Source of the DNA: a virus | Direction: 5' to 3' (one strand) | Length of the DNA stretch: 64,000 bases | IMG/VR virus record: IMGVR_UViG_3300037418_002133 | Location: 32,001-96,000 of that record | Shown here: positions 1 to 64,000 of the stretch, one piece after another | Layout: each line of letters starts with the position of its first letter | Position numbering within the stretch: position 1 is the stretch's first letter | Translations under genes and position numbers: made by a program | The notes under the pieces: model-generated | Databases searched by the model: none | Told to the model about the DNA's origin: nothing | The model's input: only the letters and a program-made list of their open reading frames with translations

Positions 1-377
1 GCCAGAGCCGGAATGCGCGCGACGACCAAGACCTGATCGGCCTGTTCGGCAACAGTTCGCACGATTGGAATGCCGTATTTAACCTGTTGCTCGACGTTGA
101 CGGGCGTGCCTGTCTTGGTGTTGCCAAGGAGCGGCTCCTGAGTTGGCAAACCGACGCGCGTGTCAAAGACGACGCCTTCGCGGTTCATCGAGCCGTCGAA
201 GTTCTGAACCGGCATATTGTCGAAATAGATCGACTTCAAACCGTCGACCAAGCCGACGATCTCGCCCTCGCCCAGCGCCTCGACGATCGACACGACTGTC
301 TTGGATTGCAGAGTGTTGGGAGATTCTGTGCCTCCGCCCCCGCCGCCCTTGCTGCTCTTTTGGCCGGTGACGATCAT
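1..377 (-). CDS. Tail tip/host specificity protein (lambda gpJ-like), N-terminal part, runs off the window
   Basis: Manual translation from ATG at 377: MIVTGQKSSKGGGGGGTESPNTLQSKTVVSIVEALGEGEIVGLVDGLKSIYFDNMPVQNFDGS, a typical gpJ N-terminus; follows gene I. Confidence 0.9.
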   Translation of the reverse strand, partial: MIVTGQKSSKGGGGGGTESPNTLQSKTVVSIVEALGEGEIVGLVDGLKSIYFDNMPVQNFDGSMNREGVVFDTRVGLPTQEPLLGNTKTGTPVNVEQQVKYGIPIVRTVAEQADQVLVVARIPAL

Positions 378-1054
378 GAGAGCGGGATCCCGAATTCGCC
401 GCCGATCCAGCCAACGATCGGATTGGTGACCCCCTTGTAGGCCCCGATATCCTCGATGTTGGCGTCGAACGACACACCGGTCGAGCCGACCAGGCACTCG
501 CCATAGATCAACTGAATCGCTTCGCCCTGTTTACCGGTATTGGTCGGGCCGCTGATGTTGTAGGAGGTATCCTTCTGGGTCGACGCGGGCTTGGACAGCA
601 ATGTAGCGGCGCCAGCGAGTGTCAGGCCCAGACCGACGACGGCGATCTGACCCCAGGTGATACCCATGGTGTTGCCGAAGACGGCCGTTCCCAAGCCGCT
701 GAGAGGCGATGCCAGCGTGCCACCCGACATGAAGATTGCGCCGCCAATCAGAGCAACGCCAAGGATCGTCTTGACGACCCCCTTGCTGTTGCCGGCGCCC
801 TTGGCGACCGGGATCAGGTGAAGATCAGCCAGGCCAAGATTGAGCGTGTTGACGAGATCGAGGTCGAGCGACATGCCGCTACGCTTGTCGCCGCGAATGA
901 GCTTGTAGGAGCCCGTCTGCAACGCCCCGACAAAGTCACCAGGGAATGCGCAATTCAACGCACGTAGCGCCTCGCCAGCCGTCTTGACGTCGAATTTGAA
1001 CGAGGGGCCGAACTGTTTCTTGAGCCGGCCGTGAAGATGAACGGTACGCATCAT
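374..1054 (-). CDS. Tail assembly protein I (lambda gpI-like)
   Basis: MRTVHLHGRL..FG..F.FDVKTAGEALRAL and C-terminal QGEAIQLIYGECLVGS; position in L-K-I-J. Confidence 0.9.
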   Translation of the reverse strand: MMRTVHLHGRLKKQFGPSFKFDVKTAGEALRALNCAFPGDFVGALQTGSYKLIRGDKRSGMSLDLDLVNTLNLGLADLHLIPVAKGAGNSKGVVKTILGVALIGGAIFMSGGTLASPLSGLGTAVFGNTMGITWGQIAVVGLGLTLAGAATLLSKPASTQKDTSYNISGPTNTGKQGEAIQLIYGECLVGSTGVSFDANIEDIGAYKGVTNPIVGWIGGEFGIPLS

Positions 1055-1851
1055 TGTTTCGGCCCCTCGTAGCGGAGCCAGATGTCAGCGGCGCGCGCCC
1101 ACAGGCCGGCGGGGTTTCGCGCGCTGATCGTGGTCGGCAGATGATGCAGGATCTGGTCGTGTTCGAGCAGAACCCCGCCATGATTGACGCGCTGTTGCGG
1201 ATTGGCCTGGCGATCGCCGAGCTTCATCAGGAAGACGTCGCCGGCGCGGGCTTCGGGCCGGGTAATCTCGCGAAAGCCAAACTTGGCGAAATTCGCCATA
1301 TAGAGATCGTCGTCGGTCTTCCACCAACCATCGCCGCGCGGCACCTCGGGCAGCTTGATCGGGTCAAACGGCCAGTAGACCGTTTCGGGCAACAGGTTTT
1401 CGCGCCCAAGACGGTAGACGTCACGGATCATCGCATAGCAGTCGAACACGCCATGCAGGAACGGGCGCGAGATCACAGGTGCGATCGGCAAACCGTCGCC
1501 CCAGGCAATGAGTTGGCCGAAATCATCCTCGTTGAGCGGGATGATAATCCACGGCACGTCGGTCTCGATCTGCTGCACCATGTCGAGGTGCGAGGGGTAG
1601 ATCGGGCCATTCGGGTGGGAATGAACGATCGCCTTGACGGTGCCGGCGCGGATCGCCTCGTCAAATCGTTCGTCGTTGATCTCGAAGTGGGTTTCGGGTT
1701 TGGGATGGCAATTACGACAGGCGACGTATTTGCCGTCCGCAATGAAACCGCAGCTCTCCTGCGGAAAGACCTCGCGCGCGTGAGCTTTCGCCGCCTCGAC
1801 AGCGGCGTAACCCATCAGACCGACAATTTTGGCGCGATAGGCGTCAATCAT
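1051..1851 (-). CDS. Tail assembly protein K (JAB + NlpC/P60)
   Basis: PQESCG, VHSHPNG..PS..D JAB motif, FDCY, NHGGV; start taken at ATG 1851 overlapping the L stop. Confidence 0.9.
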   Translation of the reverse strand: MIDAYRAKIVGLMGYAAVEAAKAHAREVFPQESCGFIADGKYVACRNCHPKPETHFEINDERFDEAIRAGTVKAIVHSHPNGPIYPSHLDMVQQIETDVPWIIIPLNEDDFGQLIAWGDGLPIAPVISRPFLHGVFDCYAMIRDVYRLGRENLLPETVYWPFDPIKLPEVPRGDGWWKTDDDLYMANFAKFGFREITRPEARAGDVFLMKLGDRQANPQQRVNHGGVLLEHDQILHHLPTTISARNPAGLWARAADIWLRYEGPKQ

Positions 1852-2579
1852 GATCCAAGCCGCTCGATGCCGGGAAAGCCCGCGAACGGCAGGGCGGCGT
1901 CTTCGCCGAAGCGAAGTTTGCAATCTGCGACGCGACGACCGCAGCTATCGAACGGCGCCGTGGTTGGCTGACCTGTCGACGTCCACGCGGAGGAGCCGGT
2001 GTAGGGACACGGCATAGTCTCGGAATAGAGGTAGCCGTCCGGGTTGGCCTTTGGATTGGTTGGATCCCAGATTCGATAGCGCTGGGTGCAAATGTCGCGA
2101 ATGTATTGCCGACCAGGCAGCATCTTGCCTTCCTGGTCGATCGCCGCCGACAACTCCCACTCGATGAAGTTCTTGTTCTCGTCGGACTTTCGCTCGATAC
2201 GGAAGACGTCGGGTCCGACAAAGGCCGTACCGTCGGCTTCGGGCGCTCCATCGAGAAAGCGCGCAAAAGTGCGAATTCTACGCACTTCGCAACCGCACAG
2301 ATCGCCGTAGTTGTTGACGAGGCCCTGAATGACAGTGTCGGAGTTGGCAATCTGCATCTTCGGCGTCGGCAACACGCCGCCGGCATTGGTCTTGAAATCA
2401 CTGACCACGATATCGATCGGCGCGTAAACCTGACCGCCGAAACTGACGCCTGCTCCGTTCTTGGAGGCTTGCGTGAAATAGTAGACGCTCGCCTTGGCTT
2501 TCGTCGCATCAAGACGGAACAGAAGAATTTCCTCGCCCGGATCGAGCGACTGTGAAGTGGACGTTAGTGACATGAACAC
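1848..2579 (-). CDS. Minor tail protein L
   Basis: P.RQ..RDICTQRYR, CPYTG, DSCGRRVADCKLRFG..LPFAGFPG Fe-S Cys pattern. Confidence 0.92.
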   Translation of the reverse strand: MFMSLTSTSQSLDPGEEILLFRLDATKAKASVYYFTQASKNGAGVSFGGQVYAPIDIVVSDFKTNAGGVLPTPKMQIANSDTVIQGLVNNYGDLCGCEVRRIRTFARFLDGAPEADGTAFVGPDVFRIERKSDENKNFIEWELSAAIDQEGKMLPGRQYIRDICTQRYRIWDPTNPKANPDGYLYSETMPCPYTGSSAWTSTGQPTTAPFDSCGRRVADCKLRFGEDAALPFAGFPGIERLGS

Positions 2580-2615
2580 CCATCTGGTACTGACCTAATA
2601 TAAGTCAGAACTGAC

Positions 2616-2963
2616 TTATGTTTCAAGGCTAAAGTCTTCCACGAATGTTGCGGTTACCTGATTGGGCGTCTGCCAGGTTCGCGACCATGTCTCGCATGTC
2701 CACTTCCGGGTGACGCCATCGCGCAGCGCGTAATAGAACGGCGTTGTTCCGCCGTGTGCCTCGAAGAACGCAACAATGGTATCCGCATCAGCTTCGAGCA
2801 GAGAATCCCAGGTCAGCGTCGTGCTCTGCCGGATATGGTTGAGACCATCCGGCATTCGCTGAGTGTAGCCGTCGCCGAATTCAGCCTTCTTGATCTTGAC
2901 GATCGGCGTCGACTTCGTGCCGGGGCTTTGCTTAATCGGCGGATTGAAGGTGTCCAGTGCCAT
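2616..2963 (-). CDS. Minor tail protein M (distal tail)
   Basis: FGDGYTQRMPDGLN, FFEAHGGTTPF. Confidence 0.9.
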   Translation of the reverse strand: MALDTFNPPIKQSPGTKSTPIVKIKKAEFGDGYTQRMPDGLNHIRQSTTLTWDSLLEADADTIVAFFEAHGGTTPFYYALRDGVTRKWTCETWSRTWQTPNQVTATFVEDFSLET

Positions 2964-2965
2964 CG

Positions 2966-5900
2966 TTACCTCGCCAGAATCCCGCCGGGTCGGGTCTGCA
3001 TCCGAATTTCGTCGCCCATCATGCGGCGGATATGATCCATCGCGGCGCGACCGACCGCCTCGCCCATTTTCTGATGATCAGCGTCGGTCATGCCGGCGCT
3101 GCCCTGCACAGTCACGGCGACGGTCGGCGAAAACACGGTCCCGCCCCCGCCGTATTGCTTGGCGAGATTTGCCGGCCAGTCGACCTGTTCGCCGCGCTTG
3201 GCGATGATCGGGATTTCGTCGCCGCTCAGGGTCAGGCCACCGGTGCCGCCGTGGAAACGACTGGCGCCGGCGAACAATGCGGGACTGACCGATCGATACG
3301 GCATCATGGCGCCGGCAAGACCGCCTGTGTGGTGCATTGCCGGCAGAATGTTCATCGGGGCGCTACCGCCCTTACCGAGCGACTTGCCGCCCGTCGGGAT
3401 ACCGAGCATGTTGCTGATCAACTGGCCGAAAGCACCCTTGATGGCGATGCTGGCGAGGCTCTTGGAGATCGACGCGGCAAGATCTGCGAAGTTCGCCTTG
3501 CCGGTCGTGACGAAGTCGGCGAGTTTGTCCGCGGTCTGGTCGAGCCAGTTGGCGCCGGCCTGGTAGATGTTCTTGCCGAAATCGCTCCAGTCTTTCATCA
3601 GCTTACCCATCGGATTGAGGGTAAACTGCTGGGCGCGCAGGGCGCGAATGTTGCGCTCGACCATCTGTTCGACGCGAACGCGATCTTCGCCCGTGCCCTG
3701 ATAGAGCGCGAGGTATTGCTGGTTACGGCGGATATCGTCCTGATAGGTCTTCTCTCGTTCGCCGTCGACCGTCATCAGGCTGCGTTCAATAGCAATCGTC
3801 TTCTGTTGCTCGGTCTTGAGCGCTTCCTTGATCTCGTTGTCGCGGAGCATCGCGATCTGAGCCTTGCGACCCTCAAGGAACTTGTCCGATGTCGCCTGAT
3901 CGGTGACACCGGTGCTGACGGCCTTCTGCTGATCGGCTGTCTCACGCGCCAAACGACGCAATTCGGCATAATACTTCGAGCTGAAATGGAGCTTTTGCTC
4001 GTCGCGCAATTGCTGATCGAGGTCGTTCTGCTTTTCGAGCAGGCTTATATCCTCTGCGGCCTTGCGATCGGCTGCGGATTGCAACGCCGTGCGCAGCTTC
4101 TTACGCTCGGCATATTTAGCATCTGATTCATCAAGTGCCTGGGCCGCGGCCAACAGATCCTTGAAGATCGGATCATCTGGGTTCTTATTGGCGACGCCGG
4201 ACGGCCCCTTGCCGTTCATGATGTCGGCACGCACCTGGGCGAGATTGCTCAGTTTGCCGGCGTCTGCTGTAGCGTTCTCGATCACGCCGTTGAGGTATTT
4301 CCGGGTACGCTCGTCGAGCGCCTGTGCGGCGTCGAATGCCTTCTTGGCCAGTTCCTTTTGAGCGGTATCGTCGAGCGCGGCCTGCTGTTCAGGTGTCAGC
4401 GCCGGACCAGATGTACGCGGCCCGCCAATGGGAGTTGTGCCGCTGCCGACCTGACGAAGCGCCCAGGCTTTCAGATCGCCGACGGTCGTGATGTTCTTGA
4501 ACACCTCGTAGTTCTTGCGAATAGCCTCGGTCAGGATCGGGATCGACCGAACCAGCGTCTCGTCAGACTGCGACAGTGCGGCCGAAGCGCCCGCCGGGCC
4601 AAGGAAATGCCCGAGGCGCAGGTTGGCGTCAGTCGGCTCAATGCCGTTCTTCCGGAATTCGGCCGCACTTTTTCCCATCAGCCATTGCGTCGCCTGTCGG
4701 GCCAATTCGCTGTCGGAGCGCAGCGCGAGCGCAGCTTCACGCCCGCCGGCGAGCAGATCCTTGTGCGTCTCGGTCAGGAAGGCGAGCCAGGTCTTTTCGA
4801 TGAATTGACCAGGACCGGACGCGGTCGAATTGGGGTTCTTGATGTCGCGCCCGCCGCTCTCACGGTTGATGATGCGATCGGTCAGGGAGTTGCCGCTTGA
4901 AAACGACGGCAGCGAAAATGCGCCGCCAGACGCACCGGCGCCGCCCTTGATATTGGACAGGTTCTGAAAGCCGGTTGCCGCACGCTGAAGCAGATTGACG
5001 ACGGCGCCGCCCGGCTCCATCAGACTGTCGAAGACGCGCTTCATTTCGGAGCCGGCTTCGGCCGCACCGCGACCGATATCGCCCCACTTGTCCTTGATCT
5101 GCTGAAGCTGGGTCTTGCCGTTGAAGACGCCCTCGCGCAACTGGATCATGAACCGTTGCGTGCCGCTCAGTTTGTCGCCACCCGCAGCCTTGATCTTGGC
5201 TTCGGCCATGTCTTCCGTTGCCTTCTGATTGAGGCGCTGGATCTCGGCGTTGATCTTGTTCTGAGCGTTGATCTTCTGGGACAGTTCGTCGTGAACTGCC
5301 ATTTCCTTCTTCAGGTTTTCGATCTGCTCCTTAATGTCGGCGTTCGACAGTGGACCGACGTAGTTCTTCTTGGCGACCGCCTCCTCGATCATGAACAGTA
5401 ATTTGGCCATGTCGCTGGAAGCGCCAGCCAATTCGGCGCGCATCCCGGCGTTCGACCCCTTCAGATCGTCAGTCTTGGCCTTTGCGCGCTCCAACAGCTT
5501 GTCGAGGTTGATACTCTTGTCGATCTCGACCGGTTTCGCCGCCAATTCGCGGATGCGGATCATCTGCTCGCGAAGCGCGCCCTGCTTCTTGATCAGGTCG
5601 AAAACGTATTTGTCCTGTAGGCTGATGGCCCGCGCATCGCCGTCCTCTGCAAGCGCATTAATCGCGTTGATGCGATCCTCGTAAATGTCGTACTGGGCTT
5701 GCAGTTGATCGACGAGAGCCTTTTTGTGCTCCTCGCTGTATTTGGCCTGAATTGCGGAAATATCGCCGCGATTCTTGTTGGCCTCCTTAAGCTCGTCATC
5801 ATAGGCTTTGGAGCGGATCTTCGCCTGAGCGTCATACGATTTCTGAATTTGTCGGATTTCACCGTCGAGCTTATCCTGCTCCTCGCGCGCGATATTCTCG

Positions 5901-7465
5901 GCCTCGCGTTGATCAGCTTGCGCGCCGGCCTTAGCCAGAACAGCACGCGCTTCGTCACGCTCGCGGGTCAGCCGGGCGATTTCCTGGGCATTCGGCCCGT
6001 CGATCGTCGCTTGACCCGTCACCGGGTTGATCGTGACCTGAGACTGTTTCGCCAGTTCAAGCCGACGCTCAAGCGACTTCAGGTAAGGCTCCGCCTCCAT
6101 CACCTGTTTGCGCGATTCGGCGCCGAACTTGACGAGGTTCTGGTAGGCGTCGGCCGATTTATCCGAGAACAGCCCGAACGAAACGGCAAGCACGCCGATC
6201 AGGCCGGCGAGCGGGATGATCACGCTGGATACCGTGCTGATGGCGACGCCAGCCATGGTCCAGACCGCGGACATATTGCGCACCGCGAGCGTTGTACGGG
6301 AGATCGCTGCTGTCGCCGGCGCCGTCGCTGCATCCAGATTGTTGAACCGGATCTTTTCGACCATGCCGTTCCAGGCCAGACCCAGTTGCTGAACCTTCGG
6401 AATAACGCCAAACAACGCGCCGCTCAGGTTCATCAAGCCGGAAAGCAAAACCTTGATGCTGATACCGCCGCCCAAAATCATGGCGAGCTGAACAATCTCG
6501 TCGCGGAAACGGACAATGCCGTCGAGCGCCTGACGAAGACCGCCGACGATCGACGCCAGACCAGAGCCGAGGCTCTTGGCAAAGCGTTCAGCGGTCGGAC
6601 CGGCAAGGAACGTGTTGAGGTCGGCAAGCTGCTTTTTGACAGCCTCGAAGAAGCCCGCATCGCCGGCGGTTGTCGCCAGCAACTGCCACAACGTCGTCAT
6701 CTGGGCCAGGCGACCGTTGAAGGTCTGCATCTGCTCCAGAGCGGCGCCGCCGAAGGTTGCTTCAGTCTCGATAAAGAACGCCTCAAGGGCGGATTTGGCT
6801 TCGAGCGTGCCCTTGCTGATGATCTGGATGAGCTGACTCATGCTCACGCCCATCGATCGCGCCATGATCTCCACGGCGCGCGGCATCGCTTCACCGAGTT
6901 GCTGCCGCAACTCTTCCATCTGGATCACGCCCTTGCCCGACATCTGGCTGATCGCGATGGTCGCGCGCTTCATGACGTCGTCGGTGCCGCCGAATGCAGC
7001 CACACCGTCAAGCAACGCGTTGAAGCCGCCCTTCATCGGGTCGAGACCGGTCGCCTTCATCTTGACGAAGGTGTCGGTCATCGCCTTGAGCGAGAACGGG
7101 GCGGATTTGGCAGATTCACGCAGGAAGGCAACCTGGGAGGCTGCTTCCTTGATCGGGTCGGCCGCGTTGGACATGCCGCGCAGGAGGAAGCCGAGCTTCT
7201 CCATTTCGGCATTGACCTTGATGATGTCGGTCGCCCAGCCGGTCGTCACCATCCGCAGGTTTTCGATCGCCTGCCGCGCCATACCGAAGGTGATCGACAG
7301 ATCCCGGATCGTGCCGAGGAAGGAACGGTTGGTCTCATCGAGCAGCCGGACCGAGTGAATGGTCTGGCCGACGTTCCTCTGGAATTGACGAACGGACTCT
7401 CCCGCATGGATCATGCGGGAGGTAAAGGTGCCGTCCTCTAATTCCAGTTCAACGCGAACCGACAC
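2966..7465 (-). CDS. Tape measure protein with internal lytic transglycosylase-like domain
   Basis: 1499 aa; ISQMSGKGVIQMEELRQQLGE tape-measure motif; RESGG..NSTASGPGQFIEKTW lysozyme-like motif; lambda-type C-terminus. Confidence 0.93.
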   Translation of the reverse strand: MSVRVELELEDGTFTSRMIHAGESVRQFQRNVGQTIHSVRLLDETNRSFLGTIRDLSITFGMARQAIENLRMVTTGWATDIIKVNAEMEKLGFLLRGMSNAADPIKEAASQVAFLRESAKSAPFSLKAMTDTFVKMKATGLDPMKGGFNALLDGVAAFGGTDDVMKRATIAISQMSGKGVIQMEELRQQLGEAMPRAVEIMARSMGVSMSQLIQIISKGTLEAKSALEAFFIETEATFGGAALEQMQTFNGRLAQMTTLWQLLATTAGDAGFFEAVKKQLADLNTFLAGPTAERFAKSLGSGLASIVGGLRQALDGIVRFRDEIVQLAMILGGGISIKVLLSGLMNLSGALFGVIPKVQQLGLAWNGMVEKIRFNNLDAATAPATAAISRTTLAVRNMSAVWTMAGVAISTVSSVIIPLAGLIGVLAVSFGLFSDKSADAYQNLVKFGAESRKQVMEAEPYLKSLERRLELAKQSQVTINPVTGQATIDGPNAQEIARLTRERDEARAVLAKAGAQADQREAENIAREEQDKLDGEIRQIQKSYDAQAKIRSKAYDDELKEANKNRGDISAIQAKYSEEHKKALVDQLQAQYDIYEDRINAINALAEDGDARAISLQDKYVFDLIKKQGALREQMIRIRELAAKPVEIDKSINLDKLLERAKAKTDDLKGSNAGMRAELAGASSDMAKLLFMIEEAVAKKNYVGPLSNADIKEQIENLKKEMAVHDELSQKINAQNKINAEIQRLNQKATEDMAEAKIKAAGGDKLSGTQRFMIQLREGVFNGKTQLQQIKDKWGDIGRGAAEAGSEMKRVFDSLMEPGGAVVNLLQRAATGFQNLSNIKGGAGASGGAFSLPSFSSGNSLTDRIINRESGGRDIKNPNSTASGPGQFIEKTWLAFLTETHKDLLAGGREAALALRSDSELARQATQWLMGKSAAEFRKNGIEPTDANLRLGHFLGPAGASAALSQSDETLVRSIPILTEAIRKNYEVFKNITTVGDLKAWALRQVGSGTTPIGGPRTSGPALTPEQQAALDDTAQKELAKKAFDAAQALDERTRKYLNGVIENATADAGKLSNLAQVRADIMNGKGPSGVANKNPDDPIFKDLLAAAQALDESDAKYAERKKLRTALQSAADRKAAEDISLLEKQNDLDQQLRDEQKLHFSSKYYAELRRLARETADQQKAVSTGVTDQATSDKFLEGRKAQIAMLRDNEIKEALKTEQQKTIAIERSLMTVDGEREKTYQDDIRRNQQYLALYQGTGEDRVRVEQMVERNIRALRAQQFTLNPMGKLMKDWSDFGKNIYQAGANWLDQTADKLADFVTTGKANFADLAASISKSLASIAIKGAFGQLISNMLGIPTGGKSLGKGGSAPMNILPAMHHTGGLAGAMMPYRSVSPALFAGASRFHGGTGGLTLSGDEIPIIAKRGEQVDWPANLAKQYGGGGTVFSPTVAVTVQGSAGMTDADHQKMGEAVGRAAMDHIRRMMGDEIRMQTRPGGILAR

Positions 7466-7802
7466 TGCTCATGTCTCCAACGGAGTTAATCCACGCCTTG
7501 TCGTCGGCCGACAAAACGTCACGCTTGGCATTCGCTGCTTTCTTAGCCATGTCGATTTCGACGACGTGGCCGATCTGCTCCTGCAACTTTTCAAGGTAGG
7601 TTGTGAGACCTTCCTTGTCCGAATTGGTCCGTAGAATGAGTTCGGCAGAACGAATATCGTTCTCCGCATTCATCCGATCGATGTTCTTACTCAGCATCCA
7701 GAAGGTGACGAGCGGCAGGCTCAGCACCTTCTTGACGTCCGAGAAACCGTAGTGCGCAAGCACCCGCGAGAAGAGAAAGCCGAAATCGATGGCTTTGATC
7801 AT
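7449..7802 (-). CDS. Tail assembly chaperone, gpT-like part
   Basis: Between chaperone G and TMP, in the -1 frame of G. Confidence 0.7.
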   Translation of the reverse strand: MIKAIDFGFLFSRVLAHYGFSDVKKVLSLPLVTFWMLSKNIDRMNAENDIRSAELILRTNSDKEGLTTYLEKLQEQIGHVVEIDMAKKAANAKRDVLSADDKAWINSVGDMSSVGSR

Positions 7803-8149
7803 CCCGCCGTCGGAGGGTTTTCAGTCGCCTCCGCAGCCGCTTCCGTCTCAACCTTCTTCTGGCCGTTGTGCTCCTGGGCGAACTCGACCAGCTTGTTGAG
7901 CTGTGGCAGCGTGAACCTGCCGAGCATTTCCTTGGTCATCGTCGGAAACGCGCGCATCAACATGCCGGTGATCATGTCGATCTCGGCTTCGGCGGTCACA
8001 ACGCCGGCGGTGAACTTCTCGATGGCGCGCGTGTTGGCGATGAAGTCGTCGACGGTCAGCGGCGCCAGCTTGTGCTCCACACCGCCAAACTTGACGACAA
8101 CTTCCTGATCGGGAATGACTGCATCCAGGTCGATAAAATTAGTGGCCAT
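7799..8149 (-). CDS. Tail assembly chaperone gpG-like
   Basis: Directly after tail tube gene; X XXY YYZ heptamer near the 3' end. Confidence 0.75.
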   Translation of the reverse strand: MATNFIDLDAVIPDQEVVVKFGGVEHKLAPLTVDDFIANTRAIEKFTAGVVTAEAEIDMITGMLMRAFPTMTKEMLGRFTLPQLNKLVEFAQEHNGQKKVETEAAAEATENPPTAG

Positions 8150-8163
8150 GTATCCTGCTCTGT

Positions 8164-8201
8164 AAAAAGAAAAGACTGACATCCGTGTCCGGATATCAGT
8201 C
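8164..8201 (-). terminator. Rho-independent terminator after tail tube gene, overlapping an operator copy
   Basis: Minus strand GACTGATATCCG-GACA-CGGATGTCAGTC then TTTTCTTTTT. Confidence 0.75.
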
Positions 8202-8235
8202 AGTTCTGACTTATATTTTCGGAAGAAGCAAGGGA

Positions 8236-9114
8236 TTATGCGTCCGCATCTTCGTTGCCGAAGTAGAACATCTTGCCCGACACGCCGAGGGACGAATCCG
8301 GATAGGCGTTGAACTCGACGTTGAACACGCGCTCGGCGTCGAGCTTGTAGTTGAACGTCGCGGCACCCGGCGTGTTAGCCAGCGGCATGATGAAGTCTTC
8401 GCTCTTGTCCGCCGCAGGCAGGCCCTGCGGGTGGAACACGAGCTTCTTGGCCGTCTTGAGAAGCGAGATACCCACGCCAGTCGGGACCGACACACCCTCG
8501 ATGCTCGGGTTGGCGCCGCCGGTGAGCTTGGCGCCCGAGAGCGTCAGGTTCGCCGTGGTTGTGATGTCGGAGGCCAGCGTGAAATCATTGGCTTCGACAC
8601 CGTATTCGTCGGCGGTCAGGGTCACGACGCCGAGATTGGCCGACGCGGTGATACGCGACACCAGAGGATCGGTCGACGCATTGATCTTCGCAGCCAAACC
8701 AGCCGCAGCCTCGCTGAAGGTGCCGGCAATCGGCATGTCGTTGGTGTTCGGCAGCGGGTTCGTGGCCCACGAAAATACAACGCCATTCAGGGTCACGCTG
8801 TCACCATCGACCGGCGCTGCTGTCGAGAACGTCAGAGTGCCGGTTGCCTTGGTGCCGCCGCTCTGTTTGAGCACGGCACCCGGCATGATACGCGCCATGT
8901 TGGCGATTGTGGTCTCGACCAGCGGAACCTTGGCCTTGCAGGTACGACCGGTGATGTAGTCGTCGACCGGCGTGTCGCCGTACTGGTCGACCTTGACCTC
9001 GTGCGAAGTGGTGCTGATGGCAATTTCAACACCACCCTGCGTCAGGCCCAGATCGACGCCGTCCCAGGTGACCTGGCAGACGCCCAGCTTAATATTGCGG
9101 GTATTCGAAGACAT
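8236..9114 (-). CDS. Major tail tube protein
   Basis: LG...V...GVDLGLTQGGVE...EVKVDQYG.TP motif; position; own terminator. Confidence 0.85.
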   Translation of the reverse strand: MSSNTRNIKLGVCQVTWDGVDLGLTQGGVEIAISTTSHEVKVDQYGDTPVDDYITGRTCKAKVPLVETTIANMARIMPGAVLKQSGGTKATGTLTFSTAAPVDGDSVTLNGVVFSWATNPLPNTNDMPIAGTFSEAAAGLAAKINASTDPLVSRITASANLGVVTLTADEYGVEANDFTLASDITTTANLTLSGAKLTGGANPSIEGVSVPTGVGISLLKTAKKLVFHPQGLPAADKSEDFIMPLANTPGAATFNYKLDAERVFNVEFNAYPDSSLGVSGKMFYFGNEDADA

Positions 9115-9200
9115 TTGCTCAGATCCTTCTTAGCAACGGATGAAATCTACCCAATATTTTAGCCGATAGAGGCGAAAAGACAAGTCAGAACTGACTTATA

Positions 9201-9725
9201 TCACGCCTCATTTTTTGACAGCGCGCCGTTGCCCTGAAGATAGACCACGCGGATATTCGCCGGCTGAATCGTCATTGGCGATCGACGAGCAGCGTACAGC
9301 CGATTCTTGGCAATCCGGGTGATGTTGACCTGATCCGACTGGTTGCACCCCAGACAGTGATAGGCGTTGGAATCTTCGCCGATATAGAGGGTGACGTGGC
9401 CTCCCCCATTACGCTTGAACGTGAGGACGTCACCGAGCATCGGGCGCGGAACCTTGGTGCCGAACTTGGCCCATGACAGCGCCCACAGCGGCGAGTTCGG
9501 GATCTCTTTGCCGGCACGCTTGGCCGCAACAGCCATGCCTAGCCCGCACCACGGAATCGAGTCCGCGGTATAGACGTTGCGCAGACCAACCTCCTCGGCC
9601 CACTTCATGATGACCGGGTTGTTGCCGGCGCCGGGCGTTTCGCGCGTGCCGTACATCTTGAGCATTTCGACCAGGATCCGCGGACCAGGTTCGTTGGCAA
9701 GCCAGGCGTATTGGGTCGGGAGCAT
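9201..9725 (-). CDS. TIGR02594-type peptidoglycan hydrolase (endolysin candidate, NlpC/CHAP-like)
   Basis: G.RETPGAGNNP.I, DSIPWCG, ALSWAKFG, GHV, LGCNQSD. Confidence 0.8.
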   Translation of the reverse strand: MLPTQYAWLANEPGPRILVEMLKMYGTRETPGAGNNPVIMKWAEEVGLRNVYTADSIPWCGLGMAVAAKRAGKEIPNSPLWALSWAKFGTKVPRPMLGDVLTFKRNGGGHVTLYIGEDSNAYHCLGCNQSDQVNITRIAKNRLYAARRSPMTIQPANIRVVYLQGNGALSKNEA

Positions 9726-9728
9726 GAT

Positions 9729-10139
9729 TTATCCTTCCATGGGTAGAACATAGGTCACGTTGAAATTGAGCGACCATTCGGTGACACGCCCATCCGACCG
9801 CGGATAGACGATGGGGAGCTTCTCGGGGTACATCTGATTGATCTGCATCAGGAATGCGCCGCCGTTCGGATCGCTGAAGACGACCCGGTACATGGTGAAC
9901 AGCTTCATGATCGCGGCCGACGTGGTGTCGCCACGCACCTGATCGGTGTCGCGCACAATCACCTGTGTCGTCGTCTTGAGGTAGCCCGGCATGTTGTAGT
10001 CGGTCTCGATGCCGTTGATCGGATTGCGCAGCATGATGCCGCGTGTGGCATCAGCGTCCATGCGATGCACGAAGATATCGGTGCCACGCTGGCCAAAGCC
10101 GTTGATTTCAAGCATTTCGGCGAGGAGATCCAGCCTCAT
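9729..10139 (-). CDS. Tail terminator/completion protein
   Basis: Position after gp10-like gene; size; C-terminal WSLNF. Confidence 0.65.
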   Translation of the reverse strand: MRLDLLAEMLEINGFGQRGTDIFVHRMDADATRGIMLRNPINGIETDYNMPGYLKTTTQVIVRDTDQVRGDTTSAAIMKLFTMYRVVFSDPNGGAFLMQINQMYPEKLPIVYPRSDGRVTEWSLNFNVTYVLPMEG

Positions 10140-10585
10140 CCTTCCAGCTCCTTCATGTCACTCATGACCGATTTGATCAGCGCGCTCTCCAGTCGCTTCT
10201 TCGACTCGGCCGCGGCGCGTTCAAGGAATTTGCGGCCGATGTCGACGCCTGGATTGGCGTCGCGTTTGGCAATCGTCTCGGCGCCAGGCTTCATACTTTC
10301 GTAGTTCTCGTGGATCAACGCTGCGTACTGGTCGACATTGACGCCGTCGACGACGCCACCCACGACGATGCTGATCGACAGGCGCCCGCGCGTGCCGTAG
10401 CTCTTTTCGATATGGATGGCCTTTTCCAGATTGTGCTTGTCGACCGGCGCATAGAGCTGCGCCTTTTTGACCACCTTGGCGGCTTCGCGATGCATCACCT
10501 TGCGAGCGTTGTCGGGGACTTTCTGCGCCGCGTGTTCGAACTTAACCAGCAGTTCGTCGAGCCCCGTAACCTTCATATTGATCAT
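10136..10585 (-). CDS. HK97 gp10-like neck/tail protein
   Basis: V.GLDEL, APVDK.NL, YAALIHE, KFLERA. Confidence 0.8.
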   Translation of the reverse strand: MINMKVTGLDELLVKFEHAAQKVPDNARKVMHREAAKVVKKAQLYAPVDKHNLEKAIHIEKSYGTRGRLSISIVVGGVVDGVNVDQYAALIHENYESMKPGAETIAKRDANPGVDIGRKFLERAAAESKKRLESALIKSVMSDMKELEG

Positions 10586-10935
10586 GACGGGTATCGCTCC
10601 AGCGTGACCTCGTAATGGTCGAGCCGGCCGATCACGTCGAACCGCTGCTCAATGCCGACGACCCGCAATACCTCGCCGGCGATCTCAAACTTATCGTCAG
10701 TCTTGATATTGACCCCGACCGGAAACAGGATGACGGCCTTATCGGTCTGTTCCTCGGCGCTGCCGCGTGATCCGCTCTGGTCGGTACGCACCGAACTCTT
10801 GGCGATCTGCCCGATCAGGTGAACGACCGCGCACATGACGCTGACCGGCGCCGCATAGGTGAACTGGCTGTAGAGGTCGCGACGGGTATGCGACGACAGC
10901 TTGCCGGTGTTGTTCGACATGAAAAACACCATCAC
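10582..10935 (-). CDS. Head closure/head-tail joining protein
   Basis: Beta-rich small protein ending LDHYEVTL in the neck module. Confidence 0.6.
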   Translation of the reverse strand: MMVFFMSNNTGKLSSHTRRDLYSQFTYAAPVSVMCAVVHLIGQIAKSSVRTDQSGSRGSAEEQTDKAVILFPVGVNIKTDDKFEIAGEVLRVVGIEQRFDVIGRLDHYEVTLERYPS

Positions 10936-11693
10936 GCGACCCTCGTTAGAACAGCTTCAGAATTAGGGTGAAAGATCACGTCCTTGATCTCGGCGTAGGT
11001 CGGCAGCGTCGAATTCGAGGCGACCGAAATAATCATGCCGTGATTGTCGGACTTGGGATCGCTGTGGTCGATCTGGGCAACGTCGACGCCGTGATCGCTC
11101 AGGGTCAAAAGGACCGCTTCATTGTAGGTCGCAAGCAAATGCTGGCGCCAAACCGAGCGAATAAATTTCCGTGACGGCCAGCGCTGATTGCGGCGATCAT
11201 GAAAGAAGAAGGCCAGTTCGCTCGCGTTGCCGATGCGGTACTGCATCAGAGCGGTTCGCAGCGGAATCCGATTGGCGCGAGCAGCAATCGCCACATGCAG
11301 ATAGGTCGATCGGACCGATTTTTGCAGGAATGCAATGTCGCGCTCGATCTGTACTGAGATTTCGCGCAGCAAATATTCGTTGTTCGCGTTGACGTGCTCG
11401 CTGACTGCGTCCGCAAGTTCTAAGACGTGTTTGTTGCTCAACTGCTGCAACGTCACCCCTTGAGCTTCTAATGCGACGGCGTTCGAGACCTCTTCGATTC
11501 GAGCCGTCTCGTCGTCGAGATAGGTGTGGGCGAGGCGATAGGCTTGAGCAACGATCGAGCGGAGCTGCTTCTCGGAGCCGAAATGGGACTGGTCGAGTGC
11601 GGCGCTGTAGATCGAACGCCAGCCTTCGACCAGAAGACCGTAACGCTGCGACGCGGCATCGGCGTCATTGCTGATAAGTTGCGTGATCCTCAT
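10932..11693 (-). CDS. Hypothetical morphogenesis protein
   Basis: Start MRITQL at 11693 coupled to upstream stop; ends in FHPNS; inside the structural operon. Confidence 0.55.
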   Translation of the reverse strand: MRITQLISNDADAASQRYGLLVEGWRSIYSAALDQSHFGSEKQLRSIVAQAYRLAHTYLDDETARIEEVSNAVALEAQGVTLQQLSNKHVLELADAVSEHVNANNEYLLREISVQIERDIAFLQKSVRSTYLHVAIAARANRIPLRTALMQYRIGNASELAFFFHDRRNQRWPSRKFIRSVWRQHLLATYNEAVLLTLSDHGVDVAQIDHSDPKSDNHGMIISVASNSTLPTYAEIKDVIFHPNSEAVLTRVA

Positions 11694-12478
11694 AGGCGGG
11701 TCAGGGTCACGCGATTGTTGAGCCAGCCGGTTAACCGGTTCATGGTGTCGCGCGACAGCCGGCCCTGAAGCGGCCCGACGCCCGAGCGGAACATCATCTT
11801 GCTTTCGCCGACGGTCCAGGCGAGCAGTCCAGAACGCATCTTGTCGCCGATCACGTCGCCGGCGAGGACTTGATTGGCCTCGATGATCTGCGCGTCCATC
11901 ATCGCGTCGCGGAACTGGACCGGATAGCGCTCGTAGAGATCCGGGGTCATCATCGGCCACATGCGCGGCGACAGACCGGAGGTGTATTCCGGAAACAACA
12001 CGCTTTGCATGTCGGGAAATTCCGGCCACGAAATCACGTAGTTCATCTGGATCAGGCGCTGGAACGCAGCAATCAAAGCCAGTTCCTGGTCGGACCTGGC
12101 GCCGGCGTCGAACGCCGTCAGATTGGGTAGATCGCGCGCCCGATACATCGCCTGCTGATAGGTTTGCAGGGTGTTCTTGAGATAGATCAGGCGCTGCACG
12201 GCGAAGACGCCGTAGACCACTTCCTTGATATAGACGCGCCCGCCGACATTGATAAAGAGTTCGAGCGAATAGCCTCCTGGCTCGTCATGCACGCTGGCCG
12301 GAATAACGATCTCGGTCGACGTACCCGACAAATCGGCAATCGGGGTCAACTGGACGATCCGCACGCCGTCTCCATCAGACACGGCGTAATTCAGCGCGGT
12401 TGGGACGAGGGCATTGCCGGCGTCGTCCTGGAACGGCACCGTCAGAGCAACGTCAGATCCAGCCGGGAAGCCGATCAT
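11690..12478 (-). CDS. Head-tail adaptor-like virion protein
   Basis: Position; AQIIEA..L...SGL...TVGES pattern. Confidence 0.55.
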   Translation of the reverse strand: MIGFPAGSDVALTVPFQDDAGNALVPTALNYAVSDGDGVRIVQLTPIADLSGTSTEIVIPASVHDEPGGYSLELFINVGGRVYIKEVVYGVFAVQRLIYLKNTLQTYQQAMYRARDLPNLTAFDAGARSDQELALIAAFQRLIQMNYVISWPEFPDMQSVLFPEYTSGLSPRMWPMMTPDLYERYPVQFRDAMMDAQIIEANQVLAGDVIGDKMRSGLLAWTVGESKMMFRSGVGPLQGRLSRDTMNRLTGWLNNRVTLTRL

Positions 12479-13248
12479 TAGGTTGCTCCGTCAATCTTGG
12501 TGTAGTCGATCGAGGTCACGCCATTGGTCAGATCGATCGTCACCGCGCCGTCGGGCGATGTCAGAAGCTCCGGATTGATCACAGGCTTGGTGTTCGGGTC
12601 GGTGTGAACCGGCTTACCGTCGGGGCCGATGGCATTCGGCGTGGTCTCGGCATCGCGCAATAGATTGCCGACCAGGCGGGCTTGCTTGTCGATCTCCGCC
12701 TCGTGCTCCTTCTGAAGTCGCAGCGTTTCGGCAACCGCAGCCTCGCGGCGCCGCTTGGCGATCGCCTCGCGTTCGTCGACCCGCGCCATGTATTCGCTTT
12801 GGGCCTTCAGAATCTCGAAGATCAGGTTGTTGATGGCACGATCACGCACGCCCCACAGGTCGCCAATGGCGCGAAGACCCTTGATGCCTTCGAGTTCGGC
12901 GATCGCCTCCAGCTCCTGCTTGGTATAGATGCGCTGGGCCGGATTGCGCAGCGCCCGCGCGAGAGCGTCGCGACGTTCCTGGCGCAGCTCAGCCGGCGTC
13001 ATCCGATCGAGCGGCTCGGGAATTTCGATCTCGACATGCTTCATGTTGAGATAGCGGGCGATCGGACCGGCCTCTCCTTCCGGCACGCCGTTTTCATCGA
13101 CGATCTCGGCCGGAAGCATCGAGGCGATGCGATCCATCACGTTGCGCGGCAACGGTTCGACCGAGACGCCGTCGACGAACTGCACCATGCAGAATTCGCC
13201 GGTGTATTTCTTCCATCCCTTCGCCGTAAAACGCAGGTGATTGGCCAT
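12478..13248 (-). CDS. Hypothetical virion-associated protein
   Basis: YTG....VQFVDGVS N-terminus; YTKQELEAIAE..GIKGLR helical module. Confidence 0.55.
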   Translation of the reverse strand: MANHLRFTAKGWKKYTGEFCMVQFVDGVSVEPLPRNVMDRIASMLPAEIVDENGVPEGEAGPIARYLNMKHVEIEIPEPLDRMTPAELRQERRDALARALRNPAQRIYTKQELEAIAELEGIKGLRAIGDLWGVRDRAINNLIFEILKAQSEYMARVDEREAIAKRRREAAVAETLRLQKEHEAEIDKQARLVGNLLRDAETTPNAIGPDGKPVHTDPNTKPVINPELLTSPDGAVTIDLTNGVTSIDYTKIDGAT

Positions 13249-13508
13249 TATTGTGCTCCAAGGAGTTTGCGAACAACGGCGTCGGCATCCCGGAATTCGG
13301 TGAAGCCGCCGACGTGGTGTTCTGCGATGAAAATCTGGGGGACTGTTTCGGGCTGTTCGCCGAGGCGTTCGACCAGCTCCTGCATGATCAGAGGATCACG
13401 GCCGACATCGTGGTAGACGTAGGGATAGTGATTGCGTTCACAGTGCGCGACCGCTGCCGCGCAGAAACGGCAGTCGTCCCTGCCGTAGATCTCGACCTTA
13501 TGGGTCAT
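13248..13508 (-). CDS. grx: Glutaredoxin
   Basis: CRFC, TVPQIFI, HVGGFTE. Confidence 0.92.
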   Translation of the reverse strand: MTHKVEIYGRDDCRFCAAAVAHCERNHYPYVYHDVGRDPLIMQELVERLGEQPETVPQIFIAEHHVGGFTEFRDADAVVRKLLGAQ

Positions 13509-13525
13509 GGAATTCCCTAGTCAGC

Positions 13526-13553
13526 AAAATGGGGCGAGGTTTCCCTCGCCCCA
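13526..13553 (-). terminator. Terminator after major capsid gene
   Basis: TGGGGCGAGG-GAAA-CCTCGCCCCA-TTTT on minus strand. Confidence 0.8.
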
Positions 13554-13586
13554 CAACTATAAGTCAGAACTGACTTATATTCAAGA

Positions 13587-14495
13587 TTAAGCGGACAGAA
13601 CGCCCTTCAGACGAGCCAGAGCCAGCGTGGACTTCAGCGCGGTCGAGACGTACCACTTGACACGGTAGCGGACAGCATCCTTGTTCTGGATGGTGCCGAT
13701 CTCCTCGACCTTGAGGCCCGCCGCCTCGCCGCCCACGATGCCGTGGAAGCCGTTCGCGGTGTTGAGCTTCATCGCGTAGATGGAGGTCGTGTCGTTGTTG
13801 GTGCCCTGGACTTCGTCATCACCGATGAAATCGTTGATGATGATCGGGGTGCCGTCGTAGGCCGGAATCGGGAAACCGAAGTTCTCCCGCATCACAGTCT
13901 CGGACGTGTTGCCGCCCATGGCGCGGATCAGCATCTTGACCGAACGCCAGGTCGACTGCCGCATCATGAAGCAGTCGGCGCCGATGGTGACGGCATCCTT
14001 CAGCTCATCGAGGGCATGGAGGGTGATTGCGCCGCCGTTCGCGCCGGCCACCAGGGTCTGTGACGCCGGGGTCAGCACCTTGACGCCGTTGAACTCCTTG
14101 TTCACGTCGTTGGTGCCACCAACGCCGTTGATCAGCGAGTTCTTGAACTGGCGAGTCACAGCCTTCGACTTCGCTGAAAGCTGTTCGGCGAGCTGCTGGT
14201 TGTGGTCGGACTGGGTGGAGAGCAGGAACTTGTCCATGTCGACGTCGCCAGCGATGATGCGCAGACGGGTCGTGACAGGGGTGAACGTCGCGGCGCCTTC
14301 CGGCACGACGTCGTAGGGATCCAGGAACGCGCCCTCGGAAATGGTGTTCTCACGATTGTAGTCGTAAGACTTTCCGTTGACGGTCATGAACGGGAAGATC
14401 GCAAACAGCTCCTCGCGGTCGATGATCTCCTCGATCACACCACGCTCAAGCTGGCTCTGCGAGAGCTTGGCGGCTTCTTCAACAAGCAACGGCAT
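13587..14495 (-). CDS. Major capsid protein
   Basis: 302 aa after scaffold; Y.YNRE, GDVDMDKF, RYRVKWY, ARLKGV. Confidence 0.9.
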   Translation of the reverse strand: MPLLVEEAAKLSQSQLERGVIEEIIDREELFAIFPFMTVNGKSYDYNRENTISEGAFLDPYDVVPEGAATFTPVTTRLRIIAGDVDMDKFLLSTQSDHNQQLAEQLSAKSKAVTRQFKNSLINGVGGTNDVNKEFNGVKVLTPASQTLVAGANGGAITLHALDELKDAVTIGADCFMMRQSTWRSVKMLIRAMGGNTSETVMRENFGFPIPAYDGTPIIINDFIGDDEVQGTNNDTTSIYAMKLNTANGFHGIVGGEAAGLKVEEIGTIQNKDAVRYRVKWYVSTALKSTLALARLKGVLSA

Positions 14496-14652
14496 TTTTG
14501 TAACTCCTCAAGGAAAAGATCGCCGTGAAAACTGAGATCAGGTGTGACCTACGAATGTAAGTCAGTTCTGACTTACATAAGTGTATCGCGGCGATCGCGT
14601 TTCTCCAAGGACAAAATGCCTATACTGGCCAAAAAATCCTAGAAAGAGGTTT

Positions 14653-15609
14653 TTATGCCTTTTTCTTGATCGCGCCGGCTTCCAGAGCTGCCTGAATGCG
14701 GGCCATGCCGGTCGGGCCGGTTGCCTTGCGTTCGGCCTCGCGCTGGCGCGCGCTGACGTCGAGCGTCTTGGTGCTGGATCCCGGCATCAGCTTCGAACGC
14801 AGCAACTGATCCTTGTCCGGACTTGCCTCGATGATCTTCTTGATCGCATCCTCGAACGGCATCGGTTCGCCCGAACCATTAACCAGCTTGGTGCGATTGG
14901 CGGCGCCGCGCGGCTTGTCGTAACCGACCGGCTTGCGGTCCTCGACGTCGAAGTATTCGCCGAAGATCTTTCGCGCGTAGGTCGGCGTAAGGATCAGTTC
15001 GTCCTTGATGTAGGACGAATTGCTGAACGAAGCGCCGACGGTCAGATCGTTGATGGCGTTCTGAGCCTGCTCCAGCGCTGTCTTGGTCGTGGTCACCTCG
15101 GTCGCCAGACTTTCGGTTTCCTTCTTATGCTCCTCGACCATCATCGCCTTGAGGCGATCGAACTCGCCGGCCTTGCGCAGGTTCTCTTCCTCCGCGGCCT
15201 TCTTCGCAGCCTCGGCGGCATTCGATGCCGCGACCAGCTCCTTGACCTTCTCGGGATCGAGACCCTCGAACGCCTTCAGCTTTGCAGCCGCCTCTTCGGC
15301 CTTCTTGGTCGCCTCTTCGAGCTTGGCCTTGGTCGCCATCTGCTCCTTGAGCAGCTTGGCTTCGTTGTCGGTCAGGTTGCTCCGGCGCGCCGCATCTTCG
15401 GCCGCGGCCTTGTCAGCGGCTTCCTTCGCAGTCTTGTCAGCCGCTTCCTTTGCAGTGCGATCAGCAGCTTCCTTTGCTGCGGCCGCAGCAGCCGCGGCAG
15501 CGGCGTCACCGTCGGTATTCTCCGGATCCATCAGGAAGCGCGGGCCGAAGGAGCGCTGCATCATCGAAATGTGGCCAGCGTGAACGGGGGTATTGGGTGT
15601 CTTGATCAT
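14653..15609 (-). CDS. Capsid scaffold protein
   Basis: Ala/Lys/Glu coiled coil between portal and capsid. Confidence 0.75.
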   Translation of the reverse strand: MIKTPNTPVHAGHISMMQRSFGPRFLMDPENTDGDAAAAAAAAAAKEAADRTAKEAADKTAKEAADKAAAEDAARRSNLTDNEAKLLKEQMATKAKLEEATKKAEEAAAKLKAFEGLDPEKVKELVAASNAAEAAKKAAEEENLRKAGEFDRLKAMMVEEHKKETESLATEVTTTKTALEQAQNAINDLTVGASFSNSSYIKDELILTPTYARKIFGEYFDVEDRKPVGYDKPRGAANRTKLVNGSGEPMPFEDAIKKIIEASPDKDQLLRSKLMPGSSTKTLDVSARQREAERKATGPTGMARIQAALEAGAIKKKA

Positions 15610-15687
15610 AAGAACCAGTCTCTCGGTCTTGTGTGAATGGAAGCGCAGTCTCTCGGCTTCCGGGGAACGGATCGGAATCGATCCGAA

Positions 15688-17286
15688 TTACTTGGTCTGG
15701 GAAGTAACCTGACCTTGACGATTTGCCGTCTGCGGGTTTTTTGCGCTCGGCTTGTTCATCTTGACGCCCTTAGTGGGGAAGCGCGCCGTCTGCGACGTGC
15801 CGCCCAGCGTCGAGGAAACCATCGCGTCAAGACTCGGAGGCCAGGACTTGAGATCCTGCTCCATCTTGGCGCGAATGTCGGACGCCAGCCGCGGAAACAG
15901 CTTGTCGATCACCTGTTTCATCTGCTCCTGACGAACACTATCCGGAGCACTGACCAGCGCCAGGCGCTCGGCGACGGTGAATTCGTCGAACAGGGAGCGA
16001 ACGTCGAATGTGTCCGGATACTTCACCAGCTCGTTTTCAGGCTCGATCGCGGACTTCGAATTCCACAATAGAACCATGTCGACCAGCTTGTTCTCGACGT
16101 TCTCCAAAGCGTCGGCCTTGGAGGTCAACAGACTGTTCATCCGCTCGAAATCATATGCCTTGGCGACGCCGGAAGAGTTGTCGATGCCCATGGCATTGTC
16201 TTCCTTGGTGCGCTCGCCGGCCATGCCGATGGTGTGGTAAATCTCGCTGATGATCTTGTTGATCACGGTGAGAATAACGTTCGCCTGCTTTGGATCGGGC
16301 GACAGGAAGAACGGCTTTGCATTGCCTTCGCCATCGTAGACGAAGGCGCGCTTGGTGCTCATTTCGAGCAACTGATCGTATTCCGCCGTTCCCGGTGTGA
16401 TCGCTTGTGCCGGCATCGCCAGTTGCGAAAATGTCTGATCCTGAATGATCGCGTCGAGGTTCGACAGATAGTTGGCGACGGCGCGGTCGAGATAGGCGAT
16501 ATCGTTGATCAGCGCCGGCGAACTGTATCGATTGTCGTTGACGACATGCGGTGTCTTGAAGCCCGGCACGACCCCGAGATTGTGCTCGATGGTGCCGAGG
16601 TCGACCACCTGCGGCACGCGCAGTTTACCGCCGCGCGGTCCCTCGTATTGGATTTTGAAGGTGCGGCTGTAGGTCTGGGTCCACAGCACGTAATGCGGCT
16701 CGATCTCGCCAGTCGACTTGATTGGATCCTTGTCGTCACGGATCCAGGTGCGAACCAGCACCCAGAGCAGTTCGCCCTCGTCGGAATATCCCATGTCGAG
16801 AACGTCTTGCGGCTTGACGATATAGGCGTAAACCCGTGCCTTGGCTTTCTTCTGGTCGGCAACCGAGAGAATTTCACCGGTGCGATTGGTATCGGTGAAC
16901 ACCCACGGGCAACCCAGAATCGATGCCGAGGTCGAGACCAGCTTCATGAACTGGCTGATGTCAAGGCCCGACAAGGTCGACTGATGCCAGAAATCCTTCA
17001 CCACCTGCTCGGCGTCTTCGCCGCGTGCGATGGTCGACTTGAAGATGTATTTCTGCACCAGATCGGTGCATTCGCGCGTGTGATTGAAGCGATAGCAGCG
17101 CTCCACGCGCTCCTTGAATTCCTTTTTGCCTTCCTTGAGATAGCGGAAGATATTGCCGTCGGTGAACCACTCGCGCCCACCCCGGTAGGTCGATTCCAGG
17201 AAATTCCATTGCGGCAGCATTTCCTCGTATTCGGGATGCCGTCGCTCCAGAAATTCCAGCAACTCTTTGTTTTCGTCGGGGGTCAT
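15688..17286 (-). CDS. Portal protein
   Basis: HPEY, YRGG, SGVAKAYDF; follows terL; start MTPDENK at 17286. Confidence 0.88.
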   Translation of the reverse strand: MTPDENKELLEFLERRHPEYEEMLPQWNFLESTYRGGREWFTDGNIFRYLKEGKKEFKERVERCYRFNHTRECTDLVQKYIFKSTIARGEDAEQVVKDFWHQSTLSGLDISQFMKLVSTSASILGCPWVFTDTNRTGEILSVADQKKAKARVYAYIVKPQDVLDMGYSDEGELLWVLVRTWIRDDKDPIKSTGEIEPHYVLWTQTYSRTFKIQYEGPRGGKLRVPQVVDLGTIEHNLGVVPGFKTPHVVNDNRYSSPALINDIAYLDRAVANYLSNLDAIIQDQTFSQLAMPAQAITPGTAEYDQLLEMSTKRAFVYDGEGNAKPFFLSPDPKQANVILTVINKIISEIYHTIGMAGERTKEDNAMGIDNSSGVAKAYDFERMNSLLTSKADALENVENKLVDMVLLWNSKSAIEPENELVKYPDTFDVRSLFDEFTVAERLALVSAPDSVRQEQMKQVIDKLFPRLASDIRAKMEQDLKSWPPSLDAMVSSTLGGTSQTARFPTKGVKMNKPSAKNPQTANRQGQVTSQTK

Positions 17287-17347
17287 GTGCTCAAAGGGTG
17301 AGAGACAATGGAGATAAATATAAGTCAGTTCTGACTTAATCTCAAGG

Positions 17348-18619
17348 TTAAATGGACAAGCCCAGGATTTTGACCTTGCGGACCGGGAAATTGTACTCGA
17401 TGCAGTAGCCGACGGCGTCCGCCGGATGCTCGAAGCCCTGGCTCTTGTCGACCTGGTCTGTGCCTGGCTTGTAAATCGTCTGTTCAAACGCCGCGATGGT
17501 GTGCTTGCAGTTCTGGTCGACCTTCAGCCGCACAGTGCCGTCACCGTCCTTAAACATGCGATTAACGGCGTTGACGCGATCGGCGACGCGCGGGTGTTTA
17601 CGGTGATGCAGGATTCGCTCAAAACCCGCCTCACGCAGAATGTCGAGGTCCGACTTGCCGCGACCTTTGGTCGTGCCGGCGGCGCCAGCCGGGTCCGGGA
17701 AGATTGTCGAGGTCTTCATCCAGCGGAAATAGCGCCGGGCCAGCTCGTCGGATGCCTCCTGGGTGTTCGACGACGCCAGCACCGCCTCGTCGACGATCCA
17801 CACCTCGCCGTTCTTCTGCGGCTGCATGATGACGCAGGACATCGGGTCGATGTTGAAGTCCATGCCGATCCAGATCGGCAACTTCGGATTGAACTTGTAT
17901 TTGCCGACGTGAATCTGGCGATCGAAGGCGTAATAGACCCGCCCCGACATGGTCTCGAAGCTCGCCTCGAACTCCTGGCGGAACGACTTTTCGTCCATGT
18001 CGTGCCGCGCGGCCGCAATTTCCGATCGCGGAATGAACGGCGAGGTAATGGTCGGAAACTGCCAGCTTTTCCAGTCGTTTAGCTTCGCCCTGCCCTTCTT
18101 TGTGCGATAGACCTCGCCGCGCTGGCCCATGACGTAAACGTCGTGCAGCCAGTTGAACGCCTTTGGCGTGCCGATGATAATGGTCTCACCGGATTTATCC
18201 GCCAGCGCCGGGCGCAGAATCTTGAAATAGGTGTCGCGATCGATGTCCTGAGCCTCGTCGATGATCAGAAGGTTGAGGCCCATACCGCGCAGGCTGTCCG
18301 GATTGTCGGCGCCTTTCAGTTCGATCCTGGTGCCGTTGTGCAGCCGGATCTCCATGCGGGTCTGATTGTAGGATTCGACCCACGCGCGCGGGATCGCCTC
18401 CTTCAGATCGTCCCAGAGAATGCCGCGCGCCATCGCGTAGGTCGGCGCCACGTACCAGATGATCTGCTTCGGGATGCAGGCGCGCTTGCAGATGATCAGC
18501 TTGCTCAGGGCGGTCTTGCCCCAGCGTCGGCCGGCAACGACAACGCGGTTGCGGTGCGTGTCGGAGAAGACCGTGCGCTGGCCTTTGTGCATCTTGAGAA
18601 GGACGGCGGGGGCGCTCAT
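17348..18619 (-). CDS. terL: Terminase large subunit
   Basis: AGRRWGKT Walker A, LIIDE Walker B, GTPK, GMDFN, DAVGY nuclease motifs. Confidence 0.95.
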   Translation of the reverse strand: MSAPAVLLKMHKGQRTVFSDTHRNRVVVAGRRWGKTALSKLIICKRACIPKQIIWYVAPTYAMARGILWDDLKEAIPRAWVESYNQTRMEIRLHNGTRIELKGADNPDSLRGMGLNLLIIDEAQDIDRDTYFKILRPALADKSGETIIIGTPKAFNWLHDVYVMGQRGEVYRTKKGRAKLNDWKSWQFPTITSPFIPRSEIAAARHDMDEKSFRQEFEASFETMSGRVYYAFDRQIHVGKYKFNPKLPIWIGMDFNIDPMSCVIMQPQKNGEVWIVDEAVLASSNTQEASDELARRYFRWMKTSTIFPDPAGAAGTTKGRGKSDLDILREAGFERILHHRKHPRVADRVNAVNRMFKDGDGTVRLKVDQNCKHTIAAFEQTIYKPGTDQVDKSQGFEHPADAVGYCIEYNFPVRKVKILGLSI

Positions 18620-19311
18620 GACGTTGGCGTATCCAACTCCATGTCGCCAAAGTCCTCGGCATCATCGCCATCATCGTCGTCGCTCTCGCGCGACGCCATT
18701 TCGTCAAGTTCGTCCTGATTGAGATCCTGGAATTGCAGGCGCGGCAGCGCCTTTTCGTCGACGTCCTTCTCGATGTCGAGCAGACGCCAGCGATTGTTCG
18801 TCATGATTTCGATCAGTTTTTCGATGCGTTGCAGTGCCTTGATGTCTGCGTCGGCGTTCGCCGGAGTTATGGCGCCGTCGGCGATCGCCTTCTGAATCTT
18901 CATCAGCGACGCCTGGTTGTTTCGCGAATGCAGGTACAGCGTCTCACGGCTCTGTTCGATCCGGCCGCGGCGCTTGCTCTCAAAAGTGGTGACCGTCACC
19001 GCGCCGTCTTCGACCTTGGTTGCGACAGCCGCAGCCATTTTCGCCGCGAGCAGGTGTCGCTTCGAGCCCTTCTTGATCAGCCGTCCCTTCATCGCGGCTC
19101 GCCGGATATGCTTGGACAGCGCCGGCATAGTGATCTTGTATTTCTCCAGGATCTCGCCGGTCTTCAGCGTTCCGTATTCGTAATGATCCTCGATCTCGCG
19201 CCACTCTTCCGCGGTCAGCCGTCGGCGCGCAGCACCTTCATCGGTCGCCGCAGCGTCCAATTCCGATGTCACGTCGGTCGTTTCGTCCGTGATGTCTGCT
19301 TCATCCATCAT
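18616..19311 (-). CDS. terS: Terminase small subunit
   Basis: HTH-like N-terminus, acidic tail, immediately upstream of terL. Confidence 0.7.
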   Translation of the reverse strand: MMDEADITDETTDVTSELDAAATDEGAARRRLTAEEWREIEDHYEYGTLKTGEILEKYKITMPALSKHIRRAAMKGRLIKKGSKRHLLAAKMAAAVATKVEDGAVTVTTFESKRRGRIEQSRETLYLHSRNNQASLMKIQKAIADGAITPANADADIKALQRIEKLIEIMTNNRWRLLDIEKDVDEKALPRLQFQDLNQDELDEMASRESDDDDGDDAEDFGDMELDTPTS

Positions 19312-19412
19312 GTAAGTCAGTTCTGACTTGTAATTGAGCCGAGTCCCATGCGTTTTCGAGCCGTCTCTTCACTATAGGTATAGATATATATCTCTACTAA
19401 GAATCTAGATTA

Positions 19413-19712
19413 TTAGTGGAGAGCTTCGCCATCTTCCGGAACTGGATCCGGCGTTGCCATGAAGACGGTAAATCCTTTTGTCGTTGGCGCGATCGTGGCG
19501 CTCCGGTTGCCGTGCCTGGTCGTGGCGATCATGCCGTGTCGCTCCAGCGCGCGCAGCGAACAGGTGATCGCCTGTTTACTGACCGGGCCGTATGACACGC
19601 CGGCACAAAGATCGTTGGTGGTGATCTCTACGCCGGTTGACGTTGCCTCGCAGATCAGCCGCATGATCTCGCGTTGTTTCCGGGAATTGGCAAATTCGTT
19701 TCGCGCCGGCAT
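19413..19712 (-). CDS. Winged-helix DNA-binding protein
   Basis: KQREIM..I...SKQAITCSLRALERHGMI..T..G wHTH pattern. Confidence 0.7.
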   Translation of the reverse strand: MPARNEFANSRKQREIMRLICEATSTGVEITTNDLCAGVSYGPVSKQAITCSLRALERHGMIATTRHGNRSATIAPTTKGFTVFMATPDPVPEDGEALH

Positions 19713-20620
19713 TACTCGCCTCGGAACGGCGCGTTAGGCGCCTGTCGGTCGAATGCGGTAAGGGGAAGACGCTGGGGAATGGTGCCGTGACGATCCGGAT
19801 TGGTCCAGATGCCGTACATTGGCGAAGCCAGCACAATCTGCTGGAGCCCCTTAATGATAGTCCTTTCGGACATGGCGTCAACCCTGCCCTGTCCGCGGTC
19901 GCGATTGTTGCCAGTCTTCTCAAGCGCGGAATGGCGATAGTAGAAGTCCTTGCAGAGCTGCAACAAACGCTCGCGCTCGGCCGGCGGTTTGGCTTGCAGC
20001 TCGGCCAGGATTGCCTCGAAATCCTGCGGACTGCTCTCGAAATGGGTCCGGAAGAACTTCAGCCCGATCTCGTATTTGTTGGCGTTCAACGGGCGCACGA
20101 AGCGAAAGCCCGCCTTCTGGCCGAACAGATTGAACTTCGACATCGAGGACTGGATCTCCATGAAGGTGTTGCCCTCCATGCGCGAGACCAGGTTCATCAT
20201 CCGGTAGCCGCAGCCGATGCCGCGATACATGGTGTCCACGACGAACCGCGAGACCACACGGAAGTTCTTGTTGATGAACTTGTACCGATAGGTGTTGGTG
20301 ATCTTGGTGTCGCCGGCGCCAGGCTTGAGATTCTTGAACACCAGATGCCGCTCCTTGAGCAGCCCCTTCGGGTTGCCGGTGACCAGCACGCCAATGGTCT
20401 CGCCGAACAGCGTCAGTTTCCAGAAATGCGGCCCGATCGGCAGGTTTTCCGCCTTGTAGTGAAGATCGTGCAGCAGATTCCAGTCAGAAATGTCTCCCTT
20501 CTCGACAAACATGCTCTCAAGCAGCGGGAAACAGGGCGCCGGTGCGTCCACACGCTCTATCAGCGTATCATATGCGTCAGCACTCTCGGACGCACCGGTG
20601 AGCTTCTCTGCGAACGGCAT
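19712..20620 (-). CDS. GNAT-fold acyltransferase-like protein
   Basis: LHY; ISRFVVDTMYRGIGCG-type acyl-CoA motif A (VSRFVVDTMYRGIGCG); MSKFN.F..KAGF. Confidence 0.75.
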   Translation of the reverse strand: MPFAEKLTGASESADAYDTLIERVDAPAPCFPLLESMFVEKGDISDWNLLHDLHYKAENLPIGPHFWKLTLFGETIGVLVTGNPKGLLKERHLVFKNLKPGAGDTKITNTYRYKFINKNFRVVSRFVVDTMYRGIGCGYRMMNLVSRMEGNTFMEIQSSMSKFNLFGQKAGFRFVRPLNANKYEIGLKFFRTHFESSPQDFEAILAELQAKPPAERERLLQLCKDFYYRHSALEKTGNNRDRGQGRVDAMSERTIIKGLQQIVLASPMYGIWTNPDRHGTIPQRLPLTAFDRQAPNAPFRGE

Positions 20621-20622
20621 GG

Positions 20623-20928
20623 TCAGTCGACGATCTGCCAATCCTCGGCGAGAAGATCGGTCTGCGACGCGACCCACGGCACAACATCGCCTTGAGCGGT
20701 CTTCATGTCGATGTGACCGTGATACTGGATCTCGGTGCCTTCCGGGTAGATCCCCAGAAGCGGCGGGCGATTCACCTTGAAGGTCGAGCCACGCACCAGA
20801 AACAGGAACATGCCCTTGCCGTTCCAGCCGGCACGGGCGACGCGCGCTCCATCCTTGATCGCAACGAGGGCGCTGGAAAACGAAAAGCCACCCTGTCTGG
20901 TTCGCTGCGTCAAAACTTCTTCGGTCAT
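20623..20928 (-). CDS. DUF2829/Tad2-like protein (candidate anti-Thoeris signal sponge)
   Basis: F..AL..IK.G.RVAR.GWNGKGMF...PW..SQTDLLAEDW signature. Confidence 0.85.
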   Translation of the reverse strand: MTEEVLTQRTRQGGFSFSSALVAIKDGARVARAGWNGKGMFLFLVRGSTFKVNRPPLLGIYPEGTEIQYHGHIDMKTAQGDVVPWVASQTDLLAEDWQIVD

Positions 20929-21560
20929 TCTGTCTTCTCCAGTTCAACTTTCTCGCGGAAACGCTTTGTCACCTTCAATGAGGCGCCGATCTCATCCGCC
21001 AGATCGGTGTGGGTGGTCGCGACGATCAGGGTCTTGCCGAGACGCCGGGCGGTCTTCTGCATCGAATAGGCGACACACTTCGCGGTGACGCGGTCGAGCA
21101 CGGCGCCGAACTCGTCGGCAACCCAGACGTCGGCGCCCTTGTCCATCAGCATTGCCAGCTTCAGCCGGTAGCGCTGTCCGTCGGAGAGTTCATTCGGCTT
21201 GCGGATATAGATCCAGGCGTCGGAAATGCCGGCCTTCGCCAACAGATCGGCCGCTTCGGTCGTGGTGTCACCAACGCACTCGATCACCGGCTTGTCCGGC
21301 GCCTCTAGCGCGTTCAGATCGGCAACCTTGAGACCCTTCTCGATCATCTGGTCGCGCAATTCGCGCAGCAGCAGCGACTTGCCAGACCCGGATTGACCGG
21401 TGATGTAGACCACGTCGCCCTGCCTGACCTCGACTTCGAGATCGTCGTAGATCACGAAACGCTTGTCCGAGAGACCAAGTCCAAAGGCTTCGGCAACTTC
21501 CAGTACGCGCGGCGTGCGGTCGACCGACGAGCTGAAGGACTTGTTGACGAGGTATTTCAT
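20925..21560 (-). CDS. Stand-alone ABC-family ATPase
   Basis: GQSGSGKS, LSDGQRYR, ADEF, TTH; no membrane partner nearby. Confidence 0.9.
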   Translation of the reverse strand: MKYLVNKSFSSSVDRTPRVLEVAEAFGLGLSDKRFVIYDDLEVEVRQGDVVYITGQSGSGKSLLLRELRDQMIEKGLKVADLNALEAPDKPVIECVGDTTTEAADLLAKAGISDAWIYIRKPNELSDGQRYRLKLAMLMDKGADVWVADEFGAVLDRVTAKCVAYSMQKTARRLGKTLIVATTHTDLADEIGASLKVTKRFREKVELEKTE

Positions 21561-21922
21561 GCGCCGGGATCCTCGGGATCGTCATCGACGCTTTCTTCTT
21601 CCTCAATCTCGGCCAGGCGATCGCGATAACCGTCGATTTCTTCGCGAATTTTCATCTTCACCGAGTCGACCGCAAGATTGACCATCGCCAGTTGCTCGAT
21701 GGAGGTATCCATGCGGCTGACCAGCGCGCAGATCGGATTGTTCTGGTGAAGACCGGCAATAACCAGATGCGTCAGATCACCGGTCTTGATGCGCTCAAGG
21801 ATGTCCTCGCACAGCGCCAGTGATGTCTTGTCGACTTTCGGCTTACTTGCTTCGGTCGGATCGGGCGCGACAAACGCCTTGCGGGTAAAGGCGTTGATGA
21901 CCTTTGGGCTGTCGTCGCTCAT
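21557..21922 (-). CDS. Hypothetical protein
   Basis: Translationally coupled ORF in the operon. Confidence 0.6.
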   Translation of the reverse strand: MSDDSPKVINAFTRKAFVAPDPTEASKPKVDKTSLALCEDILERIKTGDLTHLVIAGLHQNNPICALVSRMDTSIEQLAMVNLAVDSVKMKIREEIDGYRDRLAEIEEEESVDDDPEDPGA

Positions 21923-22581
21923 GCTGCCTGCTCCAATACGAACAGCAGCGCGTCAACGCCGGTCTTGTCGACCTTTCCCTCGATAATGGTGAGCAATTCC
22001 CGGATCTTGCGGCTCTGCTCGACGGTAACGCGCTTGAAACCAAGCGCGTCGGAGACTGGCGCCGCGGAGTGATCGACTTCGGCTTCCTTCGCCGAATTCT
22101 CCTCTTTCTGCTTTTCAACCGCCGTGGTGATGTTATCGACGAACATGCCATCGTCGATATCGGCGAAATCCGAGGTCATTCGGGTGATCTCGCTCTCGTC
22201 GAAGCCGATCGTGTCCATGTCGAAGCCGTCCTCGGCCAGTTCGGTGAGGGCCTGCTGAAGCAATTCGGTGTCGTATTCGGTCGAGGCGACCTGATTGTCC
22301 GAGAGCCGCAAGGCGTCCGCCTCGGCTTCGGTGAGATCGTCGCGCACCACGACGGGAATCTGGGTCCAGCCCAGCGACAATGCGGCGAGCCGGCGCCCAT
22401 GACCGGTAATGATGGTGCCGTCGGGGCGAATGTTCAGAGGGTTGGCGACGCCGAATTTCTGGATCGACTTGGCGAGCTTGGCGACGTGAGCGTCCGGGTG
22501 CTTCTTGGCGTTCTTCGGATGCACGACCAACTTGTCGATCGGCCACAACACAACAGGTCGTTTGGAATCAATTGTCGTCAT
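21919..22581 (-). CDS. ParB/Srx N-terminal domain protein
   Basis: NAKKH, SIQKFG, IITGHGRRLAA, LSDN. Confidence 0.88.
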   Translation of the reverse strand: MTTIDSKRPVVLWPIDKLVVHPKNAKKHPDAHVAKLAKSIQKFGVANPLNIRPDGTIITGHGRRLAALSLGWTQIPVVVRDDLTEAEADALRLSDNQVASTEYDTELLQQALTELAEDGFDMDTIGFDESEITRMTSDFADIDDGMFVDNITTAVEKQKEENSAKEAEVDHSAAPVSDALGFKRVTVEQSRKIRELLTIIEGKVDKTGVDALLFVLEQAA

Positions 22582-22753
22582 CGTCGTTCATTCCTGAATA
22601 AATCGCCATCAATTCGTCGTCGTTGAGTTCGCGATCCTTGAATTTCTGCTCGAAAAACTCGCCAGCGCCGCAGTTTAGGCATCGCCGGGTAATTCGCGTT
22701 TCGCTGAAAAACTTGCAGTCCCGGCATTCCGGATGGCGAGGCTTGACGTACAT
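22568..22753 (-). CDS. Small Cys-rich (CxxC..CxxC) protein
   Basis: CRDC and CLNC; coupled to neighbours. Confidence 0.55.
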   Translation of the reverse strand: MYVKPRHPECRDCKFFSETRITRRCLNCGAGEFFEQKFKDRELNDDELMAIYSGMNDDDDN

Positions 22754-23404
22754 TCAGTCCTCAACGGCTCCGAAAAGCTGATGCACGAGGGCATCGCCGG
22801 CGTTCGTGAGGTCATCCGATGCGTTGAAATTCTGGCGCTTTCGGATCTTGCTGATCAGTTCGGTGATCTTCTCGGCATCGCCGAGTGTCACCTTGAAGCG
22901 CATGATGGTGTGGGTCTTCGGTGCGCGCTCGGGTTTGGGTTCGTCCGGCGCGGGCGCCTCGTCATATCCCGTCAGATCGTCGAGTTCATCGAGCGCTATA
23001 CTAACGGAATTGAAGATATTGTTGATATCGGTCTCAGTGAACGGCAGGAATTCCTTAACATTCGCGCCCTCTTCCATACTCTCCAGCATTTCAGCGAGGC
23101 GAATGGTGTCGTCGGCGCCGTAACGGGCGTTATCAGCGAGCGAAATCTTCTTCGCCTTGTCGTCGTTGATGTCGCCGAGATTGAAGATTGGAACCTGTTT
23201 CAGTCCCGCCGCCTTCGCGGCTTGCCAGCGATGTTCGCCGCCGATGATCTCGTAGGGATGATCCTCATCGTTAGTTTCGCGCACCACGATCGGCTTGAAC
23301 AAGCCAAGCCGGCGGATCGATTCCGCCAGTTTCTCCTCGTTTTCCGGAGAGACGATGTTGATGTTGAAGCTGTTCGGCCGAAGCAGGTCGATATCGACCA
23401 TCAT
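22754..23404 (-). CDS. ParB/Srx N-terminal domain protein
   Basis: PNSFN.N, SIRRLG.FKPIVVR, GGEHRWQAA; start approximate. Confidence 0.88.
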   Translation of the reverse strand: MMVDIDLLRPNSFNINIVSPENEEKLAESIRRLGLFKPIVVRETNDEDHPYEIIGGEHRWQAAKAAGLKQVPIFNLGDINDDKAKKISLADNARYGADDTIRLAEMLESMEEGANVKEFLPFTETDINNIFNSVSIALDELDDLTGYDEAPAPDEPKPERAPKTHTIMRFKVTLGDAEKITELISKIRKRQNFNASDDLTNAGDALVHQLFGAVED

Positions 23405-23486
23405 TTGAACTGGCACCGAAGCGAAAACCTTATATAAGTCAGAACTGACTTTTACATAACCACGAAGATTGGTCCTTTGCAAGCCC

Positions 23487-25079
23487 ATGCCTGAAACCAT
23501 TACCATTGCCAGCAATGCCGTCATCGCCAAGATCATCAACGCCACCAATCCGGTCAAGGATCTGGTGTCGCAATGTCTGAGCTATGTCGTTGAGGGCGCT
23601 GAATTTATGTCGGCGTTCGCAACGTCCGGCTGGGATGGGCGTTCGAGCTTCTTTGCACGGCGCACCTGTACGTTCCCGGCAGGCTTCGTGCATATGGTGC
23701 ATGGCGAACTCAAACGCGCCGGCTACGAGGTTCGCATCGTCAAGCGCCCCAATCCTTTGCCGCTCGGTCCGGAAAATCCGATCGTCGACGAGTTCGGCAA
23801 TGACGATCCCCGCTACGACTTTCAGCCTCGAACGCTGCGCCAGATCGAAAAACACGGGCGCGGCATCGTTCAGGTCGCAACGGGCGGCGGAAAAAGCAAG
23901 ATCGCCAAGCTGATCGCCATGCGTTACGGGCGCCCGACGCTGTTTCTGACCACGCGCGGCGTGCTGATGTACCAGATGAAGGACGCCTTCGAGCAGGATT
24001 GCAAGGTTCGCACCGGTGTCATTGGTGATGGTCACTGGGCGCCGACCAAAGGGTTCAACGTCGGCATGGTGCAGACCCTGGTGTCGCAGCTCGCCGAACC
24101 GGATCTCAACGCGGAGATTCGTGAAGTTCTGCGCCAGAACACCGAGAAGGGCGAGGGTCGAACCAAGGCGCAATGCACGGAACTGGGCAATCAGCGGTTC
24201 ACGCTCAAGACCAAGATTCGCGCCCGTGTCATCAAGTTCCTCGAAATGATGGAAGTGGTGATCGGCGAGGAAGCGCATGAAGCCGGCGGAAACTCCTATT
24301 ACGAGATCCTGAAATACTGCAAAAACGCCAATATCCGGGTTGCCCTGACCGCGACGCCGTTCATGCGCGAGAACATGCTCGACAATATGCGGCTGATGGC
24401 TGCATTCGGGCCGATTTTGATCAAGGTGTCGGAAAAGACGCTGATCGATCGCGGCATTCTGGCAAAGCCCTACTTCATGTATCGCTCGCCGGCGCCGCAT
24501 CCGAAGCTGCGCAAGACCTCGCCCTGGCAACGCGCCTACGAACTGGGTGTGGTCGAAGGGCCGCATCGCAATGCCGATATTGCCGCACTAGCCAAGACCG
24601 CGGCCAATCATGGTCTGTCGGTGCTTATTCTGGTTCAGCGCAAAAAGCACGGCCCCTTTCTGAAGAAGCTGCTGGAATCTCAAGGTTTGCGGGTCAAGCA
24701 AATTCAGGGCGAGAACGACCAGAACGAGCGCAAAAAGGCGCTGAACGATCTCGCGGCCGGACGCATCGACGTTCTGATCGGATCCACCATCGTCGATGTC
24801 GGCGTCGACGTGCCCTCGATCGGCATGGTCATTCTTGCTGGCGCCGGCAAGGCAGAGGTGGCGCTGCGTCAGCGCATCGGCCGCGGAATGCGCGCCAAGA
24901 AGGTTGGCCCGAACGTGGTGTTCATCGTCGATTTTACCGACGAATTGAACAAGCACCTGCGCGAGCACGCGAAACAACGCCGCGCCATCGTCGAAACAAC
25001 CGACGGCTTTGTGCAGGGCATTCTGCCAAAGGGCCAGGATTTTCCCTGGCACCTGTTCGCGAAAAAGAAAGCAGCGTGA
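23487..25079 (+). CDS. Superfamily 2 DNA helicase
   Basis: ATGGGKS, EEAH, LTATP, GVDVP, QRIGRGMR. Confidence 0.92.
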   Translation: MPETITIASNAVIAKIINATNPVKDLVSQCLSYVVEGAEFMSAFATSGWDGRSSFFARRTCTFPAGFVHMVHGELKRAGYEVRIVKRPNPLPLGPENPIVDEFGNDDPRYDFQPRTLRQIEKHGRGIVQVATGGGKSKIAKLIAMRYGRPTLFLTTRGVLMYQMKDAFEQDCKVRTGVIGDGHWAPTKGFNVGMVQTLVSQLAEPDLNAEIREVLRQNTEKGEGRTKAQCTELGNQRFTLKTKIRARVIKFLEMMEVVIGEEAHEAGGNSYYEILKYCKNANIRVALTATPFMRENMLDNMRLMAAFGPILIKVSEKTLIDRGILAKPYFMYRSPAPHPKLRKTSPWQRAYELGVVEGPHRNADIAALAKTAANHGLSVLILVQRKKHGPFLKKLLESQGLRVKQIQGENDQNERKKALNDLAAGRIDVLIGSTIVDVGVDVPSIGMVILAGAGKAEVALRQRIGRGMRAKKVGPNVVFIVDFTDELNKHLREHAKQRRAIVETTDGFVQGILPKGQDFPWHLFAKKKAA

Positions 25080-25339
25080 GAGCGCTATATTCTGATCATG
25101 CGCAGATTAGTCGACCCCATTCACCTGTTTGACGCCAAGGCGCGGCCACTCTCTTCCTACGATGCCATGGAAAAGCGGATAGCGATGCTGGAACGCCAGC
25201 TCGCGCGCGTGTTGCGGCTGCTTCGCGGTCAGCGACTGCGAGACGGACCCTCCCCGCCCGACGACAAACCGATCATTCATTAGCTCGCTCAACGACCTGA
25301 GCGGGCACAGTCACGCCTTATAAAGAAAGTCAGAACTGA

Positions 25340-25951
25340 ATGACAAACCCCGACAGTCTTCCCCGCTACATCGGCATTTGCGGCAATCCGAAGTCCGGTA
25401 AGTCGCTGGTTCAGCAGATTCTGATGGAACATTACAACGTCACGCCGGTCGATGACGGTTTCATCCTACGTTCGATCGCCATGCAGCATATGGGCGCCAG
25501 TCACAACGACGTTCACACCCAAGAAGGCAAGGCGCAGTTGGCCTATTGGCCCGACAAGACGCCGATCCTTGATGATCGCACCGGCGAGCATATGACCTGG
25601 CGTCTCGTGCTCGGTCGCGTTGGTGAACAGCTTGAACGTCTGATCGGCCCCTATGTAATGCCGATGACCGCGTGCGCGGCGTTGAGCGGCCCAGGCCCCT
25701 TCTCGTTCGGCTCGGTGCGCAAGGTGCAGGGCCGCTACTTCAAGGAGCGCGGCGGACTGATCATCGGCGTGCGCAACCCGATGGCGCAGCCGACCGGCAA
25801 TGCTTTCGACGTGTTCGACGAGAGCCTGGTCGACGTCTGGATCGAGAACGACGCGCTCTACCGCGGACTGAGCCATCGCGAGGCATTGGCGGATCTGGAA
25901 ACCAAGGTTGATCAGCTTGTTGCTGACTGCTCTTGGGCGCGAGCCGCCTGA
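25340..25951 (+). CDS. Deoxynucleoside monophosphate kinase-like P-loop protein
   Basis: IGICGNPKSGKS; TWR..L...G; IENDA. Confidence 0.65.
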   Translation: MTNPDSLPRYIGICGNPKSGKSLVQQILMEHYNVTPVDDGFILRSIAMQHMGASHNDVHTQEGKAQLAYWPDKTPILDDRTGEHMTWRLVLGRVGEQLERLIGPYVMPMTACAALSGPGPFSFGSVRKVQGRYFKERGGLIIGVRNPMAQPTGNAFDVFDESLVDVWIENDALYRGLSHREALADLETKVDQLVADCSWARAA

Positions 25952-26769
25952 TGGACAAGAAATCCGACCTTCTTCAGGTGATCTACGACAATCAGCATGT
26001 CGGCTGGTTGAGCGATCATTACGGCGCCGGCATCATGAAGCGGAATCCGCGATTCATTCGGGTCATCAGAGACACGCTGGAGAGCACTCTGGACGTTGAA
26101 TCGGTCAAGTCGGAGACTGTCGATCTTCCTCTGATCGTGCGCAAATTTCGGATCGACGAGGCTGAACTTGTCTCTCGGAAATTCGATCGGCCTCTGATCG
26201 ATGTGCCGCCTTATGCCGTCGAAAATCGCTCTCCTCTCGATTGTAGCGTCACCTATCACTGGATCGCCGCGCTGATCACTCTCGATCAGTACGAATGGCT
26301 GTTCGATCGGGAAACCTTCATTCCGACCGACACCATGCCGGCTCTCGAAGAGATCAAGTCTTTTTCGGGAATGAAGCCGACGCGCGTGTGGCTTGATGAA
26401 TATTTTGAATCGCCCGTGCCGATGTTCGACTCGGCAGAAGAAGCGCACGCCTACGACCCGCTTGATGCGATTTTGCCCAAGAAGATGCCGTCCTTCCACA
26501 TCAAGGCGGAAGACATCGTCGCCGGCACGGTCACATCAACCAAGCTCACGTCGGGGCCGAGGCTCGCCGACTATGTCGAGACGCCGCGCAAATACGGCAA
26601 ATCCATCATGTTGGAAAAGGCAAAATCGGAGATCATCGCGAAGCTGGAAGCTGATTTCGCCAAGTCAATGACAGTTGGTCTTTCTGAACCAGAATATTCT
26701 AGGTCGGGTGTTCTAACCGCTGAGAAGGTCCGCGAGGTCATGATGAAGCTGGAGTCGATGAAGCGATGA
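25951..26769 (+). CDS. Hypothetical protein
   Basis: Long ORF coupled to neighbours. Confidence 0.55.
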   Translation: MDKKSDLLQVIYDNQHVGWLSDHYGAGIMKRNPRFIRVIRDTLESTLDVESVKSETVDLPLIVRKFRIDEAELVSRKFDRPLIDVPPYAVENRSPLDCSVTYHWIAALITLDQYEWLFDRETFIPTDTMPALEEIKSFSGMKPTRVWLDEYFESPVPMFDSAEEAHAYDPLDAILPKKMPSFHIKAEDIVAGTVTSTKLTSGPRLADYVETPRKYGKSIMLEKAKSEIIAKLEADFAKSMTVGLSEPEYSRSGVLTAEKVREVMMKLESMKR

Positions 26770-27218
26770 GCGTCGAAAAGGAATATTTCAAAACCTCGAC
26801 GATATCGAACGACTTCTTTCGTTTAATTGCTGGTACGCAGTTGGGCGCAGGCTGCTTTCGCGAAGTTTATCGGTGCAGCATCGATCCTACGATGGTTATC
26901 AAATTCGAGGTCGGCTCCGGCGACTTCAACAATGTTGCCGAGTGGGATATCTGGAGCAATCTGAAGGATCACCCCAAGCTCGGTAAATGGCTGGCGCCGT
27001 GTATTGCCATTTCGCCATGCGGGTCGATTCTGCTTCAGCGCTATGCCGGGCCTCTGCCGGACAACAAGCTGCCCAAGAAAGTTCCGGCATTCTTCACCGA
27101 CATCAAGTCCGACAACTGGGGCCTGATCAACGGTCGGCCGGTCTGTCGCGACTACGGCCATCATCGCCTTTATACCGTCGGACCCTCCGCCAGGCTGATC
27201 AAGGCCAATTGGCGCTAA
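26766..27218 (+). CDS. Minimal Ser/Thr protein kinase-like protein
   Basis: LGAGCFREVY Gly loop, VIK, N..E, DIKSDNWG, DYG. Confidence 0.75.
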   Translation: MSVEKEYFKTSTISNDFFRLIAGTQLGAGCFREVYRCSIDPTMVIKFEVGSGDFNNVAEWDIWSNLKDHPKLGKWLAPCIAISPCGSILLQRYAGPLPDNKLPKKVPAFFTDIKSDNWGLINGRPVCRDYGHHRLYTVGPSARLIKANWR

Positions 27219-27295
27219 TTTAGGCTTTTCCGAATCAACACCGTGCTTTATGGAACTCTCTTTAGCGATTTAGCGAAATCGTTAAGGGGAAATTC

Positions 27296-27931
27296 GTGAT
27301 AGCAATCGCCTGTCTGTCGCAGAAAGGCGGGGTCGGTAAATCGACCCTCGCCCGGCTCATCGCCAAGACCTATGCCTCGGGGCAATGGCGGGTCAAAATC
27401 GGCGATTTTAACGTCAAACAGAAAACCTCGGTCGATTGGGCGGCAATCCGGCTCAGTCAGAACGTCGAGCCCGAGATCCAGGCCGAAGCCTTCAACGACG
27501 TCACCAAGGCCATGCGTGACGACTTCGACCTGATGGTGTTCGACGGCAAGCCCGATTCAGACACCCAGACCATCCGGCTTGCCCAGGAAAGCGTCCTTAC
27601 GGTCATTCCAACCGGGGTCTCCTCGGACGACCTGGTGCCACAGGTGCGGTTCGCTCAGGAGCTGAAGATCCGCGGCATCGACAGCCGCAAGATCATCTTC
27701 GTCCTCAACAAGACCACAGACTCGCTCGCAGCCATCATGGATGCGCGCAACTTCCTCAAGACGGCCGGCTTTACAGTGGCGAAAAGCTGGCTCCCGATGA
27801 AAACCGCCTACATCAACGCCCACAATTCCGGTCGAACGTTGTCGGAGACTGACTTTCCGACCCTCAACGATCGTGCCGAAGCTCTTGCACAGGAGATCAT
27901 CGACCATGTCACCAGCCTCGAACGGGCCTGA
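27296..27931 (+). CDS. parA: ParA partition ATPase (short type Ib/ParF-like)
   Basis: QKGGVGKST deviant Walker A; 211 aa without N-terminal HTH. Confidence 0.92.
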   Translation: MIAIACLSQKGGVGKSTLARLIAKTYASGQWRVKIGDFNVKQKTSVDWAAIRLSQNVEPEIQAEAFNDVTKAMRDDFDLMVFDGKPDSDTQTIRLAQESVLTVIPTGVSSDDLVPQVRFAQELKIRGIDSRKIIFVLNKTTDSLAAIMDARNFLKTAGFTVAKSWLPMKTAYINAHNSGRTLSETDFPTLNDRAEALAQEIIDHVTSLERA

Positions 27932-28205
27932 AACCAAGGGCGTCAAAGTCCCCTCGCCTCCCCAGCGTCGCGGCATCATCGCCCAAGTCCCAACACCCGT
28001 CGCGGCGCCGGACAACCTGTCCAAGCCCAACTCCGGACTACAGGATATGAATTTCAAGATGTCGCCTGAATTTCATCGCGCCTTCAAAATCACCGCCTCG
28101 ATCCGCGGCATGGCGATGAAGGATTTGCTTGAAGCCTCGTTCCGATGCTGGGTAGAACATTACGGCGACGATCAAGCCAAAGCTCTCCTTCCTCCGAAAG
28201 AATGA
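27906..28205 (+). CDS. ParG-like ribbon-helix-helix centromere-binding protein
   Basis: Disordered N-terminus + MNFKMSPEFHRAFK...GMAMKDLL RHH pattern directly after parA; start uncertain. Confidence 0.75.
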   Translation: MSPASNGPETKGVKVPSPPQRRGIIAQVPTPVAAPDNLSKPNSGLQDMNFKMSPEFHRAFKITASIRGMAMKDLLEASFRCWVEHYGDDQAKALLPPKE

Positions 28206-28206
28206 C

Positions 28207-28437
28207 ATGCGTTCACTGATTTTGCTGTCCACGCTTCTGCTCGCCGGCTGCGGAGGTGGCTGGAATAGACTCGACCCGCCCCTGATTGATATGTCCGGCG
28301 TCGATCGCGCCAAGTACGACCAGGATCTCGCCTATTGCACCAAGCTCAAGGCGGAATCGACCTTCGTGGGCAATGCGCAGTTGATTAGCCGCTGCATGAC
28401 TGAACGCGGCTACCGGGTCACCAGCGCCAGAACGTAA
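28207..28437 (+). CDS. Small lipoprotein
   Basis: Signal peptide with LAGC lipobox. Confidence 0.7.
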   Translation: MRSLILLSTLLLAGCGGGWNRLDPPLIDMSGVDRAKYDQDLAYCTKLKAESTFVGNAQLISRCMTERGYRVTSART

Positions 28438-28455
28438 ATCGATTTGAGGTTCACG

Positions 28456-28671
28456 ATGTCACTTCACGACGATCTCTTGCGAATGGCGCGTCTGGTTCAA
28501 AAGGACGAAGCGCGCATCGGCGTCTACTCTACCGGTGAGGTCATTGCTGTCGCGCTCATTCTCAATCGACCGGATCTGCTTCCACCCAGATACAGCAAGA
28601 TCCTCGAAGCGGTTGATCGGCTTGGCGAAGAGTGGTTCCAGGTCGCCATCCAGGTGCAGCGCGAACTCTAG
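28456..28671 (+). CDS. Hypothetical protein
   Basis: GAGG RBS; 71 aa ORF. Confidence 0.55.
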   Translation: MSLHDDLLRMARLVQKDEARIGVYSTGEVIAVALILNRPDLLPPRYSKILEAVDRLGEEWFQVAIQVQREL

Positions 28672-29084
28672 CCTGCGACAAGGTTAGGGCAATATTCCTA
28701 TTGGTGCGGGGATCCGGATGATGTATCCGGGAGTTGGCATGGGTCAATTCTTGTGACAAGGTTAGGACGGAAAAGCTGTCGAGGGGCCAGAAGGCAATGC
28801 CTTCGCTGCATCGCACAAAAACCTAAGACATCGCATCTGTTGCAATTATGCAACACACGACGCGTCCCGCGAAACGCGTGACATTTCCGCAACACAGCGT
28901 TTCTTGCGATTCTGTGTTTGTGCAGCGCACAATAAAATAAACACGATTTCGCATTGCAACATGCTATGCGCAAAATGCATAACACGATTTAGTTAAGTAG
29001 TGATAATTATGTCACACGTGCTGCTGCAACAAATCTGTAGCATGATCAAGTCACGAATTGTTACACTCTGTAACATCATGTGAT

Positions 29085-29113
29085 TTGTTCGCGTTGCTGT
29101 AACACGTTATAAC
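29085..29113 (+). promoter_or_regulatory. Putative sigma70 promoter of the GG/CC-free cassette
   Basis: TTGTTC-17 bp-TATAAC about 50 bp upstream of ATG 29161. Confidence 0.4.
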
Positions 29114-29160
29114 TTAGTCACGTTAGCAATGACGCTAACACTACAGAGTGAGAAACGACG

Positions 29161-29778
29161 ATGACGAAAGTTAATGACAAGATCGCGAACTACGTTGCAG
29201 AACTCAACAGCGCGCTTGACGCTCGCGCTTCGTATGAACACGACAAGAGCGCTGCGAACGACTCGATTCAGACGTGCATCGCAGCGCTTCGTAAGAGCGT
29301 CACACACGTCGATATTGCGAGCGTGCTACTCTCATGCGACGTCGATTCAAACTTCATCAATCGCAGCGAGCGTTCGAATAATCGTTATAACGTCTACGCT
29401 GCACAGAAAGTCGACAACGTCGCGCGCGCTGTCAAAAGCGTTGCAGAACTGAATCACTATTCGCTTGCGATCTTGCGCGTTGCGCTCGCTGTCGAAAAGA
29501 TCGACTCTAAGCTGTCGCACAAAGACGCTGTAGCAGCGTGCAGCGCGTCTGTGAAGCACAGCGACGCGAAGCGCGAATCAATCATCAAGTCGCTACGCTA
29601 CGCAAAGCACGTCGCTGCAAATACAGCGTCAACGCAATCGTCGTCGTCGATTAACGCGCTTCAAACGTGTCACATTCTGAGCGAAGCGCGCGATGCTGCG
29701 AACAACATCGTCTACAGCGTCAATCGCGAGAGCGAAGCGTTCAAGACGCTCGCGAAGAGATACGAACTCGCGATCTGA
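29161..29778 (+). CDS. Gly/Pro/Trp-free protein, paralogue of 32079-32888 (putative DNA-binding)
   Basis: Aligns by eye with the 32079 product (FINRS..RYNVYA; TASTQSSS..ALQT); gene has no GG or CC. Confidence 0.8.
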   Translation: MTKVNDKIANYVAELNSALDARASYEHDKSAANDSIQTCIAALRKSVTHVDIASVLLSCDVDSNFINRSERSNNRYNVYAAQKVDNVARAVKSVAELNHYSLAILRVALAVEKIDSKLSHKDAVAACSASVKHSDAKRESIIKSLRYAKHVAANTASTQSSSSINALQTCHILSEARDAANNIVYSVNRESEAFKTLAKRYELAI

Positions 29779-29859
29779 CAACGCAATGCAGAGTGACGCT
29801 TCACAGCGTCACTCTGTAACATCACTTAATCAAGTCACCGCAAACACAGAGCTAGAACA

Positions 29860-30045
29860 ATGCAGCATGAGAAACGACTAATGAAGCAACGCGAATCAGC
29901 GCGCGTCGAAAAGTACAAGCGCGCGTTTGACTGCGACTCTGTTGACGCTGATTATCTATTCGACGACGTCGCACGCGACTGTGACGCGACGTTAGCAGCG
30001 ATCGAACTGCGAGAATCGATCACGCGCTACGCGATAGCGCACTAG
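29860..30045 (+). CDS. Small Gly/Pro/Trp-free hypothetical protein
   Basis: 61 aa ORF within the island, followed by a hairpin. Confidence 0.5.
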   Translation: MQHEKRLMKQRESARVEKYKRAFDCDSVDADYLFDDVARDCDATLAAIELRESITRYAIAH

Positions 30046-30380
30046 ACGCGTGACATAGTCGAAAGTCTATAGACGAAAGTTTATTAGACTTTCGACTGTG
30101 ACATTTAAGCCTCACTGTTGCTCTGAAGCCACTGTGGTATGCCCGCCACAGTGGCATTTTTGCCACAGGCGAACCCCATGGGGAGGGTAAGGCAGACCTG
30201 AAATCCCAAGGATTTCAAGCGGTCTGCCGATCCCATGGATCCCACCGGTTCCTAATCCCATACCTAGTGACCGGTTCCCATGCCCATCCATGGCGATCGG
30301 TTCCGGACGCCAAAACCCATGGCAGGCTTCCTTGCCGGACAGGGCACCCATAGCAGGCGCCCTCTCCTTTTGGCTGCTGG

Positions 30381-30548
30381 CTACTCCTCGGCTGTGCCAG
30401 GCACCATCCACACCGACGAGGAAGCCCCGTAGACGTCAGTACGACGAGCGAACATCGACGACATGCGAGCGATTTCCATGAGCTTGTTTATGCATCCGAA
30501 GCGCATAAGCCCAAACGTATTCAACTTGGGCTGATAGAGGATGATCAT
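30381..30548 (-). CDS. Small hypothetical protein
   Basis: GAGGA RBS before ATG 30548. Confidence 0.45.
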   Translation of the reverse strand: MIILYQPKLNTFGLMRFGCINKLMEIARMSSMFARRTDVYGASSSVWMVPGTAEE

Positions 30549-30629
30549 GGTGTTTTCCTCAGATGAAGAAGGCGGCGATGATGAAGGCCCCAACGATCAT
30601 GATGGGGTAGCTGATGAACTCGTCGAGCA

Positions 30630-30866
30630 TCACTGGAACTCCACCGGTACGAAGCCGAGGCTGCGGCTGGCGTTCTCCAGGTGCGACCGGGCGATGTCGA
30701 GGGAATATATTCCGCTCTCGTCCTTGGAGATTTGCTTCACCGCAGCGTTGAGCCAGGTCAGGGCGTAGCGCAGGTGTTCCTCAGCGTCGGTATCGGCGAA
30801 GCGACCGATAGCGTTCAGGACGCTCATACGGGCGCGATTGACGAGTGCGAGGCGCTTGCTTCTCAT
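30630..30866 (-). CDS. Hypothetical early protein
   Basis: GGAG RBS and CC-N9-CC promoter upstream. Confidence 0.6.
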   Translation of the reverse strand: MRSKRLALVNRARMSVLNAIGRFADTDAEEHLRYALTWLNAAVKQISKDESGIYSLDIARSHLENASRSLGFVPVEFQ

Positions 30867-31123
30867 TTTCGATCTCCGTGTTTGCTCAACACAAAGATCG
30901 TCGCATATCGCCTTGTGGGATGCGGTCGGGCGTATAAGGCGAGTTTATACGGCCTGGCGTTTACGGACCGGCCTGGCGATGGAAGACGGCCTGGCCGAGG
31001 ATGACCGGACCGGCCTGAAGCCCATGGAGCGCCATGCCTGCCCATGGAGGACCGAGGGATCTCTAAGGGCGCGTAAAACCCTATAGATATATAAATATAT
31101 CTATAGGGTTGGGATGCGAACGG

Positions 31124-31390
31124 CTACGCGAGGCAAAGCTCGCTGGACTGACGGGCTGCTTCTTCGATGCACAGCGCGACGAGGTGCTGGGCGTTGAAGG
31201 CTTTCTCGTGGAGCATCGCTTCGTTGATCGCGGGATCGATCTTGCTGATGGTCATTTCGTTGGTGTCGTAGTTGTAGGACGACGTGAACAGCACGGTATC
31301 TTTGTAGATCGCGCTGAAGGCGCATTCGGGGTTCATCGGGTGCGCGTCGTTGGAAAGCTCGATCTTGATGGTCTTGAGGGTGCTTTGCAT
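31124..31390 (-). CDS. Hypothetical early protein lacking Gly and Trp
   Basis: Promoter motif upstream; GAGAG RBS. Confidence 0.65.
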   Translation of the reverse strand: MQSTLKTIKIELSNDAHPMNPECAFSAIYKDTVLFTSSYNYDTNEMTISKIDPAINEAMLHEKAFNAQHLVALCIEEAARQSSELCLA

Positions 31391-31453
31391 GTTAGCTCTC
31401 GTTTGTGTGAACGTGAGAACTATCTCACGTTCACTTTTGGGATGCGAACGGGC

Positions 31454-31744
31454 TCAGACGGTCATGTCGAAGGAGATCTTCATGGTCTCGTCGACGATCA
31501 GCTTGCGGAGGGTTTCACTGGAGTTGCAGCGGTAGTAGACGCTGTCTCCCGCAGCAGCTTGCGCGTCGTTGGGATCGAACTCGCTGTCATGGAGCTGCGT
31601 GACGCGCACAGCGAAGCATTTGGTGTCGTCTTTGGCGATCGCGCACGCTTCGATGACGGTCCTTTGGTTCATGACGGAGAAGAAGCGCTCGCCTAAGTCT
31701 TGCGACATGAGGGAATCGAAAGTGGTTTTGTCGATCTGGTGCAT
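31454..31744 (-). CDS. Hypothetical early protein
   Basis: Start MHQIDK at 31744, downstream of operator and TATACT. Confidence 0.65.
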   Translation of the reverse strand: MHQIDKTTFDSLMSQDLGERFFSVMNQRTVIEACAIAKDDTKCFAVRVTQLHDSEFDPNDAQAAAGDSVYYRCNSSETLRKLIVDETMKISFDMTV

Positions 31745-32042
31745 GTTTTGCTCTCGCTGTGAAAATAAGTCAGTTCTGACATACGACAGTATAGCTAGGA
31801 ATGCGAGCGGCGGCTCGTGGTGCGTCCGTTGGGGTATCGAGCTGGGTCTGTAGCTTAGGAGCGCTAAGGACGCACCATGGGGCTTCCCTAGCGATTTCCC
31901 ATGGGAAGCCATGGTTCGCCTCGGGACACCACGGCCGCGCCCTCTCCAAAAATCCGCCTTGGTTCGCCAATCGGTCGGTCCCATGGACCCCACCGGTTCC
32001 AGATACCAAGGATGCCCCATGGTTCACAATTCGCCACAACGA

Positions 32043-32062
32043 AGGGGAGCCGAAGCTCCCCT
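32043..32062 (-). terminator. Hairpin terminator
   Basis: AGGGGAGC-TTCG-GCTCCCCT just after stop at 32079. Confidence 0.7.
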
Positions 32063-32078
32063 CGCTGTCTCGTTCGCC

Positions 32079-32888
32079 TTACGCTGCCTTCGCGAGCACC
32101 GCTTCGAGCTTGGCGACCGCAGGGTGATCGGTCAGCTCGAACGTCGGGTTCTTGTGCGACCCCGAGCGCTTGACGATCCCGAGCGTTTCGAGCGCCTGCA
32201 TCGTCGAGGAGGCTTGGGTCGGCGCCGTCGACGCTCCGACAGTGTGGCGGATCAGGATCGCCTTCACCGCGCCTTCGACGCGGATCTTGTCGGAGGCAGC
32301 GGCTTTCGCCAACTCGCCGGTGAACGTGATCCCAGCTTTGCGACAGGCGAACAGCGAGCGCATGATGGCGAAATTGATCTTGTTGGTGATTTCGCCACCA
32401 CTGAGACCGACGATCGCATCGGCGAGCTTGCCGAACGCGTAGACGTTGTAGCGCTTGCCATCGTGTACGCTGCGGTTGACGAACGCCTCGGTGACACCGC
32501 ACGCCAACAGCACCGCACCCGCTCGCGTCGAGGACAACTGGGCGCGCGCCTTCTTGAGCGTCTTCTGGATGTTGTCGTTGCCGTTCGCGAGTTCGAAGTC
32601 CGCACGCTCGTCGACGGCATTCGCCATCTTGACCGTCGCTTCGATTTTCGCCTCATCGCTGATGTTCGCCATCATGTCGTCGAAGCTCTGGATTTCGCCA
32701 TCGGCCTGGACTTCGAGGACCGGGTCGATATTCGCCTCATCCTCGATCAGCGCCTCATCGATCGCCTCAAGCTCGACGATTGCCTCGGCCGACGCCTCAT
32801 CGAGCATGTCGAGCGCCATGAACTGCACGGCGTTGCTGGTCTCGGTTTCGAGCGCGGCGATCTGAGTCTTCGTGGTCTTCTTTGCCAT
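32079..32888 (-). CDS. Protein with acidic N-terminus and putative winged-helix C-terminus
   Basis: D/E-rich first ~80 aa; STAPTQASSTMQALETLGIV helix followed by beta-wing-like segment. Confidence 0.75.
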   Translation of the reverse strand: MAKKTTKTQIAALETETSNAVQFMALDMLDEASAEAIVELEAIDEALIEDEANIDPVLEVQADGEIQSFDDMMANISDEAKIEATVKMANAVDERADFELANGNDNIQKTLKKARAQLSSTRAGAVLLACGVTEAFVNRSVHDGKRYNVYAFGKLADAIVGLSGGEITNKINFAIMRSLFACRKAGITFTGELAKAAASDKIRVEGAVKAILIRHTVGASTAPTQASSTMQALETLGIVKRSGSHKNPTFELTDHPAVAKLEAVLAKAA

Positions 32889-33944
32889 TGTCGTTCTCTC
32901 GTTTCGTTGTCGTCGCGTCATTGCGACAATCGAACTATCTCAGAACGAGGCAAGGGAAGCGGTCGGCAAAACAGTAGGCGAATAGGCAAGGTGTAGGCGA
33001 AAATGGGTGAGGCGAACCGCGGGCCGGACCATGGATTTTCGCCACCTTTCCGCTAAGAGAATCTATCTACTAGATATATATCTTATATAGTGAAGAGACG
33101 GCTTTTTTCGCAGACACATTCCGGACGTCTAAAAGGTTCGCCATGGAGACTCAAGGGGCTCCGGTAGCGACTGATTTTACAGGGAATTCAGACCCCGGCC
33201 GTGGAATGCCATGGGAAGTTATGGCGAACCTCGGCGACGCCATGGGTGTGTAGGCGAAAAGCCCTTGGTTTATAGGCGAAAATCGTGGGGAGAGCATGAG
33301 GCGAATTGGAATGCCACGGCGCGCTCTCTAATCTACCTTCTTCACCTCCTCTATTCGTACCCTCTCCCTCTCTTCAGACCCCTCACCTCTTCACCACTGC
33401 TCTCTAGGCTCTCTCGCTCTGTAGGTTCTCTCTACGGTTCTTGAGAGTTTTAGGTTGAGGTCTTGGTGCTATTCGCTTTGGTGCTGGCTCTGACCGTTCC
33501 CTTTGTTTGATATATCGGTTGAGGTCTCTCTACCGGTTCCTGAAAAGTTGATGGTTGTTGTTCTGCTGGTTTTGGGGATTGTTGACCCTCGTGTTCTGCT
33601 CTCTGAAAATTTTGCTTTGGGGTCTCTCTTGGGGAGTGCTGATTTTGGGTTCTGAAATCGCTTGTTTTGCTGGGAAAGTTGAGTGTCAACCTTTTGCATT
33701 TTCGAGGTGGGGTTGACGAAACGTTGACAAAAAGTAAACCAGAACTGACTTATACGGTAATCTGGTAGTGATATCGGGATTTGGGAGGTTTACTTCTGGT
33801 TCACATGTAAACCATTTTGAGAGCTGGAATTGGTATTGGTTTGAGAAAATCAGGGATTTTTGACGGGTTTTCAGCCGTTTGGTTTAGATCTTGGTTTACA
33901 TGGTTGACAAACCATGGGGCCGGAATGGTCTGAAAGAGGGGCGT

Positions 33945-36900
33945 TTAAGCCCTCTCCTCTACCTTAATATCAGCCCTTGGCCTTGGCGTCGTCATAGCCG
34001 CGGTTGTAGTGAGCCTTCTGCTCGTCGGTCCAGTGGCCCCAGGGGCTCCTTGCCCAGCCGTAGGCGTGGTGTGTCTGGCCGAGGCGATAGCAGTCCTGGT
34101 CGGTCGGGTTGTCCTGGATCCGACGGTCGTTCTCGGCGTAGTTGATTTCAGCCATAGTGAACTCCTCACCCCCTTTCTAGCAGACATCGGCTCGATCGCG
34201 AAGCCGTCCGAGATTATCTGGGTCGTGGTCTCGACGATTTGGATGCCCGCCTCGTTGAGATCGCCATCATAAGCTGCGCCACCTCCACCAGGATCAAGAA
34301 GAGACGTTAGCGCATCCTCGACGTGTTCGACGACATAGGTGCGATCTTCGGTGCAGTCGCGCATGTGTTCGGTTGCGACCTTGAGGAGCTTCTTCTCGTC
34401 GAAGACCTCGATCTCCATTTCCAGGCGGTAGGTCTTTTTGGTCATGTGTCGTTCTCCATCAGTACCTTGGTGACCAGCGCTGTTAAGGCCAGGATCCCGA
34501 GGATGGCGCCGGCGTGCGTTATGACGATCATCTAGCCCTCACAGCGACGGCGCTTTCCGATGTCAGGTCTGGATCGAAATTCCACATCGAATTGACGTGG
34601 GTGAGAAACTCACGGCAAGCAGCTTCATCGGGCAAACGATAGTGGCTTGAGATACCGTTGAGGTGGCGCATATCTTTCGGCTCCATAACGGTATCGTCAG
34701 GAAGAAGGGTGATTTCGCCGAGGTGATATTTCTGTCCGTCTCCTCGTTCGCAGGCGAGGATTTGGACAAAATAGCGTCGGTTCACGAGCGCCTGATAGCG
34801 CTCGCAACAATCACAGTCGAGGTCGGCCGGGTTTGCGGTGAAATATCGGGAGATATTCATGTCAGCTTACTCCGATCGCGATTTCTTCGATGTTGTCCAT
34901 CCGGATCCAGGTGTCAGGTGTATCGTCGTCCTCGATCCTCAACAGTAGCCATTCCTCGCTGTGTGCGACGACCGTGGCGCCGTTGAAGGTTCGGCCGGAT
35001 TTGAGGATGAGGACATCGAGCCAGTAAGCCGTGCCCGCTTCGTCGAGCGTGGTCATCCTGGCGTTTGGTGATGCTTGGGTCATCTTTCCCTTACTCCGCG
35101 ATCATATCGGGCTCGAAATCGCCGATATAGGCGAACGAGATTGTGTGGGAATGAATATCGAGATGACAGTCGATGTAGACCTCGCCCTCGACGTCCCAGC
35201 CGCGCACCTGAAGCACGTCGAGACTGAACGCCGTGGGAAGTCGATCGTGGTTCGGCATCGATTCGATCAGCGCCAGAAGACCGTCGACTCTCGCCTTGTC
35301 CGTGATCTCCTCGTGATCGTAGTCGTAGTCTTCCGGGACGAATTGGTCGAAAAGGTTCTCGTAGTCGCCAAGAGTTCGCATTGTCAGATCACCCCTGCAT
35401 ATATTCGGAGACGGCGTCTTCCGCGCTCTCGACGCATTCGCGGATCGTGAGGAAGTGCTCTCCGAACTCCTTCATCATGTTCTTTCGAACGTCGCGCGCC
35501 ACGCGCAGAATGAGCTTTTGCTTGTCCGATTTAACCATTGCGACTCTCGCTCTCGTTGTGTTAGAGAGAATATCGCATATATTTCAATGGTTTACTACTG
35601 GCGATGCTATGTCCCAGTAGCTTTCCGCGCAAGGCCAGCTATATTCAGAACAGCAGGAGCGACGTTGATGGCGACGATGGTGACCGAGGTTTACGATGCG
35701 CTGAAATCCGCTGGCGTGGCGGAGGACAAGGCGCGTTCGGCTGCTGTCGCCATGGCGAACTATGAGCCGCGGTTTGCCGGCCTCGCCTCTGACCTGAACC
35801 TGGTGAAATGGATGGTCGGCTTCAATCTGGCGCTGACGGTCGCGGTGCTGTTCAAGCTGTTTCACTGACCTTGGTGCGGAGTTCTTCCAGCGCCTCGACA
35901 CCAATCTTGTTCAGTTTGCCATTCGCCGCGAGTTCGACCAGACGCAGTTCCTGAATCGTCAGATCATTGCCATCGTGAGACTTCTGAAGGATCTCGATGG
36001 CAAAATTCTGCTGAACAATGCGCTCCTCGATCCATTTGCTATCCGTAGGTAGGGAAAGACGCTCCCTTTCCTGTTGAGTAAAGCGGGTGGCGCTGGGAAA
36101 GCTCGTCCAGCCCAGTTCGTTCGACCAGAAACCATCGTCATCATCGGTCGCTTGAATCACCCAGGTCATAGTCCTCTCCCGATCGCCATCAGTTCGTCGA
36201 TGATGTTGTCCGTTTGTTGCCAGCCGATGGATTCGCGCCAATCAGGCCAGACGGTCGCGAACCATGTCCGCATCTGTCGTTGGTTTAAATCGCCTGGGTT
36301 GCCATGCTTGGCAACGAGGTTCTCGGCGATTTCGCGGCTCTCGGTCATGTCGCACCGCCAGTTTTGACGGTGACTGACAGAGCCGCCTCCAACTCCTTGC
36401 ACCGCTCCGCAAGCTGGCGCGGCGTCAGGCCGGTTTCATGGGCGACGGTGAAGGCTTCCGCGATCAGATTGGCATTCGCGACGGCTTCGCGCTGACTTAC
36501 AGCGGCATCCCATTCGTAAGGATAAAACCCACCTGGACGAACAATGGTCTTATCTTCATCGTCGACGGAATTGACGGATAACGGCCAACCGCTCCATTGA
36601 CCGCCATCATCACAGATAAAGACGCTGGCAGGCCCCTGCGTGAACATTCTGCGGCTTTCGGTCATTGCGATTGAGCCTTCTGATAGGCGTTCCAGGCGTC
36701 AACCGCGCGGCCGGTATCGCCTGCTTCATGCATCCAGTGACGACGTTCCTGATCGCTTAGATTGTTCCACCATTTCATCCCAGCCTCGTCGTTTGCGCGA
36801 TCTCGATCTGGCGTTTTACCAGACTTTAGAAACTCGTTGAGGTCGCGGCCGACGGACGTTTCACCGGGACACGGCGGTATGTCGCGCGGCGCCACTTCAT

Positions 36901-37042
36901 AGCTTGGTTCGCCATCGTAGGTGCATGAATAGAACTTCCAATCATGCCGACCCCACGAGCCGTCGTCCTGATAGCAATACAGGCTTCGACCGTCGCGATA
37001 GTAGACGCGACAGTTGCCGTTGTCTTCCGAGTCAAATTTCAC
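33945..37042 (-). other. Cluster of small co-oriented hypothetical early genes (e.g. 33970-34155, 34528-34860, 34862-35083, 35091-35381, 35852-36169, 36166-36348, 36345-36665, 36662-37042)
   Basis: Tightly packed, stop/start-coupled minus-strand ORFs with no recognisable motifs. Confidence 0.6.
35668..35868 (+). CDS. DUF1640/CCDC90-like small membrane-anchored protein
   Basis: YDALKSAGV.EDKA...LVKWMVG + TM helix; AGGAG RBS. Confidence 0.65.
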   Translation: MATMVTEVYDALKSAGVAEDKARSAAVAMANYEPRFAGLASDLNLVKWMVGFNLALTVAVLFKLFH

Positions 37043-37380
37043 GCCACGATCCTCCCCTTCTCCATCGCTTCCTTGGCGTAGGCGCTGATCGGCTTGTCGC
37101 CTTCGAACGATCGATCACGCTCGACTGGCAGACCCAGTTTACCGCGAATCTGAATAACCTCATTCATATCCACATAGCCCAGCTCGGGCTCGCCGTGACC
37201 AAGGTCGCAGAGACCGAACGCCATACCCGTCTCGTCGATATCGGTCAGGAGCCAGGTACATTGGGCGTCGGGCGTAAACAGCTTCACGACGGGGACGAAA
37301 TCGTGTTCGCCCTTTTCCATCGTTCCTCGATTGGCGAGGAGCTGGCGATAGTCCCTTTCGGTCAGAATCCGGAATCTCAT
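37039..37380 (-). CDS. DUF2958 family protein
   Basis: PVVKLFTPDAQCTWLLT..AFGLCDLG.GEPELGYV..LPVERD. Confidence 0.85.
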   Translation of the reverse strand: MRFRILTERDYRQLLANRGTMEKGEHDFVPVVKLFTPDAQCTWLLTDIDETGMAFGLCDLGHGEPELGYVDMNEVIQIRGKLGLPVERDRSFEGDKPISAYAKEAMEKGRIVA

Positions 37381-38211
37381 GCGAACCTCATCGTTTCGCG
37401 AATTTATGCGTCACTCTCGCACAACGCGCAACGGAATGCGGCTGGCAATCAGGTGGTTTCGTCGATCTCCACCTCTTCGAGCTTGGTTTCGTCCCCGCAG
37501 GTGTTGCAATAGGCGTGGTCATAGGTGTCTCGAAGCACCCAGCGTTGATCTTCCACGTCCCACTCCGCCCAGGCGTCACGAACCACATCCTCAGAGCGAC
37601 AGTCGCGACAGACGATGCGAATTTTCTTCGGTTTGTCGGTCATTGAATGTCCTTCTTGGGATACTTGGCGATAGAGTAGACGTCGACCTCGCGGAATTTC
37701 TCGTAGACCGCGGGCTCGTCCTTCAATTCCTGCATAAGATCACCCATGATCTCCGCGAGTTGCTGCGCGCCGCGGACGTCAGAGGTCGCGATGGCGATGT
37801 TGACCGGCCCCGCATGGGCTCGCAGGATCGGTTCGGCGTCATTGCCGATCTGCCGTGCGGTCCCGCCGAGGTCGATAACCGATTGGTCTTTGCGGAAAAT
37901 ACCGAGCCTCATCATTCCCAAATCTCCGATGATTGGATCTCGAAGCGCTCGTCGTCGGCACATTCGAAATAACGGTCGATCGCCGCGTCCTTATCTGTCG
38001 GGATCGGCTCATTGGCGTTTACGCGTCGGTTCCACCATTCCTTGATGTAGGCGAACACGGCGTTCACAGCGGCCGACCGGGATCGAAAGACCCGCGTGTC
38101 GTTGCCGTCCTGATGATCGATCCGCATGACCCAGACGCTCATTGTCGTTCTCCGTCTCGTGCGTTGTCACAAAGAACAGTCGCACGAGACGCTTAGGTTG
38201 TCGGTTGGCAG

Positions 38212-38640
38212 TTACTTGGCAGTCAGCGAAACCTTGCTTTTGCCAAAGTTGATGATGATTTGCTTGGCGCCGCGGTCGATGTAGTTCTTGATCGACTCGG
38301 CCCAGGGCAGCGTCTCGCCGAAATCGTCGCCACCGACAGCGTCGTGGGCGCGATCGTACCAATCCTTGTCGGTCTCGGGGTTGTACCCCTTCGCGTAGAC
38401 GACGTAGCGGGAGAAGTGCTCGTCTTTCGCCTTGGATGGATCCGCCGGGTCGCCAGGCGTTCCGTTTGACATCAGATACAGACCGCGATCCTTGACCAGA
38501 ATCACGGACGGACCTTTGGGCGCTTCGGTAATCGGATTGAAATCCTTGTCGTAATCAACGAGGACTTCGCTCTGTTTGTTGGCGATGGAGTGCTCGACGA
38601 CCCGCTTCAGCGCGGCAGCGTCGAAAACCAGCTTTGCCAT
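38212..38640 (-). CDS. DUF3085 family protein
   Basis: LVKDRGLYLMSN, YAKGYNP, GGDDFGE. Confidence 0.8.
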   Translation of the reverse strand: MAKLVFDAAALKRVVEHSIANKQSEVLVDYDKDFNPITEAPKGPSVILVKDRGLYLMSNGTPGDPADPSKAKDEHFSRYVVYAKGYNPETDKDWYDRAHDAVGGDDFGETLPWAESIKNYIDRGAKQIIINFGKSKVSLTAK

Positions 38641-40067
38641 GATCTGTTGTCTCCTGTTTGCGATGATTAATCGTCGCACAGTCGCGTCAGGATTGCGGTT
38701 GGGAGAGCGCTCTGGGCTTCAGGTAGACACGCACGCGATAGGCCGTGTTTTTTGCCTTCATCATGCCGGTCAACAGGCACTTCGATATAAACTTGCCGTG
38801 GACTGTGCATCCGTAGCCATTGTGATAACTATGGATATAACCGTCGGGCTCCCCTCGCCTGCCCATCGCCTCGTCGACCGTGAGCCAGACGTGACCTTCG
38901 AAGCACGACGGAATCGGATCGCCATTCGGGAAGAACGGCTTCTCATAGACCGTGGCGCGTTCGATGCCGGCCCAGACGTCCGATAGATCGTTCCAGTAGA
39001 GCCGCCCTTCCGGCGCCCGCTGGTTTGCCATGACGTAGCTCATGCCTCGTCTCCAGCCTGTATATTTTCCTCTACAAGATCCACGACCGGTTCCTCATCC
39101 AAGAACCCGTGAATTGTCATCGAAGGCGAAAGACTGACTTGTGGAAGATCTGGATCATCGCACTTCAAATCCGAGATCAGATCGCATCCGCCGGCATTGT
39201 CGACCTCGATATCGTCAAACTGGATTGTCTTGGCTAGTTCGATCGCTTCCGCTTTTGAGTTCGCCTTGATGTAGGCGGTCGCAACAACCTCGATGTCGAT
39301 GGAGTAAAGGTTCATGTTGAATGCTCCTGCGAAATTTGAATAAGAGTTGCACGACGCGCACTGGATAGCTTCCGGCGGCGTCAGGGTGTTGCGAGCGTTT
39401 CTAAGCGTCACAGAGCGTCGGGTTTGAGAGCGTGTCTCTTCACACAGCGAGACGACGCAAACGCATAGAAACGCAAACCTGAGCGTCTACGCAGCGCTCC
39501 CGTCGCTCTTTCGCTCGTGAAGTAGTTCGAGAAACTGCGGAAGGTCGGATTTCTTGCCGTCGGGCAGCGGTTTGAACCCCACGGAAATGCTGACCAGGGT
39601 GTCGATCGGTGTCATCAGCCAGGTGTTGTCGATGGTGTTGCGCCCGTAGATGTCCGTCGGTGTAACCCGCACCGAGTCGATGCGGAAAACGCTGCCGTTC
39701 TCCAGGTTCAGATCGATGAAGGAAATTGCGTCTTGGTTCTCAGGATTGAGAAGGTGGAGCGCGCTAATCAGATTGCGAAACCCCTGCCTCATGGCGTCGT
39801 CACCCGCTCGACGTGCTTGGGATCCGAGGCGATCAAGGCGGCGCCGACGCACCGCATCATACTGCGTCGGTCGATCGGCCGCATATCGCTCCAAGCCGGC
39901 ACAGGATTGACCCGGTCTGGCGTCCGCCGGGTGAACTCACGGCGTAATTCGCGGACAAAGGCTTCGGTTGAGACGGCGAGCGTCGTTGCATCAGGAGTCG
40001 GCATGTTACCTCATAAGTCAGAACTGACTTAATTATCGTGCGAAAACAAACGGTTGTCGAATGGTGT

Positions 40068-40451
40068 TCAGTTAACTTCCAGATGTTCCATCACCCGTTT
40101 GACAGTCACGGCGAACCAGACGCCACGACCGGATGGTGTCTCAACCTGATGTTCGTTGAGGTACTTGGCGATGTCGCGCAGACCGGTTCGCCCTTGGGCC
40201 TTGGCCTCGGCGATGACCGGCGCAATCTCGTTGCGAAACTTGACGGCTTTCAATTGCCGGACACGAACGGCGTCCTCACGCATCTTGTCCATGTCCGGAT
40301 TGCCGTATTCCGCTGCAAGCGCGACCTTGGCCTGCTCTTTCAAATTCGACAAGGCCGCGGCAATCCCCTCGCCGGCCGGATCCAGGTCGATCACGGCCTG
40401 GGCCAGTTTCTTGAGGAGCTGTACGCGGCTCTCGTTGGACTTCTTGGGCAT
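40068..40451 (-). CDS. Recombinase-type DNA-binding domain protein (no catalytic domain)
   Basis: LRDIAKYLNE..V.TPSGRG.W...TVKRV. Confidence 0.65.
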   Translation of the reverse strand: MPKKSNESRVQLLKKLAQAVIDLDPAGEGIAAALSNLKEQAKVALAAEYGNPDMDKMREDAVRVRQLKAVKFRNEIAPVIAEAKAQGRTGLRDIAKYLNEHQVETPSGRGVWFAVTVKRVMEHLEVN

Positions 40452-40802
40452 CTTAGTGAGTGGTTCCCACAATCTCGGGGTCTTTGGCCATCTGGAATAG
40501 AATATCCATGATCGCCGGCACCTTCAACGCCACAGAGAGCGCAACCAGTGTTTCACCAATCTTGAGTTGTTCGGGGGTGAACTGAGAGGGATCCGAGACG
40601 TTGTAGGTATTGAAAATCTGGACCGATCCGTCGGCCTTGATCACCAGGCCAGCATCGCCATCGGCGATCGGAGAGACAGGAGGTACGAGTTCTTCGATGG
40701 AAAATGGCACGTCAGATCCTTTGAACGTTAACTGCTGCGATACGCACAGTATAGCGTCAGAGCGTTGGCGAGCGCACGGTTATGCCAAGGTCTGCGAATC
40801 AA

Positions 40803-40830
40803 AAGCCCCGCGACGGGGTGTGCGGGGCTT
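40803..40830. terminator. Hairpin terminator
   Basis: AAGCCCCGC...GCGGGGCTT inverted repeat. Confidence 0.6.
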
Positions 40831-41180
40831 CCGTGAATAGAGCTTCTTGCTCGGAATAACGCGACCGCGTCGGTGCGGATCAGGACACCAACGGGTCGGA
40901 ATGCGCTGGTTCAGTTTGTCGAAATCGACCTTTTTGAGACGCTTTGCCATGACAGATCACCTTTACAAAATTATTCCCAACTTTTTTCGGAATTATGCAT
41001 TCCGGATACTGGTTTTTCTTGTGCGGACTCGACCCACATTATATCGCTTTTTAGCGTTTTCGCTAAATGGCGACGACGTAGGTAAAAAATCCGCGCTAAT
41101 AAGACAAAAATCCTGTTGACCAGCTAAAGAACATACAGGAAACATGGTCAGTACCCTCGCCTGTCATCAAGGAGATTATT

Positions 41181-41438
41181 ATGAGTTACCATAGTGTCGA
41201 GGAGTTCGCAGAAATGCGGTCTTCTCTTGCTCAACAACTAGTGTCCACCGCTGCTCGGTTTGCCGACGATCGTGGTTTGACGAAACTGAACGAAGCGGCG
41301 TTGCGACAACTCTCGACTCCTGTGAACGACGTGGCTTTGGAACTCCTTGTCTTTGGCGCCGATGCCTGGCCCGAATATGTTCGGCTCGACAACGGTAGCG
41401 ATTTCGCGAAAATGCTAAATGGAGAAAACGGCTCTTAA
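41181..41438 (+). CDS. Hypothetical protein
   Basis: AAGGAG RBS; TTGACC upstream. Confidence 0.6.
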   Translation: MSYHSVEEFAEMRSSLAQQLVSTAARFADDRGLTKLNEAALRQLSTPVNDVALELLVFGADAWPEYVRLDNGSDFAKMLNGENGS

Positions 41439-41697
41439 CGAAAACTGCCTTTCGCGAAACCGCTAAATCGTCCTTTCGTTATTGCGCTAAAGGACGATTT
41501 AGCGAATTGTTACCTCGATCGAATCCCAGGTCCGCTCCTCGCCCGCTTCGTCGAGAAGTTTGGTAAGCGCCTTCTGAGTTGCCTCCGTTGGCGTCGCGCC
41601 GCTGGCCTCGACCGTCCGGATCCGCTGATGGGCCGCGTTATACGCAATCGCCATTGCCGTAATCAGTGCCATTTTCCATCGTTCTTTCGTTAAATCG

Positions 41698-41970
41698 TTA
41701 TTTCGCCCAAGCGCTCTTTAGCGAATTGACGCCACGGAGCGCCTCCTTTGCATCGTAATTCGGGTGATTTTGCCACCATTTCAGTTTTCGCTCGCAGATG
41801 GTAAGTTCTTTTGCCGCCTGCATTTTCTCCGCTGTCGTGCCATTCTGATGCATAAAGGTCAGATATAGCAGGTTTTCGTAGTGTCTGAGGTAGCCCTTCA
41901 CAGCATTCAGCTTGTGAAAGTCGACGGCGCCGGTGAACGGCTCGCGCTGCTCGGAATAAATCAGGCTCAT
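41698..41970 (-). CDS. Hypothetical protein
   Basis: CC-N9-CC promoter upstream. Confidence 0.6.
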   Translation of the reverse strand: MSLIYSEQREPFTGAVDFHKLNAVKGYLRHYENLLYLTFMHQNGTTAEKMQAAKELTICERKLKWWQNHPNYDAKEALRGVNSLKSAWAK

Positions 41971-42542
41971 CGCGTTCTCGCTAAATCGCTAAATCGTGAA
42001 TTAACGATAGCGCGTCGCACGTCGGGATGCGGCTGGCGATTGCACCCGTCGAACGGCAATCGCTAAAGAGCGAAATCGCTAAATAGCTCGTTCGCTAAAA
42101 CGCGATTAGAGCGTCACTGAGCGTCGGATCGATTGAGACGTACAATGCAGCGTTAAGACGACGACAGCGCATCAGCGCGCGTTCCTGCTCGATCCCGGTG
42201 ATGCTGTAGATCGCGAAATAGCGTTTTCGCTAAATCGCGATCTAACAAAGCGGTGAATAATAGTTCATTTCACGTGGAACGAATTAACGGAACTTTAAAC
42301 AGTTCCACCCTTCGCCTGATAGGCGGGGCAACCCTCGCAGTCCGAGGGGTATTTCAACAAATGGCCGGCGAGGGCGTTGCGCGAGAGCCACCTGGGCACG
42401 TTGAGCAACTGGTCCGGCGCCTCATCCATTGCCCAGCCACACAGCATCGGACCCTCGATCTGGCGCTGATCACCGGTGAGGGCGTCCACCTCGACAGCAT
42501 TCTCGGCGCGCTGGGCGAAACGACAGGGGATCATGACGGATC

Positions 42543-42902
42543 CTAGGTCTGGGGGAGGGGGCGCCAATGCGTCGCCTTGAAGAAAAAGAGCCCATCTCCA
42601 TTGTCGCGGTAAACACCGCGTTCTTCGCAGGCTGTGAAATTTGGCTTTGTCGAAATAGGGCGCCAGATGTTCGGCGGAACCGCGACACGCAGCGGCTCAA
42701 AATTGTCGGCAAAATAGTCCGCAGCGACTAGCCATTTGTCGGCGTGGTTCTTCGGGTTGCGAGCGATCATGTCACCGGTCTTGGGTGATCCATCAGCCGC
42801 ATCGACGGCGGAAACACTCACGCCGCTCATGTCGAAGTCTGGCGTCCAGGGCTGCATTTCCGCGATTTGCGTTCTGCGGTACTGGGTGAAAGTGTCGCTC
42901 AT
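42543..42902 (-). CDS. Hypothetical phage protein
   Basis: GGAGG RBS; GDMIARNPKNH.D.WLV motif. Confidence 0.55.
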   Translation of the reverse strand: MSDTFTQYRRTQIAEMQPWTPDFDMSGVSVSAVDAADGSPKTGDMIARNPKNHADKWLVAADYFADNFEPLRVAVPPNIWRPISTKPNFTACEERGVYRDNGDGLFFFKATHWRPLPQT

Positions 42903-43095
42903 GGGCGTAGCCCTCCCAACTTGTGCTTTGTTCGTTGAAGACGGCGTCGCTGTGCGCGGGTCAGTTCCGGCGGTGCAAAAACGGACGCTTCTTTGATCGC
43001 CAGTTCTTCGCGATTCCGCGCCTGCGCTTTGTGAAACGCCTCCAGTTTTGCCCGATAGTAGTCGTCGGGCGACATGGGATGGTTGAAATCCACCA

Positions 43096-43788
43096 TCACA
43101 CCGCCTCCACGCGCTCAAATCGACCATCTTCGAACTCAGCGACAGGACGGACCCAGTAGCGATCGTCATCGCCGCGGTAGATCACAACCTCATCCTCGTC
43201 CTGGAGGACGGTCTCGGCCGCGATCTGCAACGTGCCGCGCCCGATCTCGGTGTAGGTTGTGCCGCGCTTCTTGTGGCGCCAACGGGGAAGGGGATCTGCC
43301 GAGGGATAAGCCTGTGTCACCACAGGCTCACTCTCTCCCGAAGGTAGAGAGCTGAGACAACCCTCGGCAGAACGACTACCTGGTAAACCAGGTTCGTCAT
43401 CGTAGGCCGCGGTTTCGATTGCGCTACACCATGCGTCACGATGCGTTCGGCAATCTTCCAACGCCTCCCGCAGCACATCGTCACCGGCCTTGGCGGGCTC
43501 GGGGATGAGGGCGGATGTCATGTTGTCAATTTGCGTGAGAAGCCCGATCAAGTCGCCAGTTAACGGCTTCCATTCTGGAGCGGTGGCCTTGTAGTGCTTT
43601 TCCCAAAGCGCAACAGCGAGACGCTCGGCGTAAGCCGCCCCCGCGCTTGACGCTGCGGCGAGACGTAGGGCAGCGACTACTTCCGTCGACTGACGAATGC
43701 CAAGCTGTTGCGGCCTATCGCCGTGCATCGTGAAAAGGCCATCCGATGCTTCGATTTGATCCGCCAGCGTCGTGTATTTGTCGGTCAT
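43096..43788 (-). CDS. Hypothetical protein with C-terminal DUF1653-like domain
   Basis: WRHKKRG..Y...VVIYR...WVRP..EF. Confidence 0.55.
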   Translation of the reverse strand: MTDKYTTLADQIEASDGLFTMHGDRPQQLGIRQSTEVVAALRLAAASSAGAAYAERLAVALWEKHYKATAPEWKPLTGDLIGLLTQIDNMTSALIPEPAKAGDDVLREALEDCRTHRDAWCSAIETAAYDDEPGLPGSRSAEGCLSSLPSGESEPVVTQAYPSADPLPRWRHKKRGTTYTEIGRGTLQIAAETVLQDEDEVVIYRGDDDRYWVRPVAEFEDGRFERVEAV

Positions 43789-44142
43789 GCTTGTCTCCAA
43801 GAAAGGCGTGGGGGCTGTGTGACCTTGAACCCTGTCGAGACCCCATAGGAGCGGGAAGCCGAGCAGGTCACTTTTCGTTGTTCGCCGAGCCCCGGCAGCG
43901 TCAAAACTAGGCTTCCCTTCGCGAAACGGTTGAAACACTTGGCAGGACTGCGACAGATCACGGGTGAGCAAACTTGGAGGAAAACACACTCGCAATTGAT
44001 ATGGCGGGGCAATCGCCACGTCGCAGTCCAGCTAAATGTTTCGAGAGACATGCGGGAGTGCGACCCGCTTCAACGCCAATAACTCAGCTCCACGTATTCG
44101 CACTCCCTGCAATCGATAGCCGCGGCTACCAATTGGTCTCGA

Positions 44143-44838
44143 TCAGAGCGCCTTCAGGCGCTCCGCAATCTTCGAATTCGGGTTGATCGTCAGCGTCTGA
44201 CCCGAACGTGATGCGATGCCGACGACGTCGAACAGCACCATGATCTGACCCGCTTGCGAGCGCGCCGTGCCTTCGTTGTAGCCAGCACCCGAACGGCTCG
44301 AACTGGCGCGCAGCGCAGCGACGAGATCGGCGTTGGTCACCTCACCCTTCGCGACGAGAGCCTCGAAGCACGCCATCACGTAGACGCTGGGCTTCTTGCC
44401 GACCGACAGAGAGCGGAACAGATTGTCGAACTTCTCCGCGATTTTCTTCTGGGTCGGCATCCGACCGATAACCTTCGCCTGATTTTCGATCAGATCGTCG
44501 GTGTCGCCGGCGAACGTCGTGTCCAGGATGAAGAAATCGGGATCGATGCTCGAAAGCTCCTTCGGAGCGCGGGGCGTCGCCGCCTTCTTGGCCTTCGCAG
44601 GCTTGGCAGCTTCGACAGCCTTCGGCTCGGACGCCTCGACATCGACGGTCGAAACTTCCTGATCGGCGTAGGCTTCGTCCATCGCTTCCGTGACCTCGAT
44701 CGCCGAAAGATCGTCGGCGCTCAAGGACTCGATGACGAGATCCTCGTTTTCTTCGCCGATATCGTCCATGTCCAGATCGGCGAGCATTTCGTCAACGCTG
44801 CTCGCGGCGTTGACCTCTTCGTGCAGAATCTTTTCCAT
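44143..44838 (-). CDS. Acidic N-terminus, putative winged-helix protein; distant paralogue of 32079 and 29161
   Basis: D/E-rich N-terminus; SVYV..., GTARSQAGQIMVLFDVVGI. Confidence 0.65.
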   Translation of the reverse strand: MEKILHEEVNAASSVDEMLADLDMDDIGEENEDLVIESLSADDLSAIEVTEAMDEAYADQEVSTVDVEASEPKAVEAAKPAKAKKAATPRAPKELSSIDPDFFILDTTFAGDTDDLIENQAKVIGRMPTQKKIAEKFDNLFRSLSVGKKPSVYVMACFEALVAKGEVTNADLVAALRASSSRSGAGYNEGTARSQAGQIMVLFDVVGIASRSGQTLTINPNSKIAERLKAL

Positions 44839-45561
44839 TTCACTCTCCTCGTTGCTGTCTTGTGTCGCGTCGTTCGCTACAGTCGAGAATATAGCGTGCT
44901 CACTTTTGGAATGCGGTTGGGACATTGCTACTTCTCAGTGGCAGTTGTCGTCGCCGGCGCCAGGCGTCCGAACAGCCCAAGACCGAGCAACAGAAAGCGC
45001 GCCACGGTCCAGCCGAGCAGTTGCCCGATGATCGAGAGAAGACCCATCACGACAGCGAACAGCGGCGTTCGCAGACATTGCCAAAGCGAAACGGGCGCCC
45101 ACCAGATGCTCTCGGCGATGCCCATGCGAACCGATTGAAGCCAGTCGCTGTTCTTGCCGAATTTCACGCGAGGAGTGCCCTTGCGCTTCGCAGCCTCGGC
45201 TTCCGCCTTCTTGCGACCCGTCACCGCGTCGAGCGCCTCAACCAGATTATCGATGGTCTTTTCCTGGTTCCGGAGCTGATTGCTGGCAATATCGATGATG
45301 GTTTTCAGTTTGCCGATGACATCGAGCGAGTGATCCATGATCGACTTGATCGGGACGTGGAGATCCATCAGATCATCCTTGTCGCAGCCCAATTCAGCCG
45401 CGATATAGTCCAGATCCTTGCTGTCCCGGTAGAACAGAGCCCAGGCGCGATCATTGTCGAGAGGGGCGGTCAATGCAGCTTCTCCTGCTTCAGGACGAGA
45501 TAAACGAGCGCGGAAAAGCTGCCTGTGAACAGGCAGCAGTAGACCGCGATTTCGAGCGGGC

Positions 45562-46035
45562 TCATTTCTTGGCGAGCGATTTGCGGTAGCGGGTGAGGCG
45601 GGCTTTGAACTTGGCGAGAAACTCAAGGCTCTCGGCGTTCAGCTTTTCGTTCCGCTTCTTGCTCATATTCCAGCGCGGATCTTCGACACGATAACTTGCG
45701 TAGTGATCGGTCATATCCTCGAACGAGGTCCAGCACCGACAACCGGCGATGATGTAGAACTTCTTGCCGTTCGGTTCGATGAACATGGCGAATTCATACT
45801 TGTCCGAACGCTTGAATGTCTTGCCGACGATCATCGGCTTGGCGCGCGACGCCGTGACGACTTGGCTATCTTCCTTCGCATAGTCGGGGTCGAAGTGTTC
45901 GGTATAGGATTCGTTCAAATTGATGAACTTGATCACACCGTTACGTTCTCGTTCGACCAGAACCGCGTTTGTTTTCACGCAATAGTCGCTCTCGTACACG
46001 AACCGATCGCCAGGCTTCAGTGCTGCCAAATCCAT
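45562..46035 (-). CDS. Hypothetical protein
   Basis: AGGAG RBS; IIAGCR.WTSF motif. Confidence 0.5.
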   Translation of the reverse strand: MDLAALKPGDRFVYESDYCVKTNAVLVERERNGVIKFINLNESYTEHFDPDYAKEDSQVVTASRAKPMIVGKTFKRSDKYEFAMFIEPNGKKFYIIAGCRCWTSFEDMTDHYASYRVEDPRWNMSKKRNEKLNAESLEFLAKFKARLTRYRKSLAKK

Positions 46036-46045
46036 TTCTTTTCTC

Positions 46046-46603
46046 CTATGCCGCAAGCGCAACGGCGCCTGTTTCGATTTTGAACCAACCCCAGTCGAGC
46101 CCGCGAAAGAACGCCTGTGCTGTGCAGTCCACGTCGTAATCTGCGGCGTGCGCTTTCGTCGGGTCGTAGGGAATGTCGAGCGCCCAGCACAGCGCGCCGA
46201 GGTTGGGCACCGTGCCCATTGGCGTCGCAAATCGACCCATCAGCATGGTGTCGAAGGTGGGCTTGGTGAGTCTGGGCAGCTTGATCCGCTCCAGCTCGAA
46301 ATTGATGAAGGGGGCGTCAAAGCCGTCCCAGTTGTGACCCACGACAAGATCACAACGTTCCATGACCTTGCGTAGATCGCCGGCGACGTCATCCCAGACC
46401 GGACAACCTTCAAGATCCGAGATCGAAATCTTGTGAACGGCCTGCGCCGCGGGTTGGATCGTTCGCATCGGATGGATGCGCTTGAAATAGTGACCTTTCT
46501 TCGTTCGGGTCGTCAGATCATAGAGGCCGACGTAGACCTCTATGATCCGGTGATCGCCGATCTCCAGACCGGTCGTTTCAGTATCGGCGACGCCAATCAG
46601 CAC
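46046..46603 (-). CDS. DEDDh 3'-5' exonuclease (DnaQ/epsilon-like)
   Basis: DTETTG, GHNWDGFD, DTM, HAADYD. Confidence 0.92.
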   Translation of the reverse strand: MLIGVADTETTGLEIGDHRIIEVYVGLYDLTTRTKKGHYFKRIHPMRTIQPAAQAVHKISISDLEGCPVWDDVAGDLRKVMERCDLVVGHNWDGFDAPFINFELERIKLPRLTKPTFDTMLMGRFATPMGTVPNLGALCWALDIPYDPTKAHAADYDVDCTAQAFFRGLDWGWFKIETGAVALAA

Positions 46604-46861
46604 TACGACGCCCTCGCCGAACGAAGGTGGGCGTTGTTCGCGTCATTGGCGACGACGCCGACGGAAGCCGTCATCAGCCGGCGGAGAACGCTGATACGAT
46701 GATTGGTGTCGTCGATCTCCTTGAGGAGATTGTTGACCTTGTAGAGGTCAATCTCGCCGTTGGCGCGGCGCGGGAAGCGACCGCAGATGATGATCTGTTC
46801 CAGAAGATCGTGCGTCTCAGCCTTCATGGCTTTGCTCCACAGTTGAGAAGGGCAGGGTGGT

Positions 46862-47284
46862 TTAGTTGCGGGGTTTCTCTGGTGCGTTGAGCTTCGCGGT
46901 CTCGTTGCGGATCCAGGATTTCAGGAGATCCAGACCGGGATTGACCACGTCCTTGACCGTGTCGGATTTGACCAGCTTCTCGCCCATTTCAGAGCCGGCG
47001 ATCAGAAGCATGGTTTGACGCGAAGGAACGAAGATCAGGCTTAGAAAGCAAACCAAAAACAGAATTATCTCAATTCGGAAGACCTTCTTCGTCTGAGCGA
47101 TTATCTCTTCCTTCGCGTTCTTGTAGAAATCGAGGTGCATAACATCGCTGTCCGGAAGCCGACAGAGAAACTGAATCCCGGTGAAAATTGCCGCGATGAT
47201 TGTGATGGTCAGGATGATCCCACATGCATCGCGAAACTGATCGACCAATTGAATCAGATAGACGAACCAAGAGAGCGAGTTCAT
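46862..47284 (-). CDS. Hypothetical membrane protein
   Basis: Two hydrophobic helices. Confidence 0.55.
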   Translation of the reverse strand: MNSLSWFVYLIQLVDQFRDACGIILTITIIAAIFTGIQFLCRLPDSDVMHLDFYKNAKEEIIAQTKKVFRIEIILFLVCFLSLIFVPSRQTMLLIAGSEMGEKLVKSDTVKDVVNPGLDLLKSWIRNETAKLNAPEKPRN

Positions 47285-47501
47285 TGGGGATCCTTTCAGC
47301 GCATCGTGTTTGCGGGAGTAGCGTCTGAGTCGTACCGACGCTGCCGATTGAGAAAATTCTGAATCTGCGCCTCTCGCGCGTAGCGAGAGTCGGCGATCGG
47401 ATAGTTGATGCGGCTGTAGAACCGCTTGCCGGCGTGATCGATGAAAACGTCGGTGCAAGGATGCCCTTCCGACGACACGCGGGCTTTGATGATTGCTGTG
47501 G

Positions 47502-48041
47502 TCATACGTGCGTCCAAGTTCTTCGCGCTCGAATGTCGCGAATCGTCTTTTTGCTAACTTTGAGACTTTGCGCTAAATCGCTGAGGCTTCCGGCTGGCGC
47601 CTGACGGATGATCAGCACCTGTGCCGGCGTCAGCTTGGAATTGCCGTTCGACGTTCCGCGGCTGGTTTTCAGGCCCTCACGATGGGCGTGCTTCTCGTTG
47701 TTCGCCTTGGACGACCATTCGAGATTGCAGACGGGATCGCGATCGAACCGCTCGATCCAGTTGTGCGACTTCACACCGTCGATATGATTGACCTGGGGCA
47801 GGTTGTCCGGGTTGGGCAGGAACGCCAGCGCCAGAACCCGATTCACCAGCACTGATTTCGAAATGCCTTCGAACGTTAGGGTGAAGTAAATGCGACCGGT
47901 CTTGGCGTGGGTCGAGAACACGATCTCCTTGAGACACATGCCGCCCGGCCGAAGAATCCGACCGTCCTTGTAGGGACGAATGGCGCCAGCGGCGATCGCG
48001 CGCAGAATCCACTCGTCCTTTTTGAACGCTGGATTACTCAT
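47502..48041 (-). CDS. HNH endonuclease
   Basis: AFLPNP..LPQVNHIDG.K..N...NLEW....N..H. Confidence 0.85.
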   Translation of the reverse strand: MSNPAFKKDEWILRAIAAGAIRPYKDGRILRPGGMCLKEIVFSTHAKTGRIYFTLTFEGISKSVLVNRVLALAFLPNPDNLPQVNHIDGVKSHNWIERFDRDPVCNLEWSSKANNEKHAHREGLKTSRGTSNGNSKLTPAQVLIIRQAPAGSLSDLAQSLKVSKKTIRDIRARRTWTHV

Positions 48042-48376
48042 GATTTCCACGTCCACTTGAACAACCAGAGCCACGCAACGGCGCAGATGATGAAAATGCC
48101 GATAAATCCGCCGACCAGACCGATCCAGGTGACAACATCGACGGCGACGCCAGCGAAGCTCAGATCCGTCATTTGAGGTTGTCCTTGAGGTTCTCGCGCA
48201 CCTCGTAGATCAGCTCCCAGGCATCCATCGGGATCAGACCTTGGGTGACCGCTGCAATCGTGTCTGCGACCAGCCACAGCGCGGCGTTCGACAGCCGACC
48301 CTCTGAATTGCGGAAAACCTGATCCTTAAGATGATCGAGCGATTTTCGCGCCAATTCAGAGCTATGGTCGGGCCAG

Positions 48377-49069
48377 TCAGACATTCAGGCCGCGCTCCTC
48401 TGCAAGAACGCGAAAGCGGCTCAGGAAGCGCTCCTCAGCTTCTTCCGGCGTCCAGTAGTGAAACATCGGAACGTCGCCGGCGAAGTCTTCCGAGAGGTAA
48501 TTGGCCGCGTTGGAGACGATGTTGCGCTTCAATTCGGCGCCCACGACCACTTCGTCAGCCCAGCGCACTTGCTCGGGATAGGGGAAGACAAGATTGAACC
48601 GGTTCGCGATCGCCACCTCGATCTGGCGTTCCAGCTTCAGGTAAATGTCGCTGTAGACGGGCAGATATTTCAGCGGACGAATGACGTCGCCAATGTACGC
48701 CTCAGCGCCATCATGTAGCAGCGCCTCAAGCGCGACCTCTCGCTTGACGACCATCGAGCACAGAATGCAGTGCTCGGCGACGCTCATCCAGCGCTTCGTT
48801 GCGCCGCCAAATCGACAGATACGGGACAGATGCCGCGCGATATCGTCGATGAAAACCTCTTCCGGCCGCGGATCGCAGGAGAAGAACAAGCGACCGTGCG
48901 CCGTGTATTGATAGTTCCCGATGCGATCGGGAAAGCCTGGGGCGTGAACAGCGCCCATCAGATCCGCAATCGACAGTCCATCGGCGACTCGCTTGATCTG
49001 CTCTGGCGACAAATCGAGACCCTTGGGTGTACCCGTCTTTGGCGTGCCACCCATCGTCATTGCGTCCAT
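48377..49069 (-). CDS. HD-domain phosphohydrolase (YfbR/YfdR-like)
   Basis: DIARHLS.ICRFGG, SVAEHC, LLHDGAEAYIGD. Confidence 0.88.
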   Translation of the reverse strand: MDAMTMGGTPKTGTPKGLDLSPEQIKRVADGLSIADLMGAVHAPGFPDRIGNYQYTAHGRLFFSCDPRPEEVFIDDIARHLSRICRFGGATKRWMSVAEHCILCSMVVKREVALEALLHDGAEAYIGDVIRPLKYLPVYSDIYLKLERQIEVAIANRFNLVFPYPEQVRWADEVVVGAELKRNIVSNAANYLSEDFAGDVPMFHYWTPEEAEERFLSRFRVLAEERGLNV

Positions 49070-49156
49070 TTTATCGTTCCTTTCAGAGGGTGTCGCGCGC
49101 TATAAGTCAAAACTGACTTACATTATAGCGCGCGACAACAGGGAGCAGACTGCTCG

Positions 49157-50350
49157 TTAGGCCGCTTTACGGATCAGGTTGCGCGACAGAGCGTCCCGAT
49201 CCAGCTTCAGCTTGTCGGAGATCTGACGAAGGGATCCGCCGTCGTTCAGCATCCGCTGCGCCTTGACCAGCTTCTTGAGGTATTTCGGGTCCAGATCGGC
49301 CAGGTGCGGTCGATTGGCGATCAGCTTCTTGAGCATCCGCACGTCCTTCGGGTCGATCTTCGCAGCCTTGACCGCGTCCTTCGGGCTGTTGCTGGTCTTG
49401 GTGATCTTCTTCACCGGCTTTTGCTTCTTCCGCTGGACACGATCAGCCTTGACCTCGACCTTCTTGACTTCGATCTGGCCGAGGCCCGTCACCTGCACCG
49501 TCTCGCTGATCGGCGCGTGTTGACCGGCGACGACTTCCGACAGAAGTTGAAGGGCCGACGGAATGTCGTGGATCGACTGGCTGTGGTACGCGATATCGAT
49601 GCCATCCTGCTCCGAGAAACGCGCGGCGATATGATAAGCCGCAACGCGCATCTTGGTGTCCTCGTTGAGGGGAACAGCGATGACGTCCTTCGGCTGAATC
49701 TTCACCAGACAGAGTCGACTGTTGGCGTACCAGAAACCCTTCAGATACGGACGGGACGCAATATGAAGCCCGGTCGAACACGCGACACGTCGATTGTCGT
49801 CGACCTTCGAGTCGGGCATGTAGACGAGCGAACCGACGTGCTGTCGAACCTTCTTCGAATGATGATCGACCATCGTGTCCTCGTCGACTTGGGCGAGAAT
49901 CTTAAAGCCGATGATCGAGCCATCGTCAGCGATCGGCAGGTCGGCGTTCTTCATGAACTTGGTCAGTTCGTCGATGGTGTGCTGGCGCTTGATTTCCTTG
50001 AACTTTTCCAGGAAGCGCTTGAAGCCTTTGGCGCCGTCGGCGTAGGCCCGATCGACGTGCATCTGCAAGGCGTCGGCGTCGACCGTGTGATTGCCGACCT
50101 GCACCTTGTTGCTGTCGTTTGCGGCGACAGTGACGGCGCCGTGCGTCAGCTCCTCGATCTGACGACCGATCGAGAAATCGCCGAGTTCGATTTCAGCCGT
50201 CTCGCCTTTGGCGATCTTCGGCATGATCGCCTCGACGATATCCGCAGTTCGAAAGCTGGCTTGCGGCAGCACTTCCGTATTGCCGTCGGCGAAAAACAGA
50301 GTGATGCCGACGTTATTGACGGCAGCACCGGTCACAAGTTTCTTTACCAT
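49157..50350 (-). CDS. rIIB: rIIB-like protein
   Basis: LPIADDG..IGFK, CSTGLH, VKIQPKDVIAVP, KMRV. Confidence 0.85.
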   Translation of the reverse strand: MVKKLVTGAAVNNVGITLFFADGNTEVLPQASFRTADIVEAIMPKIAKGETAEIELGDFSIGRQIEELTHGAVTVAANDSNKVQVGNHTVDADALQMHVDRAYADGAKGFKRFLEKFKEIKRQHTIDELTKFMKNADLPIADDGSIIGFKILAQVDEDTMVDHHSKKVRQHVGSLVYMPDSKVDDNRRVACSTGLHIASRPYLKGFWYANSRLCLVKIQPKDVIAVPLNEDTKMRVAAYHIAARFSEQDGIDIAYHSQSIHDIPSALQLLSEVVAGQHAPISETVQVTGLGQIEVKKVEVKADRVQRKKQKPVKKITKTSNSPKDAVKAAKIDPKDVRMLKKLIANRPHLADLDPKYLKKLVKAQRMLNDGGSLRQISDKLKLDRDALSRNLIRKAA

Positions 50351-52848
50351 TGGTCTCTTTCTCCGTTGTAAACCTTATTCATCGGGACGATTTGTGTGAG
50401 CGGCGGAATATCGCCGGCGAGGAAGCGTTTGCCCTCGGCTTCGATCAGTTCGATCACCCGATTGACTGTCTCATCCGTTGCGCCGCGAGTGCGATGCGCG
50501 ACGTTGTAGGGCTCGATGACTTGGGCGAGGAATTTCAGGTGGACAAGGTCGTCCCTCGTGACCCCCTGGAACCGAAACCGCTTCAAAAAGTGCATGAATT
50601 CCTTCGACACATACTGTTCGAAGGAATTGAACAGATCGTGGAAGCGCTTTTGGTCCGCCGTGAAGTGCTCGAATTCCGCTTCGTCGAGCCAGGCAGATTT
50701 GCCCTTCAAATTGCTGTTCGTGAAAAAGGATCTGGCGATGCGCCAGGTCTTGTAAGCCTCGTCGAGCTTGGCCGACGGCTTATAGGGCTGCATGAACAGC
50801 GCCGAGACCATACGTCGGCTCAATCCAGCCAACGCATTGATCAGATTGACCTCGTTGCCGGATCGCGCCACAGATCCGAAGCGCTCGAACAGCGAGGCGT
50901 AGGCGACGAAGGCGTGTTGTTCACTTCGAGGATTGACGACACGGCGCAATCGATCAAAGACCACGCTGGACAGGCGGGGAATGCCCATCTTGACCAGACG
51001 ATCGCGCTCCTCGGTCGAGATCGGCAGACAGGCATCGTCCGGCATAAGGTCTTCGTTGAGGTCACGCTGAAGGCTGTAGAGCACCGTCGGCTTGATCCGC
51101 TCGATTGTCGGCTGCATTGGTCCGATTGTGACGTACTTCGGCTTGACCTGGACTTTCTTGCGGGTCAGCGCGACCGGGTGAAACATCGAGGGTGTTTCGA
51201 TGCTCGGCGCCTCGGCGACGAAATATTGGTTGTAGTTGCGATCCTGAATGGATTTGGTGAACTTGAACGGGGTGAACAACATCGATTTCGGCGCGTGTTC
51301 GCGCACAATGACGCTGCGCCGGAGACGCTTCTGCGCCTCGACAGCCTTAACCCTAAGTCGGAACCACCCCGCACGCCGGGTCATTTCCTCGATCTGTTCG
51401 GGCGTGATCGATTTGGAGATAATTCCGAAGCCGTAGCACTCGCTTTTCTGGAAAGCTGTGACCGATGGCGCGACAGTGAGGAGATCGTAGGAGTTGTAAG
51501 TGAGAGACGCGCGGCGCGTCTTTGTCAGTGACTGCGGCGCGCTGTCAAATCCGTACTTGAAGTACAGCTTCGCGTCTGGAATATCGACGATCAGCCGCGC
51601 CAGACGAGAGACCATCAGCCGGTGATAGTCATTCTCCCAGCGCATATCGGGATAGTTCTTTCCGATGATGGACCTAAGCAAATATTTGCGGTGATCGCGG
51701 TAGTAGTCCGCGAGAGTCCGAACTGTGGCTGGCTCTATGCCGCCCCTTTGATCGTTCAGTTTGGCGTGCGCTATCAAACGCGCGGCTTTCTCTGCACCAA
51801 TAAATCCGTCGTTTTCCGGGAATGGTTCGCCGATAGTGCTGGCCCGAGAAATCAGCTTTGAACGATCATATCCTTTGAACCGCTCGATGACGATTTCCTT
51901 CGTTACGCGACCGTACACGCTTTCAAGCTCATGCGCGGCCCGACGCATCATTCGCATGAGAGCATTAACGGTCTTCTCGTTGTAGCCCAGACCCTCGCGT
52001 GAGGGCTGAACCGACAGCGAGGAGGGCGACGCATAGAAGACGAAGGAAAACCCGTCGCGCCGGAACTTGCGCAGACGTTCGGCGAACGGTCGCAGCGCAT
52101 CATTGATGTCGATCGGGTACAGAACGTGTCCATAAAGGACGCTGAAACTGCTCCGCGCGAACCGCTCGTCATCATCGACCTCGAATAAGCCGAAACCAGC
52201 ATCCTCCAGGCCGGAATAGTCACGACCATTCTCGAACAACTTGCCGTTCAAATTGATCGGCAAGCCACTATTGCGCGCGAACGCCGAGAGCGCTCGCTCG
52301 AACGGGTTTCGATACTTCTCCTCGATCGGGATCGAGACCAGCAGGCCGCTTTCCTCCGTCGGACCCGTCGCCATCACCTGAGCAGTCGGCTTGCCGTCGG
52401 TATCGTCGTTGCCGATCGACAGCAGATAGGTGCGCTTCGTTCCTTCATGATGACTCGTGATCATGAAGTGATCGGTCAGACAGAAGGGCGCTTTACAGCC
52501 GAGCCCAAACCCGCCGATCTGTTGATCGTCGTGGGTCTTGGTCGAGCCGAAATACGTCAGGTAAATCTCGGAAATCTTGTCGTCCGGAATGCCGGCGCCA
52601 TAATCTCGAAAAGTGAGCGTTGTATCCGAGAGCGTAACCTCGATCGGACGATCGGCGATGCCGGCAGCGACGTGGGCGTCATAGACGTTGCAGATGGTCT
52701 CGCGGACGATCGCCATCGGCTTGTCCTGGTACAACGCATCGGACAAAATCTTGAAGGCGTGCGCTGACGCCGCGATCTGAAATGAATGCTGTTTTCCGCC
52801 GCCAAGAACAGCGTACTTGTCAGATTCGTATGCCTGACTGACTTGCAT
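50344..52848 (-). CDS. rIIA: rIIA-like protein (GHKL ATPase N-terminus)
   Basis: AFKILS..LY, VRE..CN..DAH, DYGAGI, STK, GGFGLGCK. Confidence 0.88.
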   Translation of the reverse strand: MQVSQAYESDKYAVLGGGKQHSFQIAASAHAFKILSDALYQDKPMAIVRETICNVYDAHVAAGIADRPIEVTLSDTTLTFRDYGAGIPDDKISEIYLTYFGSTKTHDDQQIGGFGLGCKAPFCLTDHFMITSHHEGTKRTYLLSIGNDDTDGKPTAQVMATGPTEESGLLVSIPIEEKYRNPFERALSAFARNSGLPINLNGKLFENGRDYSGLEDAGFGLFEVDDDERFARSSFSVLYGHVLYPIDINDALRPFAERLRKFRRDGFSFVFYASPSSLSVQPSREGLGYNEKTVNALMRMMRRAAHELESVYGRVTKEIVIERFKGYDRSKLISRASTIGEPFPENDGFIGAEKAARLIAHAKLNDQRGGIEPATVRTLADYYRDHRKYLLRSIIGKNYPDMRWENDYHRLMVSRLARLIVDIPDAKLYFKYGFDSAPQSLTKTRRASLTYNSYDLLTVAPSVTAFQKSECYGFGIISKSITPEQIEEMTRRAGWFRLRVKAVEAQKRLRRSVIVREHAPKSMLFTPFKFTKSIQDRNYNQYFVAEAPSIETPSMFHPVALTRKKVQVKPKYVTIGPMQPTIERIKPTVLYSLQRDLNEDLMPDDACLPISTEERDRLVKMGIPRLSSVVFDRLRRVVNPRSEQHAFVAYASLFERFGSVARSGNEVNLINALAGLSRRMVSALFMQPYKPSAKLDEAYKTWRIARSFFTNSNLKGKSAWLDEAEFEHFTADQKRFHDLFNSFEQYVSKEFMHFLKRFRFQGVTRDDLVHLKFLAQVIEPYNVAHRTRGATDETVNRVIELIEAEGKRFLAGDIPPLTQIVPMNKVYNGERDQW

Positions 52849-52926
52849 GATTTCCCCTTGTGTAACGTCGTTCGCTAAGAAGAACATAGCGAACGACGCT
52901 GCGGATTGCGGTTGGTAGAGTGTCGG

Positions 52927-53949
52927 CTAGATGTGGCAGTCGACGATGGCGATCCACGTCTCGGGCGACAGACCGTCGAGCATTTCGGCGACCTTCTTCT
53001 GCCACTCGCTTTCGCTCATTTCGTCGGACGACATGCCGAACCAGCCCATTTCGCCCTTCTGATACCAGCAGCCGTCTTTGACGATGGCATAGGTCTGAAG
53101 GACGCGAGCGCGAGCAGCCGCGACGTAATCGTCAACCGAACCGCTGTAGGCGATCAGATCGTTGTCGCCGTTGAAGAAGCTGACGAGATTCGCCTTCTGA
53201 AGGTCGAGGTGAACCTGATCCTTGCGGTATTCCTCGCGCGCTTCGTCGATCCGTTCGGTGCCGAACTTGTCGAGCGTGTCCTTCCAGAGGACAATCGGAC
53301 GGCCGGCGATGATTTCCTGCGCCTTGTTGAACTGTTCGAGGGCTTTGGCGCCGGCTTCATCGCGAAGCGCATCGAGTGGAATATCCTTGAGTTGCGCGAT
53401 ATTTCCGATGTTGCGCCAGTTGGTCGGCCATTTCGGCTTGCCGTCCTCGTCGATGTTCTCCGGATCGGTCGACGGGTCATATTCCGGCTTGAGCATACCG
53501 CTCCAGCGACCACCAACTTGCCACCAATCCCACTTCTTGTTCGGATTGGTCTTTTGATAGTAGCGACCGTCCCGTGCGCCTTCCTCGATGCCGAAATGAT
53601 CCTCGGCACACTCATCCATCGTCTTGTAGCCGATGCCGATCTGCCGAGCTTCATCGGCCGATACCGTCTTTTCGACGGCGCCTTCGGGCAACTTCCACGT
53701 CTTACAGCGGTCGTCCGTGATGACGTAACACCGATCGTCGTAGCGGCTGATCATGGAACCATCGGCGAGAACGACGACCTTCTGATCGCGGTTGAAAATC
53801 TCAAGGACTTCGTCGGTAATGTCCTCTTCGACCACGTATTGATCGACAATGCCGGTGCATTCGTATTCGTGCCAGGGCTGAAGGATCGGCGCCAGCGTTT
53901 CGTCATTCAACTCCTTGTCGTGAATGACCATGACCGAGAAATGGCTCAT
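52927..53949 (-). CDS. Hypothetical phage protein
   Basis: MSHF.V.V, NP..KWDWWQVGGRW, G.MGWFG, VDCHI. Confidence 0.65.
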   Translation of the reverse strand: MSHFSVMVIHDKELNDETLAPILQPWHEYECTGIVDQYVVEEDITDEVLEIFNRDQKVVVLADGSMISRYDDRCYVITDDRCKTWKLPEGAVEKTVSADEARQIGIGYKTMDECAEDHFGIEEGARDGRYYQKTNPNKKWDWWQVGGRWSGMLKPEYDPSTDPENIDEDGKPKWPTNWRNIGNIAQLKDIPLDALRDEAGAKALEQFNKAQEIIAGRPIVLWKDTLDKFGTERIDEAREEYRKDQVHLDLQKANLVSFFNGDNDLIAYSGSVDDYVAAARARVLQTYAIVKDGCWYQKGEMGWFGMSSDEMSESEWQKKVAEMLDGLSPETWIAIVDCHI

Positions 53950-54028
53950 TGTGTCCTCTTGCGTGTTGTGAAAGTGAAGAGACGATATCGAGCTATCATC
54001 TGGAATGCGGTCGGTAGATCGCTGGCGT

Positions 54029-54637
54029 TTAGTGGTGGACGATCTGTTTGGACTGCGCGGCGATCTCCCCCATTCGCCGATAGATGATCTGGCAAGCCAG
54101 GTCGCGGCGATCGTCCATATGCGTCGTGTCGAGCCGACTGACGTACATATGAGGCTCGACCAGGCTCGCAGCGCCCTCGATCAGAAGCTGGACGCAACGC
54201 TGATAGCCAAGGTTCGGCGGGGGCGACTTGGGATCCGCCGTATAACTGGCGAGCGGCCCGACAATGATGACAGTGTCGAAGTGGCGAATCGCCTCGTCGA
54301 GGCATTGGTCGACGTACTTGTTGACCCTCTCGCCAAGCTCGACCGATGAATTGTGCATGGTGATCTCGCCGAGCATGTAGCCGATCATGTCGAGTGGCGT
54401 GCGATCAGTGATCAGCGGGCGAGGGGCCTTTTGCAGATTCTGGAGGTAGCGCTTGAGCAGAAATTCCTGCGCCTCTACCCGCTGCTCCAGCGGAATATCA
54501 CCCACGGCGTTGATGCCGAATTCGGCCATCAGCTTCGTGGTGCTGGCGTCGAAATAGTGCATTCCCAGGGCTTCCGAGACTTGCTTCGCCAGTGTCGTCT
54601 TGCCGGACCGGTGACAGCCGCTGATTGCAAATGCCAT
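54029..54637 (-). CDS. P-loop NTPase / nucleotide kinase-like protein
   Basis: GCHRSGKTTLA, TDRTPLD..GY. Confidence 0.8.
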   Translation of the reverse strand: MAFAISGCHRSGKTTLAKQVSEALGMHYFDASTTKLMAEFGINAVGDIPLEQRVEAQEFLLKRYLQNLQKAPRPLITDRTPLDMIGYMLGEITMHNSSVELGERVNKYVDQCLDEAIRHFDTVIIVGPLASYTADPKSPPPNLGYQRCVQLLIEGAASLVEPHMYVSRLDTTHMDDRRDLACQIIYRRMGEIAAQSKQIVHH

Positions 54638-54638
54638 G

Positions 54639-55259
54639 TCAGACTCCCGTTGAGCCGTAGGCGCCGGTGCCGCGACCCGTCTCGGACAGATCATCGACCT
54701 CGTAGAGATACGCCTTCCAGCGCGGCTGAAACACGAGTTGAGCAATCCGATCACCAGGCTTGACCTGAAAAAGCTCCTTGCCGGCATTGTAGAGAATGAC
54801 GCCGATGCCGCCCCGATAGTCGGGGTCGATCGTTCCGGGGCTGTTCAGAACCGTGATGTGCTTCTTGAGCGCCAAACCGGAACGCGGTCTAACCTGTGCT
54901 TCCACGTTCGACGGCAGATTGAGAGCGATATTGGTGATGATCAGGCGAGTTTCACCTGGCGGGATCGAGGCGTCCTGGTCGGCGCACAAATCCATGCCGA
55001 CAGCTTGATCGGTCGCATACTTCGGCGCGATCGCTGTACTGCTAAGGCGCTTGAACGAAATGCCGACCTCGTTGGTGCAACGATAGGACGGCGCCTTTGA
55101 CAGATCGCCAAAAAGCGATCGTGATTGTCCGATGGCGGGAGTGGGATAAACGTCATCAAAAGAGGGCTCGACATATTCGAAACGCTCAAGATCGCCGCTT
55201 TCATTGACGCGAACGCTGGGAGTGCGAAACCAATTCAAGAAAGACATTGAAAACCTCAT
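54639..55259 (-). CDS. dut: dUTPase
   Basis: GMDL, RPRSGLA, GTIDPDYRG, DRIAQL, RG.GAYGSTG. Confidence 0.95.
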   Translation of the reverse strand: MRFSMSFLNWFRTPSVRVNESGDLERFEYVEPSFDDVYPTPAIGQSRSLFGDLSKAPSYRCTNEVGISFKRLSSTAIAPKYATDQAVGMDLCADQDASIPPGETRLIITNIALNLPSNVEAQVRPRSGLALKKHITVLNSPGTIDPDYRGGIGVILYNAGKELFQVKPGDRIAQLVFQPRWKAYLYEVDDLSETGRGTGAYGSTGV

Positions 55260-55774
55260 GAAAAGAGGAGGCTTAGACCTCCTCTGTTGGCGCCGGCGTT
55301 GTTTGATCAGGCGATCAAATTGCTGAGGTTCTTGAGCGTCTTCTCGGCGCGATCAGCGTTGGCATCGGCCTGAGCCGCATTCACCTGTGCGAGACGCTGT
55401 TCCTCGCGATGCTTTTCAGCCTTGGCGCGATTGCTCGCGACGAAGGTGTCAAGATCGCGCTGGATCTTGGTGAAGCCGTTAATGATGCTGTCGTAGGTCT
55501 TTTCGAAAACTGCCATGATAACTCCGTGGGTTGGCGTGTAGAGAAAGGATTAGGAGAGGGCGATCTGCCCAGCGGCGATCTGACGCTGGCGCCGTTCGCG
55601 CTCCCGCTTGCCGTTGGGCGCGTACTTCTTCGATCGGTTGATGCCGGTCGTGTAGGTGACGCGCGGATCGAAGGGGCGGTCGCCGAGAAATTCCTTCACA
55701 GCGCGGGGCGGAACCTTGAGAAGTTTCATGTTTTCCTCGAAAAAGTCAGTTCTGACTTATAATATAGCGCAAAA

Positions 55775-56722
55775 TTACAGACACTCGTTCGGAAGCATTT
55801 TGCGGTACTGGCGGAACCCGACGAAGTTGCCGTGCTGATGAGGATTGAACCAACCGAACCTACCGAAGCCAAGCCCGCCGATATCATCAGCCTGCGCGAC
55901 ATGCTCGCAGGGACTGGCGTGAAGCGGCGTCGAGGCCACAAGTTTGTCGTGCAGGGCGATGGCGCGGTCGAGCGTCATGTCGAAGCCGTCAACGGTCTTG
56001 TAGGAGGTCGAGGCACAGCGGGCGACGGATAGCTTGCGTAGAGCCAGACTTATGCGTTCATTAGTTGGATTGATCTTTACTCCATTGCGAAGGTAATCGA
56101 TCGTCAGACGAACATCGTCAGGCTGAACAAATGGCATGTGCCACTGACCCGGCTCCAGCGTCTGGATCGTGCTTTCATCGTCCAGACACTTCCGAACCTC
56201 ACGCGCCAGCATCGCAATGTGCGGTTCGGCGTCGGGATGATCGCGCAGCGCGAGGAAGTTGGACCAGGCGACCAGATCCATGCCGGACGCGAGCACCGTG
56301 ATGTGCATCCACGGCTCGATCAGGCGGTTCACGATTTGCTTATGGTAGCCGGCCGCGTCAAAGGCTTCGGCAATGCGAATGACATTGTCGCGAGCCTCAA
56401 GCCACGCTGCTTCGGGCAAGGACGGGCAATCCGTGCCGTCGAATCCGCGATACCGTACCGGCTCGTTGCACTCCTCGAACGCCTGCATTCCCTTCTGATT
56501 CTTGCCCCAATGCAGCGGCACGAACGGATCGTCCTTGATCGACTGAATCAGTTTGGCGACCGGAATGGCGCGGGAGCTGGCCGAGTTCTTCGAAAGCATT
56601 CGGTGCGTCATGAACTCGGCGTGGATACAGCGCGGATAGCGGAGCAATAGGGTGCTCAACACCTTGTCCGACGATGCTGCGTTACGGCTGCGAAGAATGG
56701 TCTTGGCCGAAATCGTGGTCAT
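55775..56722 (-). CDS. thyX: FAD-dependent thymidylate synthase
   Basis: YPRCIHAEFMTHR..S.NSASSRA, HKQ.VNR, HASP.EH. Confidence 0.8.
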   Translation of the reverse strand: MTTISAKTILRSRNAASSDKVLSTLLLRYPRCIHAEFMTHRMLSKNSASSRAIPVAKLIQSIKDDPFVPLHWGKNQKGMQAFEECNEPVRYRGFDGTDCPSLPEAAWLEARDNVIRIAEAFDAAGYHKQIVNRLIEPWMHITVLASGMDLVAWSNFLALRDHPDAEPHIAMLAREVRKCLDDESTIQTLEPGQWHMPFVQPDDVRLTIDYLRNGVKINPTNERISLALRKLSVARCASTSYKTVDGFDMTLDRAIALHDKLVASTPLHASPCEHVAQADDIGGLGFGRFGWFNPHQHGNFVGFRQYRKMLPNECL

Positions 56723-57021
56723 GCTGCGTTGTCCATGTCCGTTTCTTGAATTTGAAGTTCCTTGCCGGCATAACCCATCGCCACGAGCGAACGCGCGACT
56801 AGATGCCAGACGTGAATTGCAAGGCGGGGATATTTCCGAACAAAGCCGGATCGCTGAGAAGTACGCCGATCAAGATCCTCTTTGGAGCGACCCCGTAGCG
56901 TGGTGCAGGAATAATCGCCCTTGGTCGCCGTGCCGCCGATATTGCAGATGTGCATCCGCGCCAGTTCAGAAACCTCGCCTGTGATAGCGGAATGTAATTC
57001 GACCCGAACAACGATCATTTG

Positions 57022-57393
57022 TTACCACCAAGAAGTGTAGTAGACCGATCGTCCGTCCTCGATCGCTGCGCGCGCCAACCGGATGAATTCGATATCCTCA
57101 CCGATACGATCGGGCGTGGTCTGGCCGAAGAAAAATCCTGATGTCTCGGGGAGAGATTGACCAAGGACGACCTTCTCCAGCGTATCGAGATCGGCGCTGG
57201 TGACTTCAACGGTGTTCAGGTTAAAGTCCTCGCTGGTGCCACCCTTCAATCTGTATAGATTGTGCATCCAACCATGCAGATTCGGATGCTTGCGCCAGTA
57301 GTACAGCTCCTCGTCAGCTTCGAGTTCTTCGAAGTCCGCCGGCTTGTCGAATTTGCCGTCGCGAACCTTCGCATACATGTCGAGACCCATCAT
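57022..57393 (-). CDS. Hypothetical protein
   Basis: MGLDMY, YWRKHPNLHGWM, GFFFG, YYTSWW. Confidence 0.65.
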   Translation of the reverse strand: MMGLDMYAKVRDGKFDKPADFEELEADEELYYWRKHPNLHGWMHNLYRLKGGTSEDFNLNTVEVTSADLDTLEKVVLGQSLPETSGFFFGQTTPDRIGEDIEFIRLARAAIEDGRSVYYTSWW

Positions 57394-57547
57394 GCCCTCT
57401 ATTCATTTAATCACCGCGCCCTGGCTTTTCGCCAGGGGCGGGATTTGTGCTGCCGGTACGGGATGGTCTGAAATCAACGCATGATCGCCTCCTGTGTTTC
57501 CCGGTAGATCAGATTCGAACAAAAGTCAAAACTGACTTATTCAATGA

Positions 57548-58126
57548 TCACTTTATAGCAGAAATGACGCGGGAAGCGACCGGCTTGTGAAGGGGCTGAT
57601 AAAGCGTCGTCTTTGAATTCCTGCCGGCGTCCCAGACGCACCACATGACCTCCATCGTCGGTCGGCCGAGACCGAGGAAGTCAGGGCGCCATAGCAGCGG
57701 CAGCACCGCAGCCGGACGATGTTTCCGGAATAGGCTCGAACGGCTCTTGGCGTGCCAATAGGTCGATTTGAGCACCATCGCCATGCGTCGGGGTTTCAGC
57801 ACCTCCTGGCAATGAACGATGATGTCCTCGGCCAGATTGAAGGGCGGATTGGTGACGATGTTGTCCGCCAAAGGCTCCTTGATATCGAAGATCGAGGCTT
57901 GCGAGCCGTAACCGCGATCGACGAGATCGGTGCCGACCACGTCATAGCCGTGCCGTTCGAGGACACGAGCCATGGCGCCGTCACCACAGCAGCATTCATG
58001 CATGGTTCCAGAGAACCTGATGGTTCGACACAGAGCCTCGGTAACCTCGTCCGGTGTCGGATACCAATCATCGTCCTGGCGACCCTCGGAAGGATCGCCA
58101 CCCGCCATTGCCGCGCCAAGACCCAT
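57548..58126 (-). CDS. DNA amino-methyltransferase (N6-adenine type)
   Basis: D.YPTP, ECCCGDG motif I, TNPPF motif IV. Confidence 0.8.
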   Translation of the reverse strand: MGLGAAMAGGDPSEGRQDDDWYPTPDEVTEALCRTIRFSGTMHECCCGDGAMARVLERHGYDVVGTDLVDRGYGSQASIFDIKEPLADNIVTNPPFNLAEDIIVHCQEVLKPRRMAMVLKSTYWHAKSRSSLFRKHRPAAVLPLLWRPDFLGLGRPTMEVMWCVWDAGRNSKTTLYQPLHKPVASRVISAIK

Positions 58127-60585
58127 TACGCAGCCTTCTCGGCCGCGAAGTCCACAGGACAGGCGCCACCTTCGCAATCGACATGCTCAAAGCCGACGTC
58201 CTCCTGCATACCATCAGCAGCGATCGCCGCAGCGATATGCTCGAACTCAGCCTTGGTGACCGCCTGTTCCGGCTGATATTCGAACGCCGTGGTGTCGATC
58301 TGCGGCATCACCGAGCAGCAGCGAATCTTGAACTGCCCCTTGATCAGCGTGTCCAGGAAGCGGTCGAAGGTGATCTCCTTCGGCTTGTACTTTAGCGTAT
58401 AGGAGACCTGGTTGCCGGTTTCGGGAAGCGGCGTCACGCCATCCGCTTCGACGCCCGTAAGCCAGTATTTTTCGAGCAGTTGCAGGAAGCGATATTGCTC
58501 CTCCGGTGTCGCCTCGGCCGCGGTGACCACCCAATCGCCACCATCGAGGTCGCAGATCGCCGGCTTGGTCGGGAAACCAACGACGGTCGTGCCCTCGTAA
58601 GTCTTGAGGCGCTTGATCGGGTAGCCTTTTTCCTCGTATTCCTTGACCAGCGGATCGTCGTTGCGGAATTGCACCCAGCGCAAGAACTCGCGCATCGAGG
58701 GCAGGTGGGCGCCCTCTGTCAGTCCGAACAGCTTCGAGGTCGTGCCGGCGGGCTTGAATGTCGTGTTGGTGTGCGGCGTATTGACGCCGAGTTGCTTCGA
58801 ATAATATTCAGCCTCCTCGACGATCGCCCGCTTGAACCGCGACATGGTCAGCCACAGATCCTTGGACTTCTCCTCGTCGATCAGATCGTGCCAGGTGTAT
58901 TTGAACCGGGCATAGGCCCATTCGTGGAAACCTGTGATGCCGACGCCGATCCGGTTGGTGCGGGTGACCTCGCGCTTGTAGAGGAAGTCCATCAGATTGA
59001 CGCGGATAAGGGCGCGGGTCGCGGTCCGGAACGCATCTTCAGCGTCATCGTCGTTCTTGGCGTGGAACGGCACGACGTCTGCAATGGTGCAGTAGCCGCC
59101 CAGCAGCAGCAGCACGATTTCGCCGCAGGGATTGGTGATGACCTTGTAATTCAGGCCAATCGCAGCCTTGGCCAGCGCCTGCATCAACGGCAAGGACTCG
59201 GTGTCGAGTTTGAAGCGCGAGCTTTCCGCAAACAGACCGTCAGCGTATTCCTCGATGCCGGAATTGTTCTGGGTCAGGCGATCCTGATTGATGATGCCCG
59301 GCTCGCCGGTCTTGTCATAATAGGCGGCTTCGGCGATTGCCATCATGACCCGGTATGCGTGCGCTTCTTCTGCCGAAATACGCCGTCCACGCAGCAACCA
59401 GGCGATCTTCTCCTCGTCGTTCCGGAAGCCTCTAAATTCAGCGCGACCGTCGGTCATGAACTTGCGAACCTTGAGCACGGCGTCCCGGAAGTCCTGGTCG
59501 ACCGTGACCGAGTTGTTCGACGACCACAGAAAACCGCCGCGCTTAACCTGGATGAAGTCCAGAACGCTCTCGTCTCGCCAATACTTGGTGGCCATACGGG
59601 CCGCACGACGCGCTCCACCCACGAGAACGCATTCCGCGGCATAATGGTCGGCGTACATCGCAGCGCGCCAGGGAGCCATCCCAGCGTCCCTGAGCTTGGC
59701 GATATTGACGATGGCGCCCATCAACGGGCCGGGACCGCTCGCGGGGCGGCCCTGCATCCCCATGATCGGCGCGTTCTTCGGTCGAACCCCGGTAAAGTCC
59801 AGGATCAGGACTTCGTCGCGCCGACCCTCGAACGCCATCCGCTCGATTGTCTCGAACGCCTTGGCCCAGCCCTCGCGACTGTCGGGGACGTCGAACGTGG
59901 TGATCTTGCGCCCTGAATAGAGGTGCTCGGCGTCGCGCTTGGTCTGGTAGCCCTGGATGATGCCCTTTTCGACGTCCTTGTGGCTCCAATCGATCGTACA
60001 GACCACGATCGGCATCTGGTTCAGGTCCGCCTTGATCATCGCATCGTCGTAGGCGCGGCCGACGCCGGATCCATTGAGTAGCAGGTAGAACAGGATGAAG
60101 GTTGAGGCGCTGGTCGAACAGTTGGTGAAAACTTCGCCGGGACGGCTCGGCTGCGTTTCATCGCCGTGTTGCAGATGCCGGCCCGACATCAGAAGGGACG
60201 CCTGGCGCAGGTGATGCCGAAGTTGCTCGCGCTCTGGCAATTGGAAAAGTGGACGCGGTTCCAGAAGAGAATTGCCGAGAGCGACACGCTCAGCGACGTC
60301 TTCCCACTCCTCGACTTCCTGCCGGCCGATTGCCCAGAAATGACCCGACACCGCAACATCATCGCCGTGCGCGACATGATATTCGCCGTTCGTCACGTAA
60401 CCCTGATTTTCGGCGTGCTTGACGATCTGAATATCCAGCGACTGATTGTCGTCGCGAGGAACTAGGAATTTAATCCGGCGGGGTTTCTTGTATGTGCGGA
60501 CGATCTTGCGGTTGATGGTGCGGTCTGCAACGGCCTTACCCATTGCTCCAAAGTAGTGACGTGCGGACGTGGAAAGCCGGCTCAT
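58126..60585 (-). CDS. nrdJ: Class II (B12-dependent) ribonucleotide reductase
   Basis: TNC, GSGVG, DSREGW, ASGPGPL, TNPCGEI, KPAGT.S; no beta subunit nearby. Confidence 0.88.
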   Translation of the reverse strand: MSRLSTSARHYFGAMGKAVADRTINRKIVRTYKKPRRIKFLVPRDDNQSLDIQIVKHAENQGYVTNGEYHVAHGDDVAVSGHFWAIGRQEVEEWEDVAERVALGNSLLEPRPLFQLPEREQLRHHLRQASLLMSGRHLQHGDETQPSRPGEVFTNCSTSASTFILFYLLLNGSGVGRAYDDAMIKADLNQMPIVVCTIDWSHKDVEKGIIQGYQTKRDAEHLYSGRKITTFDVPDSREGWAKAFETIERMAFEGRRDEVLILDFTGVRPKNAPIMGMQGRPASGPGPLMGAIVNIAKLRDAGMAPWRAAMYADHYAAECVLVGGARRAARMATKYWRDESVLDFIQVKRGGFLWSSNNSVTVDQDFRDAVLKVRKFMTDGRAEFRGFRNDEEKIAWLLRGRRISAEEAHAYRVMMAIAEAAYYDKTGEPGIINQDRLTQNNSGIEEYADGLFAESSRFKLDTESLPLMQALAKAAIGLNYKVITNPCGEIVLLLLGGYCTIADVVPFHAKNDDDAEDAFRTATRALIRVNLMDFLYKREVTRTNRIGVGITGFHEWAYARFKYTWHDLIDEEKSKDLWLTMSRFKRAIVEEAEYYSKQLGVNTPHTNTTFKPAGTTSKLFGLTEGAHLPSMREFLRWVQFRNDDPLVKEYEEKGYPIKRLKTYEGTTVVGFPTKPAICDLDGGDWVVTAAEATPEEQYRFLQLLEKYWLTGVEADGVTPLPETGNQVSYTLKYKPKEITFDRFLDTLIKGQFKIRCCSVMPQIDTTAFEYQPEQAVTKAEFEHIAAAIAADGMQEDVGFEHVDCEGGACPVDFAAEKAA

Positions 60586-60684
60586 TTTCGAGTCCTTCAG
60601 TTTTGAATTTGACGGGAATCTGCAATCCTAAATAAGTCAGAACTGACTTACAAAGGAGATATTTCTTTTTCTTGGGGTTGACGA

Positions 60685-61287
60685 TCAGGCGGCGTTTGCC
60701 GGCACCGTTCGCCACAAGGCGAGAAGCTGCTGGAACTGATCGGTCTTGATGCCGGCGTGGGCAACGGCAACGGCGTCGGCGACGTGTTCCTCGCTGTCAC
60801 AGATAGCGCCTTTGCGTCGAATGACCTTGCCCTTGCGAGTGAGATCAGCCGGGTAGCGCTGCCATGGCGCCTTGGGATAATGCTCGCCGGCCCACTCGAT
60901 GATTTCTTCCTTCGAGGCGGTCTTGGTGCCGACGGTCGCCAGTTTCGTCTCTTCCGGCTGAACCTGAATGACAGGGACGGGACTGGACGCGACCAAGGCT
61001 GTCGCCGCGCCAAAAGCAAAAGCGGCGCGGGCGCTCTGCGCGCCAACCGGAATTTCAGCGAACACGATGCGACAGGGGCGAACCAGTTCGTGATAAACGC
61101 CGATGATTTGCTTGCAGCGTTTCAGATCGTCGGAGTTGCGCCGGACCTGTTTCGACTTGTCCTTTTCGGTGACGATCGTGGTGAGGCTTTCGACCGCAAA
61201 TTCAAGCGTTTCGAGCCGCAGCAACAGCCTGGCGACACCAAAATGCGTCAATGACGGATCTAACGCAGCAATACGCACAACCGTCAT
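60685..61287 (-). CDS. RuvC-like Holliday junction resolvase
   Basis: ALDPSL..FG, AEIP, ASKEE, EHVADA. Confidence 0.8.
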   Translation of the reverse strand: MTVVRIAALDPSLTHFGVARLLLRLETLEFAVESLTTIVTEKDKSKQVRRNSDDLKRCKQIIGVYHELVRPCRIVFAEIPVGAQSARAAFAFGAATALVASSPVPVIQVQPEETKLATVGTKTASKEEIIEWAGEHYPKAPWQRYPADLTRKGKVIRRKGAICDSEEHVADAVAVAHAGIKTDQFQQLLALWRTVPANAA

Positions 61288-61829
61288 TACCAGCTTCCCC
61301 AGGTCGGATTGTCGGAATAATTCTCTTGTTTTTCTTCCTTTTTGGCGTCCCGTCGTTCCAATTCGTTCTTTCGACGCTTGCGCTGTACGATTCTCTTGCC
61401 CTCCGCCATCTTGCGAACAAGAGCCTGATGAACCGCGCCGGTAATGAACTCTGCGCGCCCTTCGTTCAATCGCTCGTATTCCTGATCTATAGCGATCGGC
61501 GTGAAGACCGAAACGAAATAGGGATAGTAGCTGTCGTAGTGGTTCGTGCCGACTTCACCCCAGACATGTTTGATGATGGTGTCTTCGAGACGATAGCCCT
61601 CAAGGCCATCCTCCTCATTGACCTCGACGACCTTCACGTAGGCGAGCGGCTCGCCCGACAAGATCAGACTTTTAAGTGTCGCCGCGTCCTTGACGACCGC
61701 GATATCCTGCAACGACGATCGATAGCCGTCTTCTTCATCCTCGATCACCTCATAGATCGTGTCGTCGAGTTTGAAGCGATTGCCATCGGCGCCGTAATAA
61801 GCGACCGTTTTGCCGACGAGATCCTTCAT
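61287..61829 (-). CDS. Hypothetical protein ending in YSDNPTWGSW
   Basis: TGATG-coupled start. Confidence 0.65.
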   Translation of the reverse strand: MKDLVGKTVAYYGADGNRFKLDDTIYEVIEDEEDGYRSSLQDIAVVKDAATLKSLILSGEPLAYVKVVEVNEEDGLEGYRLEDTIIKHVWGEVGTNHYDSYYPYFVSVFTPIAIDQEYERLNEGRAEFITGAVHQALVRKMAEGKRIVQRKRRKNELERRDAKKEEKQENYSDNPTWGSW

Positions 61830-62329
61830 CACCAGCTTCCCCAAACCGGATTGTCTGAATATTCGTTCGCAAGTTCAGCATTGCGGGCTTTCTCGGTCGC
61901 GACCTCTTCCTTACGAAAGGCGTCTCGCGCCGTCTTCAAGAAGGCTTTTTTGACAGAATTCCAGGTTGCGTCTGCCGGGCAGGGCTCAGGGCCGATGATG
62001 GCAACAGCCAGCATCTGCTCGAAACCGTCGAAGACGTCGAAGACCTTCTTCTCGTCGATCTCCAGCCATTCGTAATCGTCCGGCTCAAGCGGCGTGAACA
62101 GAAAGATGAATTGGCCGCGAACCCCAGTGGTCACACCTTTGAAGGTAAAATCGACGTTGGCGTCGAATTTCTTGGTACGGTAGCTGCCGTCGGTTCGCTT
62201 GACGCTGGACGAAAACATCTTTGAGTTTTCGAACGCGATGCTGTCGGCATGAACATTTGCCATGATCTTTTCGATCAAGGCGTTATTGGCGGACACAATT
62301 GCTGAATCCGCCAATGTTTCTCTTTTCAT
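61829..62329 (-). CDS. Hypothetical protein ending in YSDNPVWGSW
   Basis: Downstream of operator and TATAAT promoter. Confidence 0.65.
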   Translation of the reverse strand: MKRETLADSAIVSANNALIEKIMANVHADSIAFENSKMFSSSVKRTDGSYRTKKFDANVDFTFKGVTTGVRGQFIFLFTPLEPDDYEWLEIDEKKVFDVFDGFEQMLAVAIIGPEPCPADATWNSVKKAFLKTARDAFRKEEVATEKARNAELANEYSDNPVWGSW

Positions 62330-62367
62330 AATCGGGCCCTAAAGTCAGTTCTGACTTACATTATAGC

Positions 62368-62781
62368 TCAAATGCTTCGGGTCACATCAGGCTTTTCAGA
62401 AAATTCTTCAGCCAGTGTAATCAGGAACGTTTTGATCATCTTGTCGAGGATCGGCGCCCTCTCAGGGAGACGCGATAGCCCGGTGCCGAGACCGTCGGCC
62501 GGGATGACGACGTCGAAGCCCTGTTCGAGCTTGGCGCGAATTTTCATTAGATCCTGCTGAATAATTTCAGCACAACGCGGCTCGTCGTCGGAGAAGAACG
62601 ACCGCGAAAGGTTGTCGGGAGCCCACTTCGTTGCTACGCCGATCGCGTTCGGCTCACCACGCATGGCATTAGCCTGACCTCCTAAACCCTTGCGGCGCGT
62701 ATTGTCGCCGAACACGTAGAAAGTGCCGGGGTTGTTGCGAACATCCTCGCGCGTGATCCACTTTTGAAATCGAATGGGCAT
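62368..62781 (-). CDS. Phage protein with YVFGDN/GGQA/G.G.G motifs, possibly macrodomain-like
   Basis: YVFGDN...GLGGQA..MRGEPNAIGVATK; GLGTG. Confidence 0.55.
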   Translation of the reverse strand: MPIRFQKWITREDVRNNPGTFYVFGDNTRRKGLGGQANAMRGEPNAIGVATKWAPDNLSRSFFSDDEPRCAEIIQQDLMKIRAKLEQGFDVVIPADGLGTGLSRLPERAPILDKMIKTFLITLAEEFSEKPDVTRSI

Positions 62782-63072
62782 TTTACCACTCCTCGAATAG
62801 GTCGAATTCATTCCCCGACAAGGACGAATAGGGCTCATATGATGATTCGTTATCGGTGAAGGTCATCGACCCGCCGTTGCTGAAGTTAATCACCAACGAT
62901 CCGTCGGCGCTTGTGATTGTGCCAGCGGTTAGCGAGCCCATTTCGGCTTTGATCGCGTTCAATTCCTCGACCGAAACGATCGGCGGAATAATCTCTTGCG
63001 CGGGTGCTGCTGGCGCAATCTTCGCGGCGATCGGCGCCGTGGCGAAAAGACCAAGAAGTGAGCGGCGATTGA

Positions 63073-63336
63073 TCACCAGAGATCCTCCGAGAAAAGCTGA
63101 TAGGCGTTAAACCTGGGCGCGCTGATCTGTTTCGCGGCGAGAGCGATCTTGAGCGCTTCCTCGCGACTGACGAAACGACCCGTGTTCGTAAGAAACCCTT
63201 GTTCTTCGGGTTGAATTAACTCTGTGCAGCCTGCGGCGTGATAGGCATAAAGCAGCGTATGATGCCGCGCCGGCGGAAGGTCGGAAATTGTCACATTCTT
63301 GATGCGAAGCGCCGCGGCGACGATACGTTCGGTCAC
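63073..63336 (-). CDS. Hypothetical phage protein
   Basis: QGFLTNTGRFVSREEA...LFSEDLW. Confidence 0.6.
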   Translation of the reverse strand: MTERIVAAALRIKNVTISDLPPARHHTLLYAYHAAGCTELIQPEEQGFLTNTGRFVSREEALKIALAAKQISAPRFNAYQLFSEDLW

Positions 63337-64000
63337 GACAGCGCCTCCTCGACGGTCGATTTGCCGTCGACCTTCTTGACCGTGATCGTATTACGGATCC
63401 AGTCCTTCAAGTCGCTATGCGAAATGACGAAAACCGAACCGCGATCCCTGGCTTTCTCTTCCAGGATCGTCATCAACCGCTCGCGACCGGCATTGTCCAG
63501 CGCATCGTCGATTTCGTCGCCGATGAACAGCTCGATCGGCTTGCTGGCCCGGCGCCCGACCAGATCCTGCAAGGCGAGGGCGCAGGCAATCCGAACCTTG
63601 CGTTTTTCGCCACCTGAAATGCTCTTGAAGGTCTCACCGGCTGAGGCGCTCGTCACTTCGATGGAGAACTTCTCGCGAAGCTCGCCCTTGGCTGTCTTGA
63701 CGAGCGTGGTCCAGGTTGCGGTGATATGTCCGTCGGTCAGGGTGCCGAGATACTTCGCGGTTTGATCGTTCAGAAACGGCGTCACCTCGTCGAGCAGAAA
63801 CGCCCGAACGCCTGTGGGACTGAACACCTTCGCCACCGTCGTTGCGACCTGAATAGCCTTTTCGACCTCGTAATAGTGGGCTTTGGCCTCGATCAGATCG
63901 GTCTCGGCTTTACTCAGCGCGTCGGTCAGCCGCTCGATTTCAGCGTCGATCGGGTTAGCCTCGTCGCGCCTGGTCTTTATCTGACCCACAAGCGACGCCA
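63333..64000 (-). CDS. SbcC/Rad50-like ATPase, C-terminal part
   Basis: ISGGEKRK signature, IGDE..DALD, VISH; coiled coil upstream; truncated by window. Confidence 0.9.
   Translation of the reverse strand, partial: ASLVGQIKTRRDEANPIDAEIERLTDALSKAETDLIEAKAHYYEVEKAIQVATTVAKVFSPTGVRAFLLDEVTPFLNDQTAKYLGTLTDGHITATWTTLVKTAKGELREKFSIEVTSASAGETFKSISGGEKRKVRIACALALQDLVGRRASKPIELFIGDEIDDALDNAGRERLMTILEEKARDRGSVFVISHSDLKDWIRNTITVKKVDGKSTVEEALS

Follow-up and report, generated by a model that had tools for sequence, protein, structure and literature searches.

The window analysed here is a stretch of 64,000 nucleotides (positions 32,001 to 96,000 of virus record IMGVR_UViG_3300037418_002133) from a soil phage-plasmid whose DNA is found in metagenome contigs only. 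All the genes that a preliminary description had assigned to a ParB-ParB-CxxC-ABC-GNAT-wHTH operon leading into terS and terL are present, on the minus strand at 19413-23404. The operon opens with ParB1 (22754..23404), a protein of 216 aa with a ParB/Srx N-domain and the motif GGEHRWQAA (PF02195, 6e-17; phrog_723, 1e-58); it is followed by the CxxC protein of that description, a 61-aa zinc-ribbon protein (22568..22753) with four cysteines arranged as CxxC-N11-CxxC, and by a second ParB/Srx protein, ParB2 (21919..22581; 220 aa; motif GHGRR; PF02195, 7e-7; phrog_930, 5e-63). Between ParB2 and a soluble ABC ATPase of 211 aa (20925..21560; PF00005, 1.6e-12; phrog_293, 2e-42) lies p121 (21557..21922), 121 aa long with an acidic tail. 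There follow a Tad2-like (DUF2829) gene (20623..20928; PF11195, 1.8e-25), a 302-aa GNAT-fold acyltransferase with a helical insert at about residues 183-265 (19712..20620), and a probable winged-helix (wHTH) protein of 99 aa (19413..19712; phrog_900, 5e-7). Beyond them, on the same strand, come a terS-like DNA-binding protein (18616..19311; phrog_867, 1e-20), whose gene overlaps the start of terL, and the large terminase gene terL itself (17348..18619; Terminase_6N, 5e-9; phrog_2, 2e-53).

Stop and start codons of neighbouring operon genes overlap or abut, and the genes form one translationally coupled unit with a copy of the palindrome GTCAGWWCTGAC at either end. The first copy, GTCAGAACTGAC (23438..23449), lies upstream of ParB1 and marks the start of the cassette; the second (19316..19327) stops 4 nt short of the start codon of terS and marks its end. 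The palindrome GTCAGAACTGAC occurs at 16 sites in the window, 0.59 being expected. On the plus strand, a ResIII/DEAD helicase gene (23469..25079; Helicase_C, 7e-16; ResIII, 8e-14) is a divergent, conserved neighbour, with identical synteny in RHEph10 and SSU5; the minus-strand ORF that occupies the same region (23439-24566) is spurious. A 411-aa ORF at 19712-20947 is likewise an artefact: its upstream part is covered in another frame by the Tad2-like gene, and the real GNAT start is the ATG at 20620.

Both ParB proteins match ParB_N (PF02195) above cut-off and conserve the GxxR nucleotide-binding motif. ParB1 matches ParB/Noc/KorB CTPases in the PDB by sequence, and its GGxHR and NxR motifs are invariant in 21 orthologues. 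In ParB2 it is GHGRR that is invariant among orthologues, and an AF2 model of this protein (pLDDT 81) finds Noc, ParB and KorB as its best Foldseek matches. The ParB2 N-domain matches the N-domain of phrog_498, annotated as DNA methyltransferase (3e-38), as well as PADLOC MTase_II (1e-25); by sequence it is of the type fused to phage DNA methyltransferases. Family searches gave no match for the zinc-ribbon protein, of which an orthologue occupies the same slot in RHEph10 (37% identity) and in Phyllobacterium; in the close relative L029 this slot is filled by a 60-aa ORF. Nor was there a family match for p121 (PHROG, Pfam and PADLOC included). Genes of similar size stand at its position in RHEph10 and V1VFA-S and none in SSU5, and by sequence comparison the position is a fast-evolving slot. 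The wHTH protein weakly resembles the MCM4 winged helix (MCM4_WHD, E 0.002, below the Pfam cut-off), and its equivalent in L029 is an 87-aa ORF with a weak PadR match. The Tad2-like protein scores 89.7 bits against PF11195, for which the curated cut-off is 25; its gene varies in position among relatives or is absent, and is probably an inserted anti-Thoeris gene lying outside the machine.

The motifs of the ABC ATPase are intact: Walker A GQSGSGKS, signature LSDGQ, Walker B VWVADE with the catalytic Glu, and H-loop TTH. No permease or membrane gene partner was found in the operon or its flanks, which bears out its earlier description as transporter-less; the database label of phrog_293 and phrog_886 as ABC transporter is not borne out, there being no permease or substrate-binding partner, and it is the GNAT protein that belongs to phrog_886, whose label reads "ABC transporter ATP-binding subunit". 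The GNAT protein has the mixed alpha/beta GNAT fold that had been claimed for it. The acyl-CoA pyrophosphate-binding motif R/Q-x-x-G-x-G/A is present as R133-G-I-G136-C-G138, with R133 and G136 invariant in 36 homologues. The window protein itself has no Pfam match, and its fused homologues match Acetyltransf_1/7/10 with E values between 1e-3 and 2e-6, which in most cases is close to the cut-offs or short of them.

These fused homologues indicate what the pair is. The window ABC shares about 50% identity with the N-terminal half of ABC-GNAT fusions of about 480 aa, and the window GNAT is homologous to the C-terminal half of the same family, whose members range from about 370 to 500 aa and keep the same invariant residues as the split proteins. 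Judged by sequence, the two window genes belong to a widespread COG2401-type family of fused proteins, here in split form. Close relatives (L028 and L029) carry the fused form. Natural fusions also link ParB2 to the ABC ATPase: in two of them, P0273 and P0274, the alignment takes in the full length of the two window proteins.

The module was present in all of the 15 complete SSU5/RHEph10-type replicons examined, always beside terS/terL and directly upstream of them in every relative, with gene order fixed and genes translationally coupled throughout. No core protein of the group is better conserved than the ABC ATPase (mean identity 60% over 14 relatives); the GNAT is conserved at 51%, and the portal, the helicase and another conserved structural-module protein at 51-52%. 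By sequence, the cassette ParB1-Zn ribbon-ParB2-p121-ABC-GNAT-wHTH is a conserved operon, core to the phages and phage-plasmids of about 110 kb that make up the SSU5/RHEph10 supergroup.

Outside this group, 80 unrelated viral contigs with a fused ABC-GNAT gene were compared, and 32 of them have terL directly upstream of it. A ParB gene lies within 8 kb at only 2 of 80 loci with the fused gene; ParB is not an obligate partner of ABC-GNAT. The association nevertheless recurs. Gordonia phage Axumite has the order ParB - ABC-GNAT - Formyl_trans_N - terminase, Leptospira LE3 the order ParB-like - ABC-GNAT - terL, and Rhodococcus phage Jace, which was counted on its ABC-like half alone, the order ParB - ABC-like protein - aspartate decarboxylase; in archaeal-type contigs ABC-GNAT adjoins ParB, terminase or both. 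Burkholderia phiE255 carries ABC-GNAT - Formyl_trans_N at the end of its tail operon. The adjoining small-molecule enzymes suggest, by analogy with base hypermodification pathways, that a more elaborate acyl group may be built.

We propose, at about even chances, that the cassette specifies an ATP-dependent acyl-transferase acting on nucleic acid, brought to its substrate by the ParB proteins and marking phage DNA before or during packaging. The GNAT would take an acyl group from acyl-CoA, and ATP-driven engagement of DNA would come from its partner, the ABC ATPase, which many viruses encode as part of the same polypeptide. The two ParB/Noc/KorB-like nucleotide-binding proteins would bring the enzyme onto phage DNA, and the mark would be placed late in infection, either ahead of packaging by the adjacent terminase or in the course of it; targeting by ParB, the DNA substrate and the late timing are all inferred. 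This reading rests on the ParB2-ABC and ABC-GNAT fusions, the methyltransferase-type N-domain of ParB2, the adjacency to terS/terL, the recurrences in other viruses and a published prediction. Acylation of a DNA base by a GNAT working with an ABC ATPase is itself an earlier prediction, made on computational grounds only (Iyer, Zhang, Burroughs & Aravind 2013, cited by Iyer et al. 2021, PMC7824862). Acylation in general thus appears supported but is not new. Phage T-dioxygenases, for their part, require ParB-like partners (bioRxiv 10.1101/2025.08.14.668559). A literature search for modified DNA in SSU5-type phages found no report.

The acyl group might instead be placed on a protein, such as the terminase, the portal, a ParB or a host protein like RNA polymerase (the target of the phiKMV Rac acetyltransferase), the ABC ATPase acting as regulator or chaperone. 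Host proteins are known substrates of some phage GNATs (PMC7824862), and adjacency to the terminase would suit a virion-protein substrate equally. Structural comparison of the GNAT points both ways. Most of its structural neighbours are protein or small-molecule N-acetyltransferases, with Z scores equal to that of Mom, and the nucleic-acid cytidine acetyltransferases NAT10/TmcA lie outside the top 50 by Z; yet these same cytidine acetyltransferases are its best Foldseek matches (E 3e-5, with a low TM-score of 0.32). Against a protein substrate, moreover, the recurrent partners are DNA-binding ParBs, the ParB2 N-domain is otherwise fused to DNA methyltransferases, and the formyltransferase and aspartate decarboxylase neighbours fit synthesis of a small acyl donor. 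We regard protein acylation as unlikely.

The preliminary description had gone further in supposing that the module acylates virion DNA in a CC or GG context, with the GG/CC-free island as an unmarked bootstrap cassette. In the boldest form of this reading, an ATP-driven, ParB-loaded acyl-transferase would mark virion DNA at CC/GG just ahead of packaging, and the GG/CC-free early operon would be the sole part of the marked DNA that can be read when infection begins. The sequence features on which this was built do exist. A GG/CC-free island runs from 28887 to 30110 with one internal CC, the next longest such gap in the 116-kb genome being 84 bp, and a CC-free stretch of 468 bp lies at 31080-31548. 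In relatives of 38-60% GC the island recurs at a syntenic place past the divergent helicase, a few kb from it and at most about 10 kb, and every island-bearing genome carries the module. NAT10-type enzymes, the best Foldseek matches of the GNAT, act in a CCG context. The CC/GG context and the proposed writer, pioneer and reader system nevertheless lack support. The module is constant in all 15 replicons, whereas the island grades from absolute to absent: in the 1-kb window of each replicon that is most depleted in CC/GG, the odds ratio comes to 0.00-0.06 in five replicons, 0.12-0.44 in five and at least 0.5, which amounts to no island, in the remaining five. Neither an accessory gene nor a variant of the module was found to track the island among relatives, no island was found in 893 kb around the fused ABC-GNAT genes of other viruses, and over the whole genome replicons with an island and those lacking one have the same CC/GG odds (0.72-0.85). 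We therefore retain packaging-linked DNA acylation from that description and drop its sequence context, which we consider quite improbable; were CC/GG marking true, island-less lineages would have changed the specificity of the writer or found another bootstrap.

Still less probable is a role for the ParBs in partitioning the plasmid or in KorB-like silencing, which might involve the ParA-like gene at 27296-27931, with ABC-GNAT having a separate function. The element is of phage-plasmid type, a ParA-like ATPase lies 4 kb away, and both ParBs resemble ParB/Noc/KorB CTPase clamps. But the ParB genes belong to the late/packaging block and the ParA-like gene to another, the order and coupling of the cassette are fixed in all 15 replicons, and both the ParB2-ABC fusions and the pairing of ParB with ABC-GNAT or an ABC-like protein in non-SSU5-type phages (Axumite, LE3) and in Jace tie ParB to the enzyme. 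An anti-defence device, acylating a host immune signal or effector much as the embedded Tad2-type sponge would counter one, is highly improbable: a Tad2-like gene does lie between ABC and GNAT and the ATPase weakly matches those of defence systems, but the GNAT has no PADLOC match and relatives carry Tad2 at differing positions or, often, not at all, whereas ABC and GNAT are invariant core genes whose conservation equals that of portal and capsid, and accessory anti-defence genes are usually patchy.

For acylation of phage DNA, one of the closest known counterparts is the predicted GNAT-ABC DNA-base acylation system (COG2401, [quoted passage not shown]), with the same two domains and the same invariant residues. 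Here, by contrast, the enzyme is split in two genes and embedded with two ParBs, a Zn ribbon and a wHTH, among genes that are core to an entire phage-plasmid supergroup and lie directly upstream of terS/terL. Mom of phage Mu is also a GNAT-fold enzyme, acylating N6 of adenine in DNA, but the window GNAT differs in its obligate ABC ATPase partner, its ParB partners and its helical insert; it has no Pfam, PHROG or PDB-sequence match to the Mom family, the likeness being at fold level only and tied with generic GNATs. TmcA and NAT10, ATP-dependent RNA cytidine N4-acetyltransferases, resemble the window pair in coupling a GNAT to a P-loop ATPase, which is of helicase type there and an ABC ATPase here; their domain architecture was not seen in the window proteins, for which Pfam gave no match to DUF1726, helicase, GNAT_acetyltr_2 or tRNA-binding domains.

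On the side of the ParBs, the clade E 5-methylpyrimidine (T) dioxygenases with their cognate ParB and the DpdA/DpdB 7-deazaguanine system need, or are tied to, a ParB/Srx-fold partner, as proposed here, and ParB and terminase genes commonly co-occur with ParB-dependent phage DNA modifiers. The window effector is a GNAT with an ABC ATPase rather than a dioxygenase or transglycosylase, and its ParBs are two paralogues. With the ParB/Noc/KorB CTPase clamps they have in common the N-terminal fold and the GxxR motif, over a Foldseek alignment of about 140 residues, but they are short (216-220 aa), no parS site was identified for them, and the proteins to which they are joined or paired are enzymes and not partition ATPases.

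The module consists of eight minus-strand genes running from 23404 down to 19413, in which successive stop and start codons overlap or abut. They encode, in order, ParB1 (22754-23404), a 61-aa protein with the pattern CxxC-N11-CxxC (22568-22753), ParB2 (21919-22581), a 121-aa acidic protein (21557-21922), an ABC ATPase (20925-21560), a Tad2-like DUF2829 protein (20623-20928; PF11195, 1.8e-25), a GNAT protein (19712-20620) and a 99-aa probable winged-helix protein (19413-19712). A 100-bp gap separates the winged-helix gene from a terS-like gene (18616-19311), which is followed by terL (17348-18619), both again on the minus strand, and then by a long same-strand ORF, conserved in 14/14 relatives, that is probably the portal gene. 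The coordinates and genes of the preliminary description were correct as far as they went; two genes, those for the 121-aa and the Tad2-like protein, had been overlooked, the second because it is hidden inside a spurious 411-aa ORF (19712-20947). This ORF was rejected as a single GNAT gene: the 5' third lies in a different reading frame from the Tad2-like gene, and the start shared by the family is the ATG at 20620. A minus-strand ORF at 23439-24566 was also discarded as spurious, a plus-strand helicase gene being preferred there. In relatives the Tad2-like gene, here between ABC and GNAT, differs in position or is missing, as expected of an inserted anti-Thoeris gene.

The 12-base palindrome GTCAGWWCTGAC occurs at 16 sites in the window, against 0.59 expected (2604, 8199, 9184, 13563, 14561, 17324, 19316, 23438, 25329, 31769, 40017, 49106, 55745, 57525, 60636 and 62344), and the three whose context was read each stand shortly before a start codon. 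ParB1 has one copy in front of it and terS the next, so that the cassette is framed as one unit. Candidate roles for the palindrome are gene-boundary hairpin, operator and translational signal.

Database labels conceal this system, since the ABC and GNAT proteins both appear as "ABC transporter". The 302-aa GNAT protein has no Pfam match, and its PHROGs label, "ABC transporter ATP-binding subunit", is a mislabel; at JGI, proteins related to it go under the name "ABC-type ATPase with predicted acetyltransferase domain". (The 14 control genomes contained no match to phrog_886.) An exhaustive HMMER search yielded 179 representatives, the distant ones being proteins of 450-900 aa with ABC_tran at the N-terminus and a weak GNAT match at the C-terminus. 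An AF2 model made from 36 homologues (pLDDT 90.5) has a GNAT fold with a helical insert, for which Foldseek returned NAT10/TmcA at the top and Mu Mom lower down the list. The acyl-CoA motif R133-x-x-G136-x-G138 and several His, Tyr, Arg and Glu residues are invariant, the fused, COG2401-type ABC-GNAT family included. The 211-aa ABC ATPase has the full set of catalytic motifs and shares about 50% identity with the N-terminal half of fusions of ~480 aa, a large number of which come from Bathyarchaeia bins. Homology of both proteins to the fused family thus indicates that ABC and GNAT are the split form of one enzyme; in a low-GC branch of the same phage group they are fused again, as a 369-aa protein.

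ParB1 and ParB2 both score above the Pfam ParB_N threshold, retain the GxxR motif (GGEHR and GHGRR, respectively) and resemble the Noc/ParB/KorB CTPase clamps. The N-domain of ParB2 is the N-terminal domain of phage ParB-DNA-methyltransferase fusions (phrog_498, 3e-38; PADLOC MTase_II, 1e-25), and in two independent protein clusters (P0273 and P0274) full-length ParB2 is joined to full-length ABC. The natural ParB2-ABC and ABC-GNAT fusions therefore tie ParB2, ABC and GNAT pairwise; ParB1 is tied to them by invariant synteny only. Elsewhere in the window, a ParA/MinD-like ATPase gene (27296-27931, plus strand; CbiA, 2e-6) has no ParB gene adjoining it, and the same is true of its counterparts in RHEph10 and V1VFA-S.

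The window covers bases 32001-96000 of a viral record that is 116,086 bp long and has direct terminal repeats. Gene order places it in a supergroup of siphophages and phage-plasmids of ~103-122 kb, to which Salmonella phage SSU5, Rhizobium phages RHEph10, V1VFA-S and B1VFA, and Pseudomonas phage nickie also belong. In genome assemblies its closest copies are contigs of ~110 kb from Faunimonas, Methylocystis, Ancylobacter and other Rhizobiales; in the sequencing-run listing the stretch is present in metagenome contigs only, with no RNA dataset listed. When loci were fetched by means of the neighbouring helicase, ParB1-ParB2-ABC-GNAT was found in all those with a long, unrearranged flank, and terL beyond it wherever the flank reached so far. 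One locus, L041, is uninformative: a rearrangement of its contig, in which ParB_N has been joined to a tail protein and a transposase is present, accounts for the missing ABC and GNAT. The set is present in 15/15 complete replicons assembled. Mean identity is 60% for ABC and 51% for GNAT, on a par with the portal, the helicase and another conserved structural-module protein, and conservation at this level argues for a central rather than an accessory role. A GNAT homologue is also carried by ~100-110-kb enterobacterial contigs of Yersinia pestis (L094), Kluyvera (L095/L102), Xenorhabdus (L099/L101) and Morganella (L100), so SSU5-type elements there have the gene.

Beyond this supergroup, fused ABC-GNAT genes are common in viral contigs, with at least 547 matches. 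In 32 of the 80 best fused loci a T4-type large terminase gene lies directly upstream on the same strand; ParB is rare at such loci (2/80). Among cultured phages, Gordonia phage Axumite opens with ParB - ABC-GNAT - Formyl_trans_N - terminase (603-2452), and Leptospira phage LE3 has a ParB-like gene, ABC-GNAT, three small genes and terL. Rhodococcus phage Jace carries ParB, an ABC-like protein of the same family by its ABC part, and aspartate decarboxylase (2417-4496). In the Mu-like Burkholderia phage phiE255 a tail-fibre assembly gene is followed by ABC-GNAT - Formyl_trans_N (3501-5233), the position that com-mom occupies in Mu, and in Nonlabens phage P12024S an ATPase-GNAT gene precedes a ResIII helicase gene by a few genes. 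The Formyl_trans_N and aspartate decarboxylase neighbours suggest that an acyl group is built or further processed; a Formyl_trans_N gene is absent from the window genome. In Axumite and phiE255, which are unrelated phages, the Formyl_trans_N protein bears the annotation tRNA methyltransferase or PurN. In a large, poorly annotated family of IMG/VR contigs (L108-L187), whose ABC-GNAT proteins resemble those of Bathyarchaeia bins, the structural operon ends in terL and then directly ABC-GNAT (e.g. L182:6447-7910); these contigs frequently end 1-2 kb past it.

The module had been proposed to acylate virion DNA at CC/GG, with a GG/CC-free island as the unmodified part of one writer/reader system. 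The island itself is real: positions 28887-30110 of the window contain no GG and a single internal CC. Elsewhere in the genome no GG/CC-free gap exceeds 84 bp, and a comparable stretch is seen for no other dinucleotide pair. (A separate 468-bp stretch at 31080-31548 lacks CC on the plus strand, with GG plentiful; it is one-sided and distinct from the island.) Similar islands occur in many relatives, of 38 to 60% GC, at the syntenic place a few kb (up to ~10 kb) beyond the divergent helicase gene: 1279 bp in V1VFA-S, 549+424 bp in RHEph10 (98833-99982), 505+397 bp in a Phyllobacterium element, 1257 bp in a Methylocystis bin, 693 bp in Ancylobacter, 1002 bp in a Methylophagaceae bin, 523+253+193 bp in Acinetobacter-type elements (41% GC) and 975 bp in the 38% GC group. 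Coordinates in relatives include L003:15625-16904, G006:C16:29571-30687, G005:C1:79963-80971, L074:829-2086, L087:577-1579 and L029:16240-17342. Two loci considered as island-bearing relatives without ABC and GNAT (L028/L029) carry the fused 369-aa form.

Graded by the minimum that the local CC/GG odds ratio reaches in 1-kb windows, the 15 complete replicons divide evenly: five at 0.00-0.06, five at 0.12 to 0.44, and five at 0.5 or above, that is, with no island (G003, the Paracoccus, Magnetospirillum and Massilia elements, and SSU5). Among individual replicons the island is partial in G011 and G012 and weak in G001, G002 and G004; SSU5 has only a 154-bp gap, and the enterobacterial GNAT-bearing contigs have only 110-154-bp gaps within 10 kb. 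The same operon is present in all 15 replicons, island or none, and genome-wide CC/GG odds are alike whether or not an island is present (0.72-0.85; Acinetobacter type 0.93). In these 15 genomes no gene of the window genome tracks the island across distant lineages, the only genes that follow it being those common to close kin, and the 893 kb examined near fused ABC-GNAT genes from other viruses held no island. A graded island beside a constant operon, and none in those 893 kb, mean that possession of the module is not enough to make an island necessary. The module can be at most part of the explanation, and is kept as a candidate only because it is the sole predicted DNA-marking activity in these genomes; the sequence alone gives no hint of its target context. 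The proposed CC/GG link is accordingly unsupported.

The kind of system had been recognised rightly: the module is probably a ParB-linked, terminase-adjacent, DNA-directed acyltransferase. The general idea is not new and agrees with the computational prediction of Iyer et al. (PMC7824862) that a GNAT paired with an ABC ATPase acylates a base in DNA, for which they cite their 2013 NAR paper and take Tenacibaculum phage pT24 as an example; the ParB and terminase neighbourhoods described above lend it further weight. A class of phage thymidine dioxygenases requires ParB-like partners, and ParB and terminase genes often neighbour such dioxygenases (bioRxiv 10.1101/2025.08.14.668559). We found no experiment in the literature on any member of the system, and nothing on the module in that on DLP3, Klebsiella p2 and psageB1.

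The system is widespread and uncharacterised. It belongs to the core functions of a very large set of phages and phage-plasmids, among which are the SSU5-type plasmids found in Salmonella, Klebsiella, E. coli and Yersinia as well as rhizobial, Pseudomonas syringae and Acinetobacter phages. Several carriers, V1VFA-S, RHEph10, SSU5 and nickie among them, are culturable, making a direct and easy test possible. If the prediction is true, this is DNA modification chemistry that nobody has characterised, and such a mark would bear on evasion of restriction and CRISPR by these elements as well as on their sequencing and cloning. Its closest analogues would then be an ATP-coupled form of Mom, or a DNA counterpart of TmcA.

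Follow-up and report, generated by a model that had tools for sequence, protein, structure and literature searches.

A transcription unit purged of GG and CC dinucleotides in phage-plasmids of soil alphaproteobacteria

INTRODUCTION

Why would a phage-plasmid keep more than a kilobase of coding and non-coding DNA without a single GG dinucleotide and with almost no CC? The question is raised by a 64,000-nt stretch of a virus record (IMG/VR IMGVR_UViG_3300037418_002133, positions 32,001 to 96,000), which we call the window. An earlier note on this DNA had described the stretch as a pioneer cassette, perhaps at the first-injected end of a phage-plasmid, that must work when GG and CC sites elsewhere are chemically modified or targeted. 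The element indeed belongs to a phage-plasmid family with genomes of ~117 kb whose hosts are soil alphaproteobacteria. Here, we describe the extent, anatomy and conservation of the purge, and weigh the mechanisms that could maintain it.

RESULTS

Extent of the purge

The island and its surroundings contain the following features.

28788-28835, plus strand: boundary motif GAAGGCA...N...CTAAGACATCG, conserved among relatives, at the start of the GG-free zone
28794-30135, unstranded: GG-free zone (the island), with CC nearly gone at 28888-30109 (dinucleotide scan, shuffles)
28838-29100, plus strand: operator-like repeats TTGCAATTATGCAA, GTGCAGCGCAC and TAACACG...TTAAGT copies (repeat search)
about 28953, plus strand: candidate sigma70-type promoter TTGCAA-N17-GCATAA
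28979-29007, plus strand: candidate sigma70-type promoter ATAACA-17-GATAAT
29145-29152, plus strand: GG-less ribosome-binding region AGAGTGAG (family consensus ACAGAGAGA)
29161-29778, plus strand: IslA gene, 205 aa, Gly/Pro/Trp-free, with a helical N-terminal part and a C-terminal winged helix predicted by a structure model
29789-29816, plus strand: perfect 12-bp hairpin between the two genes
29881-30045, plus strand: small acidic cargo gene without Gly, Pro or Trp codons, 54 aa (ATG at 29881) or 61 aa (from 29860)
30051-30103, unstranded: two motif-like TAGACTTTCGACT elements in inverted orientation, of which the minus-strand one stands at the start of a minus-strand GG-free zone
30128-30165, plus strand: intrinsic terminator, 11-bp stem and T run, with the first post-island GG in its stem
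31080-31548, minus strand: second tier, with a GG-free sense strand and normal CC, including an 88-aa gene at 31124-31390
32079-32921, minus strand: long paralogue of IslA, 280 aa, acidic N-terminus, normal composition (48 GG, 42 CC)
33403-33413, minus strand: 11-mer GAGAGCCTAGA, present once in the window

The 1342 bp of the island hold 0 GG and 8 CC, compared with ~165 GG+CC expected. The flanking GGs start at 28793 and 30136, which bears out the GG-free stretch reported before (28795-30135) and sets the gap between GGs at 1343 bp; across the whole 116,086-bp genome, window included, the runner-up gap is only 151 bp. On recount, CC is absent from 28888 to 29837, a single intergenic CC stands at 29838 and the following one at 30110, again as described, while the remaining CCs of the island lie within 28800-28887 (five) and at 30129 (one). 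Tens of each dinucleotide had been anticipated, and the local base composition (G+C 49.6%, compared with 57%) predicts 73 GG and 92 CC; in 5000 shuffles, the sum of GG and CC averaged 165 +/- 10 and never fell below 127. The depletion is limited to G and C runs: AA and TT occur at normal frequency, and both CG (156 observed versus 82 expected) and GC (138 observed versus 82 expected) are in excess.

We calculated a codon-aware expectation for the 205-aa gene, given its protein sequence and the codon usage of the same genome, and found 0 GG and 0 CC compared with 22 and 33 expected (z about -6), indicating that synonymous sites and codon junctions are purged too. The non-coding DNA of the island is likewise purged. 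Because the island is free of GG and CC, its proteins are without glycine, proline and tryptophan, and translation of both ORFs confirmed their absence. The clade of the long paralogue has normal Gly and Pro; the normal composition ascribed to this gene was correct, while its extent, given before as 32079-32888, is corrected to 32079-32921. Taken together, the purge of non-coding DNA, synonymous sites and codon junctions and the normal Gly and Pro of the paralogue clade place the constraint on the nucleic acid and not on the protein, as the earlier note had argued for DNA. Depletion of Gly, Pro and Trp tRNAs was rejected as an explanation since the purge extends to codon junctions and to non-coding DNA.

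The purge is real. The island is identical in contigs from four other metagenome runs and diverged orthologous loci have islands of their own, which rules out an assembly artefact.

Anatomy of the island

The island is a single transcription unit that comprises the boundary motif, the gene of a 205-aa protein with a predicted winged helix, variable small cargo genes and a terminator. With its sharp edges it acts as a self-contained early unit, in line with the idea of a pioneer cassette. The boundary motif (family consensus GGCATCCCC-N~17-CTAAGAC(T/A)TCG) is also found at the island edge in loci L016, L022, L012, L011 and L014 and in RHph_X66 and B1VFA; it represents a distal promoter or else an element adjoining the DNA terminus. 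Across loci, the GG-free zone starts at the conserved motif or within the promoter spacer and stops at terminators; at most other loci, a clear sigma70-like CTTGAC-N17-CTATTC lies 40-80 nt 5' of the ATG. The same GAGAAACGAC motif precedes the IslA ORF and the ATG at 29881, and the cargo gene therefore more likely starts at this ATG and encodes 54 aa instead of the 61 aa assigned to it earlier. The content of the cargo slot differs among relatives. We found no convincing invertase-type inverted repeats flanking the island, and a search of Rfam gave two sub-threshold chance matches only.

IslA has no sequence-level match in Pfam or PDB, and the island proteins matched no Pfam, PHROGs or PDB family and only unnamed clusters in the ESM Atlas. 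Over residues 90-203, the structure model of IslA (pLDDT 96) can be superposed on many chains with a winged helix, a fold of the MarR/ArsR/linker-histone type that combines a three-helix bundle with a beta-hairpin wing; the matches have Z 7-7.8 and rmsd 2-3 A, where a Z below 8 can mean a common arrangement. Judging from this model, IslA is likely a winged-helix DNA-binding protein. It is a probable autoregulator.

Conservation and the strand rule

When 13 orthologous islands were pooled (14.9 kb), they contained 1 GG compared with 824 expected, and 74 CC compared with 1038 expected. Orthologues whose proteins share 27-80% identity still carry islands, and their reading frames are intact. Most short-form homologues are free of Gly, Pro and Trp; they fall into dozens of 50%-identity clusters and include proteins with as little as 41% identity. 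A few lineages are relaxed, and these regained CC before GG. Their IslA recognition helix, TQSSSSINAL, is unchanged, and we consequently dismissed the idea that IslA binds a different DNA sequence there.

The absence of GG from the sense strand is the strictest and best conserved rule. In the second tier, the 88-aa gene has 0 sense GG compared with 7.4 expected and 25 CC compared with 18 expected, and the adjacent 96-aa gene (31454-31744) has just 3 GG. At locus L014, five consecutive genes lack Gly and Trp and the ban covers GGV/BCC only, with ACC present 18 times, which fits an enzyme with drifting specificity. At L002, L009 and L016, the purge is near-equal on both strands. The orientation of the cassette relative to its neighbours flips between lineages with the purge kept, and in pAMS5a-type genomes the conserved motif is antisense to the gene. 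The purged strand follows the sense of transcription and not the distance from a DNA end, which eliminated Cas3 or RecBCD directionality from the end as an explanation. Other short palindromes are abundant in the pooled islands (GCGC 330, CGCG 296 and TCGA 146), indicating that there is no general site avoidance. The strand-specific part of this pattern makes it improbable that simple readers of double-stranded DNA, for example through PAMs or palindromic restriction sites, are the full explanation.

Comparing gene contents, a GHKL ATPase (847 aa), its 397-aa partner and a few small genes occur only in purged genomes (this one and pAMS5a), and two methyltransferases, TcmP and a HEPN/Toprim protein only in relaxed M. 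oryzae. We dropped this contrast as an explanation since a single relaxed clade is not independent evidence. We also found a class of phage promoters, CC-N9-CC-N11/12-GCTATA, with 5 exact matches compared with 0.02 expected and 13 matches to a looser pattern. Avoidance of these promoters was set aside as a cause of the purge, as the motif is too specific for a total ban on CC.

Position of the island in packaged DNA

For two cultured relatives, the published direct terminal repeats measure 3605 bp (B1VFA) and 3939 bp (V1VFA-S; PMC12509600). Only one place in B1VFA, with left and right edges at 39631-39809 and 43235-43413, maps to 3939 +/- 2 bp in V1VFA-S; the fitting positions number 179 of the 94,990 testable B1VFA positions, and the fit is 1 bp off. 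The B1VFA island lies at 42318-43283, so that the repeat thus placed would end 0-150 bp past the island. We carried this position over to the window by synteny and by the conserved 11-mer at 33403-33413, which is unique also in B1VFA and V1VFA-S and there lies at the other predicted edge of the terminal repeat. Since the published repeat sizes fit one place and that place ends at the island, and as the alignment of relatives indicates, the packaged DNA probably has the island at its tip; the suggestion of a first-injected end thereby gains indirect support for its terminal location. The outermost ~130 bp of the putative B1VFA repeat are rich in GG and CC, and the purged part makes up only ~1 kb of a repeat of ~3.6-4.7 kb, the rest of which, including the paralogue, is unpurged.

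A predicted DNA-marking module

Beside the terminase, the window carries a group of genes that may mark DNA.

19712-20611, minus strand: GNAT-fold protein (structure model), the acetyltransferase half of a COG2401-type pair and a candidate DNA-marking enzyme
20925-21560, minus strand: ABC-type ATPase, partner of the GNAT protein (PF00005, ABC_tran, E 1.6e-12)
21919-23557, minus strand: two genes with ParB_N domains, at 21919-22581 and 22754-23557, which share this operon and stand upstream of the terminase

The GNAT protein (299 aa) has no Pfam match by sequence, and a source names its homologues 'ABC-type ATPase with predicted acetyltransferase domain'. In Foldseek, the structure model of the protein (pLDDT 80) matches acetyltransferases (E 1.5e-4, probability 1.0), among them the cytidine N4-acetyltransferases NAT10 and TmcA as well as phage Mu Mom. 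Across four genomes it is 67-73% identical, compared with 58-68% for TerL. When the 10-kb flanks of this gene were inspected in 35 viral contigs, an island stood at the expected distance in about half of them; in the others, it can fall outside the flank. Pfam scans of the examined phage proteins revealed no C5- or N4/N6-methyltransferase. Acylation of a DNA base has been predicted for an ABC ATPase paired with a GNAT protein (PMC7824862), enzymes that modify phage DNA are activated by ParB homologues (PMC13229309), Nat10 enzymes work at CCG (PMC12478401) and DNA methyltransferases specific for CC exist (10.1101/2022.06.10.495194). On the basis of domain and structure matches, we predict that the module is a nucleobase-acylating system. 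Relaxed M. oryzae retains the GNAT and ABC pair intact (72% identical), and loss of the module therefore does not explain relaxation.

DISCUSSION

Possible explanations of the purge

Some factor must read the GG/CC step at the start of infection. Our best explanation, offered tentatively and with somewhat less than an even chance of being right, is that the cassette avoids a CC-directed DNA mark of the phage's own and that the island is a pre-early operon. The island would lie just inside one end of the long direct terminal repeat and, from this proposed position, would belong to the DNA that enters a new cell first. Host RNA polymerase would read it from promoter to terminator, and its products would be a winged-helix DNA-binding protein, likely an autoregulator, and variable small cargo proteins. 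The ABC ATPase, the GNAT acyltransferase and the two ParB-like proteins would form a packaging-linked marking system beside the terminase, by which the cytosines of CC in virion DNA would come to carry an acyl mark. Selection would remove CC from the template strand, and with it GG from the sense strand; within the core unit, it would remove CC from both strands. A cassette without target sites would then be the sole unmarked part of the incoming genome, allowing immediate readout by host polymerase and hiding it from sensors of the mark, while for slightly later genes a clean template strand would suffice. The terminal position, the mark, its CC specificity and its effect on transcription are what we infer. 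In its most explicit form, every CC (or BCC) cytosine would be acyl-marked by a NAT10/Mom-like ATPase-GNAT-ParB machine, marked DNA would be unreadable or conditionally readable, and the mark-free tip operon would boot the infection; this full version is doubtful.

Several points count against such a mark. We know of no DNA acylation or methylation that blocks bacterial RNA polymerase, and N4-acetyl-C retains its pairing with G. The purge does not extend to replication and other early functions, so the model must also provide a way of switching on the remaining marked genome, and the purge of both strands in the core needs an extra assumption, for example convergent transcription or a requirement for unmarked duplex. 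The intact module of M. oryzae, the GG- and CC-rich outermost ~130 bp and a terminal position derived from two lengths also weigh against it.

Instead of DNA, the constraint could act on RNA, with GG in single-stranded RNA being cut or chemically blocked at the start of infection so that only GG-free messages survive. Possible agents are an RNase of a host abortive-infection or toxin system, an enzyme that modifies RNA, and a host-shutoff RNase of the phage. This account, which is possible though not probable, fits three observations: the rule on sense-strand GG is stricter and better conserved than any other; early genes nearby are purged of sense GG alone and keep every CC context; and the zone spans promoter to terminator, with the first later GGs in hairpin stems. 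There are parallels for short words in mRNA, namely the ACA-less and GCU-less messages that escape MazF and MqsR, T4 RegB at GGAG and CmdT on GA in mRNA, and relatives encode the RNA ligase RtcB and tRNA genes. To account for the purge of CC, the core unit would also have to be transcribed antisense and the antisense RNA would have to survive; such transcription is predicted, and it agrees with motif-like start elements on both strands of the window's island and with the antisense motif of pAMS5a-type genomes. The RNA-level account is harder to reconcile with lineages purged near-equally on both strands (L002, L009 and L016), and at some loci the purge reaches hundreds of bp upstream of the proximal promoter, which fits only if the distal motif is a promoter. 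To our knowledge there is no GG-specific RNase or RNA modifier, and no sequence-specific RNase or RNA modifier was recognised among ~40 phage proteins scanned.

A terminal stretch could also be shaped by host DNA defences, because it enters before its own products protect or admit the remaining genome and must avoid GG and CC sites, whether these are read as CC or NGG PAMs, by GG/CC restriction or phosphorothioate-linked systems, or by a short-word nuclease. T5-like phages are hit by R-M, CRISPR and Ssp only via sites in the first-step-transfer repeat (PMC10644984), and the putative place of the island at the end of the terminal repeat, its purge on both strands in the core, the hairpin- and repeat-rich inner boundary that could serve as an injection stop, and the variable small cargo beside an HTH gene, which resembles anti-defence loci, would all suit this explanation. 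However, a double-strand reader fails on the sense-only purge of the neighbours and on the return of CC before GG in relaxed lineages, and it leaves the 74:1 imbalance of CC over GG unexplained. GCGC, CGCG and TCGA are still abundant in the islands, and the remaining terminal repeat, paralogue included, is unpurged. In favour of PAM avoidance, genome-wide PAM depletion against type I-F has reportedly been seen in Pseudomonas phages. CRISPR types with GG or CC PAMs are not known to be typical of these hosts. We regard escape from host DNA defence as unlikely.

No sequence-reading enzyme would be needed if the DNA tip had a physical or structural requirement in packaging, ejection or end processing, or for excluding G-quadruplexes, i-motifs or R-loops. 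The likely terminal position and the restriction of the effect to G and C runs, with normal AA and TT, are compatible with this. One GG has no large mechanical effect, which sits poorly with the extreme strictness of the purge, and the outermost ~130 bp are GG- and CC-rich, the second tier is strand-specific, one lineage bans the word GGV, and cassettes inverted between lineages are still purged; a physical need is thus very improbable. We give hardly any credence to non-adaptive origins, be it an assembly artefact, local mutation that destroys GG and CC, or a need for Gly/Pro/Trp-free proteins, for which the lower G+C content of the island might speak. Independent runs give the identical sequence, orthologues keep islands at 27-80% protein identity with frames intact, and codon junctions and non-coding DNA are purged. 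The deamination products TC, CT, GA and AG are not enriched, whereas CG and GC are, and APOBEC-like hypermutation was excluded on these products and the intact frames.

Overall, the interpretation in the earlier note is partly supported. The strictness of sense GG, the neighbours purged on one strand, the GGV-only lineage and the relaxed lineages are features it had not foreseen.

Relation to known systems

The element resembles T5 and BF23 as a ~120-kb siphovirus with long direct terminal repeats, and its small, first-expressed gene set inside the repeat would correspond to their first-step-transfer DNA. In T5-like phages, DNA-targeting defences act only through sites in the terminal stretch, and such sites are selected against (PMC10644984). 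Unlike in T5, a two-letter step is purged instead of 4-8-bp sites, at the loss of three amino acids; only ~1 kb of the repeat is purged, with a strand-specific second tier, and the element is also a plasmid prophage. The island genes have no homology to the T5 pre-early genes A1, A2 and dmp and no Pfam or PHROG family. As for two-step entry, the sequence alone points to the inverted repeats at 30051-30103 and the hairpins as a candidate injection stop.

Whole messages without a short word, all-or-none immunity, a strand-specific rule and a Shine-Dalgarno without GG are shared with escape from MazF (ACA), MqsR (GCU) and T4 RegB (GGAG). Here, in contrast, the word has two letters, no cognate RNase was found among the ~40 scanned phage proteins, and the core unit is purged on the other strand too, also in possibly untranscribed DNA. 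The module shares its ATPase and GNAT pair and the matching fold with the COG2401-type ABC-GNAT systems predicted by Iyer and Aravind (PMC7824862), Mu Mom and NAT10/TmcA; it sits with ParB-like genes beside packaging genes, and the Nat10 word CCG contains CC. Unlike in the COG2401 type, ATPase and GNAT are separate genes, and we infer the link between module and island.

A conserved small DNA-binding regulator beside fast-changing small genes is typical of acr-aca operons and plasmid leading regions, and early expression from first-entering DNA, as proposed here, would be a further common trait. The regulator gene comes first in this operon, unlike in acr-aca operons, and the island matched no Acr, Aca or anti-defence family in Pfam or PHROGs. 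We know of no acr-aca type or leading-region locus that is dinucleotide-purged, nor of a site-free island described in chlorella viruses. That a bare CC step can be read on DNA by viral enzymes is illustrated by M.CviPII/Nt.CviPII and M.CviQIX of chlorella viruses (10.1101/2022.06.10.495194).

Significance

A complete and long-kept ban on a dinucleotide far exceeds known avoidance of restriction sites or PAMs, and this ban is strong enough that, in hundreds of lineages, a protein family does without three amino acids. It follows that a strong reader of GG/CC must be active within minutes of the start of infection. Once found, the reader would be a new player in phage-host conflict, whether a new base mark by a widespread module of ABC, GNAT and ParB proteins, a two-letter RNA-targeting enzyme or a two-letter defence. 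The family includes the cultured Rhizobium phages B1VFA, V1VFA-S and RHph_X66, which makes the question directly testable. If true, an acyl mark on CC would represent a DNA base modification of a new type, providing a built-in epigenetic switch between virion and plasmid at the cost of a 17-amino-acid alphabet. The cassette is also a natural case of functional proteins without Gly, Pro and Trp, and the purge offers a simple sequence signature for the first-expressed genes and genome ends of uncultured phages.

The island is purged of GG and CC at the nucleic-acid level

The window is part of one contig of 116,086 bp, and across this whole genome the GG gap at the island (1343 bp; the previous GG starts at 28793 and the following GG at 30136) is followed in length by a gap of 151 bp. 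No CC stands between 28888 and 29837; there is a single one at 29838, and the next is at 30110. Local composition (49.6% G+C) predicts 73 GG and 92 CC, and the summed count of GG and CC in 5000 shuffles was 165 +/- 10 with a minimum of 127, as compared to 8 in the island, where CG and GC are raised almost twofold. The data bear out the purge that the earlier note had claimed from reading the sequence.

We calculated a codon-aware expectation by drawing synonymous codons from the genome's own usage while keeping the 205-aa protein sequence fixed. Because this sampling predicts 22 GG and 33 CC in the 205-aa gene and neither is observed (0 GG and 0 CC), the purge is not due to missing Gly, Pro and Trp alone. 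It also holds at synonymous positions, at codon junctions and in the flanking 367 bp upstream and 357 bp downstream, which supports the claim of a constraint on DNA rather than protein, here stated as a nucleic-acid-level constraint. The island sequence is identical in contigs of four further metagenome runs, which contradicts an assembly artefact, one of the outcomes that the note had named as fatal to its reading.

Anatomy of the island operon

The island is a single transcription unit. Most loci have an alphaproteobacterial sigma70-type promoter (CTTGAC-N17-CTATTC) 40–80 nt 5′ of the start codon, followed by a ribosome-binding stretch without GG, ACAGAGAGA. The last GG falls within the promoter spacer in two loci; elsewhere the GG-free zone begins further upstream at a conserved element. 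The window has the following features at and around the island.

28678-28690 and 28756-28768: direct repeat GACAAGGTTAGG
28788-28835: conserved boundary element GGCATCCCC-N~17-CTAAGAC(T/A)TCG
30051-30103: second inverted pair of boundary-like elements TAGACTTTCG, at the start of the minus-strand GG-free zone
30128-30165: intrinsic terminator, the unit's end, with the first GG within its stem
30170-30360, 31875-32020 and 33040-33290 (-): CCCATGG arrays, 4–5 copies at ~40–50 bp spacing

The boundary element is found at the ParA-proximal island edge, including in distant members such as the Rhizobium phages. The position and orientation of the element with respect to the ParA operon are constant; the gene cassette is co-directional with it in the window and B1VFA, and inverted in pAMS5a and in two other relatives' loci, L011 and L014. 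The GACAAGGTTAGG repeat lies just beyond the left island edge, in a stretch expected by synteny to hold the virion DNA end. The CCCATGG arrays border the island and the long paralogue (280 aa), and the same word touches the island edge in loci L002 and L011; the arrays may be a centromere or other protein-binding sites beside the ParA operon.

In the model of the 205-aa protein (pLDDT 96), the N-terminal part is helical and the C-terminal part forms a putative winged helix that matches linker histones and MarR-type regulators (Z up to 7.8), and the invariant NTASTQSSSSINALQ stretch lies on its putative recognition helix. The region upstream of the gene is full of operator-like repeats. The small cargo genes downstream are variable (54 aa in the window, 126 aa in pAMS5a, 85 aa in V1VFA-S, and 138 and 231 aa in L014), all follow the purge, and no known family was found for them.

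The purge is conserved, with scattered relaxations

One search with the 205-aa protein returned 70 homologues (41–79% identity), almost all without Gly, Pro and Trp, and a profile search gave 374 cluster representatives. Short-form members (<=262 aa) are mostly free of these residues, and the long-paralogue clade has ~4% Gly and ~4% Pro. In the tree, the Gly/Pro/Trp-free state fills the short clade, with several relaxations scattered through it.

Of 20 orthologous genes, 13 lack GG altogether, and the GG-free zones span 870–1700 bp. The earlier note had held that orthologues of normal GG/CC content would speak against it, and a few lineages have relaxed the purge; in these, CC is back at its normal level while sense GG is still depleted. 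The gene holds 13–18 GG and 45–53 CC in the relaxed M. oryzae clade, and 5 GG and 32 CC in relaxed locus L018, whose protein is 70% identical to the window's. The pAMS5a island (41% protein identity) is GG-free over 1706 bp and CC-free over 1531 bp, the sole such gap in 117.7 kb. Across 13 pooled islands (14.9 kb), GG occurs once versus 824 expected and CC 74 times versus 1038 expected, and no other word is avoided there to a comparable degree. The Rhizobium-phage island proteins have diverged beyond the reach of tblastn; the islands are present nonetheless.

RHph_X66 6536-7486: island
B1VFA 42318-43283: island
V1VFA-S 23613-24964: island

The relatives are ~117–122-kb siphovirus-like phage-plasmids of Hyphomicrobiales: plasmids or contigs (Methylobacterium pAMS5a, an M. 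oryzae plasmid, a Faunimonas contig, and Shinella, Rhizobium and Sinorhizobium plasmids) and the cultured Rhizobium phages B1VFA, V1VFA-S and RHph_X66. They encode RepC, ParA/ParB, DnaE, DnaB, primase, RecA, a sigma-like factor and a complete virion gene set. Further features are as follows.

Window 40750-40779, 44890-44920, 57554-57583, 62362-62391 (-); 35614-35643 (+): phage promoter class, ~CCGNNCGCTTTCCGCG-N10-GCTATA
Window 49157-52887 (-): GHKL-type ATPase (HATPase_c_3), 847 aa, and 397-aa partner
B1VFA 44310-44547 and 10203-16080; RHph_X66 8717-8965: tRNA genes and, in B1VFA, RtcB and NAD-salvage genes

The promoter class, of which the sites above are examples, occurs 13 times genome-wide (5 exact matches versus 0.02 expected) and is followed by GG/CC-free stretches of 25–50 nt (control median 10); the phage's sigma-like factor probably helps to read it. 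The GHKL pair is kept in both purged genomes compared and missing from the relaxed M. oryzae plasmid, which has in its place two methyltransferase genes, TcmP and a HEPN/Toprim-associated protein. In the cultured relatives, tRNA genes lie ~1 kb outside the island (Met, Asn and one with anticodon CCA, called a pseudo-tRNA in the B1VFA annotation and tRNA-Trp in that of RHph_X66), and B1VFA encodes RtcB RNA ligase and NadM/NAMPT NAD-salvage genes. These genes hint that RNA- and NAD-targeting defences matter to these phage-plasmids.

Strand rules differ between the island and its neighbours

The strictest rule is the absence of GG on the sense strand, and the tolerated CCs lie mostly in the 5′ non-coding part and at the far 3′ end of islands. 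A second tier consists of the small early genes next to the island, in which the purge affects one strand alone. The window's second-tier unit, 31548-31080 (-), has no GG on its sense strand, and an 88-aa second-tier gene has 0 GG versus 7.4 expected and 25 CC, in every context, versus 18 expected. Locus L014 has a run of five Gly/Trp-free genes that retain Pro. Because the core island of this locus (2.1 kb) excludes GGV/BCC from both strands yet tolerates ACC (18 occurrences), the banned word varies by lineage.

31445-31462 and 31115-31130 (-): element GCC(C)GTTCGCATCCCAA, after the stop codons of both second-tier genes

The island boundary motif likewise has GCATCCC as its upstream half.

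The island lies near an inferred terminal-repeat end

According to their genome announcement, B1VFA and V1VFA-S DNA ends at fixed positions and carries direct terminal repeats, 3605 bp long in B1VFA and 3939 bp long in V1VFA-S (PMC12509600). We aligned both complete genomes and tested each 3605-bp stretch of B1VFA for a counterpart of 3939 +/- 2 bp in V1VFA-S. The sole fit in B1VFA places the left end at 39631-39809 and the right end at 43235-43413 (179 of 94,990 testable positions); the fitted V1VFA-S length is 3940, 1 bp off, and this indirect placement rests on the two published lengths and assumed homologous boundaries. Therefore, the repeat would end 0–150 bp past the B1VFA island and boundary motif. 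The difference in repeat length comes nearly all from a 332-bp insertion just 3′ of the island gene in V1VFA-S. The island gene points inward from the inferred repeat end, and the long paralogue and second-tier genes occupy the remainder. At the opposite inferred edge lies the 11-mer GAGAGCCTAGA, unique in B1VFA and V1VFA-S; the window has a single copy at the syntenic position, 33413 (-).

The B1VFA/V1VFA-S alignment diverges exactly at 43413. Contigs from three independent metagenome runs end at near-identical spots just outside the window's island (~28705-28740 and ~30245), which could be mosaic junctions or strain variants at the inferred repeat edge.

At such a position, the island cassette would resemble the pre-early, first-step-transfer DNA of T5-like phages, in which R-M, CRISPR and Ssp defences act only via sites within the terminal repeat (PMC10644984). 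We consider it likely that a selected, nucleic-acid-level ban on GG and CC acts in an early operon located in the terminal repeat, probably at its end.

Possible readers of GG and CC

A scan of ~40 phage proteins revealed no obviously linked methyltransferase, transglycosylase or nuclease. The best candidate for a GG/CC reader is the terminase-upstream operon of two ParB_N proteins, an ABC-type ATPase and a 299-aa protein, whose homologues are labelled 'ABC-type ATPase with predicted acetyltransferase domain' by their sources. The ABC and 299-aa pair is 67–73% identical across the window, pAMS5a, the M. oryzae plasmid and B1VFA, exceeding the large terminase. The 299-aa model (pLDDT 80) matches GNAT acyltransferases (probability 1.0), including the cytidine N4-acetyltransferases NAT10 and TmcA and phage Mu Mom. 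For ABC+GNAT pairs, acylation of a base in DNA has been predicted (PMC7824862). On duplex DNA, phage enzymes that modify DNA are activated by ParB homologues (PMC13229309), CCG is a site of action of Nat10 enzymes (PMC12478401) and viral DNA methyltransferases specific for CC exist (10.1101/2022.06.10.495194). One further gene lies inside the operon; it is present in pAMS5a and was not found in the M. oryzae plasmid.

20623-20928 (-): Tad2-like (Thoeris anti-defence 2) domain protein, PF11195, E 1.8e-25

The purge could be caused by the phage's own, hypothetical CC-directed DNA mark, a reading to which we give somewhat less than an even chance. A cytosine mark aimed at CC would be added during packaging, and would account for the word CC/GG and its drift (BCC in L014), for avoidance in first-read genes only and for strictness on the template strand (sense GG). 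Counting against it, the relaxed M. oryzae lineage has the module intact, the base marks described so far are not known to halt RNA polymerase, and the proposal gives no route for activating the marked rest of the genome. Alternatively, though this is rather doubtful, GG could be read in RNA. Such a reader, with parallels in MazF, MqsR, RegB and CmdT, matches the sense-strand rule, the one-strand second tier and the span from promoter to terminator no worse than the phage's own mark, but it requires a hypothetical RNA enzyme with a two-letter target, and antisense transcription, which is predicted.

A host defence that reads double-stranded DNA, through a PAM or restriction site by the logic of T5, is unlikely, slightly more so than an RNA reader: the terminal position and the both-strand core purge fit it, whereas the one-strand second tier, the return of CC before GG in relaxed lineages and the abundance of other palindromes do not. 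The small likelihood that remains is shared by causes outside those considered, a structural explanation (poorly supported and very improbable) and a non-adaptive one (as poorly supported and scarcely credible).

Full-text searching found no description of such a GG/CC-free island in the literature. The logic of keeping first-entering DNA clear of target sites is already known; what is new is its form, with a two-letter ban, the loss of three amino acids, two strand tiers and a lineage-specific word.

Follow-up and report, generated by a model that had tools for sequence, protein, structure and literature searches.

Why does a phage-plasmid keep two versions of one predicted DNA-binding protein 2 kb apart, one of them encoded in DNA that avoids GG and CC, and what do the two versions bind? 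The question arises in a window of 64,000 nucleotides (positions 32,001 to 96,000 of the IMG/VR record IMGVR_UViG_3300037418_002133) from a 116-kb soil phage-plasmid (116,086 bp), which carries an island paralogue, its normal paralogue and a third gene. A first-pass annotation, made from the sequence alone, had treated the three as one family of winged helix-turn-helix (wHTH)-like regulators or DNA protectors. The genes and tracts concerned are as follows, in window coordinates.

28887..30110, unstranded: GG/CC-free island with a single CC (29838), zero GG and about 52% G+C
29161..29778, + strand: island paralogue, 205 aa, without Gly, Pro, Trp or an acidic tail; a GG-free ribosome-binding site (AGAGTGAGAAACGAC) lies ahead of its ATG
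29860..30045, + strand: second island ORF, 61 aa, free of Gly, Pro and Trp, with no detectable relatives
31082..31825, − strand: second tier, a pair of small genes with almost no GG, but with CC kept, in the coding strand (+ strand 0-2 CC vs 10-17 GG per 200 nt)
32079..32888, − strand: normal paralogue of 269 aa, counted from Met12, in an ORF that stays open to 32921
44143..44838, − strand: third protein, 231 aa, phrog_5235, with an acidic N-terminus and a predicted C-terminal winged helix

GG and CC together number about 250 per 2 kb elsewhere in the genome, against one CC in the whole island, and a gap of this type occurs once in the genome. That the island copy lacks GG and CC, as the annotation had stated, is borne out by its coding sequence: none is observed, whereas the same protein written with genome-typical codons would contain about 57 (never fewer than 36 in 2000 draws). 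Homologous islands of 750-1530 bp are conserved in relatives whose G+C is 56-67%, and full-length island orthologues free of Gly, Pro and Trp occur in at least 11 relatives, which rules out a pseudogene or chance ORF. The constraint on the island lineage acts at the DNA level, where no GG:CC step occurs on either strand, and Gly, Pro and Trp are missing from the protein because its DNA is barred from that step; the alignment of the island copy nonetheless spans the whole domain. A 15-nt word (CACTCTGTAACATCA) precedes both island ORFs (29064, 29810), and 300-nt GG-poor windows resembling the second tier are found in at least eight relatives. The sigma70-like promoter once assigned to the island copy is not established, since the island region holds three such matches, including one of 9/12 (ATAACA-17-GATAAT, 28979-29007), against 2.2 expected by chance. 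Limited literature searches on GG/CC-free phage islands and Gly/Pro/Trp-free proteins returned no description of a recoded-paralogue pattern.

Judged by sequence, the island gene (29161) and the 32079 gene are paralogues. Their products, previously aligned by eye, share 31% identity over 159 aa in BLASTP (E 4e-20), with the motifs quoted at that time present in the alignment, and a HMMER profile from the full-domain alignment A3 finds both the island and the normal copies (E 1e-83 and 3e-65). Within A3, Q160 is invariant and R30, Y85, K89, T156 and A167 are nearly so. The normal paralogue, whose likely true start is Met12 (32888), consists of a disordered acidic N-terminus of about 70 aa, a helical subdomain (residues 80-175) and a C-terminal winged helix. 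Related loci were found with alignments as query, a single protein having returned nothing in either collection; a representative-sequence search with A3 matched 560 clusters, of which the best 150 were viewed, and a search of the region's DNA against phage records gave no match. The winged-helix family is confined to RHEph10-like phage-plasmids of Alphaproteobacteria, which retain both lineages. A single branch parts island from normal in a tree of 11 island and 17 normal copies (SH-aLRT 99), and this fits one duplication older than the clade; the relative orientation of the two copies flips among relatives.

The third protein stands further off. Its gene probably starts at the ATG at 44838, and residues 36-259 of the 260-aa ORF match phrog_5235, a family of unknown function, at E 3.6e-29. 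BLASTP relates it to the 32079 product at E 0.004 and to the island product at E 0.068; hhalign gives a probability of 67% with alignment A1 and of 90.4% with A3 (E 1.4e-6 over 100 columns), but HMMER profiles searched within the genome do not connect it to the other two. Of the three-member family, then, the island/32079 pair holds, and the 44143 product may be a remote relative over its C-terminal 100 or so residues, the winged-helix domain, only; we propose that it is a separate regulator sharing just that domain. Composition agrees with the earlier description of long acidic N-termini on both normal copies and none on the island copy: the N-terminal 68 aa of the 32079 product contain 17 D/E vs 3 K/R, and the N-terminal 95 aa of the 44143 product 27 vs 8.

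A wHTH-like fold, also part of the first-pass annotation, is supported by AlphaFold models of the 32079 and 44143 proteins, both of which are predicted to end in a winged-helix domain behind a disordered acidic tail. Structural matches have Z scores of 7-9.4, close to the 7-8 that the tool usually gives as background; the fold assignment is therefore based on a consistent helix-turn-helix-plus-wing topology and not on any single match. In the 32079 model, with pLDDT above 90 at residues 80-280, this topology runs H202-209, H218-222, H233-246, E250-254, E259-263, and residues 175-280 match AF1382 best (2qvo; Z 9.4, rmsd 2.9, 83 aa), followed by the Scc1 WHD (8.1), an ORC/Cdc6 WH (7.7) and MarR/ArsR types (about 7). 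The corresponding elements of the 44143 model are H152-164, H169-178, H189-205, E209-212 and E215-218, and its residues 150-231 match E2F-DP (1cf7_B, 8.5), AntR (8.2) and Fur (8.1). Five PDB matches are common to both models: 6uvu_B (Z 7.7 and 8.2), 6ez1_A (7.6 and 7.0), 9ire_B, 2va8_B and 6qpq_D. Other searches were less specific: Foldseek against the PDB gave no match below E 0.1, the BFVD structural search two uncharacterised phage proteins and nothing more, and the ESM Atlas unnamed clusters and generic winged-helix rows only. At the sequence level Pfam yielded nothing at E<=1 save one spurious match and NCBIfam nothing, the island and 32079 products had no significant match in PHROGs, and a PDB sequence-profile search returned spurious cytochrome b562 fusions and NmtR at E 2.5; no sequence-profile match to a named wHTH family (MarR, ArsR, PadR, HxlR, Fur) was significant. 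The nearest known proteins, the MarR, ArsR-SmtB and PadR types and AF1382, likewise combine a three-helix bundle and conserved third (recognition) helix with a C-terminal beta-hairpin wing. Unlike the MarR, ArsR and PadR types, the proteins described here have no Pfam, NCBIfam or PDB sequence match and carry in addition a helical subdomain and a long N-terminus that is acidic and disordered.

What the normal copy might bind is suggested by its surroundings, in which the palindrome CCATGG recurs in four arrays.

30176..30322, unstranded: array 1, four CCATGG sites, between the terminator hairpins of the island and the gene that ends the neighbouring operon
31022..31047, unstranded: array 2, two sites, upstream of the 30866-30630 gene
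31875..32022, unstranded: array 3, five sites, between the normal paralogue's stop codon and a GCTATA promoter at 31795
33029..33245, unstranded: array 4, four sites flanked by TTCGCC and accompanied by TAGGCGAAAA repeats; it lies 60-280 bp upstream from the promoter-like element of the normal paralogue

The genome has 27 CCATGG sites, of which 16 fall in the 3.7-kb segment adjoining the island, where about 0.9 would be expected; all 16 are intergenic, and the arrays fill every spacer of this segment. In 19 relatives the 700 bp upstream of the normal copy carry CCATGG at 5.3/kb and the 700 bp downstream at 4.2/kb, against 0.18/kb in the far flanks. A new observation is that most relatives have CCATGG arrays on both sides of the normal copy. 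Across the family, the normal copy's recognition helix (TAPTQASSTMQAL) hardly varies. B1VFA has the helix TASTQKSSTMTAL, and in the corresponding places it has CCTAGG arrays, which take up 9 of its 10 CCTAGG sites, with one CCATGG in 22 kb; in L020 the helix ends TMNALMMTG, and upstream lie GGTATACC-type palindromes (three in about 420 bp, one imperfect) and no CCATGG. Because the arrays become CCTAGG or GGTATACC where the recognition helix differs, a co-variation that spans two or three lineages, we infer that the normal copy binds CCATGG-type arrays, which are conserved, co-varying candidates for its target. The arrays could instead be bound by another co-evolving protein. The RHEph10-type helix (TAGTQASSTLNAM) also differs from the normal one yet goes with CCATGG, so no simple residue-to-base rule applies; in particular, a rule that a change of the helix Gln to Asn removes CCATGG fails, RHEph10-type proteins combining Asn with CCATGG. 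The palindromic form of the candidate sites suggests dimers, as in the MarR, ArsR-SmtB and PadR types, but the sites here are arrays of 2-7 short palindromes and not one operator.

Our preferred reading, to which we give a probability of about one half, is that all three proteins are winged-helix sequence-specific binders, that the normal copy regulates itself and its neighbourhood from the arrays, and that the island copy may act first. The normal copy would bind the palindrome arrays that bracket its own gene and occupy the intergenic spacers of the roughly 4-kb segment beside the island, and through them would regulate both itself and that adjoining segment. More tentatively, the island copy would be the version made when only GG/CC-free DNA is usable, right after entry, and would act on the same segment until the acidic-tailed normal copy takes over.

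The annotation had placed the two normal genes behind CC-N9-CC promoters and had proposed a cascade started by the island copy as a pioneer; CCATGG clusters it had mentioned solely as something to check. Each gene is preceded by a promoter-like element.

32936..32967, − strand: element of the normal paralogue, GCCGACCGCTTCCC-N12-GAGATA, one of a class that includes tGCCGAnCGCTTCCG-N10-12-GCTATA at other places in the genome
44890..44922, − strand: element of the third gene, CC..CGCATTCC-AAAAGTGAGCAC-GCTATA, with an N12 spacer

A CC-rich word followed by a −10-like hexamer is thus present at both genes, and words like those of the third gene's element (CGCATCCC-AAAAGTGA) recur at 31446 and 31118. 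The CC-N9-CC motif itself is a loose pattern, often expected by chance at 57% G+C; the upstream words of the two elements differ, and their exact forms are absent from 23 related loci. With the normal recognition helix almost invariant while these words vary, they are poor target candidates. A cascade in which the island copy binds CC-rich elements and activates both normal copies, which in turn drive later promoters, therefore seems unlikely to us, although three features speak for it: a CC-rich word in the −35 region joined to a host-like −10 (GCTATA/GAGATA) could need an activator, such words are impossible within the island, and the GG-poor second tier between the island and the normal copy suggests graded dependence. 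Its working would resemble that of T4 MotA, a DNA-binding phage activator whose N-terminal domain is separate and whose promoters pair a host-like −10 with a phage-specific word replacing the −35. No match to MotA in sequence or fold came up. In contrast to MotA, the CC-rich words here are not conserved, and the better candidate sites lie 60-280 bp upstream of the promoter and not at −30.

The island helix (TQSSSSINAL, vs TQASSTMQAL in the normal copy) keeps a T-Q-x-S-S-x-x-x-A-L core, and most of its other positions differ from the normal helix (at least four), so the island copy may have another target. A further alternative is that the tail-less, first-made copy is an antagonist, taking the same sites or forming mixed dimers and so delaying or reversing the normal copy, in the manner of an anti-repressor or Cro-like counterpart. 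The island copy keeps the whole domain, including a helical subdomain that could pair proteins, and lacks the acidic tail; moreover, a palindrome found genome-wide as an operator (AAGTCAGnnCTGACTT) lies in its promoter region in relatives L001, L007 and L012, where the island copy is thus itself subject to a global regulator. Dimerisation and shared sites are conjecture, however, the helices differ as described, and the operator at the island promoter of the present genome is degenerate, and we regard antagonism as very unlikely.

The arrays might alternatively serve DNA architecture, with CCWWGG marking a special segment of about 4 kb (a terminal-repeat boundary, packaging site, first-entering DNA, or second centromere or origin) in which winged-helix proteins organise, protect or hand over DNA. 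Their presence in every spacer of the 3.7-kb segment would suit such a role, as would the 1 kb of non-coding DNA upstream of the normal copy, which contains an AT-rich patch, purine-skewed tracts and repeats. Fold matches include TubR, ORC/Cdc6 and kleisin winged helices, and a partition locus adjoins the island:

27296..28205, + strand: ParA-type ATPase and possible ribbon-helix-helix partner (plasmid partition), directly left of the island

Here the ParA/CbiA match is above the Pfam cut-off (E 2e-6), and that of the putative partner to RHH_10 (E 0.0056, 17.4 bits) is under it. TubR-type centromere binders offer the nearest parallel, being winged-helix proteins with short-repeat arrays beside their own gene, here too on a phage-plasmid, and TubR is among the weak Foldseek matches (6aht_B, E 0.21). 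Unlike in TubR systems, the arrays occupy several spacers and not one locus, no TubZ-like partner was noticed in the neighbourhood of the gene, and the genome already has a ParA system with its possible RHH partner. The relatives B1VFA and V1VFA-S have fixed ends and direct terminal repeats of 3.6-3.9 kb (PMC12509600); the B1VFA repeat measures 3,605 bp, its position not being reported (PMC12509600), and metagenome contigs aligned to the region revealed neither ends nor variants, nor a depth signal from which a terminal repeat could be recognised. Against an architectural role, the fold matches are generic, RHEph10 has no CCATGG near parA, and both RepC and ParA are already present, and we hold the role doubtful. 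A RepC-family initiator gene (PF03428, E 2.8e-41) lies far from the island, at genome positions 3875-4378, so the winged-helix family is not needed as Rep and a Rep-initiator role for it is disfavoured; the repeats here are short palindromes and not iterons, and no Rep profile matched.

T5 first-step-transfer (pre-early) DNA and the T7 leading end provide a precedent for a small block of first-needed genes without the motifs that are attacked by a host or phage factor in the rest of the genome. The island, known here from assembled contigs, differs from these in that the avoided word is a dinucleotide step, costing three amino acids, and that its gene has a normal paralogue 2 kb away, for which we know of no counterpart in T5 or T7. 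Long direct terminal repeats in the relatives are a further likeness to T5 (PMC12509600). Conceivably, though we think it improbable, the two winged-helix proteins work together with the CCWWGG arrays as a self-starting switch that orders expression by the GG:CC word. The entering genome would be unreadable or attacked at GG:CC (through strand-specific nicking, modified bases or bound protein), so that only the GG/CC-free cassette is expressed; its Gly/Pro/Trp-free product would dock on the GG/CC-containing arrays next door, opening the second tier, whose template strand lacks CC, and then the ordinary paralogue. If true, this would be an undescribed way for a DNA word of two letters to order phage expression, using a matched regulator pair written in two "alphabets".

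Under any of these readings the pair is a natural experiment, one fold having long been kept in 20- and 17-amino-acid versions. The rule behind the 17-amino-acid version falls on DNA and not on protein, which shows the strength of the GG/CC-reading pressure, and experiments on that pressure have a matched control gene 2 kb away. For a widespread group of rhizobial and methylotroph phage-plasmids that has gone unstudied, the co-varying CCATGG, CCTAGG and GGTATACC arrays supply a specific protein-DNA pair that can be put to the test. Among the phage-plasmids that bear the family, RHEph10 and B1VFA are cultured members.

Positions 28887-30110 contain a single CC and no GG, whereas the rest of the genome has about 250 GG plus CC per 2 kb, and no second GG/CC-free stretch of this kind occurs in the 116,086-bp genome. 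This island contains two open reading frames, each preceded by the exact 15-nt word CACTCTGTAACATCA and each specifying a protein without Gly, Pro or Trp. The genes under study are:

29161-29778, + strand: island copy, 205 aa
29860-30045, + strand: second island ORF, 61 aa
32079-32888, - strand: normal copy, 269 aa, with its true start at Met12 (32888) by homologue alignment
44143-44838, - strand: third protein, 231 aa from its most likely start at 44838

Back-translating the 205-aa sequence with the genome's codon usage yielded a mean of 57 GG/CC (minimum 36 in 2000 draws) against 0 observed, so the rule acts on nucleic acid and extends to the choice of codons and the junctions between them. 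Recoding at the DNA level, which the first-pass annotation had claimed for this copy, is thereby established. Right behind the stop codon of the island copy, at 29789-29816, the DNA can form a perfect 12-bp stem (CAGAGTGACGCT / AGCGTCACTCTG, loop of 4, no T-run), which overlaps the 15-nt repeat ahead of the second ORF.

The same annotation had joined the three larger proteins into one family, which holds in part. Island and normal copies are clearly paralogous (31% identity over 159 residues, BLASTP E 4e-20), and in an alignment of both kinds the island copies extend over the entire conserved domain. At conserved positions where the normal copies have Gly and Pro, the island copies have other residues: ASTQ in place of APTQ, TCHIL or TFNVL in place of TLGIV and, at the wing turn, RDAANN in place of GS..NP. 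The third protein is more remote, with BLASTP E values of 0.004 to the normal and 0.068 to the island product. Profile-profile comparison matched its family to the normal family alone at 67.5% (E 5e-5) and, with island copies added, at 90.4% (E 1.4e-6). The latter match runs over 100 columns, beginning at the NVYA..K helix and ending at the C-terminus, and covers the winged-helix domain only; genome-wide HMMER profiles gave no link, that of the normal and island copies matching two proteins only and that of the third family one only. On these comparisons, the set appears to consist of two clear paralogues and one remote relative, which has the winged-helix domain in common with them and an acidic tail of the analogous kind. 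Because the homologues of the three proteins were drawn from contigs of identical lengths (116,696 and 119,013 bp), relatives probably keep the whole three-gene set. The long acidic N-termini ascribed to the normal genes' products are present (17 D/E versus 3 K/R in the 32079 product, 27 versus 8 in the 44143 product) and are predicted to be disordered in the AlphaFold2 models, and the island copy, as claimed, has no such tail. A tail-less island copy could act as an antagonist, a role we consider improbable.

An AlphaFold2 model of the 32079 product, built with 35 homologues, has a pLDDT of 84.6 overall and above 90 for residues 80-280. Its residues 175-280 match winged-helix domains in VIA-align (AF1382, Z 9.4; Scc1 C-terminal WHD, 8.1; Rio2, 8.0; ORC/Cdc6, 7.7), with Z of about 7 against MarR/ArsR, and Foldseek returned weak matches only, of the winged-helix kind. 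In the 44143 model (pLDDT 85.7), residues 150-231 form a winged helix (E2F-DP, 8.5; AntR, 8.2; Fur, 8.1; histone H5, 7.6), and several PDB chains are matched by both models. Since these Z scores, 9.4 at most, lie close to the tool's stated background, the fold call is based on topology and the conserved third helix; at the level of predicted models we regard the winged-helix fold as established, in agreement with the earlier description of the proteins as wHTH-like. An exhaustive profile search yielded 560 clusters at 50% identity, and sequence searches of Pfam, NCBIfam and PDB, and of PHROGs for the 32079 and island products, gave no named family. Judged by the models, the proteins would work much as winged-helix regulators do, yet they fall in no named family.

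Loci from about 20 related contigs were brought in by alignment-based searches. In most of these, from genomes of 56-67% G+C, a GG/CC-free island 750-1530 bp long stands at a distance of 1-6 kb from the normal copy, and RHph_Y2_11, RHEph10 and B1VFA also have an island; each relative's island encodes a 190-236-aa protein without Gly, Pro or Trp that matches the window's island copy (BLASTP E 1e-61 to 2e-6 for nine, up to 0.06 for the remotest). A maximum-likelihood tree of 11 island and 17 normal copies splits the two kinds by one branch (SH-aLRT 99), and branches are longer for island copies. The separation, which we regard as established at the level of sequence, fits one old duplication that preceded the clade, with recoding maintained since. 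The constraint can apparently relax: around the island-type gene at L010:1967-2641 the DNA has 67 GG/CC per 600 nt, and one Pro and two Gly have returned to the protein; the island-type protein P0337 has several Gly and Pro. These seemingly relaxed lineages are useful for finding the reader of GG/CC, a hypothetical factor acting on that word, through gene loss. Relatives also differ in which way the island gene points with respect to the normal copy, which indicates that the cassette inverted during evolution:

Co-directional: L002, L008, L010, L011, L013, L016, L017
Convergent: window, L001, L005, L007, L012, L014, L015, L020, L022, L047

The genome, a circular assembly, carries phage genes (tape measure, portal, large terminase, RIIA/RIIB, ribonucleotide reductase) alongside genes of plasmid function, of which RepC and ParA support a plasmid lifestyle:

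27296-28205: ParA-type ATPase; the ORF that follows gives a weak match to ribbon-helix-helix
genome 3875-4378, beyond the window (L050): gene for a replication initiator of the RepC family (PF03428, E 2.8e-41), 395-aa open frame

Relatives of the studied genes fall into three groups, namely cultured Rhizobium siphophages (RHEph10, RHph_Y2_11, RHph_X66, B1VFA, V1VFA-S), plasmids of about 115-120 kb in Methylobacterium, Shinella, Sinorhizobium, Rhizobium and Pararhizobium, and a Methylocystis MAG and Faunimonas. Given these groups and the combination of phage and plasmid genes, the genome is an RHEph10-like phage-plasmid of Alphaproteobacteria; rhizosphere and soil metagenomes also contain the window's DNA. 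Among small leftward genes right of the normal copy are DUF2958 and DUF3085 proteins (37039-37380 and 38212-38679, - strand), families common in plasmid leading regions beside anti-restriction genes.

The normal copy is surrounded by CCATGG. Sixteen of the genome's 27 sites fall within 30176-33912, against an expectation of about 0.9; all 16 are intergenic, in groups of 4, 2, 5, 4 and 1, and a TTCGCC flank is frequent at CCATGG sites. In 19 relatives taken together, sites number 5.3/kb over the 700 bp upstream of the normal copy, 4.2/kb over the 700 bp downstream and 0.18/kb in flanks more than 3-4.5 kb off; just one site falls within a gene. Array enrichment is thus established, and the palindrome co-varies with the recognition helix:

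Recognition helix of the normal copy and accompanying palindrome
Most relatives: helix TAPTQASSTMQAL; CCATGG arrays
B1VFA: helix TASTQKSSTMTAL; CCTAGG in the same places (9 of the 10 such sites in 22 kb), a single CCATGG
L020: helix ending TMNALMMTG; GGTATACC-type, three upstream within about 420 bp, one of them imperfect, and a fourth downstream, no CCATGG
L019: helix similar to that of L020; no CCATGG
RHEph10-type: helix TAGTQASSTLNAM; CCATGG kept

The correspondence, drawn from few independent lineages, is not a simple code, because the RHEph10-type helix differs while CCATGG stays. The co-variation is the best evidence in this analysis for the normal copy's candidate target, and we put at about 0.5 the probability that the normal copy binds the arrays site-specifically and regulates its own gene and the adjacent early segment. 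The island, GG/CC-free by construction, can hold no CCATGG-, CCTAGG- or GGTATACC-type site. Its product would be the first-made version, priming the adjacent early segment; this is the cascade of the first-pass annotation, set on arrays instead of CC-rich promoter words, and we advance it tentatively, as a possibility open to considerable doubt. The recoded cassette would work like the motif-free first-entering DNA of T5 and T7, in which a location at the DNA end is a feature; it differs in that the island avoids a dinucleotide, at the cost of three amino acids. Limited literature searches found no description of such a recoded-paralogue pattern. It is also conceivable, though unlikely, that the winged-helix proteins are architectural, serving a terminal-repeat, packaging or centromere-like segment, as the fixed ends of B1VFA would favour, with their 3,605-bp repeat of unpublished position (PMC12509600).

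Both normal genes were originally placed behind CC-N9-CC promoters. CC-rich words do precede both normal genes, but they are two different words, and neither was found in the relatives:

Word 1, tGCCGAnCGCTTCCG-N10-12-GCTATA: upstream of many genes, with a GAGATA variant at the 32079 gene
Word 2, CGCAT(T/C)CC-AAAAGTGA-N5-GCTATA/GAGATA: upstream of the 44143 gene and two GG-poor genes

GCTATA resembles the alphaproteobacterial housekeeping -10. The sigma70-like promoter proposed for the GG/CC-free copy is not established, as it amounts to a single 9/12 match and such matches are at chance level in that region. A 16-bp palindrome, AAGTCAG(AA/TT)CTGACTT, which contains no GG/CC, occurs in 28 copies across the 116 kb and as a rule lies 5-25 nt downstream of a GCTATA -10-like hexamer; it has the appearance of an operator for a global repressor. 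Examples in the window are:

31769, at a - strand promoter
40017
55745
60636
62344

One copy lies in the island gene's promoter region at L001, L007 and L012, followed at L001 and L007 by TAACAT/TAACAA hexamers.

Two small genes (31825-31082, - strand) that separate the island from the normal copy have a coding strand that is nearly GG-free and CC-rich, and at least eight relatives have comparable GG-poor 300-nt windows. Such a strand-asymmetric purge, with GG nearly absent from the coding strand and CC retained, is also seen at 32801-33000 and 33601-33800; ribosome-binding sites in these windows are GAGAG-type. From this one-strand asymmetry and the island's two-strand purge we would infer a reader acting on one DNA strand, by nick or modification at template CC. 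Upstream of the normal copy, the 1-kb non-coding region 32925-33944 may serve as an origin or a packaging site, or hold an RNA gene; it contains TAGGCGAAAA repeats, GGTTTACA/GTTGACAAA words, an AT-rich patch at about 33055-33090 and a long purine-rich tract on the - strand at about 33330-33700, and inverted TGTAAA(C/G)(C/G)TTT pairs occupy the same relative position in L019 and B1VFA. A perfect 30-nt AT-rich palindrome, CCCTATAGATATATTTATATATCTATAGGG, at 31081-31110, directly behind the CGCATCCC word that trails the 31124 gene, could be a terminator or an operator.
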